A DNA stretch of 64,000 nt. Source: Macrostomum lignano (taxonomy: Eukaryota). Made by a program: the position numbers and the translations under genes. Each line of letters opens with the position of its first letter. Position 1 is the first letter of the stretch. Under the pieces are notes generated by a model, which ran no database searches, was not told the origin of the DNA, and was given only the letters and a program-made list of their open reading frames with translations. Of the stretch, positions 1 through 64,000 are shown in pieces. The stretch lies in the NCBI GenBank assembly GCA_002269645.1, contig NIVC01001203.1, positions 1-64,000 of the forward strand, in the 5' to 3' direction.

Positions 1-852
1 GAAAAGAAAATATTCAAATTTAGCTTGATGATACCTTTCTCTTAAAAACAGCAAATAATATCAATAAGTTTGCTTTCAGAAAAAAAGTCTGGTTTGAATT
101 TTTCAATTCAAACTGTTCAGCAGTTCAGGCAGTCTCGACTGCCTATAGGTTACGACATCCGCCTTTGGTTCAGCCACGAACAAACAGCTCACCGCGTGCT
201 GTTCAACTCATTCGGCACCACAGAGAACTTGAGTAGATAACAGAGCTGCTGTTGCTGGGCAAAGATTACAGCCTGACAGCCGGTGTCGCACTGGTACAGG
301 CACTCGCGTATGCTACCGGCATTTAGATCAGTGCGTGCTGCTTCGGGACTCGGTGCTGAAGTAGACCTTGTTGAAGCTGCGAGTAAATCGGTTCGTGTCT
401 AAAATTTATATTGGTGAACCGGTTAAGGGACACTGTACATGTGTGATTCAATGTCGAAACGAAGCTCTAAAGGCCCTTTTACACCGCCTTTAAATGAGGC
501 CAATTTTCGAGTGATCACAAAATTTGAGTTGATGATTAAGCGTTCACACCGCCATCAACAGACTGATACTGAGGAGAATGACTGGGCTGAGGTTTAAAGG
601 AGGGTGATGCAAGTTTTCCAATTAGTTGCGCGAACAATACTGTACGGGAATATCTCCAGCTGAGCCTGAATCGTACATATATATTTTACTCTATTACATA
701 TATTACACTTTTTTATTGTTCTTTTTCCTGGTATTTCAATTGTTAGGCGCTGCCGAAGTCGTTAAGAACAGGATTTCTTGCACTTGTTTACCAGAGGTCC
801 CAGCGGCAACCAACGGGTGCGCTGTTTTTTAATGCTTGCTCATTTCGTTTGT

Positions 853-1273
853 CAGGGGTCGGCAATCTTTTTTACCTCAAGGGCCAGATAGAGAACCTAT
901 AGAGCATGACTGCGGATGAGAGAGAATAAAAAAGAAAAAAAGATAGGAGAAATGAGAGGCGAGGAAATGAAGGAGCAAAGAGGAGACGAGAGGAGAGAGG
1001 AGAGATGAATTAGGTTAGGAGAGTAGAAAAGAGGAGAGAGAGAGGGAGATGAGGAAGGAGAGAGGAGAGAGGAGAGAGAGAGAAGAGAGGAGAGAGGAGA
1101 GGAGAAGAAGAGAGGAGAGCTGGAGAAGAGAGAGAGAAGAGAGAAGAGCGCTGAGAAGAGACAAACATTCAAGGGCCGAATTACTATTGTGCAGTTTCGA
1201 AGGACCTTGAAGGCCGGATAAAGAGGCTTTGCAGGCCGCATGTGGCCTGCGGGCCAGAGTTTGCCGCCCCCTG
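853..1273 (+). mobile_element. Non-autonomous hAT-type (Charlie-like TIR) MITE with internal polypurine tract
   Basis: TIRs are CAGGGGTCGGCAA (853) and TTGCCGCCCCCTG (ends 1273), with 1 mismatch. The interior is GA-rich. Subterminal sequences are shared with copies near 15.3-15.9 kb, 19.0-19.4 kb and 25.4-26.0 kb. No matching 8-bp TSD is seen. Confidence 0.75.
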
Positions 1274-1307
1274 ACTCCCATGTGATGGAAAATAATAAAA
1301 TAGTTAA

Positions 1308-4300
1308 TGTTGTGTATGAACTTAAGTTCTATGGTTTATGGGTGAAGCCTTATTCATATTTTAAGTATAGCAGCCAGCTACTTCGCTGCGGAAAATATAC
1401 GCGCTGCATGCATCTACGATCTCTTCCTAACTTGGCATCTTGCATTCGTCTTCGTTACTACGAAAGTACAACATGGCGACGAGGAAAATTTAATTCGCCG
1501 CGGGACGATACTGCAGTCACCAAATCTTCATCCCGATGTCTTCCGGACTCGACTTCCGACTGGGGGAGATGCCGCTGTGCTACCCGATGTCGAACAGTAT
1601 TTCAAGCGCCTCGGTTTTTACATTAGCGCAACGGAAAAGAATGACCAGAGCAAAGCCGTTCTACTTGCTACTTGTGGAGATGCCGCATTTTCACTGATTG
1701 AGACACTTGTGCAGCCAGAAGACATTTTAAACGATACAAAGTGTACGTTCGATTTCATCAAAGAAGCGGTACTGAGCCACTTGAAACCCAAGCGCCTTCT
1801 TCACTACGACAGACATCTGCTACATACTATGGTCCAAATACAGGGTGAGTCGGTGACAAAGTTTTTGGAGAGACTGAAGACACAGGCCAACAAATGCGAA
1901 TTCGGCAACCTGCGAGAAGAGTTAATTCTTTCTCAGTATATTTTCGGACTGGCTGATAATTCTCTGAAGCAAAAATTACTAGTGAAGGAAAAGCTGGATC
2001 TAGAGACTGCGGTTAAGGATAGTCTCTTATCGGAGTCCGTATCTCAAGCTACTGATTCGAGCAAAACCGTCGCAGCAGTGCAGAAAACCACTCACAAGAA
2101 GACCGGCAGCAACCAAAAGTATCCAACGGTATCCAGGCCAATGCCAACAACGCCGAATCATTCTAAGTCTAGCTGCCATTCCTGTGGTAACCCGGGTCAT
2201 CTTAGAAATACCCGCAAGTTCCGTAATGCGACATGTCACAAGTGCGGAAAAACCGGGCACATTGCCAGAGCATGCAGGTCCAACATCGGTGGGAGCAAGA
2301 AAGTCACGTACGCGGAAGTTGAAGCAACCGACGCTGATCCACCTGATTCAGCTGTGTACTCGGTGATCAAGGCTACTCCATGCGACGAACTCTGGAAAAT
2401 AGTCTGCACGATCGGTGATTCCACAGTCCATATGTGCGTCGACTCTGGTAGTCAGGTAACAATTTTGCCAGTAACCATCGTAGAGCAAGCCGGATTGCAC
2501 ATGGTTGACGCGGACATTCGATCACTCAAAGTTTTCGGGGGAGCTTCAGTTTCCGTACGAGGCATGGCTAAGGACGTCACGATTGAGCTGAGAAACGGCA
2601 AAACGGCATGCGGAGACATATATGTCGGGGACCCATCCAGTCAAGCCATTTTAGGAATAAATTTTATTCGTGCCTTCAACCTATTGACGGTAGACGAATT
2701 TCTGTGCCATCCAGTGCAGTGTGATGAAAATTTAAGATTCCAGGCCAGCTTTCGCCTGAAGGACGGGGCCTCTACCGATGGAATGTGCTTTCCTGCCAGA
2801 TCCCTTCCGTTCTCAATTAAAACTTTGGTTGAACTGGAGCTGAAAAGACTGGAAAGTGCAGGTACCATCTACCCAGTTCACTCGCCTAAGGTATCGTGCC
2901 CTATTGTTCCTGTGTTGAAACCAGAAGGATCAAAGAGACCCATTAGACTGTATGGAGACTATTCAGTCACTCTCAACAGACTGATAGACCGAGATCGATA
3001 TCGACTGCCAACTTTGAAAGAAATCCTTCAAAAGATCCCAAATTCGAAAGTGTATTCAGTGCTTGACCTCGAAGACGCATTCTTGCAGATTCCCCTAACG
3101 CCAGAAAGTCAGATCTTACGTGTATTTCCACCCACGTAGGACATTTTGCCTTCCGCAAGTTACAATTTGGCATATCGGCAGCACCACTGATATTTCAGGA
3201 AGTTATGGATATCTTGCTCAAAGGAATACCAGGCACTGCTTCTTATCAGGACGACATCATTCTAGGCACTGAAACAATGGAGCAGCATCGACAGATCCTG
3301 GTGCAAGTCAAGGAAAAACTGAAAAAGCATGGATTCAAGATCAATGAGCGTAAGACTCAGGAGTGCAAGAAAGAAGTCACATTTCTGGGATTTCTCCTCC
3401 GAGATGGGAAACTTTTGCCTGATCCTGCAAGAGTGGAAGCTCTATCCAACTTGTCAGAGCCAAAAGACCGGGATCAATTGAGAAGTGCTATATGCACCTT
3501 AAGACACTACGGGATTTTTTGTCGGAACTTCTCTATGATCGCCAAGCCGCTCTATTACCTCCTAAAGAAAGGGGTTCAGTGGAAATGGACTGTCGTTCAC
3601 TCGAGTGCGTTCTCCCAACTGAAAGCTGCTGTAACGGAAGGTCGAATCGTTTCTTATGATATAAAATAGGCCGTTGTTTCTAACCTGCGACGCTTCTCAG
3701 AGTGGAGTCGGATTTGTGCTGTCCCACGACACGAACCAAAAAGAAGTTGTATGGCTGGGAAGCAGAGTTTTGACCAAGGCTGAGGCCAACTACGCCAACA
3801 TTGAGCGGGAGGCTCTTGCAATTATCGAGGGTGTAAAATATTTTCATCAATTTCTGGCAGGCCGTCATTTTACAATCATCTCTGATCACAGACCTTTGCA
3901 GTACATCTTCTCTACAACAAAAGTTCCTGACCGAGTTTCTGCGAGACTCCAGAGATGGGCATTGCTGCTCAGATCCTATGACTACACTGTCACTTACTCA
4001 AAAGGAGACACCATGCTCGCAGCAGTTACTCTGTCCAGAATTCCTTCAACAAACGCTTCTACTTCGTTTTCAAATTTTGATGTCAATCTTCTGGAGGTAA
4101 ACTCTCTCGTAGAATTTTCTTCTTCTGGGACAATTCTTCGGCGTGTCGCCAACACCAGAGACCCTGAAATTGATATTATCAAGAAGTTTGTTACTCAAGG
4201 TTGGCCAAGCTAAATTTCTAAACAGCTGCTTCCGTACACCAAATCCAAGGCGGAATACTCCATTCAAAACGGGATTCTGTTCAAAGGGATCCGAATCGTG

Positions 4301-5563
4301 CCTCCAAAGTCCATGCGCAGAGAAATTCTTCAAATTCTTCACGAGAATCATCCGGGCATTGTGCGCATGATCAGACTAGCTCGAGAGTACTTCTGGTGGC
4401 CTTACATTGACGCCCAGATCAATAGCTTCGTTCAAAGGTGTCCTTCCTGCCAACTAAATTCGAGAAAGCGAACAAATGCAAATCTGCATTCATGGGAAGA
4501 TGCAAAGTTCTTCTTCGAACGTGTTCATCTGGACATAGCATATTTCAAGGAAAACACTTCTTGGTTCTCATCGACTCCTTCTCTCGGTGGATTGATGTAC
4601 ATCAGCTGTCCAATCTCACAGCCAACTCTCTTATTCCAGCATGCAGACGAACATTTAAGTACATGGGACTTCCAACGTGCATTGTGACTGACAATGGAAC
4701 CAATTTTCGATCAAAAGAGTTCGCAGAATTTCTCAAGAAGAATCTAATTAACCATGTCCTAACACCACCTGGTCATCACCAGTCAAATGGGATTGTGGAG
4801 AGAGCTATCCAAGAGTTGAAAGTGACTCTGAAGCAGGACAGTAATGACATAGGTTCCGAATGTGAGAAGGTGTTGATATCATTCTGCCTTTCGAAGAACA
4901 CTACACCGAATTCCGAAGGAGCGATTCCTGCTGCACAACTGTTTATGCAACGCCCAAGAACGCGCCTCACTGCAACCTTTACAGAATGGGACAAACCGCT
5001 AACTACCCCAATTCCTGTCTACATCAACGTAGAAGGAAAGTCAGACAAGGTCCCAGAAGAAATCCAAGGACTTCATGGATCAAATACCTACTTGGACAGC
5101 AAAGGACGGGTTGTTCATGCATCTGATGCAAGCCAAGGACTACAGAGAACTCACAAGAGATTACCTCGCCTGGACCTGCCAATGTTGGCAGCAGCAAGGA
5201 GAAGGAAATGGAGACTACGACTCCTGCTGAAGTGGAGACAACCAGCGATCAAAGTCCCGAGTACCAAGTTTCTCGTCGAAGTCAGAGGCTCCGAAAAGCC
5301 CCTGATCGGCTGACCTATTCCTGATTTATTTGATCGTTAGACAAAATAGAAAACAGTCATTTATTTCTCTCCAGGTTAATTGCTAAAATATGGGGGTGTT
5401 GTGTATGAACTTAAGTTCTATGGTTTATGGGTGAAGCCTTATTCATATTTTAAGTATAGCAGCCAGCTACTTCGCTGCGGAAAATATACGCGCTGCATGC
5501 ATCTACAATCTCTTCCTAACTCGGCATCTTGCATTCGTCTTCGTTACTACGAAAAGTACAACA
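1308..5563 (+). mobile_element. Full-length Ty3/Gypsy LTR retrotransposon (Mag-like), 4256 bp, decayed
   Basis: The 5' LTR is 1308-1473 and the 3' LTR is 5397-5563 (TGTTG...CAACA; 2 substitutions and 1 indel). A 5-bp TSD GTTAA sits at 1303-1307 and 5564-5568. The PBS TGGCGACGAGGA at 1474-1485 is complementary to the typical eukaryotic tRNA-Ser(GCU) 3' end. A short G-rich PPT-like tract precedes the 3' LTR. Confidence 0.97.
1577..5313 (+). pseudogene. Gag-pol polyprotein (gag, tandem CCHC knuckles, protease, RT, RNase H, integrase), broken by frameshifts
   Basis: Motifs seen: CHSCGNPGH...CHKCGKTGHIARAC knuckles (first lacks its last Cys), VDSGSQ protease, LDLEDAFLQIPL and YQDD in RT, TCDAS and EREALAI in RNase H, LHENHPG...CPSCQ and IVTDNG...SNGIVER in integrase. 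Domain order is PR-RT-RH-IN. Frame changes occur near 3120, 3667, 4210 and 4545. Confidence 0.93.
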
Positions 5564-5728
5564 GTTAATAACCTGACTGGTGTGATGACCAATCAATTTT
5601 GAAGCGACAGTCAGACTAGACGTAGAGTTGTTGAAATAGTGACCATAATAGAGTTTTGTGTGTTGGGCAACTTGAGTGCTGTGTAAGAGGCAAGCGACGA
5701 ATGTACAGCGTTTTAGTTCATCAACTGG

Positions 5729-6806
5729 GGCCTGTGCTATAGAATACTCTTAACTCCTAAATCCTTAAGAGTGTCCTAACTCCTAACTCCTTGATGGCTT
5801 TTCTGTGCTATAGAATCATGAGTAAATTTTAAGAGCTAGGAGGCTCCTTTAAGGACGTAGGAGACTCCTTGGTTAATTTAGGAGACCTCATTAAGGTTTC
5901 TCGCGTGCTATAGAATAAGGAGCGGGGAGTAGGAGCTAAGAGCTAGGAGCTAGGAGTTGCCGTTTAAGAGTGAATTTTAGGAGTGCGTGTCCTATAGAAG
6001 GAGCGAATTTCATTTCTAGCTCCTAACTCCTAGATAAGAATTCAAGGGCCAAATTTTACTCTTAGGTTAGTAGGATTGTCTTTTTGTCATGTTTTCGGAT
6101 AGCGACCTAGGCTCGGACGATGAGGGAGCCAACGATCGGCGACCCAGGCAATTTAAGCAAAAAGACAAGCTTTTTCGAAGAATTTCGTACTGTGTCACGA
6201 CTTCCGCTCAATGAGAATTAACGACACTTTCAACAAACATAGGTTGCATCCTTAATCATCACAAATCTTAGATTTCGACATGTGCATGTTCTATTGTCTG
6301 TGCCAAAAACGGGCACGTTTTGCTGAATACAATAATTACCAATTTTATGGTCTCTAATAGCCCTCTCTTTATACGATACTTCTTATACGAGTGTTGTTTA
6401 TCAAATGAAAGCGATTACTTACAATGGCAGTTAAACCATTTTTATTGACTTAGTCTATCAACTAATTAAATGCGCAGGCTTGTAGCCTAAAATGGTTTTA
6501 TTGCTTTACGCGCTCGTAGTCGCTTTTCACGGGGTAATAAAACTTGTTTTAACTTGTTTTTTAATTCCTAGGATTACTGCTTAAGGTGCATACATTTAAG
6601 AGTTTCATATAGCACGCAGATTGGCAGACTCCTTAGCCAATCACCTTACACTCCTTAGAACTCCTCACTCCTATCCTTGGAACAAGTCCTAGCTCCTAAC
6701 TCTTGATTCTTGAACTCCATAGGACACAAAATCGATTCACTCCTTGCTAGGAGCACTCCTGATTCCTAACTTCTTACTCCTTGCTCTTAAATCTATAGCA
6801 CGGGCC
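5729..6806. mobile_element. Non-autonomous PIF/Harbinger-like element
   Basis: TIR GGCC(T/C)GTGCTATAGA at both ends. Subterminal GTGCTATAGA and CTCCTAACTCCT/AGGAGCTAGGAG motifs recur in mirrored orientation. A short acidic fragment MFSDSDLGSDDEG...RRPRQF near 6089 loosely resembles a Harbinger transposase N-terminus. No clear TSD. Confidence 0.6.
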
Positions 6807-7964
6807 AGCCCCAAGACACAGCGAGTGTGCGTGCCTGACGATTAGAAAGTAAGGGCCGCTGTACACCCTGTGTGAGCGTGTGTATGAGTGCGTGCCTGCA
6901 TATAGCATTAGAACTTGTATGTGTTCAGGAATCAACACAACTCACTTTCGTAGTTTAGAGCAAACACAGAATTTATCATGCTGTTGCCGCAGATCTGTGA
7001 AGAGTTTCCCGAGCAGTTCATAGAGCAGCTTGACTCGCTCAGCTGTCCATGAAGACCGTAGGACCAGCCGCAGGCACAGAACTTTGAGTACTGAAGACTT
7101 ATGTAGGGAAATCCGCCCAGAGCGCACACGTCGCTGCAAAGCTCGTGGGTCATATTGGAATAGCTGAAGATAAAACAGGGCCTATATGACTTGATTTCCA
7201 TACCAGAAATCTCTGCTACTTTGTCTAGAGCGCAGAGGTCTCTATCCGTATTGTCTCGAAAGCAGCCGATGTAGGACCTGCCGAGGAGGCTGCCTGAGCA
7301 CACCGAGAAAAGACAACAGATGAAGAAGCCGAGTATCATGATGGATTGTTCGAGTATCACGGCGAAGAATTTTCCTATTGCCCTAAAAACTGACAATTAT
7401 CTTCTTTTTGGGAAGAACCCAGGCGTATTTGATTGGCTAAACCTTTAATTAGCTGGGTGAGCAGTATCCCAGCAGCTTGTTTTGCAGTAGCAAGAAAGAG
7501 CATAGCTCGTACGAGTGCTATCAAGTGCTTTAATTGACACCTGGAATACTTCACAACATGAAAGTATTGTATGTATGTATTTGATAAAACTGATCGGGGT
7601 AGCTCTAATCCGTCCAACCCTCGCACACCGCTCCCCCCACTTCATTCCTCAACGAGATGCCCTGGAAATCGGAGGATTATGCCGTTAGCTGGAAGTTTCA
7701 TATCGACAAAAGACGGGATTTTTTATAACTGATCCCTAAACTGATCATTCACAATTTCAAATATTGAAGCCTAAAGATTCAAAAGTTGATCGATCTTGTG
7801 TAATTGTGCCCAGCACAGATAATGCTACTGGCAGACGATGGATTACTTCAGTCGTCCTTGACTTCGAGCTGATAAAATTTGGATTTTGCTTGTGTTATTA
7901 CTAAAGTTAAGAAGGTATCGCCAAGTACTTTAACTCGTCTCGGCTCTTAGGCTATCGATTCGCT

Positions 7965-9470
7965 TTAATATCGAAAGTAGAAGTCGCCATCCACAATGGG
8001 CACGAGGGCGAACTTCATCAGACTGCACAGCTGCAGGTTCTCGTTAAACAGAACAGATTGACAGTCGGGTTTGTACAGCATCAGGCAGCTTGCTGGGCTG
8101 CTCGCAGTGGCATTCCATTAGGCAGAGACAGAGCTCAGCACGGAGACGTACTCTCGGCTGGATCGCTTGAAGAAGTCCGAGACTGCAAGTAGTAGAAAAA
8201 AGTGAAAAAAAAACTCTTTTGAAAAAAGAGAACAGAAGCGAGATAGTCAATGGACATTGGAACAAATAAGTTGTCGAAAGGCACATTAGTCATTACTATT
8301 GCAACTCAATTAACCTAACCATCGAAAGCTAAATTATCGCTATTTAGCCAGTGTCATCTATCATCAAGTCTTTTTTGTTGTATCATATCTGGAGATAGCT
8401 AGTAGAAATTCAAGTTTATCAAATTTGCGCTCAATTCTTTCTGCACCGTATGCAGGCAGGGATACTGAAAAAATGCAGGGAATCCAATCTATACGAACCC
8501 ATTCCAAAGGTAGTATAATCGGTGAAACAATTGCTGAAACAAGGCGGAAATATACGAAAAAAAATCTTTCGGCCAAAACTGAGTGGAGGGGGAATTTGGC
8601 CCCTCTTGCCCCCTTCCGTGGATTCTGCCATTGACCGTACGTTAAAGCCTGAGCTAGCGAGACCCTAAAAAATATTTACTGGCTGCAGTGGGAGTTTACT
8701 TTGCTGGTTAGCAAATATTCAGCGGTTGACTACCGATGCTGCAGTTTACCTTGTCATGCGGACTTGGAGCCCTGCATGTGTGAAGCTCGTAAATTAATGA
8801 ATGCTGTGAGCGGAAATGCTGCAATGCGAATGCAACAAGCTTGCGTTTCTGACTTCGTCTATAATTTTTCATTTAATTTGTTTTAATGAACCGGCTTGCT
8901 GAAAACAGCAAAAAATGTGGTCCAATATTTGCCTTATGCAGGGAAGTCAGAGTAGAACGCATGGAGCTTGTCTTCCTATATTGGCACAATAATTACAGCA
9001 GCAGCAGCAGTAGTAATGAAGTCATTTTTGAGTCGCTTGTTATTACATTTTTGACACAGAAGTTTTGAGTTTTTATAGATACCGATTTTCAATGATTTAC
9101 CTGAAAAACCAGTCAACCACTGAGAGATAATGACGAAAAAATTAACTGTAGGCAAGCAATATTAATATGGGTAGCTAGATATAATGTTGTGTTCATAGTT
9201 AACACTATATTAGAACTAGGTGCCACCGAAAGTTTTAGATAGGAAATTAAGGGTGGTTGAAATACCGAACTGGCTCTCTTTCATATTTCAACTCGTAGAC
9301 AGAGTGGGTCAACGGACCGCCGCACTCTTGGGAAGAGTTCCCAGCACAGTAAAAGCCTCAACTGCCGTAGCTCCAGCCGCGGTAGCACTTACTGCCTATC
9401 TGAACACCTCTTAGGGTGAGCCTTATGGAAAGCCTGAAGTCTGGGCACAACGAAGATAGCAACAACCAAA
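7965..9470 (-). pseudogene. WSC + PAN/apple-like gene copy B, pseudogene
   Basis: Exon 2 (8182-7965) is highly similar to copy C exon 2 but has TAC>TAA, a Cys>Tyr change and a 12-nt deletion. The exon 1 remnant (~9470-9280) has its donor mutated (GAAA|GAGAGC), internal deletions and no 5' end. Intron and 3' flank align with those of copy C (8890-9220 with 14980-15295). Confidence 0.85.
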
Positions 9471-9585
9471 TGAAACTCTCTAATTCGGAAAAAGCATTTT
9501 TTTAATTTTGTTAAAAAAACCCAACTTTACTGAAAAAATCGTCGTAAAAGGATGTATGCACAGTTTACATCTTACAGTTTACATA

Positions 9586-9624
9586 AGCTGTAAACTGTAA
9601 ACTGTAAACTGTAAACTGTAAACT
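9586..9624. repeat. (CTGTAAA)n microsatellite
   Basis: About 5-6 tandem copies of CTGTAAA are visible. Confidence 0.85.
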
Positions 9625-10478
9625 TATACTATGCTATAATATTGCTGTTTGTCGATTATCTTATATGCTCCGGCTTGGGACCCGTTTGTGGATCCTTTTT
9701 GTGCCTCTCAAGCGTACAAAAAGCTTCTCAATAGTACAGGAACTAACTTGAAGCGAACCCTAAAAACAGAACATTCCTAGGAGTTCTAAAAAGGAGTAGC
9801 AGTAGCCATCGAAAGAGGTCACGAATGCAGCTTTCTACGCTTGCTGATCTTCTATCATTGAGCAAAAAAATAGAACAGAATAATTCCCGCTCAAAGTATT
9901 CCCAAAATTCTTGCAAAAGCTTTGCCTGGAATTCAAACGAAACTAACTTAGCTATAACTTTGCAGGCTTTTCTCTCCCTTTTCGACAATAGAATGGTGTT
10001 TTTTCAACTAAACTGCTTGCATGAAACTTAAAGTACAATAATATACTCGTACATAAAGGGCCCGTTCGGTAAAACTTTCGTAAGTTCCGTCGTTCGATCC
10101 AACTTACGCACGAGAGTTAAGAACCGTCTCAGAACGTTCTTAAGTGCGTTGGGTGAATTTTTCGCAGATAAATTCGTAACTTACGCAGTAGCTGCGATCA
10201 AACTTAAGAATTCATGCCTGACTTTTTCCTCCGCCAGTGGTATTTTTGGAACTGATTTTACCATAATTGGAACTTAAATTCGTAAAAAACACACGTTGCA
10301 CTCTTAAATTAAAGTAAGACAAAATCATGCTCATTTATCCATTACCATTACAAGCAATATGAGCCATGACCATTTTGTCACAGGTCGATTCCATTGTTGT
10401 ATTTAAAACATTAAAAACATTCAAACAAGGGTGCCTTATTCATTCGCATATACAAATAAGACCTAGCGAATTGCTTAA

Positions 10479-11297
10479 TTACGCTCCTAGTGTCCTTTGA
10501 CACATCATGTCATTAAAATTAAGCTGTTGACGGTTCTCATTACCTCGATTATTCTCTTCTATCGTCAGTCTTTCCTGCTCAACGCGTAAACGTTCCGTTG
10601 CGATCTTCAGCCTCTCTCTCTCTCGACGAACAATCTGTCGTTTTCAACTTCCAATCGAGCTTCCTCCACCCGAAGACGTTTTATTTCCAAGCTTTCTATC
10701 AGCCCAAGTTTGCTTTGCTCTGGCCGACGCTTCGTGTTCTTAGCAGCGGCGTTGGCAACAGACTCTTCACTTCTTCGTCGTCAGCTGTCTCGTACTCAGG
10801 CGATGCGCTCCTGCCAACTGCTCCGGCAGATTTATCAGCAGGCGCACTTGCGATATCAATGTACTTGGCCGCCGAGCTTGATGCTGCACTATTGGATTTA
10901 GGCAGCTGCAGTGTGTCAACACCACGTGGCACGCCTTTCACGACCTGTTTTCGGATGGACTGCGCCGCCTTCTTCTCTAAACTCGACAGCTGTGGGGCCT
11001 GTGATGGACCGCCTCCTGTCTTAGCTTGCTCCTTGCGAATTCTGGCTACTTTGTGCTTCAGTTGACTCTTGAAGTCGGACCACCGCTTTCGGCAGTTCTC
11101 TCCAGAACGTCCTTGTCCACCGACTGCATTCACGGTATCCGCAATGTGCTGCCATCCGCGTTTTTTGCGAAAAATCGCTTCGGCAGTGTTTGCGGGGCTC
11201 TCCCAGTAACCTCTCCGCTCGGTCGTTGCTTCTTGCAGCGTCTCGAGTTCCGCCGTAGACCAGTTCGCCGCGCGTTTTGTGCTGCGTTAGAATTCAT
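10479..11297 (-). pseudogene. Harbinger Myb/SANT-like DNA-binding protein with coiled-coil C-terminus (two frameshifts)
   Basis: ATG at 11297. With one A restored in the CAAAAC run it reads MNSNAAQKRAANWSTAELETL...GWQHIADTVNAVGG...NCRKRWSDFK...TGGGP, a Myb_DNA-bind_5-type pattern. A second frame change near 10700 gives ...ESLEIKRLRVEEARLEVENDRLFVERERLKIATERLRVEQERL...GA*, with the stop at 10479. Confidence 0.85.
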
Positions 11298-11364
11298 TGC
11301 ATTCCAAGTATCAGCTTCTCTTTATGCTGTTGTATGCTATCTTTATGATTGCCACTCTACTTAA

Positions 11365-11635
11365 ATATCGATTGGTCAAGGCTGCTTGAAACGCTTTGGC
11401 GGCAAGATCAATTATGTTATGGTTGGGGGGGGGGGTGCTCGGCCCAGCTTGAGTCTTTCCCCGCGGCGGCCACTGGTTGGCTGGGCTTGCGTTTTTGTGT
11501 TTTTCTTTTCTAGCCCCATTCAGTCGGATCTGCTCGGCGGGCGCGCTGATTGGCTGAGAGGTCATTTCTCATGTTTGGCGTTTCTCTCTCTCTCTCGCTG
11601 TCGGCCCCTCTACCCTGTTTATGTGGTATATAGTG
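11365..11635. promoter_or_regulatory. Putative bidirectional promoter of the Harbinger element
   Basis: ATTGG (reverse CCAAT) at 11371 and 11549, GC-rich boxes, and TATATA at 11627. The segment lies between the divergently oriented Myb gene and transposase remnant. Confidence 0.4.
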
Positions 11636-11713
11636 CTCATGCCTGGCCCAGCCAGCTCCCCGCGTTGCGCCCCTCGCCTAGCTCTTCAAACTAAACTAGC
11701 GATACTCAAACGA

Positions 11714-11758
11714 GCCGTATCGACGGTCTCTTTCTGCGAAGACTCAATTTACTGCGAG
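11714..11758 (+). other. Spliced-leader-like 45-mer inside the Harbinger element
   Basis: GCCGTATCGACGGTCTCTTTCTGCGAAGACTCAATTTACTGCGAG matches at 39/45 positions, ungapped, the Macrostomum-type SL as I recall it (GCCGTAAAGACGGTCTCTTACTGCGAAGACTCAATTTATTGCATG). The reference is from memory and needs verification. Confidence 0.75.
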
Positions 11759-12204
11759 CAAAATAAAGCGGTCAAGTGGTGGCGATATTCGAACGAGCCT
11801 AACAGTTTCTGGCACCGGTAAGACCCCGAGTTCATTCGCTTCTTTAGCTTTTTCGAGGCCTTGCCGTAGCAGTGTTTCCATAGCTAGAGCGTCTTCACGC
11901 CTGTGACTGTGACCACTGCAGCACAGCAGCGTTGTATATTGTGTATTATTGTAGTACTGTACCGGTTACTTTATATAGTGTGTGCAACCTACAGCATCGA
12001 AACTAGAAGCACTCGAGAGTGTCACCACACCTCGAGCCGCAGCGTGAACTCTGAGTGTCACAACACCAGAGGGATCGAACTATTATCGCAGAGCGTCGTC
12101 ACGCCTGCTCGTATCCATAAAAGTACAGACAGAGCGTCACTACGCCTGTTATATTACGTAAAACATATTGTACTCGGGACTGGGCACCCAAACCGACCCG
12201 GGTT

Positions 12205-12505
12205 GCGACACGAATGTATATTTGAGGAGCAATTATCAGGTCGGCTTGATAAGGCGGTCAGCCAGTCTCAGAGTATGGGGACATAAAGTTCCGATGACGG
12301 TGGAATCTTCATTAACACGCTCGTAGAAAGGGATTTCACTCGATCAATGTTCAGGCCGTATGTAGTGCCAATCTCGCATTTACAAACGTGGCCTGGCATT
12401 AGCCGCTAGCCATGGAAGCAACTTCTGAAAATGAAGCCGCACTGGCTGAAGACACCGCTGCTGGTCGAACAGAAAGGTAGCGGATCATGAAGCTACTCCT
12501 ACCGT
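12205..12505 (+). pseudogene. Harbinger (DDE_Tnp_4-type) transposase remnant, heavily deleted
   Basis: From 12322 it reads RRKGFHSINVQAVCSANLAFTNV, the Harbinger NRKG.HSINVQ.VC motif. A VSQS HTH-like piece lies upstream and a C-terminal-like piece downstream, with stops and deletions between. Confidence 0.8.
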
Positions 12506-13124
12506 GACTGACTTAAACACAATTGGTGTTTTCTGCTATTTAAAATTCAAACTAACAATTTTCGCTAGTGTTTGATATTTTCAGTCTTTAAATTCACTCG
12601 AAATATACAGTAAAATGCGAAGTTTTTGACTGAATGAAGTCGGCGCTGTGCATTTTCACAACTAAAGAGTGACTTACGACAGGTCCGACCTGTCTTAGAT
12701 TTACGGCGGAACTTAATTAACAAGCCGAAGTGACTTACGAAAGTTTCACCGAACGCAAATTAACGCGTGCGCAATGACTTAAGAAGTGTAGTAGACCTTG
12801 TGATTCCCCGTTGAAATCTCGCTATTTATTCTCCAAATTGTGCTAGGCCTAACTGCTTTATCTTATTAAACTATCACTGAATTGTCTACTTCCAATAGCG
12901 TTGTCTGTTTCGAGCTACGATTTTTCCTAGAAATCCCTAATTCACGTGATTTTCTAGAAATCTCGTGATAGCGTGTAGTGCCCGAGCGGTAAGACACTGT
13001 CTAATTTCCTAATTTAATCCGAAATGTCTGCGTTTTCAGAGGATCAAGGGTGTCCAGCGGTAGCGTATTTATTCCCCTAATGCCTAATTTCTTAGCGCCT
13101 AATAAGTTTTATCAGCCTACACGG

Positions 13125-13295
13125 CTTTCTTGGGGTCTACACGACCTCAAATCTCCCCTTTTATTCTCCTATTCTGGGTCTTCACGACCTTAAAGTTCTC
13201 CGTATCCTGACTCCTAGTCCTGGGTCTCCACGACCTTTAGTTTTCTTTATTCAGATTCCTAACTCTGGGTCTCCACGACCTTTAGTTCTCCCTAT
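13125..13295. repeat. Degenerate tandem repeat (~43-46 bp, core GGGTCTCCACGACCT)
   Basis: Four copies of the core with variable linkers. A (TTTTGAAC)n run follows at ~13333-13382. Confidence 0.7.
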
Positions 13296-14393
13296 TCAGT
13301 AAAGAAATAGCGAAACAAGTCTTAGCGGAAGTTTTTGAACTTTTGAACTTTTAAACTTTTGAAATTTTGAACTTTTGAACTTCAAATTCTAAGAGTTATT
13401 AAGCGGTACCAGAGAACAAGTTATTTATTTTTCCAGCCCAAACTGCTTCCTTATATAGTAATTTACAAGAGGAGGAGGGGTGAGCAAACATACGTTTAAA
13501 CAAAAAACAATGGAATTTATAACAAAATAACGTTTTAGAACAAAATTTTACAATAAATCAAAACAAAAGGGGAGAAATTTGCTGATTGGTTGTGATACAA
13601 TGCACATGGTTAATTACTATAAGTAGAATGATTAGGTTATTTATACATGTTCAACCCTGCCTCAGAAGCTTCTTAAATCTATGAACGGTCTTAACCGATG
13701 GTTTCACCGAAAATTTTACATCATGGCGCCAACGTAAGTTTGAATTTAAGGATACGCAAGCGTTATAGAACGGGCCCAAAAACGATTTGACTTATGCATT
13801 TTTGTCAAGAATTTTGGAGATAGCATTAACTTGCAGTCGATTTCCTTTTAAAAAATTTTGGTGAAATTTAATAATAAGATGTGACGGCTCGTCTACGGCT
13901 GTGCGATCGAGAAAGGAAAGTTATACTTTTTTGATGTTTTATTTTTTTGAGACGATATATTTTTGAGACGATGTACGCAAACAAAAGAACGAGATAGAGA
14001 AAAAAGAATTGTATCTTTGGCCTTGACAGAGACATATTTAGTTAATTTTAGTAGGTTCATTTATGGGACCAATTCAAATTCATGATAGTTTCTATGATAA
14101 AAACAAGTCTAGAAAAGAAAACAGATTTAATGTTGTTACAGTTTAAACCAAAGCCCATGCATACTCAGCCATTTATAGCAAGAGCTTTTTGATTTGGTGC
14201 TGAAGACTTCAAGATTTCTAAAACAATTTGTAATAAGATTTTGAATCCAGGCAGTTGATAAAAACTTAAAATCGCTTGAACACCATTTTTTCTGAATTTT
14301 CTGAGTAGCTACACTGAAGCTATTTTAATATACTCTGGGCTAAAAGGTATCGTCAAGTACTTTAACTTTGGCCTCTTTGGCCATCGATTTCAT

Positions 14394-16390
14394 TCAAAAT
14401 CGAACGTAGAAATCGCCATCCACGCTGGCCAGAGGTGTCGGCACGAGGGCGAACTTCATCAGACTGCACAGCTGCAGGTTCTCGTTAAACAGAACAGATT
14501 GACAGTCGGATTTGCATAGCAACAGACAGTTTGCTGGGCTGCTGGCATTGGCATTCCAGTAGGCAGAGACGGAGCTCAGCACGGAGACGTACTCTCGGCT
14601 GGATCGCTTGAAGAAGTCCGAGACTGGAAAAAAACAGAAAGAAGTAGAAAACTCTTTTGAAAAGAAGCATAGAAAAGAGATGAACGATGGAAATACGGAT
14701 TCAAACAGGAGCTGTAGTGGGGAGCCTAATTAGCTACCTAGGAAAACCCCACCAGTTAGCTTAACCAGTGTTGCAGTCTACCTCGCAGGCAAACTCAATT
14801 AATGCATCATATTGCCTTAAGCTCTTAAATTATGAATGTTAAGGGCTGAACTGTTGCAATTCACATGCGAGCCCGCCATACTTCTGTTTGCCTAGCGTAA
14901 AGTCTATTGCAACTAGCCTGTATGCCTGCATGCATGCCCTCATCTAGAATTTTTTATTATTTTTTTTCTACTCGCTTGGTCTAAACAGCAGAAAACTGTG
15001 TCCAATATTTGCCTTCTGCAGTAAAGCCAGCGTACTCGTATAACTCATTGAGCTTGTCTTCCTATTCTGAATAGGATCTGATAGGACTGGCAAAATAATT
15101 ACAGCAGCAGAGCGACAGCTATGAAATCATTTTCCGAGTCGTTTGTTATTAAATATTGACACTAAAGATACGAATTCTATAGATGCCGATTGTCAATAAT
15201 CTACCTAAGAAAGAGATCAAAAAGGAAAAATAAACTTTAGGCAAATAAGCATAGATTTGGTAGCTAAATATGTCGTGTCTGTAGTTAACACTATGGTTGT
15301 GTCTATAGCACAATAATAATAAATAAAGGGAATAAAGGAGAAGAGAGGAGGCAATGGGGTGGAGAGATCAAATAGGAGAGGAGAGAGGGGAGGGAGAGGG
15401 GAGATGAAGTAGGAAAGGAGATGAGAGAAAAAGAGGAGAGAGAAGGGAAGGGAGAGGAAAAGTTGAGAAAAAGAGAGAGGAGAGGAGAGAAGATGAGATG
15501 AGAATAGAGACCTGAGAAGAGAGAGGTGAGAGAAGAGAGCTGAGAAGAGGGAGGTGAGGAGGAGAGTTGAGAAGAGAGAGGTGAGAGAAGAGAGCTGAGA
15601 AGAGGGAGGTGAGAGAGGCGAGTTGAGAAGAGGGAGGTGAGAGAGGAGAGTTGAGAAGAGAGAGGTGAGAGAAGAGAGCTGAGAAGAGGGAGGTGAGGAG
15701 GAGAGTTGAGAAGAGAGAGGTGAGAGAAGAGAGCTGAGAAGAGAGAGGTGAGAGAGGAGAGTTGAGAAGAGAGAGGTGAGAGAAGAGAGCTGAGAAGAGA
15801 GAGGTGAATGAAGAGAGCTGAGAAGAGAGAAGTGAGAGAAGAGAGCTGAGAAGAGACAAACCTATGGACCGGATTGCTATTGTGAAGTTTTAAAGGACCC
15901 GAGGGCCGGATAGAGAGGCTTTGCGGGTCGCATGTGACCTATGGTCTATAGGGCTCTAAGAGTACCGAAGTGGCTCACATTCATATTTCAACTCGTAGAC
16001 AGAGTTGGCCCACGCGCCGCCGCACTCTTGGGAAGAGTTCCCAGTACAGGATGAGCCGCATGTTGCCAGGCCTCGACTGCCGTAACTCCAGCCGCAGTAG
16101 CACTCCCTGCCCCCTTGAATGCCCATGTAAGGAAAGCCTCCCAGAGAGCAGATGTCGCCGCAGAGCTCCAGAGTCATTGAAGAAGACAGAATGACGCAGT
16201 GAGCATTCGAATGCACGGAGAAGCTTTTTAGCAAAGTGACTCCCTTCAGTCCGGGCAGATCGCGTGGCGAACTGCCGTCAGAGTAGCAGCCGAGGTAGCT
16301 GCGGCTGTGCAGCCTGCCTGACAGACTCCTCTCTGCTAGGAGCAGAAAAGATAGGGCTAAAGCGGCCGCTTTGAGAAGAATAGCTGGCAT
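14394..16390 (-). CDS. Secreted WSC + PAN/apple-like protein, copy C (intact, 213 aa)
   Basis: Exon 1 is 16390-15979 (412 nt; MPAILLKAAALALSFLLLA signal-like; WSC; donor GAAT|GTGAGC). Exon 2 is 14623-14394 (230 nt; acceptor TTCCAG; CLLLCKSDCQSVLFNENLQLC). The total of 642 nt is in frame. A TATA box (TATAAAAG, minus strand) lies near 16440. Confidence 0.88.
15309..15943 (+). mobile_element. Truncated copy of the polypurine-filled hAT MITE in the intron of copy C
   Basis: It has a GA-rich tandem tract and a right subterminal region (AAGGACC...GGCCGGATA.AGAGGCTTTGC.GG.CGCATGTG.CCT) shared with 853-1273. TIRs are missing. GTCTATAG occurs at both 15301-15308 and 15944-15951. Confidence 0.65.
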
Positions 16391-18707
16391 CGTGGCTTAG
16401 CAAGATGATGGGAGAGGGAGCGACGCCTGATTTTAAAGTCTTTTATAAGCTGTAGACTTGCACTACTAGCGGTTCTACTACTAAGAGTAGAACTGTGAAA
16501 TGAAAATTTTCTTCGGAAGCAAAGGATATGCTCTTAGGATGATAATGCTTTTAAGTGAGCTTTAATTCTTCAAGGGGCTAAAACATTTGATGGGTTGCTG
16601 AGAATCGAGAAATCGGGAACACCTTAAATGCTCTTGATCGGGCAGTACAACTTACGCGCATGCATGTTTAAAGGGGCTTAACTAACAAGAGCTCAGAACT
16701 TCAAATAAAAGCTTTAAGAACGTCAGCTACTCGTAGCTCTTCAATCGTAGAAGATCTCAACATTGTTAAGGAATTTTTGTCTTCAAGTCGAAGCTGTACA
16801 TTTGAAGGGAAATGTGAAGCACTTCTGCAGTAGGGATAGGCAATGAAAGCAATGAAGGATTAAGGAGTGTGCAGCTGAAGTACCGTTGAGGTGATTTTGT
16901 ATGCTTGATAATAAAGACAAACAAGACAAAATGCTAATGAGAAAGATTATTTAGCAAAGCCAGTAGCGACTTTTTGGTGTCTAATTTAGCAAGAGATATC
17001 GTACATGTACTCGTAGTCACCTTTAGTGTGCATCCAAACATACTAATTATATACCAACATAGAAGTTTTACGAATCGACTAATGTACAGTGACGGTGAAT
17101 GTCATCATACAACACAAATGAGCTTTTTTTACTCTCCAATGCATCAGCAATGATCTGCAATTATTCATTTTTCACTTACTTTACCTACTTTGTAATGCTC
17201 TATTCAATTAATTCAGCTACTAATCTCATCTACAAAAATCATGATTAATTTATCCTGCGATGAATTCCTCAAAGTACGAGTGGGAAAATTAAATGGCTAC
17301 TATGAGTAGCTGAGTATAAAAACCCTCATATAAAACCAGACACCTAAATGTGCAGATGTTTCCGTATTACAGTAAATATGCTTCATGGGACTTAAAAAAC
17401 AAACCACTATTCCCTACCTCGAATTTCTCAATACCGCAGGTATACTTGAAAATATTGATATTTATTTGTAATATATGCGAATTCTTATCCAAGGACACGA
17501 GACTCTTCAGCTTTCAGGCGATTTTTCGTGGCAAAAGTTTAAGGCTACATTTAAAAAAATAGCTTAAAACACGAAAGCTTTCATACCTATTCAGTAAATA
17601 TACTAAATAATTTTTTCTTATCCACGGGGCATTTACTGGTGGCTTAGTCCAGAGGTAGCATTAGCACCTCTTAAAATGGACATGAAAAAAATTAATGGGG
17701 CATTTATTCAAATGCCCCAGTGCCTCTTTCTTTCACTCCTAGCAACTTAGACTAAACCAACTCGCTTCTAAACTATATCTAACTCATTGTAAAAGGTGAA
17801 AAATAACCTTTAAAGTTATCAGTGTACATTTAATGGCATGTCTCTGGATCTGGGCACAAACGAAATTGCGCCAGCCAGCAGGCAGTCGACGAGACGTCAA
17901 GTGCGTGCGCATCCTCGCATGTGGGGTGACTTTGGCTTCAGCAAAAGCACCTGCTGTACCGGCTGTGAGCAGTACGACTCAGTGCAGATGATTTAACCTG
18001 TTTGCTAGCGTCGTTAACGGCGCAACAGCCAATAGGTCGCTTGGACGGGCCAGGCCGGTGCTGCGATGGAGTGCCGCATTGGTAACACAGCCAATTAAAG
18101 AGACTCTTTCCAGTCTTACTGCAATTTCTGGTTTTGAATGAAGCGTCATGAATTAACAGTAGACTAAAATAATGGCCTCTTTGCCTGCTACAAGCATCCT
18201 CAATGCATCACCAAATTTTCCCCTTTTGTTATGCTTGCATCCTTCATATTGTTACGAAGAGAATCAAACAAAAGAAAAACGCCTCTCACAGCCAACTACC
18301 TGGTCATTAAATATTCACCTAACCCACAACACAGTGGCCACCCTGAGCAGCTGAAGATGGGGCTGCGAAATGTTAGTCGGGGGCCTCACAACTTGACAAA
18401 ACAGGAGAATGAAAACAAAGAAGAGGTCTTTACTTCCAAGCCTAACTGCTTTGTATTATATAGAGTTGTATGGGCTGAAAATCTAAGAACATTAGAGGAG
18501 TAAAATTGTGTGTGGAAACCACTATCAGACGGTTTACAAGTTGGTGGATGTCTTCTACATTGCTGTGGCGATTCCCTACACGTACAATAAGCTAAAAAAA
18601 TCTGTCTCAATTTCGGATGCTGAAGTAGAGAAACTAGTAAAGATATTGAGTGAAATTAGTTAGGTATTTTGTTTCCAGTGCCGTCTCCAATTACAAGTCT
18701 TCGAGAG

Positions 18708-19947
18708 TCAGTATCGAACGTAAAAGTCGCCATCCATTCCAGCCAGGGCTGTTGGCACCAGGCCGAACTTGATGAAGCTGCACAGCTGAAATAGCGGCGA
18801 GAAAATTACCGCTTGGCAATCGGCGTTGCACCCGAGTAGGCAGTGGGCAGCTGTGGTTGCAGTCATATTCCAATAGACTGAGTGGCTGCTGAGCACGGCG
18901 ATGCTGGCTCGTTCGGCGAGTTTGAAAATTGTCGGGTCTGAAAGAATCGAAAAATGAGTTTTCGTCTTTTAAATCTACGGTATCTCTAGAGCAGGTGTCT
19001 GCAAAATTTTTACCCCAAGGGCCAGATAAAGAACCTGCAGCATGGCAGCATGACTGCCGGCGAGAGGACGGGAAGAGAAATAGGAGAAAGGAGAGGCGAA
19101 GGGAATAAAGAAGAAGAGAGGACGCAATTGGGGTGGAGAGAAGTAGGGAGATAAAGTAGGAAAGGAGAGGAGAGAAAGAGACGAGAGAGAACTGAAGGGA
19201 GAGGAAGAGTTGAGAAAAAGAGAGATGAGAATAGAGACATGAGAAGAGAGAGGCGAGAGAAGAGAGTTGAGAAGAGAGAGGTGAGAGAAGAGAGCTGAGA
19301 AGAGAGTGGTGAGAGAAGAGAGCTGAGAAGAGAGAGCCGAGAGAAGAGAGCTGAGAAGAGACAAACCTATGTGCCGGATTGCTATTGCGAAGTTTTAAAG
19401 GACCGCTATGTACGCCAAAGGCGCTATGTACTTTACCAGCTGTTTGGATAGGAAGCGGACAAAAAGACCCCTTTATGAATAGCAGAGAAGTCCATTGCTG
19501 AGTCTTAGCTCAGCACAACCTACGGCTATATTCGAGAGCGTAAACCGAATTGGCACTGGGTCCGCCGCACTGTTGCGAAGAATTTCCCAAGCAATTGTGG
19601 CTGCAAGCTCCGCTAGCCGCTAGGCCGTGCCTGCCGTAGCTCCAGCCGCAGAAGCACTCCTGGCCAATCTGGACGCTCATGTAGGAGAACCCACCGAGCG
19701 AGCAAATGTCGCCGCACCGCTCCAGAGTCGCAGCGGTGGAAAGGACGACGCAGTTAGCAACCGAGTGCACCGAGTAGCCCTGCAGAGCAGTGACACCCGC
19801 GAGTCCCGGGAGGTCTCGAGTCGTGGAGTCCGCGTAGCAGCCCAGGTACCTGCGAGTGTAAACTCTGGCAGGCTGACTGCTTCTAGCTAGTAGCAAGCAG
19901 ATCAAAGCTAGGGTTGTTAGCTTAATAACGACGACTCGACTCTGCAT
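18708..19947 (-). CDS. Secreted WSC + PAN/apple-like protein, copy D (intact, 217 aa)
   Basis: Exon 1 is 19947-19524 (424 nt; donor AGCC|GTAGGT). Exon 2 is 18937-18708 (230 nt; acceptor TTTCAG; CLLGCNADCQAVIFSPLFQLC...DGDFYVRY*). The total of 654 nt is in frame. Confidence 0.88.
18992..19408 (+). mobile_element. Truncated copy of the polypurine-filled hAT MITE in the intron of copy D
   Basis: A degenerate left TIR CAGGTGTCTGCAAA is preceded by the palindromic CTCTAGAG, which fits the hAT nTCTAGAn target preference. The interior is GA-rich and the right end is truncated. Confidence 0.7.
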
Positions 19948-20794
19948 GGTTTGACAAGCAGAAATTCCTAAGGAGAATAATAGCTATTTGGGTTAATTAA
20001 CAAGCAAGCAGAAAAGTTGCAGACATTTTATGCTTGCAATTCTATTCTCTGAGCTAACATGATTGGTGAATACTCGGGTCTTACGGACCAGTTGCAGTTT
20101 ATATCTATCCAATTCTCTACTTATATAAGTAGAAAATATGGTACCTTTGTTATAGAGGAGAAAGTAAGCTTGTAAAAGTACAAGCAATTTGGTATAAAAA
20201 CCACTACTCGGAGGAGAGGGTTGGTGACACCGCGGTGCAACAACTTTGCTGACACCATGACCATCCCACAGCCAGCAGGCAGTGAGGCAATGCTGCTTAT
20301 TCTGTGTTCATATTTCAGGCAGACAGCACCTCCTCAAGCACACACAGTGCTCACACAGACATGTAAATTTTCTGTGCCTTGGAGATTAGCTCCTAGTGGG
20401 TTTGAATCTCACGATAACGGTGCACAGAATCGAACCACGGGTCGTAACGTGATACTTGGCCTAGTTATTATTTATTAAACTTATATTCAAGTTTAAAAAA
20501 CTTTTTTTAAATATAATCATTGCCCATATAGTCAGTCCAATCACTAAGTCAAATAATTTGTTGAAATATGTACAGATTAAGACACGATCCAATTAAGACA
20601 CAAGCTCATGTACGGGTAGCAGTAGCAGCTGCATGCTTACTCAAACTCTTCCGCATATACAAGGGCTCTTCTACATGTATATTTGATCCGGAACACCAGA
20701 ACAATAGTTAGTGCATCAGAAAATCGTTTCAACTGTATCACTAAACGTTTCAAGATCATTTTTTTCTTCTCGGGTTTGCTCAGATCTGTTTTGG

Positions 20795-21517
20795 TTACAC
20801 TCGAGTGTAAAACGCGCCAACCGTTTCCTTTAAAGCATCCGGTATCCCAGTAAACTTCAGCAGGTAGCAGATTCCATTCTGCTCAGAGTAGAGCACAGCC
20901 TGGCATCTCGTGGTGCACTGGATCAAACAGTCGCTGGGTCTGGAAGCACTCACTGCCCAAATTACTTGACACCGATATGTATGCCGGGGGCGATTTTTTG
21001 AACAGGTTGGAATCTGAAAGTTTAGTAGGAGTAAAGGTAGGACAGGCCTACTGCACTTCGTGTAAAATATCCGATTTGATTTCATATATTAAATAGAAGA
21101 AAACTCACGGATATACTCGAGCGCGTACACGGAGTTGGCATGCCCGTCGCCGCACTTCAGTGCCGAATTCCCAGTACATTTCATGCTGCAGCTGTGCTCA
21201 GGTCGGGAGCCGAACCGGCCGTAGGTCCAGCCGCAGAAGCACTCCCGACCGAACTGCAGTCCAATGTAGGCGAAGCCGCCAGCGGAGCACAAGTTGCCGC
21301 ACAGTTGGGGAGTCATCTTGTTGGAATCAACGCAGTGCTTCGAACCAGACACGGTGTACCCGTCCAGAAGACTCACTCCTTTGAGTCCGGTCATATCCCT
21401 GTCGGCACTGTCGTGAAAGCAGCCGACATAGGCAAGGCGAACCAGTCTGCTCAGAGCGCCACCACTGAGCAGCAAACTGATGAGGCAGCAGCAGGTGATG
21501 ACGGAAGCTGAACGCAT
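20795..21517 (-). pseudogene. WSC + PAN/apple-like gene copy E (WSC exon intact, exon 2 frameshifted)
   Basis: Exon 1 is 21517-21109 (409 nt; donor ATCC|GTGAGT). Exon 2 is 21013-20795, 219 nt, i.e. 11 nt shorter than in C and D. The spliced frame HSNLFKKSPPAYISVSS leaves the PAN-like frame (WAVSASRPSDCLIQCTTRCQAVLY...) and hits an early stop. Confidence 0.75.
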
Positions 21518-24484
21518 CGTGCAGGGCCTTCAGCTTCTCAACTAACGCTTTCAGAGTTGTATTTAAATTGTCTCGACTACTGACAAAAGCAACCAGCTCA
21601 GATCAGCGAGGCGAGGCTGCAGTGTGTGCCCGGGAGTCCATTAGCAGATGGATTATCAAACAGAGCAGATCATTGGTGTTTCTGCCGGGAGTTCTATAGC
21701 CAATACAGACAGGCAGATATATGATAAAAGAGCTTATATGCACTTGTGTAAACATTTGCGTTTTGCAAACAACTGTTACCAATTCCTGATGCGGGTCTAA
21801 AAGCTACTAGTAACTGATTCTGCTTCCGACAAAAATGTTCAATTATTATCACTGATGTAATGCAAACTGGATAATAGCTCGCAACTAGGAGCTGGGAGCA
21901 GACTAAGCGTGAATTTCAGTCCAAAATTAAAACCAGAAGAATCTGGAAGATATTCTCTGGTAAAAAAATTCTTAACACTGAAGCGAAGTTGTTTCAAAGT
22001 CATCGTGGTACCTTATTAGAACATTTACATCGCTAAAAGGCTTTTATACACGAACTTGGGCAAAAGAGATTTCGCCACAAGGTTACTCGTAGAGCCACAG
22101 TTTTTGCTGCGCACCACCTTCTTAAACAAGAAGTAAGTGGCCAGCCAGAGATATTCATATCAATGATTCTGCCAAGAGGTCAGATTCTTCCTGTTCTCAA
22201 GACAAATAACTTTTGCTCAAACTCTCAGCAGGTTTTTGACTATTGCCACAACGCACTCTCACGAACAAATTCAAGCTATTGTTCCTTTTATATTTAACTG
22301 CTAAATGACACACGAAAGATTGGGGTGGGGCTGAGATTGCATGTACACTTAGCGATAATGGGGGGCGGGGCCCGGAGACGTACATATCTTCGATATACTA
22401 AAATGAGACCTACAACTATAACTAACAACGAAACATAAATAAAAAGCCTACGCAACACTTCCCATAAGCGCCAGTGAATTCAATGCACCCCTATGCGCTA
22501 GTCAGCAGACTCAGCACTGCGCCGAAACAGGGATTCAAATTTAAGAAATTAAGTAAATATATACTCAGCAGCATTGAAGAGTCGTCGCTCTGTAAGGTTT
22601 GGTGTAAATTAAGGAAAGGGAAGAGCTAGGCGGTGGTTCTTTTAGTTTAATTGGTGCTATAGGAAGGAAATAAGAAAATGGGAAAGAGTGAACAGTTGGC
22701 GATGCGCCTGCCGCATATTTATAGATATGATTTGGTTTTCCGAAAAGTTCTAGAAATATTTCTTGTAGTATAACAAATTAAAAGCGCAGATAAATTGCGG
22801 ATGACTTTACTGATATTAACTATGATATTCAAATAAAATAAATTGATTAACAATCACCAATAAATGCTTGAAATTATAGTATCATTAAGCAAGAGAAATT
22901 TCTGGAAAGATCGCTACATACATTTGGATTTGTGATTTCTAGAGTGTTCGATAATTACGGTAAATGGAATTTTCGGGAATGAATAAAGGTCGCTACAACA
23001 GTTCCCGCCCCCACGGGAGACGGAGTCCTCATGAGAATAGGCAATAGTCAATAGGATTGTATAGGTACATGCATTAACTACATGTACATGCGTGGTGTAT
23101 GCAGCTAATATTCAATAGGGTGGGTGATGAAAGTCTGTGGTGTGTGCTGTGGCAGATCCGCTCGCGTCCTCGACTGACGCTCCCGGTGGCGTATGATCGG
23201 GCGTGTGGCCGACTGTGGAGGATGCCAGGATACCCACTGTAGAGGATGCGACACCCTAGACAATTAAATGCACCGGACTACCGGAGGCGGTAGTTTGGCA
23301 CGATACAGATGCTGCTGTAGTGGCTGAATTGATGTACCGTCGGTTGCGCTGTGTTGGAATGGAACTGGCGGCCGGTCCACGCGTGCGTCCTCCTGCGATG
23401 CTCCAGAACGGCGGATTGTCGCTTGGGCTGGCACGACCTGCGGAGAATGCCAGAATGCCAAAGTACAGACGGACGACTCCCGAACAAGGCGCCGCGGAAT
23501 CTGAGGCGGTTAGTCGCTCTGCGGCTGGGGCAGCGCAGAGGGGCGCATGTGCAGGCCCGAATGTGCGATGGAAATGAGTTGGCTGGCCATGTCGCATCCA
23601 AGGACAACTTAATTAGAAGGACTGAACAATCCAAAATCGTGGAAATTTTTTGAAGGCCAAATTTTGCAATTGAGCCATGTCTGACCGGATTGATGAATCG
23701 CGCAGATTTTTGCTCAGGATATAAAATTACATGTGCTCTTTCGATTGCTGCATGGCCTTTTATATTTTCCCCCCAGAATACGAAAGAGTTGACTTTTTAG
23801 TACAGTACCCCGTAGATTGTATGCCTTTCAATGCAAAATCTTGACTTCTTTTTGGCAGTGGAAAGCAACACACACCACGTTTATTAACCAGTAAAAATAA
23901 GTAATGCTCATAGTCAGTTCAATTAGCTAACCTTTTGACCTCTGACTTCGAGTCAGTGTAAGAAACAAGATGATTTTTAGGTCATTTTGTGAAAAAGAAG
24001 GGAACAAAAATAGTATATTTATGGAAGGCAATTGGAAACAAATAAATTCTGAAAAATGTAAGAACAAAGAACATAAATTCATTCTAAACATCACCGGAAA
24101 CAATTGCATTTCATAGATCAGTAAAAATAATATTGATTGAAAAAGCATCAAAACACGAATTCGAACGAAAATAAGTACACAGAAGCATAAAATACAGTAT
24201 CGTAAATTGATTAAGCAGATTACAAAACTTCAAGACAACTTTAAGACTTAAAGCCAGTGAGCAATTTCTCTTGGACTATTCTGAAATAAAAGATTTGAGA
24301 AAACTGATCGGGGTAGCTTTAATCCGTCCAACCCTCGCACACCGCTCCCCCACTTCATTCCTCAAGTGTGCCGCGAAGTAACTACATGTAAGTTGCGTCA
24401 CTCGCAAAGATTGATAGACTTTATCTCCACTCTCAAAAGTGGAGACCACAGATCGCGAAATCTTCTGTGATGGCGAATTTTTTA

Positions 24485-24630
24485 TGCTGCTGAGTGTATG
24501 ATGCTCGATCCACTCATAACAATTTGTGTCCTTGAGCAAGACACTTAACTCTGCATTGCTTCAGTTCACCCAGCTGTAAAATGGGTGCCAGCATTAGCTG
24601 GGCTAATTGAGGGTGTGTGTGGCGACCAAC
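24485..24630 (+). mobile_element. 5'-degraded tRNA/CORE-type SINE copy
   Basis: GTGTCCTTGAGCAAGACACTTAACTC...CAGTTCACCCAGCTGTAAAATGGG is a CORE-like segment shared with the copies at 26.5, 41.7 and 51.1 kb. Confidence 0.75.
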
Positions 24631-25075
24631 TTGTAGACTAAGAAAATAAAAAGCTAATTCAAATGAAATATAAAAGTAATCTAAGCTTACGATAGCAAAT
24701 CTTTTTTAGTTTCAAAGAATAAAAGCTAAAAGAATTGAAAAAATATTATTCATTGTTTTGTAAATAAAAATTACCTAAAAAATCAAGTTATGTATTTAAA
24801 AAACAAATCAAGTATACTAATAGCAAGTAAAATAGACATCTGGAAGCTACCAGCGAAATTACGTGCAAGCTTTCAAACATTGTAATTTTATAAAGAAATT
24901 ATTATAGATGTTTCTCATTAGAAATCTGTACCTGAAGTTACTAAATTATATGCTAAATTACTAAATGTAAATCTTGTTACTAGACTTCTTGATTGAAAAT
25001 TTAAACAAACTGTAATTACGAAATTTCTAAACTAGATCAAAAGTCACAAACAATATCAAATAGTTGTCAGTTTTC

Positions 25076-28000
25076 TCAAAGCGCCGCACTGAGCCCCTGG
25101 CGTTTAGCAAACAGGTGATGCGCCACCATCCACTGGTTGCCATTCTCGTAGCCAAACACCTCCGAGCAGAAGATGAAGAACTTGCGCCAGTTGGCAATTT
25201 GTTCGTCAGCCTCCTGAGCAGCGAAGCTCGGGCCCATCAGAGCGCGTCTGGCGGCATCTCTGCAGAAATGCGCGAATTTGATATGAAAGCTGCTGGTATC
25301 ACCGCATTCAGCGAAGTCTTTTACAAATTACGTGACCGATTAGCATCAATCGAGGATCGAGAAATTTAAAACACTTGACCCGCTTTTAGTTGGCCATTGG
25401 TCATTTGTCTAATACAAGCCAAATATGGAATGTATTACAGGGGTCGGCAAACTCTGGCCACATGCGGCCTGCGAAGCCTCTCTATTCAGCCTTCGGGTCC
25501 ATTGAAACTTCTCTCTCTCATCTCTCTCTCCTCTCTTTATTCTCTACTCTCTTCCTACTCTCTCTCCTCTCTTCTCTCCTCTCTCCTCCTTCTCTCCCTT
25601 CATCTCTTTTCTTCTCTCCTCTCTTTTCTTTTCTCCTTTCCTCTCCCCTTCTTTTCTCTTTTCTCTCTCTCATCTCATCCTTCTCTCCTCTCCTCTCTCT
25701 CCTCTCTCCTCTCGTCTCTCTCCTCTCCTCTCCTCACTCCTCTCCGCTCCGCTCCTTTCTTCTCTCCTCTCTCTCCTCTCCTCCTCTCCTCTCATCTCTC
25801 CTCTCTTCTCTCCTTTCTTCTTTTCTCTCTCCCTCTCTTCTCCCTCCTCTACTCTTTTATCCCTTCTCTCTCCTCTCCACTGTTTTCTCTTTTCTTTCTT
25901 TTCTCCTCTCTCGATCCTCGCTTATCTGACCAGCAGCCACGAGCTAGACTCTAAATCTAACCCCTGAGGTAAGAAAGCTTGCCGACCTCAGTTCAGTACT
26001 ATAAAGAATGCACCCACCTTGGCAAAGCGTCAAGCTTTCGCAACCAGGCCTCCAGAGTCCGACTATAGTGCTTGCCGTTGATGAGCCACAGGTCCTCCAG
26101 CCGGAGATGCTGCTGCATGTGCAGAAACAGATCAGCGGAGAACATGGATCCACCAGTAAAGAAATTTCTAGCCATCCATTCCGTGTCGGAGTTGCGGCGA
26201 GTGTCAAAGTTGTAAGCGAATTGGCGATGGCACAGGATCTGGGAGAACAGCTTGCCCCCTGTATATGGCATGGAGAATTAAAGATAGATCAGTGTCCAGC
26301 CATTGTGATTAGTTATGATTCAGGTTTTGTTATACAGAAGATTAGTACTAGGTGCTGGGTGGCAATCCGGACCAACTCCGAGGCACATGCGCCCGACGAT
26401 GTTAAAAAGTCAGGGTCGTTGTTCATGCGGAATGGGCATGACTGCTTGCCTCCGTGCTGACTGCACCCTGCGAATCGACTATATCGTAAAAATTTGCAAC
26501 AGTGTACAAAATAAGTTTTTTACTGGTGCGCACCTGAAGACTGCGTACGGCTGTTCAGTCCAAGGCCTGGTGGGATTGCCACACACCCTCAATTAACCCA
26601 GCTAATACTGGACCTATTTTACAGCTGGGTGAACTGAAGCAACGCAGAGTTTAAGTGTCTTGCTCAAGGGTACAGTTTGTTTCGAGTGGGTCGAGAATCG
26701 AACCCCCGACCTTCAGTCATGAGTCCGATGCTCTAACCACTAGACTACAACCTAGTGGTGATTCTAACAATTCATAGTTCTTACCAGGTCGCAGCCAGTC
26801 ATTGACTCGAGCAAACAGGGCTCCAACGTTTTTCATGTGCTCCAGAATTTCGATTGATACAACGCGATCGAATCGGTTGGGACCAGGTTGGAAATCCGAA
26901 ATGTCGGTTGTGCAGACTGAGAGACGCTGCGAGCCGCCTGGAATTTGCCTGTTGATTTTGGATGCAAATATTAATAATTAACACTTCAATGTGTCCTGAA
27001 TGAAGGGACTGAAAATGCCAATGGTTCGATCAAAGATGGGATAAACACATGAGATGGTTAGTGGATTATATTCACTGATTGAATATATGGACGAGATGTC
27101 ATTGAATCACCGATGGAATGAACTCAGGATGTCAGTGAATCACCGATGGAAATGAACTCAGGTGGTGTCAGTGAATCACCGATGGAATGAACTCAGGTGG
27201 TGTCAGTGAATCACCGATGGAAATGAACTCAGGTGGTGTCAGTGAATCACCGATGGAAATGAACTCAGGTGGTGTCAGTGAATCACCGATGGAATGAACT
27301 CAGGAGATGTCAGTGAATCACCGATGGAACGAACTCAAGTGAAGTGATGTTAGTGAATCACTGATGGAATGAACTCAGGAGATGTCAGTGAATCACCGAT
27401 GGAATGAACTCAGGAGATGTCAGTGAATCACTGATGGAATGAACTCAGGAGATGTCAGTGAATCACTGATGGAATGAACTCAGGAGATGTCAGTGAATCA
27501 CCGATGAAATTAACTCAGGTGATGTCAGTGAATCACCGATGGAATGAACTTAGGAGATGGCAGTGGCTCAGTGATGGAATGAACTCAGGAGATGGCAGTG
27601 GATCAGTGATGAAATGGCACAAGTTAAAAAGAGACGAGTGAACTACTTCACCAGTCTTTGAAGTCTTGAAGACTCAAAAAGCTGACTAATGATCATGCTG
27701 GAGGAGAAACACGGAGAGCAATATAAATTACCTTGCCCGCTCTTCAATGTCCAGCCGTTGTGTGGCAGAGTTGGACACGGCCGTCACCTGACAGTTGGGA
27801 AATCGCTCCAGCAGAAACAGGCTCAGAGAGCCCCAGCCGCAACCCATGTCAAGCACCTGCATGCCATCAACAATGCCAGCACGCTGACAGATGGTATCCA
27901 AGCTGCGAACTTCTGCCTCAGCAAGATCGTCAGCGGCATCTCCAGTTCCAGCAGTCTCTATGCCACTGTGCAGATTGCATGAGTACTTCATTCGAGGCCC

Positions 28001-28989
28001 AAGTACGAGGTGGAAGAATCCAGTTGGCACTTCGTAGTGCTGCTCCAATGATTCTGGGCCAGCCAGACAGATGGGAGCAGCAGCGAGCTTAGCTAGAAAT
28101 TTCTTTTTGTGCTCCAGCTGCTGGACAGCATCTCCTGAGCAGCTTAGCTTCTCCAGCCATAGGGCCATGCCACTACGAATGCCTTAAAAATTTTAATATT
28201 AGGAAGAAGATAAACATTAATTTAAAAAAAAACTGAAGTCGTTCATTATTATTATACTTTTATATGGCTCAAAGGTAAAAAATGGCTGTAGATGCATCAT
28301 GTGAAAACTGGATATAAGTAAAAATAAATAATAAATATGATAAATATTGATAAATAAATCTTTCAAATGAACAGAATCAAAGCTACAGAATGGACTGGAC
28401 TGAAGCCAAAGGTTCTAAAGTTCATTGAATGCAAAAGCATACTTATACAACAAAAATAATACAACATAAGCAAAAAAACAGATGGAAAATCTAAAAAGAA
28501 GAAAAAAATCATTTTGTCTATCAAGTTACTTAAAATAAACATTGCATATTAGTGCACAATCTATTGCATAAATACTTTACTTTCAATGATTTCTAATACT
28601 CCAACAATTAGCCTAACTTTACAATAGGTTAGAGCGCTCGAGAGCAGGGGCGTAGCCAAGGGGGGACACTGGGGACATGTCCCCCCCGCGAGGGAGGGGA
28701 TTTTTTACTGCCTTTGTTGCTTTGTATTTTGCTTCCATCAAAGATGGATTTATGGCTCTGCCCCCCCCCCCAGACATGAATTCTGGCGACGCACCTGCTC
28801 GAGAGGTTCGAAAGATTATTCATTTAGAATTAAAAGAGTAAACATTAAAATTAGTAAATTAGGAACAACGATTTTAAAAGATCAACATTACATTTACATT
28901 AAAAATGATTTTCTAAGATTAAATTACTCTTCAAAGTTTTTCATTTAGCATTAAAATAAAATACCTTCTCTGATAGTAAAATCTTCCAT
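25076..28989 (-). CDS. SAM-dependent methyltransferase, CMAS/cyclopropane-fatty-acid synthase family, coclaurine-N-methyltransferase-like (354 aa, 5 exons)
   Basis: Exons are 28989-28965, 28182-27732, 26948-26785, 26258-26018 and 25259-25076. All introns are GT-AG with consistent phases (1065 nt). Motifs: [102 protein letters not shown]. Confidence 0.9.
25438..25991 (-). mobile_element. Polypyrimidine-filled hAT MITE (reverse copy) in intron 4 of the methyltransferase
   Basis: TIR CAGGGGTCGGCAAA at 25438 and a degenerate TTGCCGACCTCAG near 25991. Subterminals match 853-1273 in inverted orientation. Confidence 0.75.
26522..26752 (-). mobile_element. tRNA-headed CORE-type SINE
   Basis: On the minus strand: A box (TAGTCTAGTGG), B box (GGTTCGATTC), the CORE-like segment, and a tail shared with the 51.1 kb copy (GGACTGA.CAGCCGTACGCAG). 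Confidence 0.85.
27100..27615. repeat. 35-36-bp minisatellite (GATGTCAGTGAATCACCGATGGAATGAACTCAGGA) in methyltransferase intron 2
   Basis: About 14 direct tandem copies. Confidence 0.92.
28645..28797. mobile_element. 153-bp hAT-type MITE with perfect 8-bp TSD
   Basis: TIRs are CAGGGGCGTAGCCA and TGGCGACGCACCTG. The TSD CTCGAGAG sits at 28637-28644 and 28798-28805. Confidence 0.9.
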
Positions 28990-29465
28990 GTCTTCGGTTG
29001 AATAATTGACAGGCTGCTTTGAGCTTACAGATAGATTTTGGAGAACTGAAGCATGCAAAATTTAGAAAATTGCTTCGTCACCTGCAGCGCTTTTCTTGTA
29101 ATATTTCTTTTTTAAAAAAAGATTCGAGCAAAATACTAAACAAATATTCTACTTTCTAAAAGGTTTTATGGGAAAAAGTCTTAAAACACTGAAATGATAA
29201 AACAGAAAAAAACGAATAGGCAAAATAATTTAAAAGCGAAGGGTTCGGTTTATTCGCATTGCGAAAATATTCATTTTTCTTTAGCGCGATTCCAAGATAG
29301 TGTACGTGTCCAAGATTTTCGTGTATATTGCTAACGCTGCTGATTGTCAAATTGCAATACGTCTTTTTCCAGTCTAATAGCACTACTTTACGCATTTCTC
29401 CCTAAGGCAATTTTTGATTGATTTAATCTGATTTGCCTGGTTGGCAACAGTGGGTTCGGCTGACC

Positions 29466-32400
29466 ATGAATGCATACAGTTTATTTGTTTCTGTTGGACT
29501 GATTTTTGCCCTCGTCTGCTGCTTTCAAGTTGATGCGCAGATTGAAGGAATTTACTGTGGAAAGGAAAACTGTTACGATGGTACGTCTATTTTATTTGAC
29601 CTGATACTTAGAGAGGCCTATGGGAACAAATTTCAGCCAAGTGAAGACAGCCTAAAAATATACAACTAGCAAAAAATTAAAACCTATTTTATAGCAGTTT
29701 TAGTACAATCTTACTTACATTTGTTTTTTCTGTTCTAGTACTAATGGTTTTAGTATTTATTTAAATCAAGCCTTATTTCTATTGGCTGTTAGGAAATTTC
29801 TATCCATTTTTGCTATAGACTAAAGTTGGTTGGGGAATGAGTTTTTATAGAAGTGCAGTGCAGTGTTAATTCAGCAGTATTAATTAAGTGTTAATTGTCA
29901 TCACAATCAATGACCCTCTGCCAATGAGAGGGCAGACTTTGAATGCCATCTCTGTCAACTATAGAAGTCCTTGATGCAAAGAAGTTAGAGATGCAATCCT
30001 TGACTTATCTTTAAATATTTTTCTTTCAAATGATGATGCAGCGCTTGAAATAGATGGTAGTCTATAGCGGCCAAATTGGGGCTAGGCCTATATAGTAAGG
30101 TTCCTAGCCTAGGTCTAGCAGCTTTTGCCAGGTCAAATTCATAATAACCATTGGCTATAATTGGGTTGGGCCATTGGATATAGTTTAGAAAGCAACATGT
30201 ACACTAGGATTTCCTAGCATACAATAAGGGTATTTACCATTTTTTTTGCATATATCAAGGTATATCCCAGCCTATATGACATAGTGGAAACATTGTGTCA
30301 ATGATAATTTGAGCTGTTAGCTTTTGTGTAATCTAGTATAGACTAGGCCTATAGTCTGGATCATGCTAGGTGTACACCTAAACAAAAATTGAATAATTAT
30401 AAATGCATACCAAAAAATGTAGTGCATGCCCATTCTTAAAAATATCCCAATGTTGCGACAATAAATGACCTTTTTTACATTTTGACAATAAAATACCTTT
30501 TTTAAATTGCATAATGGACTCTTATTACTAGATAATTTGGTTACTTTGTATGCTTTTTCAATGGTACTATTTATTTACATTGATACATAAAAATTTGTTT
30601 AAATGCTTTTTAATAAGCTTAAAAACCAGAAAGCTTCAAATTTGCGAATAAGTTTTTATCTTTTTTTTCTACTTCACAATAACTCTTACATGTGATTCTA
30701 TAAAGTGCATGCCAGGTATGCACAATCCAGAGTATAGGGTATGGATTGGTCTCTACAAGTGTTTACAACAGCTCAGTTTTTATCTCAGATGGGCATCTAG
30801 GTTAAGGTTTGTCAACAAGGCTACAGTTGTTTATTTTTTTTATTAGAGGCAGGGGGGTTTTGTGCACCCTGGCGCACTTTAAGCGACATAGGCACACAAC
30901 CGGCAAGAGGCATTACTGCCCATTCCGCCAACTCCCCTGAGCAGGCATACAAGTGCGCAGATACGTACGCAGGCACATACTCACACAGAAGTGTACAGCG
31001 GCTCTAACTTTATTTATTGTTAGGCATGTACACTTCTCTGCGCCTTGGGGGTTGGCTCTCAAGGCCGTTAATTGCACAAGCAGAGCCAAGTCGAGATTCC
31101 AATTCAGCCCCAAATTAAAGGCTATAGTTGCTACTGCAAAAGCAGTTAAACTAATAGACTATGCAGCCAAAGATAGCAACCTGCCCAAATGCAATGCATA
31201 GGCATCCAGTCAATTTGGCTATTATAATTCCTGCTAGAAAGCCATATAGCATATACTGCCTTAGGGTGATACCATAGTCCAGATCATGCTGAGTGTATAC
31301 CAGAATGCTGTGAATCAATGCATGCTGATGCCAAGTAAATGCACACTGATGCCAAGTAAATGCATATGTATACCAATGCCAAGTAAATGCATGCTGATGC
31401 CAAGTAAACCAAGCAAATGCACACTGACGCCATTTGCAGTTGCAACAATAAAGGGCCTTTCTTGCAGTTTACTTTTTACTACATGGCTTTCAATTATATA
31501 GTAGTTACATAGTAGTCACTTTCGATTTCAAACTAATGATACAACCTACATGTTCATGGTCCTACTAACAAACTGTTGATTTCTTTCCAAATATTTACAT
31601 TTATCCTACTTAATACCTTTTGAAAACCACTCTAATTTAGCCTTTACTTGTTAAAGCTTTTGCAGCTAATAACTTTGAATGTCTATCAATCATATGCCTT
31701 ACACTGATGTGCCATAATGCACATTGCATGCCATTTATGCATGCTGATGTTTAAAATGCACACTGATTATACATGCGCAACAGTCAGCCGATCCGGCCGA
31801 CCAATTGGCCGACTGATTTGGCGGCCAACCAAGGAAGTTGCAAAAATGCCCACCCGAAAAAATACCAAAGTAGTAGTAATAAGTAACTGACGAGACATTT
31901 TGACTTAATAAGACAGTCATAGTTACTCCTACCGTTTATCCAAAGTTGCATTAATTTTGTGTTAGGGTTTTTTACATGTAAGTTGCATTTTTGGCCAAAA
32001 ACTATCATACATCAGTGTCATACCTGCGCAACCTCCAAAATTCGGTCGGCCATGCGACTTAGTTTTAACAAAAATGCGACGTAGTTTTTGACCAAAAATG
32101 CGACTTGCATGTAAAAAACTAAAGCAAAATTAATGCAAGTTTGGGTAAACGGCAGGAGTAACTATGACTCTCTTATTAAGCCAAAATGCCTCGTCAGCTA
32201 CTTAGTACTACTACTTTGGTGTTTTAGGGTGGGAATTTTTGTGACTTCCTTGATTGGTCGCCAAATCGGTCAGCCAGATCGGCCAACTCGGCCGGCTCTT
32301 GCGCATGTATGACACTGACATTCTCAAATGCACTCTAGAAAATTCTGGCATGCACTACATCTTCTAGAGATAAGAGATAATACTATTTAGTTCAACATTT

Positions 32401-35400
32401 CTAGCCATAATAACATACTGAAAATCAAATAACTTGGTTAGAATATCTATAACTCTGGCTATATATGTATACACAAGGGTTGCATCCAACATAGCTACAT
32501 GATCCTTTGAATAGAAAATTAAAAAATGGATAGAACTTTCCTAACAACCCAATATATATGACCTAACTCTATGTATCTAGTTTTTGTGGCAATTTCTTAG
32601 TTTTTAAGTCCTTTAAGTCTAAATTATTTCAATAATAGTAGGAAATCTAATATTGCTAAATTTTTTAAGTGCAAAAATATTAGGAATTAGGATGCCATTA
32701 CATAGATTATTGTAGGGTTACACTAAATCTGTCAACAAGCCTAAAATATAGGCAATGAAGAGAAATCAAATTTGTCAACAATTAAAACAAGTTGAGCAAA
32801 TTTGTCAATAATAAGACAGGCTTATCTCTAAAGTTGTTCATTTATGCAATAATGTAAAATTTCTTTATAACTTAATGAGAAAAATTTTGTCAAGGATTTC
32901 AACATGACTATGTAAATGTATATGCTAAATGCTATTGTGTGTATAGAAGACATACATTAATGTATTGGGCAATCAATGCTATATGCATGTACATAATACC
33001 ATATTGTACATACTCATAGTTTATTTAGATTACTAGTTACAAAGTGCATATATCAAGGGTATAATGGTTTATGTGCTACATATGTTTTATATCACCTAAT
33101 ATAAACCATTAACCTTCATTATTTATGTCTTCATTAGCAATGTATAATATAGTAAACTATTTTTTCAATAGAGTTGTTGAATTAGATGTTGACAAATTAA
33201 GTGGCACTATTCTTGTAGATATGAATCAAACAGCTTGTTTATTATACTTATACTATACATAATATAGAACTTGGTCTTGTAGTCGGCCTATATCATATAT
33301 GCCCTTAACCAGGTTAATACATTTATAGATATTAGGATCATTTTGGTCTTAAATATAGTGAATTATTTACTTTGATGTGATATTGTTATTGCTATATAGT
33401 TGACATGATATCAAATAGTTGCATAACTCAATTGTTGCCCTCAAATGTTGTAGGTCAATAATAAAATATGGTGCTTAAGCTAAGGTTTTCCTACCATGAT
33501 AAGCAAAAAATAATATAGAGTAAATCGCTTTTGAATTAAAATTAGGCACTAAGGCCAAGTGGTATATAGATTTTATGTTAAGAAGACTTCATGGGGATTA
33601 ATTGGCAAACTATTTATGTCAATCAATATACAATCAAATGAAATTTTTTAATGTAATTAAAAAATAAATATATTCTTTTTGTATGTAGCCAACAACTGTA
33701 GACTCTAAACTGATACTCTGTACTCTAATTAGGCGCCCTGTACTCCAATTAGGCATTCTGCACCCCAATTAGATACTCCAGACTCTAATTAGACACTCTA
33801 GACTCCAATTAGATATTCTAGATTCCAATTGAATACTTAAGATTCAAATTAGGCACTCTAGACTCCAATTAGGCACGCTGTACTCCAATTAGGCACTCTT
33901 TACTCCAATTGGGCACTCTAAACTCCAATTAGGCACTCTAGACTACAATTAAGCACTCTGTACTTCAATTAGGCACCCTGTACTGCAAATAGGCGCCCAA
34001 TATTCAACTTAGATGCCCTACAATCTAGAAGTTGTCAATTCCAACACCTGAATATGCTTGCAAAATAATAAAAAATTGCACAGTGCTCGGAGTGACCAGA
34101 GACGATGACAAGAAGACCATCATGAGCACCTACAGGAAGCTGGCTCGCAAGCTTCATCCTGACCGGCAGCGAACCGAAGAGGATCGCAAAAAATCTGAGG
34201 AAACTTTTCCTAGAATTGCTCAAGCCTACGAAATCCTCAGGGACGATGAGCAGCGCAAGGAGTACGACTACATGCTGGATAATCCGGAAGAGATGTACTA
34301 CCATTTCTATCAGTACTACAAGAGAAAGTATTCGCCTAAAGTTGACGTTCGCGTTGTCATCGTGGTTATCGTTACTGCATTCTCCATCTTTCAATACTAT
34401 AGCCAATATACGAATTATCATGACGCGGTTAATACTCTCTCTAAGCAGCCCAGGTATCGAATGCAGGTGAGTGGAATAGATTTGAATGACTTCTCTAAAT
34501 TGTATTGAAGGTTTGAAAGGTAGGTCTCTAGAAATATGATGATCATAGAGATCGTCATATTCAGGGTCGCTGTATTTGCCACTTGAGGGTTGTCCAGGAT
34601 GACAACGCGCCGCCACACCAAGCCGATGCTGTTAGTCAACTGAAAGAACAGCTACAGCTGGGCACTCTGCGCTGGACTTCCCAGTCCCCAGACATGAATC
34701 CCATCGAGCATGTCTGGGACTTCCTAAAACGCAGCATTCGAAAAGAGAATCCACCACAGAATGTTGCAGAGCTGCGTCATGCCATTGGATACGCTTGGCA
34801 GCAGCCCCACAGAGTCGCCGCACTTCTACGTGCGAGGGAATCCCACACGCGTTATTAAGCATCGCGATTCTAACTGCATTTTGCATAAAAAATAAACTCG
34901 TGCGACTGACGTTTATTATTAATTCAATGAACTTTCCTTTCCTCGTGGTCGTGGCGGCTTAGTTGCGTAACTTGAAGGTTGAATTGTGAGTGAGAAGTTT
35001 TTCGCAATATGTGAGAAAATTTTCATTTGGCTTGAAGAGAGGAACTTTTGACTGTTGTTGAGTATAGTTTTACATGCAGCAACAGACAGTAAAATACAAG
35101 CGTAGTATTAGTTATAAGACAGATTTTTGCCATCTCAATTTTTGGGGATAGTATGTTGGCAGAGTAGCTCACCTGTTCAAAACGTTACCGCGACGGTAAG
35201 GCGACAGTTGAGATTCTGCAAGAGTTGCGAAAGAGACAAGAGAGTCGTCCAAAAATCGGCGGCGTTGGCGCTTAACTTTCGCTTGGAATGGGACTCAAAT
35301 TCATCAAGGGACGCAGATGCGCTTTAAACACAACTCAGTGATTCTAAAGCAACTCTAGCACATCTTATGACATCTCGTCGGTTGACGGTCGTCTAGACTC

Positions 35401-36054
35401 AATTCTAGACCCTATTTTACCTGAGTTACCTGCAATGACTCTTAGGCGCCTCCTTACTGGCTGACCTTAACCATCGCCAATTTAATTTCTCAGGCTAAAG
35501 AGATCGCCAAGAGCGAAGGCCTGCTGGACTCCGACGGTCCAGGTGGCAAGCGCAAACGCGAGAATGGTCGCAAGCTAACCAAAGAAGAGGTCAAAGAGAA
35601 AGAGGAGGAAGTGATACGCGGCATTATCATGCGCAAGATGGACATTCGCGGCTCGTACGAGAAGCCGTCAATTATGAATGTGCTGTGGTTTCAACTGCTG
35701 ATGCTTCCGATTCGAGTTCTGCAGTGGATCTACTGGGCGCTGAGATGGATTGTACTATTCGGCCTGCTCAAACGAGAGTATGGTCCAGCCGAGAAGGAGT
35801 ACTTGATTCGCCGGTACATGGGCTTGTCTGCGTTGGCCTGGGAGCACCTGCCGGAGCAGCGGCGCGAACAACTGCTAGCCAAGGAGCTCTGGATCAAGGC
35901 CAACTATGTTGTCTTTGCCGAGGAGGAGGCTGAGAAGATGCGACAGCAGATGGCGGAGGACACCAAACACAAGAAGATGAGGCGGTATTTGAGACGCGGC
36001 GGACCCGGGCAGATCACCTTTGGTCAGGAAGATGTTGATATGGACTTTAGTTAG
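29466..36054 (+). CDS. DNAJC25: DnaJ homolog subfamily C member 25 (352 aa, 3 exons)
   Basis: Exons are 29466-29580, 34084-34466 and 35494-36054, with consistent phases. Features: signal-like N-terminus, EGIYCGKENCYDVLGV, J-domain with HPD, IAQAYEILRDDEQRKEYDYMLDNPEE.YYHFYQYY, PKVDVR, MDIRGSYEKPS, and KMRRYLR at the C-terminus. Confidence 0.95.
31290..31430. repeat. Short tandem repeat (ATGCTGATGCCAAGTAA-like)
   Basis: About 5 degenerate copies in DNAJC25 intron 1. Confidence 0.65.
31780..32317. mobile_element. Foldback structure built from a hAT-like MITE and its inverted duplicate
   Basis: 31780-32004 is the imperfect reverse complement of 32082-32309. An inner element at 32013-32317 has TIR CAGTGTCATAC(C/A)TGCGCAA. 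Confidence 0.75.
33715..34020. repeat. 20-bp minisatellite (CTCTAGACTCCAATTAGGCA)
   Basis: About 15 tandem copies ending about 60 nt before the DNAJC25 exon 2 acceptor. Confidence 0.9.
34583..34858 (+). pseudogene. Tc1/mariner transposase C-terminal fragment in DNAJC25 intron 2
   Basis: QDDNAPPH...LRWTSQSPDMNPIEHVWDFLKR...QNVAELRHAI..AW is the DD34E-type Tc1 catalytic region. The N-terminal half is absent. Confidence 0.88.
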
Positions 36055-36149
36055 ATTGATAGATTAGTCTTGTAGGTTGTCATGATGACTGTTAGTTAAA
36101 TGTCCTTTGTTGGTCCAACTTTTAATAGTGTCTAATATAACCCTCAAGT

Positions 36150-36330
36150 GAATTGTGGCGCCAGTTTAGAATGAATTGTGGCGCTAATTTAGAATTAATT
36201 GTGGCGCTAATTTAGAATTAATTGTGGCGCCTAGTTAAAAGGAGTTGTGACGCCAATTTATAATGAATTGTAGCGCTTATTTTGAATCAATTGTTGCGCT
36301 TATTTAGAATGAATTGTAGCGCTTATTTAA
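36150..36330. repeat. 23-bp minisatellite (GAATTAATTGTGGCGCTAATTTA)
   Basis: About 8 degenerate copies just downstream of the DNAJC25 stop. Confidence 0.8.
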
Positions 36331-38610
36331 AGTCAATCGTATAAATTAGTACCATATTATGTAATCAATAAAATTTTATGCTTTGAAAAGTATTTTAGCA
36401 AAAGTAAGGAAAACGATTTCAAATTAAAATATTTATGATAATTGTTTCTGATATAGTGTGTTGTCCTATCTGTTTCGCAGAATCTCCTGATACTGTACCA
36501 GAATTGATGTGTCACTTTTTCATATCTTAACAACATGTTTAGCATCAGTTCCTGAATTTTATTTCAATCTGGACGTCCATGTCATTTTTTTCTTTATTGG
36601 TTTCATAGCTTTAATTCTTAACTTATTTATAACAATAATTAGGCTATCATTTGTTTTACATTTTTGGCATTATCTACGAGTATGAGCAAGTTTGTTCTTC
36701 AATATCAACAGTGAGTCTGTCTTCCTTATTTAAAAGTTGCTGTTTGTGTTTGTGTGTTTTCATCGACATTTGTGCGTAATTCTGCTTTTTTTCTTGTCTT
36801 CTGGCTGTGTGTTGTGCGTCGATTATTGTTAGACCAACACTATCTGCGCCCATTTTTGCCGGTTGAATAAAGCTAAAGTGAAGCTATAATCAAAACAAAC
36901 GAAAAAAATTATCAAATCAAAAAATTAGTAAACGTATTTGTTTTGCTTTTATAATGCATTTTTGTCTAACTGTGTTAGTTGAATTGTTTTATTGTTATAA
37001 TTATTAAAATTTAAAACAAATTATTGTTTCTGTTCTTGCTTCACGTTAAACTTAACCCCTATCTGGTGCGTGTTGTTCTCATTTGTTTTAATTCTATGTT
37101 TTGACTTCAATATTGTTCTGTTTTTGCTAGAGCAGAAATCAACCTGGTTAATGAAGTTGTTCCTATTCCATTTTGTTTGGTGTCCAATTGTTTTGCTTCC
37201 TCTTTTGATTTATTATATTGAAATCTATGCAAAGATATTATTTATAAAATTTGCTTTCTGCGCAAGCACCCATTAAGTTATCCTTTTTTTGACAATAGCC
37301 TACGTGTGTCCAAATTTACCATATCAACATCTTTGAGTAAACAAACAAGTTCTTTACTTTAATTAAAGTTAGTTGCCTATGACGTATCAGTGTAATCTGT
37401 TTGTCCGTCTGCAGCAACACAAAGACATCAATGGGCATTCATAATAAATTGATGAATATTGACTGGAATGCTTTTATGGGCCATTTTTTCGAGGTCTTTT
37501 ACGCTTTTTTTTTCTGAGAGTAAAGAGTGTAGCTTTGCAAGTAGGTATATGATTTAGCTTTCACATTATATTATAACACTTTATAATCCCCTATCCCGGT
37601 CTGTGTGTGTGCTCATGTCCCAGCTGTGGGGCATTGTATCGATCTCAAACAGCTCTCCAACTTAACTCTATCCACGCTACCAAACGAACGCTCTGTAGCT
37701 AGGACTACTAAGTAAAAAATAAGTAAAATACTGTTAAACTATTTTTGAAACTTTCAAATCGTTCTTTTTGGTAAAGGCCGGTGAATCTGTTAGGTTATAG
37801 TGAAAATAAGGGTTCCTCAATATTTCACGCTCTTTTTCTCCTTTTTATTTTCTGCAATAAAAGGAGATTAATTGTAAGCGACCCTTTTGCTAAAAAATAA
37901 TGCTTTGTACCAAATTAGAACCTAGAAAAAAGAATTGAGTTACAATAGTACGCTTCTTCCAATAGGGCGTCTGCTTTGTGATCGGGTTGATCGGGTAAGA
38001 TATTTTGCATCGCAGGAAACTTATTTCCTAGTGGAGCCATATAGTTTAAGTGTTTATGGCCAAAACCAACAAAACTCTGAATTCTTGCCGCAATGTACAT
38101 ATCTTGTATGCAAATAATGACTTTTGTCTATGGCCCAAATTCTAAACCAGGCTACACAATGTTTAGGCACAGAATCGTAAAGAACACGACGTAATCTCCT
38201 TGTCAAAGCGGCTTTAAACTTCTTTGAAAACTTTCAAAGTCTTCTTTAATCTTCTTTTGCATGGCTGAAGTAAAGAATGGCTCAGAGAGGACGATGCGCT
38301 AAAATCAGTCTGGTGGACAGAGAGAGAGGAGGACAGTGAATGCATGCGTGACTGATGGTTTTGGAGTTTAATGTTCGTGAAATTAACCAAATAGATAGAA
38401 AAAAGGTGTGATAACCTACGGTTAGATGTTTAGATGGTTAATTAGGTTAAAATTTTACGATTTTAGTCACTGAAATTGTCAAAAGCGAAAAGTCTGAATC
38501 AATATTGCACGTTTTAATTGGTCTCTGGGTACAATACAATCGAAGCATTTAGGTTACAATGAAGCAAACATGCCAATCAATCAATAATAAATTCGACCGC
38601 TGATTTGCAG

Positions 38611-39069
38611 GTTGGCCGATCTATAATCGAGATTATCTTACTAGGCAGCCGGGTTGTCGGCCGCGCCTTTGCTGCCGCCCTGCGCGAAGAGTACGCCGCG
38701 TCGCAGCAGGCCGCTAAGAACCGACAGCAGAGCAGCTCCGGCAGCGGTGCCTCAGACTCAGATCAGTCGGGCACCGCTAGCGCAATATCCGGCCTGTCTT
38801 TGAAAGAGGCGATGCAAATTTTGCACGTGGAAAATCTGGAAGATAAAAGTCGAATCCAGCACCAATACGATCATCTGTTTGGGGTGAACGACAGAAAGAA
38901 AGGCGGCTCATTCTACCTGCAAGCGAAGGTGTTTCGCGCTAAAGAACGGATTGATCAGGAAATTGGGCAACAGACTGTGGATCCTAGTATGAGCTCTGGG
39001 AAGCAGAGTGGCGAGTCAACTAGTTCCACTTCTACTGAGTCTGCTGCTCACAAGAAAGCGTCTGATTAG
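38611..39069 (+). CDS. PAM16: Mitochondrial import motor subunit TIM16/PAM16 (start codon not in this exon)
   Basis: After acceptor CTGATTTGCAG the frame reads VGRSIIEIILLGSRVVGRAFAAALREEYAASQ...GLSLKEAMQILHV...YDHLFGVNDRKKGGSFYLQAKVFRAKERID, the Pam16 J-like signature. AATAAA lies at ~39118. Confidence 0.93.
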   Translation, partial: VGRSIIEIILLGSRVVGRAFAAALREEYAASQQAAKNRQQSSSGSGASDSDQSGTASAISGLSLKEAMQILHVENLEDKSRIQHQYDHLFGVNDRKKGGSFYLQAKVFRAKERIDQEIGQQTVDPSMSSGKQSGESTSSTSTESAAHKKASD

Positions 39070-40095
39070 AAATCGAGTTATAACTTTGATTGTAGCCTTC
39101 ATTTAATCATTCATTCTAATAAAAGTGTTTTCTATCTTTAAGCGGCGGAACTTTTAGAAGAAGCAAAATAATCTGCAGTTATTGTTTTGTATTTTGAGTT
39201 GAATTGCGAAGTTTAAAAAAACACAGACAAAAATATCGCTGCATTTTCGACCAGAAAGTGTTTGAAGTTGCCTGAAATCATTTTTTATCAATCTTTAGTG
39301 AAATTAGTAAGGAAAAGTAGCTTTACATGTGTATTTGTTCAGGCCCCTTGTTCCAATGTCTATCAGTTAGGTTGGCAAATATCTCTGCTTGTCAGCTCAG
39401 TGCATGCTCAAATACAGAGAAGAAGTGTAAAGTAGCGAACCTTTATATAAATCAATCGCACAGCACAAGATCTGGCGAGTCATACTTTTCTCCTCATTGA
39501 CTTTGAAAAAAAAATCGAACTAACTCTGTCTAGTTTTAGATTGTGTGTGGTGTGGTCTCTCTCTTCACTCTTTCCAAGTCTGTCCGTCAGTTCAAAGCAT
39601 TTTATTTTGCTGAATCATTCTATTGTGCAATGCGCGTACAGTTTAACGTTCAGTTCTATCCAGCTTAAATAGCGACATGTGTTTAGTACGCTTGTGTGCA
39701 GTGCTTAGGAGTTTTAGTTTTTTTATACGAGCTTAGCTACAGAAGTAAAGTTGGGGTGGATGAAATTGTATTGTTATACTACCACTTGCAGTTTCTTATA
39801 TTAATACTGAATTTAGTCAGCGACCTCTGCAATATGCTACTATCAATAGAATATAATGTAATATGGATTGCCATACATTCTACGGTAATCTAACGCAAAG
39901 GTTCCTGATTTAGCGTTTTGGATATTCTGTAGTTAAAGCTTAAAGCTTAAAATTTATAACTCGTCAACCTACTCAAAGTAGAACATTGAAAACTTTCTCA
40001 TAAAAATTAACCGTCTTTAAAATTTTCTTGCATGCAAATAAAGGCTTTCAATCAAATTTCGTTGCAATCCTACAGTCGCAGCTTTTTCACAAAGA

Positions 40096-42262
40096 ATGCC
40101 AGTTGTTCAAATAGAAAAGGCCGCCCTATGCCAATGCTTGAATAGGAAAGATTTCACCGATGATGAGGTTGACGAATTGTGTTTTGAGTTCGGCTTGGAG
40201 CTCGATGAGGTCACGTCCGAACGCGAGATGCTGGCCAAAGAGCAGGGCGACGCCAAGGCTGCTCAGATGGGCGACCAGCTCTCCGATGCTGTCATCTACA
40301 AAATCGAAGTTCCAGCTAATCGATACGATCTGCTCTGCGTTGAAGGTCTCAGCCGAGCTCTGATGGTGTTCCAGAGCTTGGCTCAGCCTCCGCTGTACAA
40401 AGCCGTTCAACCAGCAGCCGGTATGAAACAGATGCGAGTAGCTCCGAGCACTGCTCAAATCCGACCATACGTTGTGTGCGCAATGCTTAGAAACTTGAGC
40501 TTCACTCCTGCCAGCTATAAATCCTTCATTGACCTGCAGGACAAACTGCATCAGACTATCTGTCGGCAGAGATCTCTAGTAGCCATCGGAACGCACGACT
40601 TTGACACTCTGACTGGTCCATTCTTGTACGAAGCTTTGCCTCCTAGCGATATTGTGTTCAAGCCATTGAACCAGACTAAAGAGTTTAGCGCTGTAGAACT
40701 TATGCAACTGTATTCCGGCGAGAGTCACCTGAAAGCTTACCTGCCAATCATTCGCGACAGTCCGGTGTATCCGGTGATTAAAGATGCCAACGGTGTGGTG
40801 CTGAGTATGCCGCCAATTATCAATGGCGATCATTCTAAGATCACTCTGAACACAAAGAATGTTTTCATTGAAGCTACGGCTACTGATGCGCACAAAGCAT
40901 CCGTAGTATTAGACACTCTTGTGTGCGCTTTCTCGCAGTACTGCTCCGAGCAGTTCACCGTCGAGGCTGTCCAGGTGAACTATCCAGACGGTCGCGCTTC
41001 AATTTACCCGTCTCTTGCCTATCGTCAGGTAGACATCCAGGTTGATTACCTGCGCAAAGGTGTTGGCCGATCCGATTCTCAACTGACTATCGATGAGATC
41101 TGCAATCGTCTAACTAGAATGTGCCTAGTTGCCAAGGCAACTAGCGATGCTACCGTTAGCGTGACCGTTCCTCCAACTCGACACGATGTTCTTCATCCTT
41201 GCGACGTACTGGAAGATCTGGCCATAGCTATTGGCTACAATAACTTAGAGATGAGTTTGCCACCAACTCTGTGCACGGGAAAGCAGCAACCATTGAACTC
41301 ATTGACTGACAAACTGCGTCTTGAGGTGGCTTTTGCCGGATTTACCGAGTGCCTGACTTTTGCCCTGTGCTCAGAGAAAGACATCTCCGAACGGTTGCGC
41401 CTCCCATTGGACAGCCTGCCAGCTGTGCGCATCGCCAATCCAAAGACGCTGGAGTTTCAAGTTGCCAGAACCAGCTTGCTGCCAGGGATTCTAAAAACTG
41501 TGCACTCGAATCGTTCTTTGCCGTTGCCTTTGAAGCTGTTCGAGATACAGGATGTTGTGTACAAGGTGGGGCCGCTTTGAAGTATTTGTTGCATGATGAT
41601 ATTAGCATCGACTACCTTTTTGAAACGTTTATAAAAACCTAAGTTAAAGTCGGTAGTGCTGCTTTAAAGCATTGAAGATTAATGCTTAGAGCTTCGGACT
41701 CACGACTGAAAGGTCAGGGGCTCGATTCCCGACCCACTCAGAACAATTTGTGGTGTCTTTGAGTAAGACAGTCAGTTCACCTAGCTGTAAAATAGTTTAC
41801 CAGCATTAGCTGGGTGTGTGTGGTGCAATAGCTGCGGCTGAGCTGTCGGTTGCACATCTGCTCACTAGGGCAGGTGTAATAATAAATTACAATGTTATTT
41901 TCTCTCTACCCCTCAAAACACACTTCAAACGTTTGACTTCACACAATCCGCAGTCCACTGACAGCAGCGGCTCCGCCGTCAACTCCCGTCAGCTGGCCGC
42001 AGTTTACTACGGCAAATCGTCCGGATTCGAACTGATTCACGGTCTAATGGATCGAATTATGCAAGTCCTTGGCGTGCCAGTTGATCAATACAAATTGTCA
42101 GCTACTGAGGTTGCCACTTATTTCACTGGCAGATGCGCCAATGTGCTGTACAAAGGCTCATCTGTTGGTACCATTGGAGTGCTGCATCCGGAGACCCTGG
42201 CCCAGTTCGATCTGACTCTGCCAGCTTCTGCTTTTGTTTTCGACGTGGAAAAGTTTCTTTAG
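40096..42262 (+). CDS. FARSB: Phenylalanine-tRNA ligase beta subunit, cytoplasmic (592 aa, 2 exons)
   Basis: Exons are 40096-41565 and 41954-42262. Motifs: FTDDEVDELCFEFGLELDE, YKIEVPANRYDLLCVEG, SFIDLQDKLHQTIC, PPIINGDHSKIT, PPTRHDVLHPCD, NPKTLEFQVARTSLLPG, SGFELIHG, GVLHPE. Confidence 0.97.
41684..41886 (+). mobile_element. tRNA-headed CORE-type SINE in the FARSB intron
   Basis: Head GGACTCACGACTGAAAGGTC, CORE-like middle with a deletion, and tail GCTGCGGCTGAGCTGTCGGTTGCACATCTG...GCAGGTGTAAT shared with the 51.1 kb copy. Confidence 0.85.
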
Positions 42263-42439
42263 GATCCTTTAGTGCGCTTTTCGTGTTTTTTGCCTCTAAG
42301 AGGGTTATTTCGCGCAAAGGGTGTTATATGTGACTAATCAAAATGAAGTTAGTTTCAATTGATTATTCTGTTGATAATGAAAGTTGTCAAATGTGATGAA
42401 CTTTTTGTGGTCGTTTGGTAATGTTTGACCAGTCTATGA

Positions 42440-43025
42440 GCGTTGTTATAGGTCATTTGGGTAATTTATGGCTAATATAATGAGCGATTTTATAGGTCAT
42501 TTGGATAATATATGACTGAATAATATAATGAGTGATTTTATAGGTCATTTTGGGTAATCTGTGACTGGCTAATATAATGAGCGATTTTATAGGTCATTTG
42601 GATAATATATGACTGAATAATATAATGAGTGATTTTATAGGTCATTTTGGGTAATCTGTGACTGGCTAATATAATGAGCGATTTTATAGGTCATTTGGGT
42701 AATCTATGGCTAATATAATGAGCGATTTTATAGGTAATTCAGCCAATCTATGACTGACTAATATAATGAGCGATTTTATAGGTCATCCAGGGAATCTATG
42801 AATGGCTAATATAATGAGCGATTTTATAGGTCATTCAAGTAATTTATGACTGGCTAATATAATGAGCGATTTTATAGGTCATTCAGGGAATCTATGAATG
42901 GCTAATATAATGAGCGATTTTATAGGTCATTCAAGTAATTTATGACTGGCTAATATAATGAGCGATTTTATAGGTCATTCAAGTAATTTATGACTGGCTA
43001 ATATAATGAGCGATTTTATAGGTCA
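42440..43025. repeat. ~48-bp minisatellite (GGCTAATATAATGAGCGATTTTATAGGTCATT...)
   Basis: About 12 tandem copies downstream of FARSB. Confidence 0.92.
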
Positions 43026-43584
43026 ATTGGGATTAGTTCTATGTTAATTATTTAAAATTAAATGCCTTTTGTCCAGTTAAGCCCTTGTAATATTATATGC
43101 TTATTTATCAGCAGCCTCTATTAAAAATCCTAATTAAACGTCACTTCTTTATAGTAAGCGCTTTTACAAAAAAATTTTGCTGCACCTGCTGTGTGTGTGT
43201 GTTTGCACTTTTCATGCAGTGCGGTTCCTTAATGCTTTTGTCAAAAAATGTAATTCACAAACACTTTTTTCTCTGAAATCTAAGATTATCTGTCTCCATC
43301 TGCTTCTGTGCTGTTGTGCACAAGTACTGTCCTGGATACTTCTCACTCTGTGTCTGCATTCTAGTATCAATATATTGGCATATTAACAGTAATTAAAATT
43401 AATTTATAGCGATATTCACTGTGACAGCTTTGACAAATGGTACATTGTTGCGCCTGACTATCTATCCGACTGCTTAAAAAGATAATTTTTTGTTTTGTTT
43501 TTGGTTTGAAAGATGCTGGAATTTCATTTCCTAATTTCTTTTTTTGCGAATACTTGATTAGCATGAAAGTGTCTCAGTCAGAAC

Positions 43585-44075
43585 CTCAGATCCTTAGTTG
43601 CTGGGCCAGTCTTCCAAAGCTTCAATTGCTGGGCCAGTCTCCCAGATCCTCAGTTGCTGGGCCACTGCTAGCCTCCCAGATCCTCAGTTGCTGGGCCACT
43701 GCTAGCCTCCCAGATCCTCAGTTGCTGGGCCACTGCTAGCCTCCCAGATCCTCAGTTGCTGGGCCACTGCTAGCCTCCCAGATCCTCAGTTGCTGGGCCA
43801 CTGCTAGCCTCCCAGATCCTCAGTTGCTGGGCCACTGCTAGCCTCCCAGATCCTCAGTTGCTGGGCCACTGCTACCCTTCCAGATCCTCAGTTGCTGAGC
43901 CAGCCTTCCAGATCTTCAGTTGCTGTGCCAGCCTTCCAGATCTTCAGTTGCTGAGCCAGCCTTCCAGATCCTCAGTTGCTGGGCCAGCCTCCCAGATCCT
44001 CAGTTGCTGGGCCAGCCTCCCAGATCCTTAGTTGCTAGGCCAGCCTCCCAGATCCTCATTTGCAGATCCTCAGAT
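43585..44075. repeat. 34-bp/26-bp minisatellite (CCCAGATCCTCAGTTGCTGGGCCACTGCTAGCCT)
   Basis: A tandem array that switches from a 34-bp to a 26-bp unit. It ends about 170 nt before the EPG5 ATG. Confidence 0.92.
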
Positions 44076-44243
44076 TAATCCTTTACAGCAGTGACAATTA
44101 ATGTAACGTAATTTTTTATGGCCTGTAGTTTACCGTCGCTTCGCTTGTCATCAGGAAAAGCAATAAAAGAAGCATAAAGCTACAAGTTCATCGGGTGCTA
44201 CTTACTAAACTTCTAAGTAGTAGTAGTATCATTCGCGCCCGTC

Positions 44244-47200
44244 ATGGCTGAGGCTGTTAGGCCTGCCAAAAGCAAGGTAATTTTAAAATTTAATCGGCTC
44301 TTTATTCGTTAATTTAATATTCGAGATAATATTTTCTATCAAATAATTTCACTTCTTTTAGAAGCGCCATCAGAAGCAGCAACAGCCGCAGCAGCAAAAA
44401 GAGCCGCAAAAGCAACACCAATCATTGTCTGTAGACCAAGCGGACGATGTAACGGACATGCTGCTAGAAGCTGATGACATTGTGCAGCCACCGTTGGACT
44501 TGGCTAAGCTGGTGTCTTCTCAGCCATCCGATCTTCCAGAAGCAGAAGCAGCAGTAACAGCTTCTGATGATTCTGTTGTTGTTGCAGATTCTGAGCCTTC
44601 TGCAACTGAAGAAAGTCAGGAAGAACAAGCTCAAGGCGATGCAGAGCAGAGTGAGCACCCGCCAGAAGACACTGCTCAGCAGGAGCAGCAAGAATCGCAT
44701 CAGAATCAGGAAATTCTGGCGCAAGCAGACCCAGAGCCTGAAGCAGTTCAGCGGCCACCAATTGTTGCTGAAGCTGAAGTGTCGCCTCCTCCAGCGGCGC
44801 CTGCGACAGTTGCTGAACCTGCTGCAGTCGCCAGTCCCCTGACTGAGGCGCAGCTGCGGTCGCTGTATCACAATCCACTGCTAAACCACTTGGACTATGA
44901 GGTGCAGCAGTATTTGAATGTGAGTGCAATTGAGATCCATTGTGTGTGTGTTTGTGTTCCTTTTAGTGAATACTCCACATGTCAATTACTGTCAATTACT
45001 CTCAAAGATCATCAGGTGTTGAGCTGTTAATCATCCTCAAAGATCATCAGGTGTTGAGCTGTCAATCATCCTCAAAGATCATCAGGTGTTGAGCTGTCAA
45101 TCATCCTCAAAGATCATCAGGTGTTGAGCTGTTAATCATCCTTTAAGATCCTCAGGTTTTGAACTGTCAATCATCCTCAAAGATCCTTAGGTTTTGAACT
45201 GTCAATCATCCTCAAAGATCCTCAGGTTTTGAACTGTCAATCATCCTTAAAGATCCTCAGGTGTTGAGCTGTCAATCATCCTCAAAGATCCTCAGGTGTT
45301 GAGCTGTCAATCATCTTTAAAGATTCCCATGTGTTGAGCTGTCAATCATCCTCAAAGATCCTCAGCTGTTGAGCTGTCAATCACTCTCAAAGATCCTCAG
45401 CTGATGAGCTGTCAATCATCCTCAAAGATCCTCAGGTGTTGAGCTGTCAATCATCCTCAAAGATCCTCAGCTGTTGAGCTGTCAATCATTCTCAAAGATC
45501 CTCAGCTGTTGAGCTATCAATCATCCTCAACGATCATCAGGTGTTGAGGTGTCAATCATCCTCAACGATGATCAGGTGTTGAGGTGTCAATCATCCTCAA
45601 CGATCATCAGGTGTTGAGGTGTCAATCACTCTCAAAGATCCTCAGCTGATGAGCTGTCAATCATCCTCAAAGATCCTCAGGTGTTGAGGTGTCAATCATC
45701 CTCAAAGATCATCAGCTGTTGAGCTGTCAATCATCCTCAAAGATCCTCAGCTGTTGAGCTGTCAATCATCCTCAAAGATCCTCAGCTGTTGAGCTATCAA
45801 TCATCCTCAACGATCATCAGGTGTTGAGGTGTCAATCATCCTCAACGATGATCAGGTGTTGAGGTGTCAATCATCCTCAAAGATTCCTAGGTGTTGAGCT
45901 GTCAATCATCCTCAAAGATCCTCAGTTGTTGAGCTGTCAATCATCCTCAACGATCATCAGGTGTTGAGCTGTCAATCATCCTCATAGATTCCCAGGTCTT
46001 GAGGTGTCAATCATTCTTAAAAATTCTCAGATTCCAAATCGTCTTATCAGATGTCAATATCCCTATAATTAGTTCGCCAAACGCATCAATAATCTGTCTT
46101 CGGCAGGAAGCGGATACACAGGACTCGGAATTTCACGAGATGCTGAGCTCCTACTGCGTCGCCTGCAAGAAGCTGCGCCGATCCGAGGCCAACATTCGCC
46201 AATTGGAGTCCGACCTACGCGAGCTGCAAGACTCAGTGTGGCAATTATCTACTCAAACTCAATCAGTTGAAGGCAAATGTCAGGACGGTGTTAAAGTGTC
46301 CACTGAATTTCGCTATGATGTTGCCGAGTTCAAAGCCGAGGGGATGAAACGGCTTAGCGATAAGCTGGCTGCCGCTAGGCGGGAGTTGGAGAATGACGTT
46401 CCGTTGCATGGATACGACACCCAGAAATGGCGACTGCTCATCCAGTGCCATCTGCACAAGCTGGTGTCAGGCCTTCCTATGCTTGCTGAGACTCCGCCGT
46501 CTGCGCCTCCTGTTGGTGAGAGTCCCTGTGATATTCTTTGTCTGATCACCAGGTGTTTTGGGATATTCTTTCACTGATCCTCAGGTGTTTTGGGATATTC
46601 TGTGACTGATCCTCAGGTGTTTTGGGATATTCTTTGTCTGATCCCCAGGTGTTTTGGGATATTCTTTGACTGATCCTCAGGTGTTTTGGGATATTCTGTG
46701 ACTGATCCTCAGGTGTTTTGGGATATTCTTTGACTGATCCTCCGGTGTTTTGGGATATTCTTTGACTGATCCTCAGGTGTTTTGGGATATTCTGTGACTG
46801 ATCCTCAGGTGTTTTGGGATATTCTGTGACTGATCCTCAGGTGTTTTGGGATATTCTTTCACTGATCCTCAGGTGTTTTGGGATATTCTTTGACTGATCC
46901 TCAGGTGTTTTGGGATATTCTTTGACTGATCCTCAGGTGTTTTGGGATATTCTTTGACTGATCCTCAGGTGTTTTGGGATATTCTTTGACTGATCCTCAG
47001 GTGTTTTGGGATATTCTTTCACTGATCCTCAGGTGTTTTGGGATATTCTTTGACTGATCCTCAGGTGTTTTGGGATATTCTTTGACTGATCCCCAGGTGT
47101 TTTGGGATATTCTTTGACTGATCCTCAGGTGCTTTGGGATATTCTTTGACTGATCCTCAGGTGCTTTGGGATATTCTTTCACTGATCCTCAGGTGTTTTG

Positions 47201-50200
47201 GGATATTCTTTGACTGATCCCCAGGTGTTTTGGGATATTCTTTGACTGATCCTCAGGTGTTTTGGGATATTCTTTCACTGATCCTCAGGTGTTTTGGGAT
47301 ATTCTTTCACTGATCCTCAGGTGTTTTGGGATATTCTTTGACTGATCCCCAGGTGTTTTGGGATATTCTTTGACTGATCCCCAGGTGTTTATTTTTTTAG
47401 ATTCTTTAGCTGATCCCAGAAATTTTCGGGACTTTACAGACGGATCCCAGAAATTTTCGGGACTTTACAGACAGATCCCAGAAATTCTCGTCACTTTACA
47501 GACAGATCCCAGAAATTGTCGGGACTATACAGACAGGTTCCAGAAATTTTAGGGATTTTACAGACATCTCAGAAATTCTCGGGACTTTACAGACAGATCC
47601 CAGTAATTTTCGGGAATACGCTCCTCGTAGGTCCTACAAATAAACGTAGTTTTTTGTAATGTATTTTAAAAAGCGTTGTAAGTAAAATACGAGTAAAATA
47701 TAGCATTAATTCAACCCACCCACCCCCAACTCGCAGTCCTGCCCGACTATCCCAGATCAGATGGTCGCGCTCAAGCCGACGAAGTTCTCCGCCGCTGTCG
47801 CGTCCTGTTCCACTTCGCTCGCAAGCCGATACTGACCACTGATCAGGCCTTTCAAGACGATGTTCGGGCCTGGCTGATTGAACTTGGCGGCACTCTGCTG
47901 CGTTGCGCCACCTGGCGTGAACACCTGTACCTGCTGTGCGAGCTGCTCCGCTGTCCGCCTGGTGTCGGCGACTGGGGCGCCTGCTTGGTGCAGCTGCCGG
48001 CCGATCAGCTGATTGACTCTGCTAGCGGCAACGGCGGGTCATCGGCTGTTGCTGCTGCGGATCTGTGTCTGGCTGCACTGCAGCTTATTGTGTGCCCCGT
48101 GGCTGAGAGGGCCAGGTGAGAGGCGGGAAAGGTAGAGACTTATTTAGAAGTGATGTTTTAAGGGTTTTAGTTCGAAATTTATGGGTGAGATTCGTTTTTT
48201 ATTTCAAGTAAAATCGTTCTTATTTAGAGGTGAGATTCGTTTCAATTTAGGGATGAGATTCGTTCCATTCAAAGGTACGGTTCGTTCTTAGTTTAGGTGA
48301 GGTTCGTTTTAATTTTGGGCTGAGATTCGTTCCTATTTAGGGGTGAGATTCGTTTCAATTAAGGGTGAGGTTTGTTTTAATTTAGGAGTGAGATTCGTTC
48401 TAATTTAGAAACAGATTCTTTCCTTTTTAGAGGTGAAATTCATTCTAATTTAGGGATGAGAATGTTCCAATTTAGGGTGAGATTCGTTCCAATTTAGGGG
48501 TGAGATTCGTTCCAATTTAGAAGTGAGATTCGTTCCAATTTAGAAGTGAGATTCGTTCCAATTTAGGGGTGAGATTCGTTCCAATTCAGGGGTGAGATTC
48601 GCTTCGATTTAGGGTGAGATTCGTTCCAATCTAAGGGTGAGATTCGTTCTGATTTAGGGTAAAATTCGTTCCAATTTAGGGGTGATATGAGAAGATTCTT
48701 TCCGATTTAGGGTGAGATTCGTTCCAATCTAAGGGTGAGATTCGTTCCAATTTAGAGTAAGATTCTTTTTGTTTAGGGGTGAGGTTTGTTTTTAGTTTAG
48801 GATGAGAATCTTTCCCATTTAGGGATGAGATTCGTTCCAACTTATAAGAAAGCGGGGAGATTCGTCCTGACTTCACCACTCCTCCCCATCGCCCCCAGGT
48901 TCATGGCCCCATTCGAGGCCCTGGACAGCCTCCCAGCGGGAGAGCAGCCGCAACATCAACAGCAGCAGCAACAGGACGACTCTTCCAGATGGATTTTCGT
49001 TGACGAAGAAGGCGAAGCCTACGACAACCAGAGGGACGCCCTGACGGAGCTGCGGGATACCGACCTGCTAGCGTTGCTGTCTCAGCTACCGCTGCACTCC
49101 CTGCTCAGATCCCTATTCGCTTCTGCAGGGGATAATTCTCCCCAAGTGCCGTTGCCTAAGCTACTAGCTTTTGTCAACAGTTTCGTATCCATTGCCGAGT
49201 TGGGATTCGATTCGTTGAAACAGGCAGCTAGATATCGATTAGTCAGTCGCTGGCTGGGTCACGTGATACGCCAGGCTCTTGTTCTGCTGTCTGATAGATT
49301 TCTAGCGGAGTCAACTGTGAACTACCAGCCACAGCAGTGGGCTACCATGTCGGCCACAATGGAACGGGTGTTCCTACGCTGTGTTAGAGCACTTCTCAGC
49401 GCTGGGAGGCACGGCAGCTGGCAATATCTCACCGAGTTGCCTCTGGACTGTCTGTCTGGTCAGTGCAAATTGAGCCTGATCAATACCCTGCTGCAGGACT
49501 GCGGTCTGATTGAATTGGAGTCCAGATTGACAGCTTTGTCACCGTCTGAGGCTATCTATCTGCTTACTAGTTTGAGCAATGTAGCTTGTCAGTGTGACGC
49601 TTCAGTGCCGGACCAGAGAAACCTGCTGCTAAGCATCACGGATGAGATATTTAATCTGGCATTCGTTCGTGAGCACACCAGAGATCTGTGCGGTAAAGTT
49701 GGATGCGAACTGCTCACTTCTATAGGATTGAGGCACCCGCTAGTGCTCAGGGAGATGCTGGATTATGTGGATCGGGCTAAACTCGATATGGTCTTTGGGG
49801 TGAGTATAACAGGTCATGCTAAATTCCGCTCATTGTATTCTTCTGTGTTTGTCATATTTTACACCTGAAAAAATTGTCGTTTAAAATTTTGTCCTGTGAG
49901 GTTGGATGACTCAATTTGTTCATAGCTTTATATGCTTCTATGCTTTATAAACGGTTATAGGCTAATAGGTCTGTGTATTAAAACTGGTCATAGCCCTCTG
50001 TGTTAAAACTGGTCATAGCCCTCTGTGTTAAAACTGGTCATAGACCTCTGTGTGTTAAAACTGGTCATAGCCCTCTGTTAAAACTGGTCATAGCCCTCTG
50101 TGTGTTAAAACTGGTCATAGCCCTCTGTGTGTTAAAACTGGTCATAGCCCTCTGTGTGTTAAAACTGGTCATAGCCATCTGTGTGTTAAAACTGGTCATA

Positions 50201-53200
50201 GCCCTCTGTGTGTTAAAACTGGTCATAGCCCTCTGTGTTAAAACTGGTCATAGCCCTCTGTGTTAAAACTGGTCATAGACCTCTGTGTGTTAAAACTGGT
50301 CATAGCCCTCTGTTAAAACTGGTCATAGCCCTCTGTGTTAAAACTGGTCATAGCCCTCTGTTAAAACTGGTCATAGCCCTCTGTTAAAACTGGTCATAGC
50401 CCTCTGTGTGTTAAAACTGGTCATAGCCATCTGTGTGTTAAAACTGGTCATAGCCCTCTGTGTGTTAAAACTGGTCATAGCCCTCTGTGTGTTCTCCGTG
50501 TTTTATAACTAGTTATAGCCCATCATATTTTCAAACTGGTCATAGCCTTCTTGATTAATTAGACAGGTAATATTCTTGTGGCTGTCATCATTAACAGGTC
50601 TATGATATTGCTGCTCTCGAAAAATAGTTGATCATTTAAATATTGTAATTATCGATTCGTAATATTTTCTGATCATCAACATTTTAAAATTTTGTTATTC
50701 TAATTTACGATCGCTGCTGTCAGGTGCTGGAAACGTCGGATCCAAATGCTAGCAAGGTAAACCCATGTCAATTAATTCAATAATTACTCAATTATCGTTG
50801 AATCTTATACAGTACAATACTAACTTGATAATGTAGTATTTTAATATATTGATCGAGTTTTTTGTTGTGTTAATTAATATCTATCCTTTATTAATTTAGT
50901 TATCGACGTTTCGCTTCTCCGGTTTTTTGGGTTGTGTACTTTTATATTTATGATATATTTATAAACTCTCTGGTTTGATAAAATCTCTAAACCAGTTAAA
51001 TTTCTTGTACATACGTGTGTGCTGGTTTTCTATCAGATCTAAACTCAGGATGGCAACAATAAAAATAATAAGGGGAGTTGTAGCCTAGTGGTTAGAGCGT
51101 CGGACACACGACTGAAAGGTCGGGGGTTCGATTCTGGACCTAACTCGGAACAATCTGTGTCCTTGAGCAAGACACTTAACTCTGGGATAATTGAGGGTGT
51201 GAATGGTGACCCCCCCCCCAGTCATTGGACTGACAGCCGTACGCAGCCTTCAGATGTGCCACGCAATAGCTGCGGCTGAGCTGTCGGTTGCACATCTGGC
51301 CCAGTTGAGGCAGGTGTAATCAATGATCATTATTAGCTTGTAAAAAAACAGGATGATAAAATCTACGATCAAAATTGGTTGTGTCATGACATAATAAACA
51401 GATTTATCATGTCTACTGATTTCAGGACGTGCTCAGCCTATTCAAGGATCTGCCATTTCAAACATTTGTGCCAGACAAGGCACTGCTCACTCGGTTTCTG
51501 CACTGGCTGACCTTGTATCCGTTGAAGTCGCTTCGGAGCTGCATCGCTAGGCTGGTGCTGGACGGGTTCAACTGGTCTGTGGATTTTAATGTGAGTTCTG
51601 CTTCTTTTTAGTGTTTTTTTTTCTTGGAAGCTTTTTTAACATCAGGCTATAATATTTATGCAGTACACTTTAGTAACATTTTTCGGTAGGTTGCTAGGAA
51701 ATGATGCTTGTGATTTTATAGAATTTCATTTATTATTTGTTCTTTGAATTTTCCTAATGCATTATTTTTGTCCTATTGAGTTTATTTTTTATATTAAAGA
51801 CTCATCAATTTCCAAGAATCCCTGTCGACCTATTTATTTATTTATTTCTAAGACTCCTTGTCGATCTATTTATTTATTGATTTCTAAAAATCCTTGTTGA
51901 CCTATTTATTTATTTATTTCTAAGAATCCCTGTCGACCTATTTATTTGTTGATTTCTAAGAATCCTTACCGATCTATTCATTTATTGATTTCTAAGAATC
52001 CTTGTCAACCTATTTATTTGTTGATTTCTAAGAATCCTTGTCGATCTATTTATTTATTGATTTCTAAAAATCCTTGTTGACCTATTTATTTATTGATTTC
52101 TAAGAATCCTTACCGACCTATTTATTTATTGATTTCTAAGATTCCTTGTCGACCTATTTATTTATTGATTTCTAAGAATCCTTACCGACCTATTTATTTA
52201 TTGATTTCTAAGATTCCTTGTCGACCTATTTATTTGTTGATTTCTAAGAATCCTTGTCGACCTATTTATTTATTGATTTCTAAGAATCCTTGTCGACCTA
52301 TTTATTTATTGATTTCTAAGAATCCTTGTCGATCTATTTATTTGTTGATTTCTAAGAATCCTTGTCGACCTATTTATTTGTTGATTTCTAAGAATCCTTG
52401 TCGACCTATTTATTTATTGATTTCTAAGAATCCTTGTCGATCTGTTTATTTATTGATTTCTAAGAATCCTTGTCCACCAATTCGTTCAGGATACAGAAAT
52501 CAATCACACCAATGCTTATACAATGCAATTTAATTTAATTTAGTTTTCCTGCAAAATTCGCTACATAGTACATACTCTTTTGCTACTATAAGTAGGAGTT
52601 CAAGCATGCTACTACTAAACATTTTTTGCACCTGAAAAACTACCAAATACAGAATCCGGCAGTGCTATTCCTACCGCACGAGACTCATGTAGAAGTGGCC
52701 CTGATTCTGGTTCAAGCCAGTCAGCAGCTGTTCTCCAATAAATCCTTTGCCCAGCAACTCCGCTCCGGCGGTATCAACGCCTTCCCGCCTCAGTCAGTGG
52801 AGGAGCGATTCTATCTTTGGTGCGTGAATTTGATGGCCCGACTCCGGTTGCACCTGACCAGCCTGCCGACTTTGAATGCTCACGCTGCTGCTGCCGAGCT
52901 GCGGCCTGACCGGGTCGATCCGCAGTCTGCACTGTTTCGCGGCCTGCTCAAAGAGGGCCTGGAAGCTGACAACCCGGTGGCTGTTTATGCTGCCCTGGTC
53001 ATGACTCGACTCGGGAATAATACTGGTGAGGCAATTGCCTGTGTGAGCTTTTATGTTGAGTCTTCAGAATGTTTCCTAGTTTTCTTTGAGGTTTTTTTAG
53101 TTTCACAGGCTCTTATTTAGAATCTTTGAGCTTCAGATTCTTTTCCTGAGCTTCAGGGTCTGTTCATGAGCTTCAGGATCTTTTTCATGATCTTTTCAGG

Positions 53201-56200
53201 AGCTTCAGGATCTTTTCCTGAGATTCAAAATCTTTTTCAGGAGCTTCAGGATCTTTTCCTGAGATTCAAGATCTTTTTTAGGAGCTTCAGGATCTTTTCC
53301 TGAGCTTCAGGATCTTTTCCTGAGATTCAAGATCTTTTTCAGGAGCTTCAGGATCTTTTCCTGAGCTTCAAGATCTTTTTCAGGAGCTTCAGGATCTTTT
53401 CCTAAGTTTCAGGATCTTTTTATTAGCTTCAGGATCCTTGTATAAGCTTCAGGTCGATCGTCTCTTGAGCTCCAAGATCTTTCATGAGCTTCAGGATCTT
53501 TTCCCTGAGCTTCAGGATCTTTTCCCTGAGCTTCAGGATCTTTTCCCTGAGCTTCAGGATCTTTTCCCTGAGCTTCAGGATCTTTTCCTGAGCTTCAGGA
53601 TCTTTTCCCTGAGCTTCAGGATGTTTTCCTGAGCTTCAGCATGTTATTCTGAGCTTCAGGATCTAACCTTTCAGTTTCGTACATTTAAAGTTTCTTAGCT
53701 TTATTTTATGAAGCGCATAAACTGTATGAAATATTAATATTTAAACTTAAATTCCAAAGCTGAATAATTTGATCTTCAATCACTGCAGGCGAGCTCCTGT
53801 CAACCGGCCTGACCCACCTGACCAGCCTGTGCCGATTGAAGCAGACCCGATTAGCTCTGGAGTTTCTCGGCCAGGCAGCTGCTATGCTCACTCCTACTGA
53901 GCCGGCCACACTCTACTCAAACCCCACTGCTCACTCTGCTCTGGCCACCCTAGCCATGTGCGATGATGCCTGGTGGAACCAGCACCGGGTACCCGGCGGG
54001 CAGCGCACCTTTCCCGGCCCGAATCTCCGCTTGATTGGTTCCGCTTTGCTGGGCTCTCCGGCTGGCATTGAGCCTTGGCTGAGAAGTCTGCTGCTGCAGG
54101 TGAGGCATCATTCATCTCTACCTGTATTGTTTTGTCCGAGAATATCCTACCTGAGAACCTCAGAATCGCCTCTCAATAACCCTAATAATTCCCCCGAAAC
54201 AACCCTGAGAATCGGCCCTCAACTGCCATGGGAATCGCCCTTCAACAGCCCTGAGAATCGCCCCTCAACAACCCTGAGAATCGCTCCTCAACAGCCCTGA
54301 GAATCGCCCTTGAAAAACACTAAGAATCGCCCCTCAATAGCCCTGAGAATCGCCCCTCAACAGCCCTGAGAATCGACCCTTAACAGCCCTGAGAATTGGC
54401 CCTCAACAACCCTGAGATTCGCTCCTCAACAGCCCTGAGAATCGCCCCTCAACAACCCTGAGAATCGCCCTTAAACAGCCCTGAGAATCGCCCCTCAACA
54501 GCCCTGAGAATCGCCCCTCAACAGCCCTGAAAATCGCCCTTCAACAGCCCTGAGAATCGCCCCTCAACAACACTGAGAATCGCCCCTCAACAACACTGAG
54601 AATTGCCCTTCAACAGCCTTGAGAAACGCCCCTCAGCAACCCTGAGAATTGCCCTTCAGCAACCCTGAGAATCGCCCTTCAGCAACCCTGAGAATCGCCC
54701 CTCAGCAACCCTGAGAATCGCCCCTCAGTAACCCTGAGAATCGCCCTTCAGCAACCCTGAGAATCGCCCTTCAGCAACACTGAGAATCGCCCCTCAGTAA
54801 CCCTGAGAATCGCCCTTCAGCAACCCTGAGAATCGCCCTTCAGCAACCCTGAGAATCGCCCCTCAGCAACCCTGAGAATCGCCCCTCAGCAACCCTGAGA
54901 ATCGCCCCTTAACAACCCTGAGAATCGCCGCTCAGCAACCCTGAGAATCGCCCTTCAGCAACCCTGAGAATCGCCCCTCAGCAACCCTGAGAATCGCCTT
55001 TCAGCAACCCTGAGAATCGCCCTTCAGCAACACTGAGAATCGCCCCTCAGTAACCCTGAGAATCGCCCTTCAGCAACCCTGAGAATCGCCCCTCAACAAC
55101 CCTGAAAATCGCCGCTCAGCAACCCTGAGAATCGCCCCTCAGCAACCCTGAGAATCGCCCTTCAGCAACCCTGAGAATCGCCCCTCAACAACCCTGAGAA
55201 TCGCCCCTCAACAACCCTGAAAATCGCCCTTCAGCAACCCTGAGAATCGCCCTTCAGCAACACTGAGAATCGCCCCTCAGTAACCCTGAGAATCGCCCTT
55301 CAGCAACCCTGAGAATCGCCCCTCAACAACCCTGAAAATCGCCGCTCAGCAACCCTGAGAATCGCCCCTCAGCAACCCTGAGAATCGCCCTTCAGCAACC
55401 CTGAGAATCGCCCCTCAACAACCCTGAGAATCGCCCCTCAACAACCCTGAAAATCGCCCCTCAACAACCCTGAGAATCGCCCTTCAGCAACCCTGAGAAT
55501 CGCCCCTCAGCAATCCAGAGAATCGCCCCTCAGCAACCCTGAGAATCGCCCTTCAGCAACCCTGAGAATCGCCCCTCAGCCACCCTGAGAATCGCCCCTC
55601 AGCAACCCAGAGAATCGCCCCTCAGCAACCCTGAGAATCGCCCTTCAACAACCCTGAGAATCGCCACTCAGCAACCCTGAGAATCGCCCCTCAGCAACCC
55701 TGAGAATCGCCCCTCAACAACCCTAAGAATCGCCCCTCAGCAACCCTGAGAATCGCCCCTCAGTAACCCTGAGAATCGCCCTTCAGCAACCCTGAGAATC
55801 GCCCCTCAGCTACCCTGAGAATCGCCCCTCAACAACCCTAAGAATCGCCCCTCAACAACCCTGAGAATCGCCCCTCAACAACCCTTAGAATCGCCTCTCA
55901 ACAACCCTAAGAATCGCCCCTCAACAACCCTAAGAATCGCCTCTCAACAACCCTAAGAATCGCCCCTCAGCAACCCTGAGAATCGCCCCTCAGCAACCCT
56001 GAGAATCGCCACTCACTCGACCCCACAGGCCCCAGCGTGTCTGCAGAACCGCGGTGTGCTGTACCTGATCGACCGCCTGTGCTGTCAGGCAGTGGTACTG
56101 GACGCGATTGCAGCCCAGCAACCGCAGCAGCAGCAGCAGCAGCAAGGCTTCGACACGATGCTTAGTTGTATCCGCTCGGCTTGCCAAGCATTCAACAACG

Positions 56201-59200
56201 GAACCGGAAGCGGAGGCGGAAGTGGCGGCGGCGGCGGCGGCGGTTTTCTCAAATCCGTGGCCGGATTGTTCTCGGGCGGCCGGTCGTTCTTGCTGGACGG
56301 CGTGAAAGCGGAGGCGGACAGACAGCTGGTGCCCTGGCTTCGCTTCGGTCTGCTTCTAGTAGAAACTAGAGAAGAAGACGATTCTGGCATCTGGACAGCT
56401 CTGATTAGCCGACTAGCCGAGACTCAGCATCACCAGTCCTCGGCTTCATCAGTTAGTCCTCAAACTGCTTTTCAGAAAGCTCGATCAAGAATTGCCGCTA
56501 GTAGCTCCTCTTCTGGAAGCAGCAGCAACAAATTAGAATTCAATCAGTTGGCTATATTTAGATGGGCAGATTTTCTACAAGACTTGCTCCGAGAGCAACA
56601 GGCTTCTGCTTCTGCGCCGGAGAAGCAAGAGCAGCCTTCGGCCGCCACCTGCGCCGTGCTGGCCTTAGCCTGCGAGCAGTTCTTCTTGCGCTATTTCGCT
56701 CGGGCGCATCAGCACGCGGGCAGCCAAGGCGAGCGCCTGTTCGTAGCCGCCAACCTCACCAGCCAGATCAAGTTCATCCGCGGCCGGCTCAGAGACATCG
56801 GCAGGCAGCTGGTTGCCGCCGGTCAGCAGCCTCTGCTAGCCAATCATCTTGAAGCCTTCGCCCTGTGGATTGACGAGCCGCGACTGCACAGCGAGTCTCT
56901 GATCCTTGCCGCTTTGCCGCCGCAGTACCTGTCTCAGCGGCTGTGCACCTTGTTGCTAGGCCAAGCCGAGCCATGGCTTGAGCTGCTGCCAATCGATGAG
57001 CTGCGCACCCAGCTGGAGTCGCTGGCCCACTCCTGGCTTCGTCGGGCCGATGTCGGCGATGCCGGAATGCGCCGTCTGCAGGATCGGGTTCGTCGCCCGC
57101 CCAGAGGCGGCGGCGGCGGGAGCAACGACGAGCCGGCTGATAGGATTGCTGCTAGGCTAGACGAGTTGGCTAACCGGTTTAAACCGGTTGCACCGCCGTC
57201 AGCGCTGGCTGCCGCTGGCTCCCAACAGCAGCAGCAGTTGTGGCAAGATGCTTCCTTGATGACACTGCCTAGTAAGTAGATGACGAAGCATTTAAGTATG
57301 CAATTGGAGACATAGCTACTCCGGCCGTTTACCCAAACTTAAATGTAAACGTAAGCTAATAAGCTGGCGAGGCGTTTGAGTATGCATATGAAGTGATAGC
57401 TACTCTGGCCGTTTACCCAAACTTGAATATTAATCTAAGCTGATTAGATGGCGAGGCATTTAAGTATGCATATGAAGTTATAGCTACCCCAACAATCGTT
57501 TACCCAATCTTGGCTGATTGTTAATCTACGAGCGTAAGCTAATTAGCTGGCAGGGCATTTCCGTTTAGTGTCGTCTAGAGTCAACTTGTTTCCTATTTTA
57601 CCGTACTTGTGTTACCTGCAACGATTATTGGGCAATGCTCTGGGACTCTGGGATGCTTATAGACTAATTATATGACGAGGAACTAATTAGCAGCTATAGT
57701 TACTCTCGCTGTTTACCCAATCCAAAACAAACGCAGACGCCAGCATCCTTGGCGACAAGGTTCGTCTGCTTCACTACCTTGAAGAGCGGCTGGCCTGTCT
57801 GACTCTGGGCGCCAGAGATTTCAATGACCGATCTACCAAACTGCTGAATTTGGATCTCAACTATACGGAGAATCTGCCGCACCTGTACTGCCTAGTGGCC
57901 AAGGAGCAGACTTTTAATGTGGCCTGCGGACCAGCTCTGCAGCTGTGTGAGTTCCTGTGCGATTCTTACATTTCTCCCATAAATTATAGATCCCATCTAT
58001 AATTTATCCCATCTATAACATTTCTCCCAGTTGATCCCATCAGATCTCATTTAATCCCATCAGATCCCAATTGATCCCATCAGATCTCATTTAATCCCAT
58101 CAGATCCCAATTGATCCCATCAGATCTCATTTAATCCCATCAGATCCCAATTGATCCCATCAGATCTCATTTAATCCCATCAGATCCCAATTGATCCCAT
58201 CAGATCTCATTTAATCCCATCAGATCCCAATTGATCAATTCATCCCAATTGATCCCATCAGATCTCATTTAATCCCATCAGATCCCAATTGATCCCATCA
58301 GATCTCATTTAATCCCATCAGATCCCAATTGATCCCATCAGATCTCATTTAATCCCATCAGATCCCAATTGATCCCATCAGATCTCATTTAATCCCATCA
58401 GATCCCAATTGATCCCATCAGATCTCATTTAATCCCATCAGATCTCAATTGATCCCATCAGATCCCATTTAATCCCATCAGATCCCAATTGATCCCATCA
58501 GATCTCATTTAATCCCATCAGATCTCAATTGATCCCATCAGATCCCATTTAATCCCATCAGATCCCAATTGATCCCATCAGATCTCATTAATCCCATCAG
58601 ATCCCAATTGATCCCATCAGATCCCATTTAATCCCATCAGATCCCAATTGATCCCATCAGATCTCATTTAATCCCATCAGATCCCAATTGATCCCATTAG
58701 ATCCCATTTGATCCCATTTGATCCCATCAGATACCAATTGATCCCATCAGATCCCAATCGATCCCATCAGATCCCATTCGATCTCATCAGATCCCAATCG
58801 ATCCCATCAGATCCCATTCGATCCCATCAGATCCCAATTGATTCCGTCTCTCTCAAAAATCCCAATTGATTCCATCTCTCCCATAGATTCCAATTGATCC
58901 CATCTTTCCCACAGATCCCAATTTATCTCATCTCTCCCACAGATCCCAATTGGTCCTATCTCTCCCACAGATCCTAATTGGTCCTATCTCTCCCACAGAT
59001 CCTAATTGGTCCCATCTCTCACACAGATCCTAATTGGTCCCATCTCTCCCACAGATCCTAATTGATCCCATCTCTCCCACAGATCCTAATTGATCCCATC
59101 TCTCCCACAGATCCCAATTTATCTCATCTCTCCCACAGATCCCAATTGGTCCTATCTCTCCCACAGATCCTAATTGGTCCCATCTCTCACACAGATCCTA

Positions 59201-62200
59201 ATTGGTCCCATCTCTCCCACAGATCCTAATTGATCCCATCTCTCCCACAGATCCTAATTGATCCCATCTCTCCCACAGATCCCAATTTATCTCATCTCTC
59301 CCACAGATCCCAATTGGTCCCATCTCTCCCACAGATCCTAATTGGTCCCATCTCTCACACAGATCCCAATTGGTCCCATCTCTCCCACAGATCCTAATTG
59401 ATCCCATCTCTCCCTTAGATCTTGATCGCATCTTCCCCATATACCTTGATCCCATCTCTCCCTTAGATCTTGATCCCATCTTCCCCATATACCTTGATCC
59501 CATCTTCCCCATATACCTTGATCCCATCTCTCCCTTAGATCTTGATCCCATCTCTGCCATATACCTTGATCCCATCTCTCCCTTAGATCTTGATCTCATC
59601 TTCCCCATATACCTTGATCCCATCTCTGCCATATACCTTGATCCCATCTCTCCCTTAGATCTTGATCCCATCTTCCCCATATACCTTGATCCCATCTCTC
59701 CCCTAGATCTTGATCCCATCTCTGCCAAAGACCTTAATCCCATGTCTCCCTCAGATCCCAATCGATCCCATCTCTCCCATAGATCCCAGCTGATCCCATA
59801 TCTCCCATTCGATAGTGTTTCTACACAATTGTCCCATTTACTAGGATTAGTCATCAATGGGATAATTATCCCCAAAATTCCCCTGCACTCTCCCGCAGCC
59901 GTCACCTCGCCCATCAAGCGCTGCAGCGGTCCGGCCCGCCTGTTCCTCCGCTACCAAGAGGCGGCGCCACAGCCCGGCCTGTCGCAACTATTGGAGGAGA
60001 ATCGAACCCAGGCCCGCCAGCTATGCATCGAAGCTCTGCTGCCGCCGTCGCAGAAGCTGGTAGCGGCGTCGGTCTATCTGGACTGGGTTGTGGCCAGCCT
60101 GGGAGAAGCTCAAGCCGAGACTGGGGTGGCGCTGTTCTACCACCTGACCGGCCTGGTGTCCGAGCTCACCAAGTTCTATCCGCCCACTCGCCAGCTTCTC
60201 ACCGGCCTCATCGAGTGCCTCGGCCAGACGTTCATCCGACGATGGCCCGGTCAGGCTCAGCCTCTGCTTGAAGCCGTGCTCCAGACGCCTTCTTTAGTTG
60301 AGTTGTTGGCTCCTAACTTTGATCCGCTATCTAGCGGTGATCTGTTTGTACAGATGTACACCAGAATTGTCCCAGTGCTCAAGGACTATGGCATTGAAGT
60401 GCTGTTCGCTTTGCTTAGTAAGGTGAGATTGGGAATGCTGAATTGATTCAATTTGGGTTCGAATTGAGATAGGTAGAGAGCGGATGTAGATTTGGGTAGA
60501 AAGTGGATGTAGATTTGTGTAGAGAGCGGATGTAGATTTGGGTAGAGAGCGGGTGTAGATTTGTGTAGAGAGCGGATGTAGATTTGGGTAGAGAGCGGGT
60601 GTAGATTTGTGTAGAGAGCGGATGTAGATTTGGGTAGAGAGCGGATGTAGATTTGGGTAGAGAGCGGATGTATACTAGTTAGAGAGCGGATGTAGATTGA
60701 ATAGAGAGCGGATGTAGATTGAATAGAGAGAGGGTGTGGATTGAGTAGAGAGCGGATGTAGCCTGGGTAGAGAGCGGATGTAGCCTGAGTAGAGAGCGGA
60801 TTTAGATTTGGGTAGAGAGCGGATGTAGATCTGTGTAGAGAGCGGATGTAGATTTGGGTAGAGAGCGGATGTAGATTTGGGTAGAGAGCGGATGTAGATT
60901 TGGGTAGAGAGCGGATGTAGATTTGGGTAGAGCGGATGTAGATTTGTGTAGAGAGCGGATGTAGATTTGGGTAGAGAGCGGATGTAGATTTGGGTAGAGA
61001 GCGGATGTAGATTTGGGTAGAGAGCGGATGTAGATTTGGGTAGAGAGCGGATGTAGATTTGTGTAGAGAGCGGATGTAGATTTGGGTAGAGAGCGGATGT
61101 AGATTTGGGTAGAGAGCGGATTTAGATTTGGGTAGAGAGCGGATGTAGATTTGCGTAGAGAGCGGATGTAGATTTGGGTAGAGAGCGGATGTAGACTGGG
61201 GGGGGTTGAGAGCGGATGTAGATTTGTGTAGAGAGCGGATGTAGATTAAGTAGAGAGCGGATGTAGACTGGTTAGAGAGAGGATGTAGATTTGTGTAGAG
61301 AGCGGATGTAGATGGAGTAGAGAGCGGATGTAGATTTGTGTAAAGAGCGGGTGTAGCCTGGGTAGAGAGTGGATGTAGATTAAGTAGAGAGCGGATGTAG
61401 ACTGGTTAGAAAGCGGATGTAGACTGGTTAGAGAGCGGATGTAGACTGGTTAGAGAGCGGATGTAGATTTGTGTAGAGAGCGGATGTAGATTTGTGTAGA
61501 GAGCGGATGTAGACTGGTTAGAAAGCGGATGTAGACTGGTTAGAGAGCGGATGTAGACTGGTTAGAGAGCGGATGTAGATTTGTGTAGAGAGCGGATGTA
61601 GATTTGTGTAGAGAGCGGATGTAGACTGGTTAGAGAGCGGATGTAGATCTGTGTAGAGAGCGGATGTAGATTTGTGTAGAGAGCGGGTGTAGATTGAGTA
61701 GAGAGCGGATGTAGCCTGGGTAGAGAGTGGATGTAGATTAAGTAGAGAGCGGATGTAGACTGGTTAGAGAGCGGATGTAGACTGGTTAGAGAGCGGATGT
61801 AGACTGGTTAGAGAGCGGATGTAGACTGGGTGGAGCCTGTAATTACGCCTACCGGCTGCAACCTTACTCCCGCAGTTCGACGTCAGCGAATGGCTGAAAA
61901 CCCGACCCGGAGCTCAGGAGCGCAACAACTTGATCGGTGCCATCTGCTCCGGCCTGTGCACCTGCGGCCCCAGCCCGGCGCCCAGCCTCTGCCTCATCTT
62001 CGATCTCTATCAAGTTCACCTATCAGCCGTGCTGCAATTCGAGTTCCCTCTGCACTTTCATCCGGGCCTGCAGCGCATCTTTGCCGCCTCTTGCACCGGT
62101 AAAATCCCTCCCGTAGCTTGGCGCCTGCTGTGCAACTGTGTGGCAGCTGACACAGCCGATGACAGGGAGCTGTCAATGTCCATCGATCAGATTGCCGATG

Positions 62201-64000
62201 TACTTCGATGGCTGGCGGCTCTGCTGCAACGAGAGCGGACTGCCAGATTGGAGCTGTACAGCCAGTGGAATGTGTACCTGGAGCACGTGATGTCTCTAGT
62301 GGCTAGCCTAGTCAGGTGGGTGTGCTCTGCTCTGTGACCGTTTTGGCTTATCGATATCGCCTGGGCATGCTCAGCGATCAGCTGAATGGGATAATAGATT
62401 CTGTAAATCTGAAAGTCATATTACATTAATCTGTTGGGTTTGATTTTTAGTATATTGGGTTCTCTAATGTCAGAGTGAGTCTCCTTAATCTCGGTGTAGC
62501 ACTCCCTTATCTCAGGATGAGACTCCATAATCTCAGGTTGGGACTCCGTAATCTCAGGTTGGGACTCCATAATCTCATGGTGAGCCACCCTAATCTCATG
62601 TTAAGACTCCATAATCTCAGGTTGAGACTCCATAATGTAAGGGGAAGACTCCATAATTTGAGGGTGAGACTCCATCATGTGAGGGTGAGACTCCATCATG
62701 TGAGGGTGAGACTCGATAATCTCAGGTTGAGACTCCATAATCTCAGATTGAGACTCCATAATCTCATGGTGTGACTCCATAATCTCAGGGTGAGACTCCA
62801 TACTCTCAGATTGAGACTTCATAATATCAGGATGAGACTCCATAATCTCAGGCTGAGACTCCATAATGTAAGGGGGGGACTCCATAATGTAAGGGTGAGA
62901 CTCCATACTCTCAGGGTGAGACTCCATACTCTCAGGTTGAGACTCCATACTCTCGGGGTGAGACTCCATAATCTCGGGTTGGGACTCCATAATCTCAGGT
63001 TAAGACTTCATAATCTCAGGTTGAGACTCCTTAATCTCAGGTTGAGACTCCTTAATCTCAGGTTGTGACTGCTTAATCTCAGGTTGAGACTCCTTTATTT
63101 TAAAACTACTCACCCGCAGGTGCCTCGGCTACAAAGTGTGCCGCTCAGTCTCCAGGCGCCATCTCAACCCGGCCGCTGGAGCCGACACCCTCTGGGAGGC
63201 CGTCCGGCCCGTGTTCGCGCCCTTCCTCGAGCCGCTCGAGTCGACCCATTCCCAATCCCAATCCGTTGGCGCCCCGTTCAACCCCGGCCACAGTGAAATG
63301 GCCGGCCGAGTTCTCGACTGCCTGGTTGAGATTGTCTGCCAGCTCGACCGCGAGTTCCAGCACACTTTGGGATCGAATTGCGTCGAACAGCCTAGCGGAA
63401 CCAGCGCCGCTAGAGCGCCAATTCACGAGCAACTCCTTCTATACTACTGTCAGCGACTGGCTGCTCCTCAATTCCGATTGCCTGCCTACGTGTTGGCTGC
63501 TTTGCACAGCTCGCTGGCTAAGGCCGATTGGCGTCAGTTGCTACCCGGATTGCCAGCTATGCAGGTGATTGCGGATTTCTATCGCACCGCTGTGTCCGCG
63601 TCTCAGCAGTTTCTGGCAGGCATTGTCAGCGAGATTGATTGGTCTAGCGAAGCGCTGACTGATCATCGGCAGATGCTATTCCACCTGGTGCTGTGTATGA
63701 CCACTTCGCAGGTGAGAACTTTATTGAGAATCTGGGATCTGGTCATTGAGGATTCTGGAATCTGGTCATTGAGGATTCTGGGATCTGGTCATTGAGGATT
63801 CTGGGATCTGGTCATTGAGGATTCTGGGATATCGTCATTAAGGATTCTGGGATCTGGTCATTGAGGATTCTGGGATTTGGTTATGGAGGATTCTGGGATC
63901 TGGTCATTGATGATTCTGGAATCTGGTCATTGAGGATTCTGGGATCTGGTCATTGAGGATTCTGGGATCTGGTCATTAAGGATTCTGGGATCTGGTCATT
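44244..64000 (+). CDS. EPG5: Ectopic P granules protein 5 homolog (autophagy tethering factor), 3' end beyond window
   Basis: 14 exons: 44244-44276, 44362-44919, 46107-46515, 47737-48115, 48899-49799, 50724-50756, 51426-51590, 52653-53025, 53789-54099, 56029-57271, 57737-57946, 59899-60422, 61876-62315, 63120-63711. All introns are GT-AG with consistent phases (6171 nt, 2057 codons). The N-terminus MAEAVRP and the segments HLYLLCELLRCPPGVGDW, WIFVDEEGE, LFKDLP, FALWIDEPRLH and LLSKFDVSEWL resemble metazoan EPG5. Confidence 0.93.
44990..46015. repeat. 35-bp minisatellite in EPG5 intron 2
   Basis: Unit GATCCTCAGGTGTTGAGCTGTCAATCATCCTCAAA, about 29 copies. Confidence 0.95.
46525..47610. repeat. 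32-bp and 31-bp minisatellites in EPG5 intron 3
   Basis: CTGATCCTCAGGTGTTTTGGGATATTCTTTGA runs to ~47390, then GATCCCAGAAATTTTCGGGACTTTACAGACA. Confidence 0.95.
48180..48870. repeat. 21-22-bp minisatellite in EPG5 intron 4
   Basis: Unit GGGTGAGATTCGTTCCAATTTA. Confidence 0.92.
49970..50545. repeat. 25-27-bp minisatellite in EPG5 intron 5
   Basis: Unit GTGTTAAAACTGGTCATAGCCCTCT(GT). Confidence 0.95.
51072..51320 (+). mobile_element. Near full-length tRNA-headed CORE-type SINE in EPG5 intron 6
   Basis: A box TAGCCTAGTGG, B box GGTTCGATTC, CORE-like GTGTCCTTGAGCAAGACACTTAAC, and a tail ending GCAGGTGTAAT. Confidence 0.88.
51805..52475. repeat. 36-bp minisatellite in EPG5 intron 7
   Basis: Unit ATTTCTAAGAATCCTTGTCGACCTATTTATTTATTG. 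Confidence 0.95.
53125..53665. repeat. ~21-bp minisatellite in EPG5 intron 8
   Basis: Unit GAGCTTCAGGATCTTTTCCCT. Confidence 0.93.
54150..56012. repeat. 23-bp minisatellite in EPG5 intron 9
   Basis: Unit CCCTGAGAATCGCCCCTCAGCAA, about 80 copies, each with an internal CTGAG/CTCAG inverted pair. Confidence 0.96.
57285..57560. repeat. Degenerate ~85-bp tandem repeat in EPG5 intron 10
   Basis: About 3 copies of ...TAAGTATGCA.ATGAAG..ATAGCTACTC.GGCCGTTTACCCAAACTT... Confidence 0.75.
58020..59800. repeat. Compound GATCCCATC-family minisatellite in EPG5 intron 11
   Basis: Three consecutive sub-arrays: a 40-bp unit (2x20), a 28-bp unit, and alternating 24-bp units, all starting GATCCCATC. Confidence 0.95.
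60470..61832. repeat. 23-bp minisatellite in EPG5 intron 12
   Basis: Unit GTAGAGAGCGGATGTAGATTTGG. Confidence 0.96.
62470..63095. repeat. 21-bp minisatellite in EPG5 intron 13
   Basis: Unit GAGACTCCATAATCTCAGGTT. Confidence 0.94.
63725..64000. repeat. 23-bp minisatellite in EPG5 intron 14
   Basis: Unit GGGATCTGGTCATTGAGGATTCT, starting 14 nt after the donor and running off the window. Confidence 0.94.

What the first reader, a model, noticed from the sequence alone, without database searches (positions are those of the whole stretch)
11714..11825. A Harbinger DNA transposon carries a genomically encoded spliced-leader mimic upstream of its transposase
Seen: a 45-mer at 11714-11758 lies inside the Harbinger element, about 85 nt after a TATATA motif and in the same sense as the transposase remnant about 500 nt downstream. 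A canonical donor (CCG|GTAAGA at 11818) follows 59 nt later. Recalled knowledge: it matches 39/45 positions of the Macrostomum-type spliced leader, which ends in a conserved AUG. Here that AUG reads GAG and no GT follows directly, so it cannot be an ordinary SL donor. Inference: the element may start its transposase mRNA with an SL look-alike, gaining SL-type translation or stability without trans-splicing and without an upstream AUG. Alternatively it captured an SL RNA gene fragment, or the 5' end of its own trans-spliced transcript was copied back into the DNA. I do not know of SL mimicry described in a DNA transposon.
Basis: partly seen in the sequence, partly recalled or inferred. Interest (0 to 1): 0.85.

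Follow-up and report, generated by a model that had tools for sequence, protein, structure and literature searches.

The report
Decayed spliced-leader copy in dead Harbinger
A 45-base stretch inside a broken Harbinger transposon really is a copy of the Macrostomum-type spliced leader, but it looks like a decaying, RNA-derived insertion, not a working device for starting the transposase message.

Summary
Window 11714-11758 (+) matches the published 45-nt Macrostomum spliced leader (SL) at 39/45 positions. It is the only such match in 64 kb, lies inside a TIR-bounded Harbinger copy (10058-13777), and is in sense with the transposase remnant.

The functional "mimic" reading is not supported.
- Similarity to two genuine SL RNA genes recovered from public contigs covers only the exon. 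The intron, Sm site, hairpins and upstream motif are absent (covariance model 25 bits, against 131-133 for real genes).
- An 18-nt direct repeat (16/18) brackets the block plus 23 nt, like a target-site or template-switch duplication.
- The host element is dead. The transposase lacks residues 1-160 and about 193-305 and contains stops. The Myb gene is frameshifted.
- The only relatives with an intergenic region (L001, L008) lack the block.
- The block (13% diverged) is no better conserved than neighbouring repeats.

Best reading: a relict SL, copied from an SL-capped RNA into the 5' region of this element by retroposition or by template switching during gap repair. This resembles the relict SLs of dinoflagellate retrogenes.

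The parts
10058..13777 (+). Degenerate PIF/Harbinger element copy, from TIR to TIR. The strand given is that of the transposase remnant.
   Evidence: Inverted repeat 10058-10082 / 13753-13777, 25 nt, 80% complementary, starting GGGCCCGTTCGG. Both flanks read AAA. The element is collinear with the intact Harbinger contig L001 in the left arm, Myb gene, transposase C-terminus and right arm.
10515..11283 (-). Myb/SANT-like (Myb_DNA-bind_5) accessory gene of the Harbinger. It is now a pseudogene.
   Evidence: Pfam PF13873 E = 1.2e-12. It is 56% identical to P0001 of L001. tblastn pieces fall in three different frames, and the ATG at 11297 is out of frame.
11546..11556 (+). CCAAT-box-like motif CTGATTGGCTG in the divergent intergenic (promoter) region.
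   Evidence: The same 11-mer occurs in the L001 intergenic region. Calling it an NF-Y-type CCAAT box rests on general knowledge and was not tested.
11699..11716 (+). Upstream copy of the 18-nt direct repeat, GCGATACTCAAACGAGCC. Its last 3 nt (GCC) overlap SL nucleotides 1-3.
   Evidence: the repeat finder family D4. It is the only pair at 16/18 or better within 150 nt in 1.3 kb, against 0.03 expected from shuffles. There is no further exact copy in the window; a third match has 3 mismatches, on the minus strand at 7343-7360.
11714..11758 (+). SL-derived block. It corresponds to SL exon nucleotides 1-45, with mismatches at positions 7, 8, 20, 39, 43 and 44.
   Evidence: 39/45 to the published SL. 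blastn-short E = 5e-10 and unique in the window. Alignment with the genuine SL RNA genes L005 and L009 shows that similarity stops at the end of the exon.
11759..11781 (+). 23-nt tail, CAAAATAAAGCGGTCAAGTGGTG, between the SL block and the downstream repeat copy. Its origin is unknown.
   Evidence: No other copy in the window. Not significantly similar to the start of the SL RNA intron.
11782..11799 (+). Downstream copy of the 18-nt direct repeat, GCGATATTCGAACGAGCC.
11818..11823 (+). GTAAGA donor-like hexamer. Its significance is doubtful.
   Evidence: Read directly. Frequency and the second GGTAAGAC at 12988 are. No acceptor or downstream ORF was identified.
11886..12148 (+). Non-coding filler carrying 3-4 copies of an 18-nt motif, AGAGCGTCNTCACGCCTG. 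It sits where transposase residues 1-160 should be.
   Evidence: No transposase homology. No Pfam hit in any frame.
12304..12402 (+). Transposase (DDE_Tnp_4 / HARBI1-like) core remnant, profile positions 161-193. It contains stop codons.
   Evidence: hmmsearch with a 60-protein profile gives 26.5 bits. tblastn with the L001 transposase gives 63% identity over 27 aa.
12409..12497 (+). Transposase C-terminal remnant, about residues 310-341 of the L001 protein. It is fused to the core remnant by an internal deletion.
   Evidence: tblastn. blastn L001 against the window, 12439-12497.
12794..13663 (.). An insertion of about 870 bp that interrupts the right subterminal arm. It carries a 45-nt tandem repeat (13166-13299) and (TTTTGAAC)n (13333-13382).
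   Evidence: L001 right-arm homology is split into 12668-12793 and 13664-13772. Tandem repeats. No tRNA found.

Best explanation
The 45-mer is a relict spliced leader. It is a copy of the SL mini-exon alone, made from an SL-capped RNA and not from an SL RNA gene. It was inserted into the 5' region of the transposase gene of this Harbinger copy, or of its recent ancestor.

Two insertion routes fit.
- LINE-type target-primed reverse transcription of a short SL-bearing RNA, with the 18-nt direct repeat as the target-site duplication.
- Template switching onto an SL-bearing RNA or cDNA during the gap repair that also made this copy an internally deleted, filler-containing derivative. The GCC overlap would be the junction microhomology, and the 18-mer would have been re-copied.

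Since then the block has decayed at about the local neutral rate (ATG to GAG and four other changes). It does nothing in this copy, which has no intact transposase or Myb gene.

Shown:
- the block is SL-derived;
- similarity is limited to the exon;
- a direct repeat flanks it;
- the element is dead;
- the block is absent from the readable relatives.

Inferred:
- the RNA origin;
- which of the two routes applied;
- whether the donor RNA was the element's own trans-spliced transposase transcript. The block lies about 420 nt from the Myb start, where relatives have the transposase 5' UTR and ATG.
For: 1. SL identity is 39/45, unique in the window, E = 5e-10.

2. Two genuine SL RNA genes were recovered: L005 615-723 and L009 1589-1697. 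They share an invariant 45-nt exon, GTAAGACACCG, two hairpins and an AUUUUUAG Sm-like site.
- The window matches only exon nucleotides 1-42 to 45.
- The intron-equivalent 64 nt is not significantly similar (p = 0.16-0.33; local alignment p = 0.2; remainder of the intron p = 0.35-0.45).
- Exon identity (39/45) exceeds intron-equivalent identity (37/64), Fisher p = 0.0014.
- The covariance model scores 25.4 bits with many broken pairs, against 131-133 bits for the real genes.
- The region folds worse than its shuffles (z = +2.4), whereas L005 gives z = -3.3.
- The upstream motifs shared by L005 and L009 (TAGTAGG, CTTT at -4 to -1) are absent.

3. Similarity starts exactly at SL nucleotide 1, the RNA 5' end.

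4. An 18-nt direct repeat (16/18) brackets the SL block plus 23 nt. It overlaps SL nucleotides 1-3. It is the only such pair in 1.3 kb, against 0.03 expected.

5. The host copy is dead and rearranged.
- The transposase is reduced to profile positions 161-193 plus the C-terminus.
- The Myb gene is in three frames.
- Non-coding repeat-bearing filler replaces the transposase N-terminus.

6. L001 (Myb 56% identical) and L008 have the same divergent Myb/transposase layout, with intergenic regions of 371 and 450 bp, but no SL-like block.

7. The SL block's divergence (13%) is not lower than that of neighbouring markers. The flanking repeats imply about 5.6% per lineage and the TIR arms about 10%.

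8. Precedent exists. Relict SLs mark retrogenes in dinoflagellates (PMC6050394, PMC5585692). About 30% of transposable-element Iso-Seq reads in Hydra carry an SL (PMC12220107). A genomic SL sequence at the 5' end of a protein-coding gene is noted for M. lignano (PMC8629364). A gag-pol retroelement in the same window shows that reverse-transcriptase-encoding elements are present in this genome.
Against: - No poly(A) tract or recognisable cDNA body follows the SL. The inserted unit is only 65-68 nt, which is odd for classical retroposition.
- The 23-nt tail has no identified source.
- The 18-nt repeat is a single pair. A longer, gapped version (CAAACTAAA / CAAAATAAA) is not independently significant (p = 0.10), so the exact insert boundaries are uncertain.
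- Two of the six mismatches remove the ATG (p = 0.04), and the 106 nt up to GTAAGA contain no ATG. A functional-leader advocate could read this as selection, although 32% of random 106-nt windows also lack ATG.
- No close family member and no second copy from the source genome could be examined. 'One-off insertion' therefore rests on distant relatives only.
- The source species could not be identified. Its own SL is assumed, not shown, to be the canonical one.
Confidence: 0.6

Rival explanations
1. Decayed SL RNA gene or full-length SL RNA (retro)pseudogene. The whole of about 11714-11814 descends from an SL RNA unit, captured as DNA or reverse-transcribed, and its intron part has decayed beyond recognition.
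For: - The covariance model places the window hit over the full model length (25.4 bits, E = 9e-5). It aligns AUAUU...AGCC at 11784-11799 with the Sm-site and third-hairpin region at a similar spacing.
- GGTAAGACCCCG at 11817 matches the exon-intron junction GGTAAGACACCG at 11/12 positions.
- SL RNA genes are multicopy (8 copies reported in M. lignano, PMC8629364).
Against: - Similarity outside the exon is not significant in three separate tests.
- Neutral decay should affect exon and intron equally, yet exon identity of 87% exceeds about 58% for the rest (p = 0.0014).
- No GT follows the exon.
- The 11/12 junction-like match has a twin at 12988 in unrelated sequence.
- The upstream motifs of real genes are missing.
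- The fold is worse than random.
- The second 18-mer is better explained as a duplicate of the upstream 18-mer (16/18) than as an Sm region.
Confidence: 0.2
2. This Harbinger family carries an SL look-alike as the genomically encoded 5' leader of its transposase mRNA. Transcription would start near 11714 and splice from 11818, gaining SL-type translation or stability without trans-splicing.
For: - The block is in sense with the transposase and lies about 420 nt from the Myb start. Relatives have the transposase 5' UTR and ATG at that distance (371 bp in L001, 450 bp in L008).
- CCAAT-like motifs lie upstream.
- There is no ATG between 11714 and the GTAAGA.
- Two of the six substitutions remove the SL's ATG (p = 0.04).
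- GTAAGA within 100 nt has a chance of about 1.6%.
Against: - Nothing can be translated here. Transposase residues 1-160 and about 193-305 are missing, and stops are present.
- L001 and L008 lack any SL-like sequence.
- The block is flanked by a direct repeat, like a secondary insertion.
- It is not more conserved than nearby neutral markers.
- The TATA-like motif is 85 nt upstream, not about 30 nt.
- An SL's special properties depend largely on its trimethylguanosine cap, acquired as an Sm snRNP (general knowledge; the cap is stated in PMC8629364). A Pol II mRNA that merely starts with the same letters would not obviously receive that cap.
- 32% of random 106-nt windows also lack ATG.
Confidence: 0.07
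3. Assembly artefact. A chimeric read or cDNA contamination placed an SL next to genomic DNA.
For: The SL is abundant in RNA. The block begins exactly at SL nucleotide 1.
Against: - A contaminating cDNA would carry a perfect SL. Here 6 of 45 positions differ, including the otherwise invariant ATG.
- The block sits inside continuous element sequence, with a diverged flanking duplication.
Confidence: 0.03
4. Chance resemblance to the SL.
For: None beyond the shortness of the sequence.
Against: E = 5e-10. 29 of 30 positions match in the core. No other hit longer than 10 nt occurs in 64 kb. There were 0 matches in 100 shuffles.
Confidence: 0.01

Closest known systems
Relict spliced leaders of retroposed (recycled) mRNAs, best known from dinoflagellate retrogenes (PMC6050394, PMC5585692)
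   Same: An SL mini-exon is encoded in genomic DNA without the SL RNA intron. It starts at the RNA 5' end, is decayed relative to the live SL, and is taken as a footprint of reverse transcription of a trans-spliced RNA.
   Different: No gene body or poly(A) follows the SL here. The inserted unit is only 65-68 nt. It sits inside a DNA transposon in what appears to be a flatworm genome. The event may be a template-switch filler and not a retrogene.
Genuine Macrostomum-type SL RNA gene (109 nt; PMC8629364; examples L005 615-723 and L009 1589-1697)
   Same: The 45-nt exon sequence matches at 39/45, and the first nucleotide is the same.
   Different: There is no GT donor at the exon end, no Sm site, no hairpins II and III, and no shared upstream motif. 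The covariance model scores 25 bits, against 131-133 bits for real genes.
Filler DNA in internally deleted DNA transposons made by abortive gap repair and template switching (for example Ac to Ds in maize; from my own knowledge, not checked in a paper here)
   Same: The copy is internally deleted, with unrelated short segments replacing coding sequence. There is microhomology (GCC) at a junction and a short duplication around the inserted piece.
   Different: The filler would be templated by an SL-bearing RNA or cDNA and not by nearby DNA. This was not demonstrated.
Chimeric retrocopies made by LINE reverse-transcriptase template switching onto small nuclear RNAs (for example U6/L1 chimeras in mammals; from my own knowledge)
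   Same: A small capped RNA is copied to its exact 5' end and joined to a short unrelated 3' piece. The whole unit is flanked by a 15-20-bp duplication.
   Different: No LINE-derived 3' piece or poly(A) was identified. Only the SL exon is present, not the full SL RNA.
SL trans-splicing of transposable-element transcripts (Hydra Iso-Seq, PMC12220107)
   Same: It shows that transposable-element mRNAs acquire SLs, which provides a plausible donor RNA.
   Different: That is an RNA-level phenomenon. Here the SL is in the DNA.

Membership tests
SL RNA gene (Macrostomum type) | SL mini-exon sequence at the 5' end of the unit | tested here: met
   39/45 to the published SL, starting at nucleotide 1. 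The terminal ATG is lost.
SL RNA gene (Macrostomum type) | GT splice donor (GTAAG) immediately after the mini-exon, base-paired with exon nucleotides 16-22 | tested here: not met
   CAAAAT follows the exon. The nearest GTAAGA is 59 nt away. The pairing partner TCTTACT is mutated to TCTTTCT.
SL RNA gene (Macrostomum type) | Intron with an Sm-binding site between two hairpins, giving the overall three-hairpin fold | tested here: not met
   Covariance model 25.4 bits, against 131-133 for L005 and L009. Intron-equivalent similarity is not significant. Fold z = +2.4, against -3.3 for L005.
SL RNA gene (Macrostomum type) | Upstream promoter-proximal motifs shared by real genes | tested here: not met
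   L005 and L009 share TAGTAGG and CTTT at -4 to -1. The window lacks both. This rests on only two reference genes.
PIF/Harbinger DNA transposon | DDE_Tnp_4 (HARBI1-like) transposase | tested here: met
   Remnants only: profile positions 161-193 at 12304-12402 (26.5 bits) and the C-terminus at 12409-12497.
PIF/Harbinger DNA transposon | Second gene encoding a Myb/SANT-like DNA-binding protein | tested here: met
   PF13873 E = 1.2e-12. It is 56% identical to the Myb protein of the intact element L001. It is frameshifted.
PIF/Harbinger DNA transposon | Terminal inverted repeats | tested here: met
   10058-10082 and 13753-13777, 25 nt, 80% complementary, GGGCCCGTTCGG....
PIF/Harbinger DNA transposon | 3-bp target-site duplication, usually TWA | tested here: inconclusive
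   Both flanks read AAA. The two flanks match each other, but AAA is not the usual TAA/TTA.
Relict SL / retroposed trans-spliced RNA | Genomic SL without the SL RNA intron, beginning at the RNA 5' end | tested here: met
Relict SL / retroposed trans-spliced RNA | Flanking target-site duplication | tested here: met
   18-nt direct repeat, 16/18, at 11699-11716 and 11782-11799; 0.03 expected. It is a single pair, so the evidence is suggestive and not proof.
Relict SL / retroposed trans-spliced RNA | Intronless cDNA body with a poly(A) remnant downstream of the SL | tested here: not met
   Only 23 nt lie between the SL and the downstream repeat. There is no poly(A), and no coding signal in 11759-12330.
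   Absent in L001 and L008, but these are distant (56% identity or less). No close relatives or source genome were available. The block is not less diverged than local markers.
   No RNA data for the source organism.

The most novel reading that the evidence does not exclude
The block is not a one-off. An active Harbinger lineage in this flatworm fixed a retro-acquired SL copy as the hard-wired first exon of its transposase mRNA, with the AUG removed and a donor at 11818. This dead copy preserves that architecture. It would be a DNA transposon that bypasses trans-splicing by encoding the leader itself.
Probability: 0.06. Interest if true: 0.8.

Novelty: new member of a known kind. Interest (0 to 1): 0.3.

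Why it matters
If the favoured reading is right, this is a small molecular fossil. It shows that SL-capped RNAs are occasionally copied back into DNA in a Macrostomum-like flatworm genome, as is well documented in dinoflagellates but, as far as my searches showed, little described in animals.

Such relict SLs have practical uses.
- They help in finding retrocopies and RNA-templated repair events.
- They are a warning for annotation. Genomic SL copies can be mistaken for SL RNA genes, as PMC8629364 reports for the first M. lignano annotation, or for trans-splice evidence.

The finding does not change what is known about how Harbinger transposases are expressed.

Tried and rejected
- **Exact look-ups.** Window ORFs 11621-11821 and 21089-21517 were looked up in the contig collection. 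Neither is on record.
- **Homologue search with the WSC ORF next to the element.** The aim was to reach an orthologous or homeologous locus. There were no hits.
- **Organism identification via PheRS-beta.** The best hit is 62% identical (a clam); nothing close was found. The species remains unidentified. 'Macrostomum-like' rests on the SL match alone.
- **Viral-contig scans.** Neither the Myb protein nor the SL core gave a hit.
- **Other abundant HARBI1-like Logan transcripts (L010, L011).** These were checked for a 5' SL. None has one, and they come from unrelated organisms.
- **Rfam.** It has no model that detects even the genuine SL RNA gene in L005, so its silence on the window says nothing.
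- **Tandem duplication of an 83-nt unit.** Rejected: there is no similarity beyond the 18-mer (p = 0.81).
- **A second, degenerate SL copy at 11782-11880.** Rejected (p = 0.37).
- **SL RNA intron relocated after a 59-nt insertion (GGTAAGACCCCG).** Rejected as unsupported. The rest of the intron shows nothing, and an equally good match exists at 12988.
- **Homology between the window's post-SL sequence and the L001 5' UTR or transposase N-terminus.** Not detectable.
- **Wasik et al. 2015.** This paper could not be read because it is not held.

Full report
**1. The observation**

Window 11714-11758 (+) reads GCCGTATCGACGGTCTCTTTCTGCGAAGACTCAATTTACTGCGAG.
- The SL assembled for M. cliftonense is GCCGTAAAGACGGTCTCTTACTGCGAAGACTCAATTTATTGCATG. 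M. hystrix has the same sequence minus two bases (PMC10468722, supplementary Table S3).
- The 35-nt M. lignano SL is the 3' part of this sequence (PMC8629364).

The window block matches at 39/45 positions, and at 29/30 in the core. With blastn-short it is the only hit longer than 10 nt in the 64 kb (E = 5e-10). The ATG reads GAG, no GT follows, and CCG|GTAAGA lies 59 nt further on.

**2. The setting: a Harbinger, but a dead one**

- On the minus strand, 10515-11283 encodes a Myb_DNA-bind_5 protein (Pfam E = 1.2e-12).
- Its only database relative is P0001, at 56% identity. P0001 lies on a 3-kb metagenome contig, L001.
- L001 is an intact Harbinger. It has a Myb gene and a 342-aa DDE_Tnp_4 transposase, divergently arranged around a 371-bp intergenic region.
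- The window copy has the same layout and is bounded by TIRs starting GGGCCCGTTCGG at 10058-10082 and 13753-13777.
- Both genes are wrecked. The Myb gene is spread over three reading frames, and its ATG is out of frame.
- Only transposase profile positions 161-193 (12304-12402, with stops) and the C-terminus (12409-12497) survive.
- Where residues 1-160 should be encoded there are about 550 nt of non-coding sequence carrying 3-4 copies of an 18-nt motif.
- An insertion of about 870 bp splits the right arm.

The SL block lies about 420 nt from the Myb start. In L001 (371 bp) and L008 (450 bp) the transposase 5' UTR and ATG sit at that distance.

**3. Is it an SL RNA gene?**

Scans of public contigs with the SL core returned four trans-spliced mRNAs (L002-L004, L006) and two genuine SL RNA genes.
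- L005 615-723 comes from a metagenome contig.
- L009 1589-1697 is a flatworm-like contaminant contig in a 'Flavobacteriaceae' MAG.

The two genes have different flanks but an identical 45-nt exon. In both, GTAAGACACCG, a hairpin, an AUUUUUAG Sm-like site and a second hairpin follow the exon.

The window matches only the exon.
- The 64 nt after the exon are not significantly similar to either intron (global alignment p = 0.16-0.33; local p about 0.2; remainder of the intron p = 0.35-0.45).
- A covariance model built from the two genes scores them at 131-133 bits. The window locus scores 25.4 bits with many broken pairs. The model finds nothing else in the window.
- The window region folds worse than its own shuffles (z = +2.4). 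L005 gives z = -3.3.
- The upstream motifs shared by L005 and L009 are missing.
- The GGTAAGACCCCG at 11817 resembles the exon-intron junction at 11/12 positions. An equally good match sits at 12988 in unrelated sequence, so I give it no weight.
- Exon identity (87%) significantly exceeds identity in the intron-equivalent stretch (58%, gap-optimised; p = 0.0014).

Under neutral decay of a whole SL RNA unit, exon and intron would have decayed equally. The simplest reading is that the intron was never there.

**4. Signs of a secondary insertion**

An 18-nt direct repeat brackets the block plus a 23-nt tail. The copies are GCGATACTCAAACGAGCC at 11699-11716 and GCGATATTCGAACGAGCC at 11782-11799 (16/18).
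- The upstream copy overlaps SL nucleotides 1-3 (GCC).
- It is the only pair of that quality within 150 nt in the surrounding 1.3 kb, against 0.03 expected.
- The only further match in the window has 3 mismatches, at 7343-7360 on the minus strand.
- The two 83-nt units are otherwise unrelated, so this is not a tandem duplication.
- A longer, gapped repeat would make the insert exactly the SL, but it is not independently significant (p = 0.10).

Similarity that starts at RNA nucleotide 1, ends at the exon end and is flanked by a duplication points to an RNA-templated insertion.

**5. Family and conservation tests**

- L001 and L008 have readable intergenic regions, and neither contains anything SL-like.
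- L007 is cut within the transposase ORF.
- These relatives are distant. Closer ones could not be found, and the source genome is not in any searchable collection.
- Within the copy, the block's 13% divergence is no lower than that implied by the flanking repeats (about 5.6% per lineage) or the TIR arms (about 10%).
- Two of the six changes remove the ATG (p = 0.04). The stretch to GTAAGA lacks ATG, but so do 32% of random 106-nt windows.

**6. Mechanism**

I favour a relict SL. An SL-capped RNA was copied into DNA at this site by one of two routes.
- LINE-type retroposition, with the 18-nt repeat as the TSD.
- Template switching during the gap repair that also produced the deletions and filler of this copy.

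The donor may have been the element's own trans-spliced transposase transcript.
- Position and orientation fit.
- L001 has a pyrimidine tract followed by CAG about 50 nt before its ATG. I infer this is an acceptor.
- Transposable-element transcripts are commonly trans-spliced in Hydra (PMC12220107).

This could not be shown. The weak points are the very short insert, the unexplained 23-nt tail and the lack of poly(A).

The functional-mimic idea faces four difficulties: there is no ORF to serve, the block is absent from relatives, it carries an insertion signature, and it shows no excess conservation. In addition, SL function depends on a trimethylguanosine cap gained through Sm-snRNP biogenesis, which this sequence context lacks.

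**7. Comparison and novelty**

The closest known phenomenon is the relict SL of retroposed mRNAs in dinoflagellates (PMC6050394, PMC5585692). PMC8629364 also notes a genomic SL sequence at the 5' end of an M. lignano protein-coding gene that had been mistaken for the SL RNA gene.

I file this as a new member of a known kind. It is modestly interesting as a footprint of RNA-to-DNA copying in a flatworm and as an annotation caveat. The more exciting reading is a hard-wired leader in an active lineage. It remains possible at a probability of about 6%, and a single BLAST against the source genome would settle it.

Noticed in passing
L009 1589-1697 (JAGQZA010000190.1, labelled 'MAG: Flavobacteriaceae bacterium HKST-UBA79'): This contig of a bacterial MAG carries a complete Macrostomum-type SL RNA gene: a 45/45 exon, the GTAAGACACCG donor, an Sm-like site and hairpins. 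It is almost certainly flatworm contamination of the bin.
   Followed up: partly
L005 615-723 (Ga0302322_100095745): A genuine SL RNA gene lies on a metagenome contig, about 1 kb upstream of an unrelated 1.1-kb ORF (1775-2922). A partial duplicate, GCCGTAAA, sits 14 nt upstream of the gene start. L005 and L009 share upstream motifs (TAGTAGG, CTTT) that may be promoter elements.
   Followed up: partly
window 1577-5313 (+): An LTR-retrotransposon-type gag-pol is present, with zinc knuckle, aspartyl protease, RVT_1, RT_RNaseH and rve integrase domains. It is split into four ORFs by frameshifts or stops. It shows that reverse-transcriptase-encoding elements are present in this genome.
   Followed up: partly
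window 6932-7396, 15956-16390, 19510-19947, 21089-21517 (all minus strand): Four paralogous small ORFs of about 145 aa each have a signal-peptide-like N-terminus. The one tested has a WSC domain (PF01822, E = 5e-13). The Harbinger lies between the first and second. They have no homologues in the 5.8-billion-protein database.
   Followed up: partly
window 11886-12148 (+): Three to four copies of an 18-nt motif, AGAGCGTCNTCACGCCTG, lie in the filler that replaces the transposase N-terminus. The motif occurs nowhere else in the window, and its origin and meaning are unknown.
   Followed up: partly
window 12794-13663: An insertion of about 870 bp lies in the Harbinger's right arm. It has a D-arm-like stretch (GTAGTGCCCGAGCGGTAAGACAC) near 12975, a 45-nt tandem repeat (13166-13299) and (TTTTGAAC)n (13333-13382). 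It may be a SINE-like element, but ARAGORN finds no tRNA.
   Followed up: partly
L001 (rc) about 2655-3030, compared with window 12668-13772: In L001 the right-arm subterminal region is in direct orientation relative to the left end. In the window it is inverted and forms proper TIRs. L001 may be two adjacent or nested elements, or a misassembly.
   Followed up: no
window 40096-41580 (+); 34032-34508 (+): These are host genes. One is a phenylalanyl-tRNA synthetase beta-subunit exon (B1, B3_4, B5 and CLM domains). The other is a DnaJ-domain ORF. The best database identity for PheRS-beta is only 62% (a bivalve), so the source lineage is poorly represented in the searchable protein collections.
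   Followed up: partly
window 15368-15859, 25390-25954, about 51800-52500, 59200-60450: Long low-complexity or tandem-repeat arrays give spurious Ser/Leu-rich or periodic ORFs. There are strong GC-skew swings at 54-62 kb.
   Followed up: no
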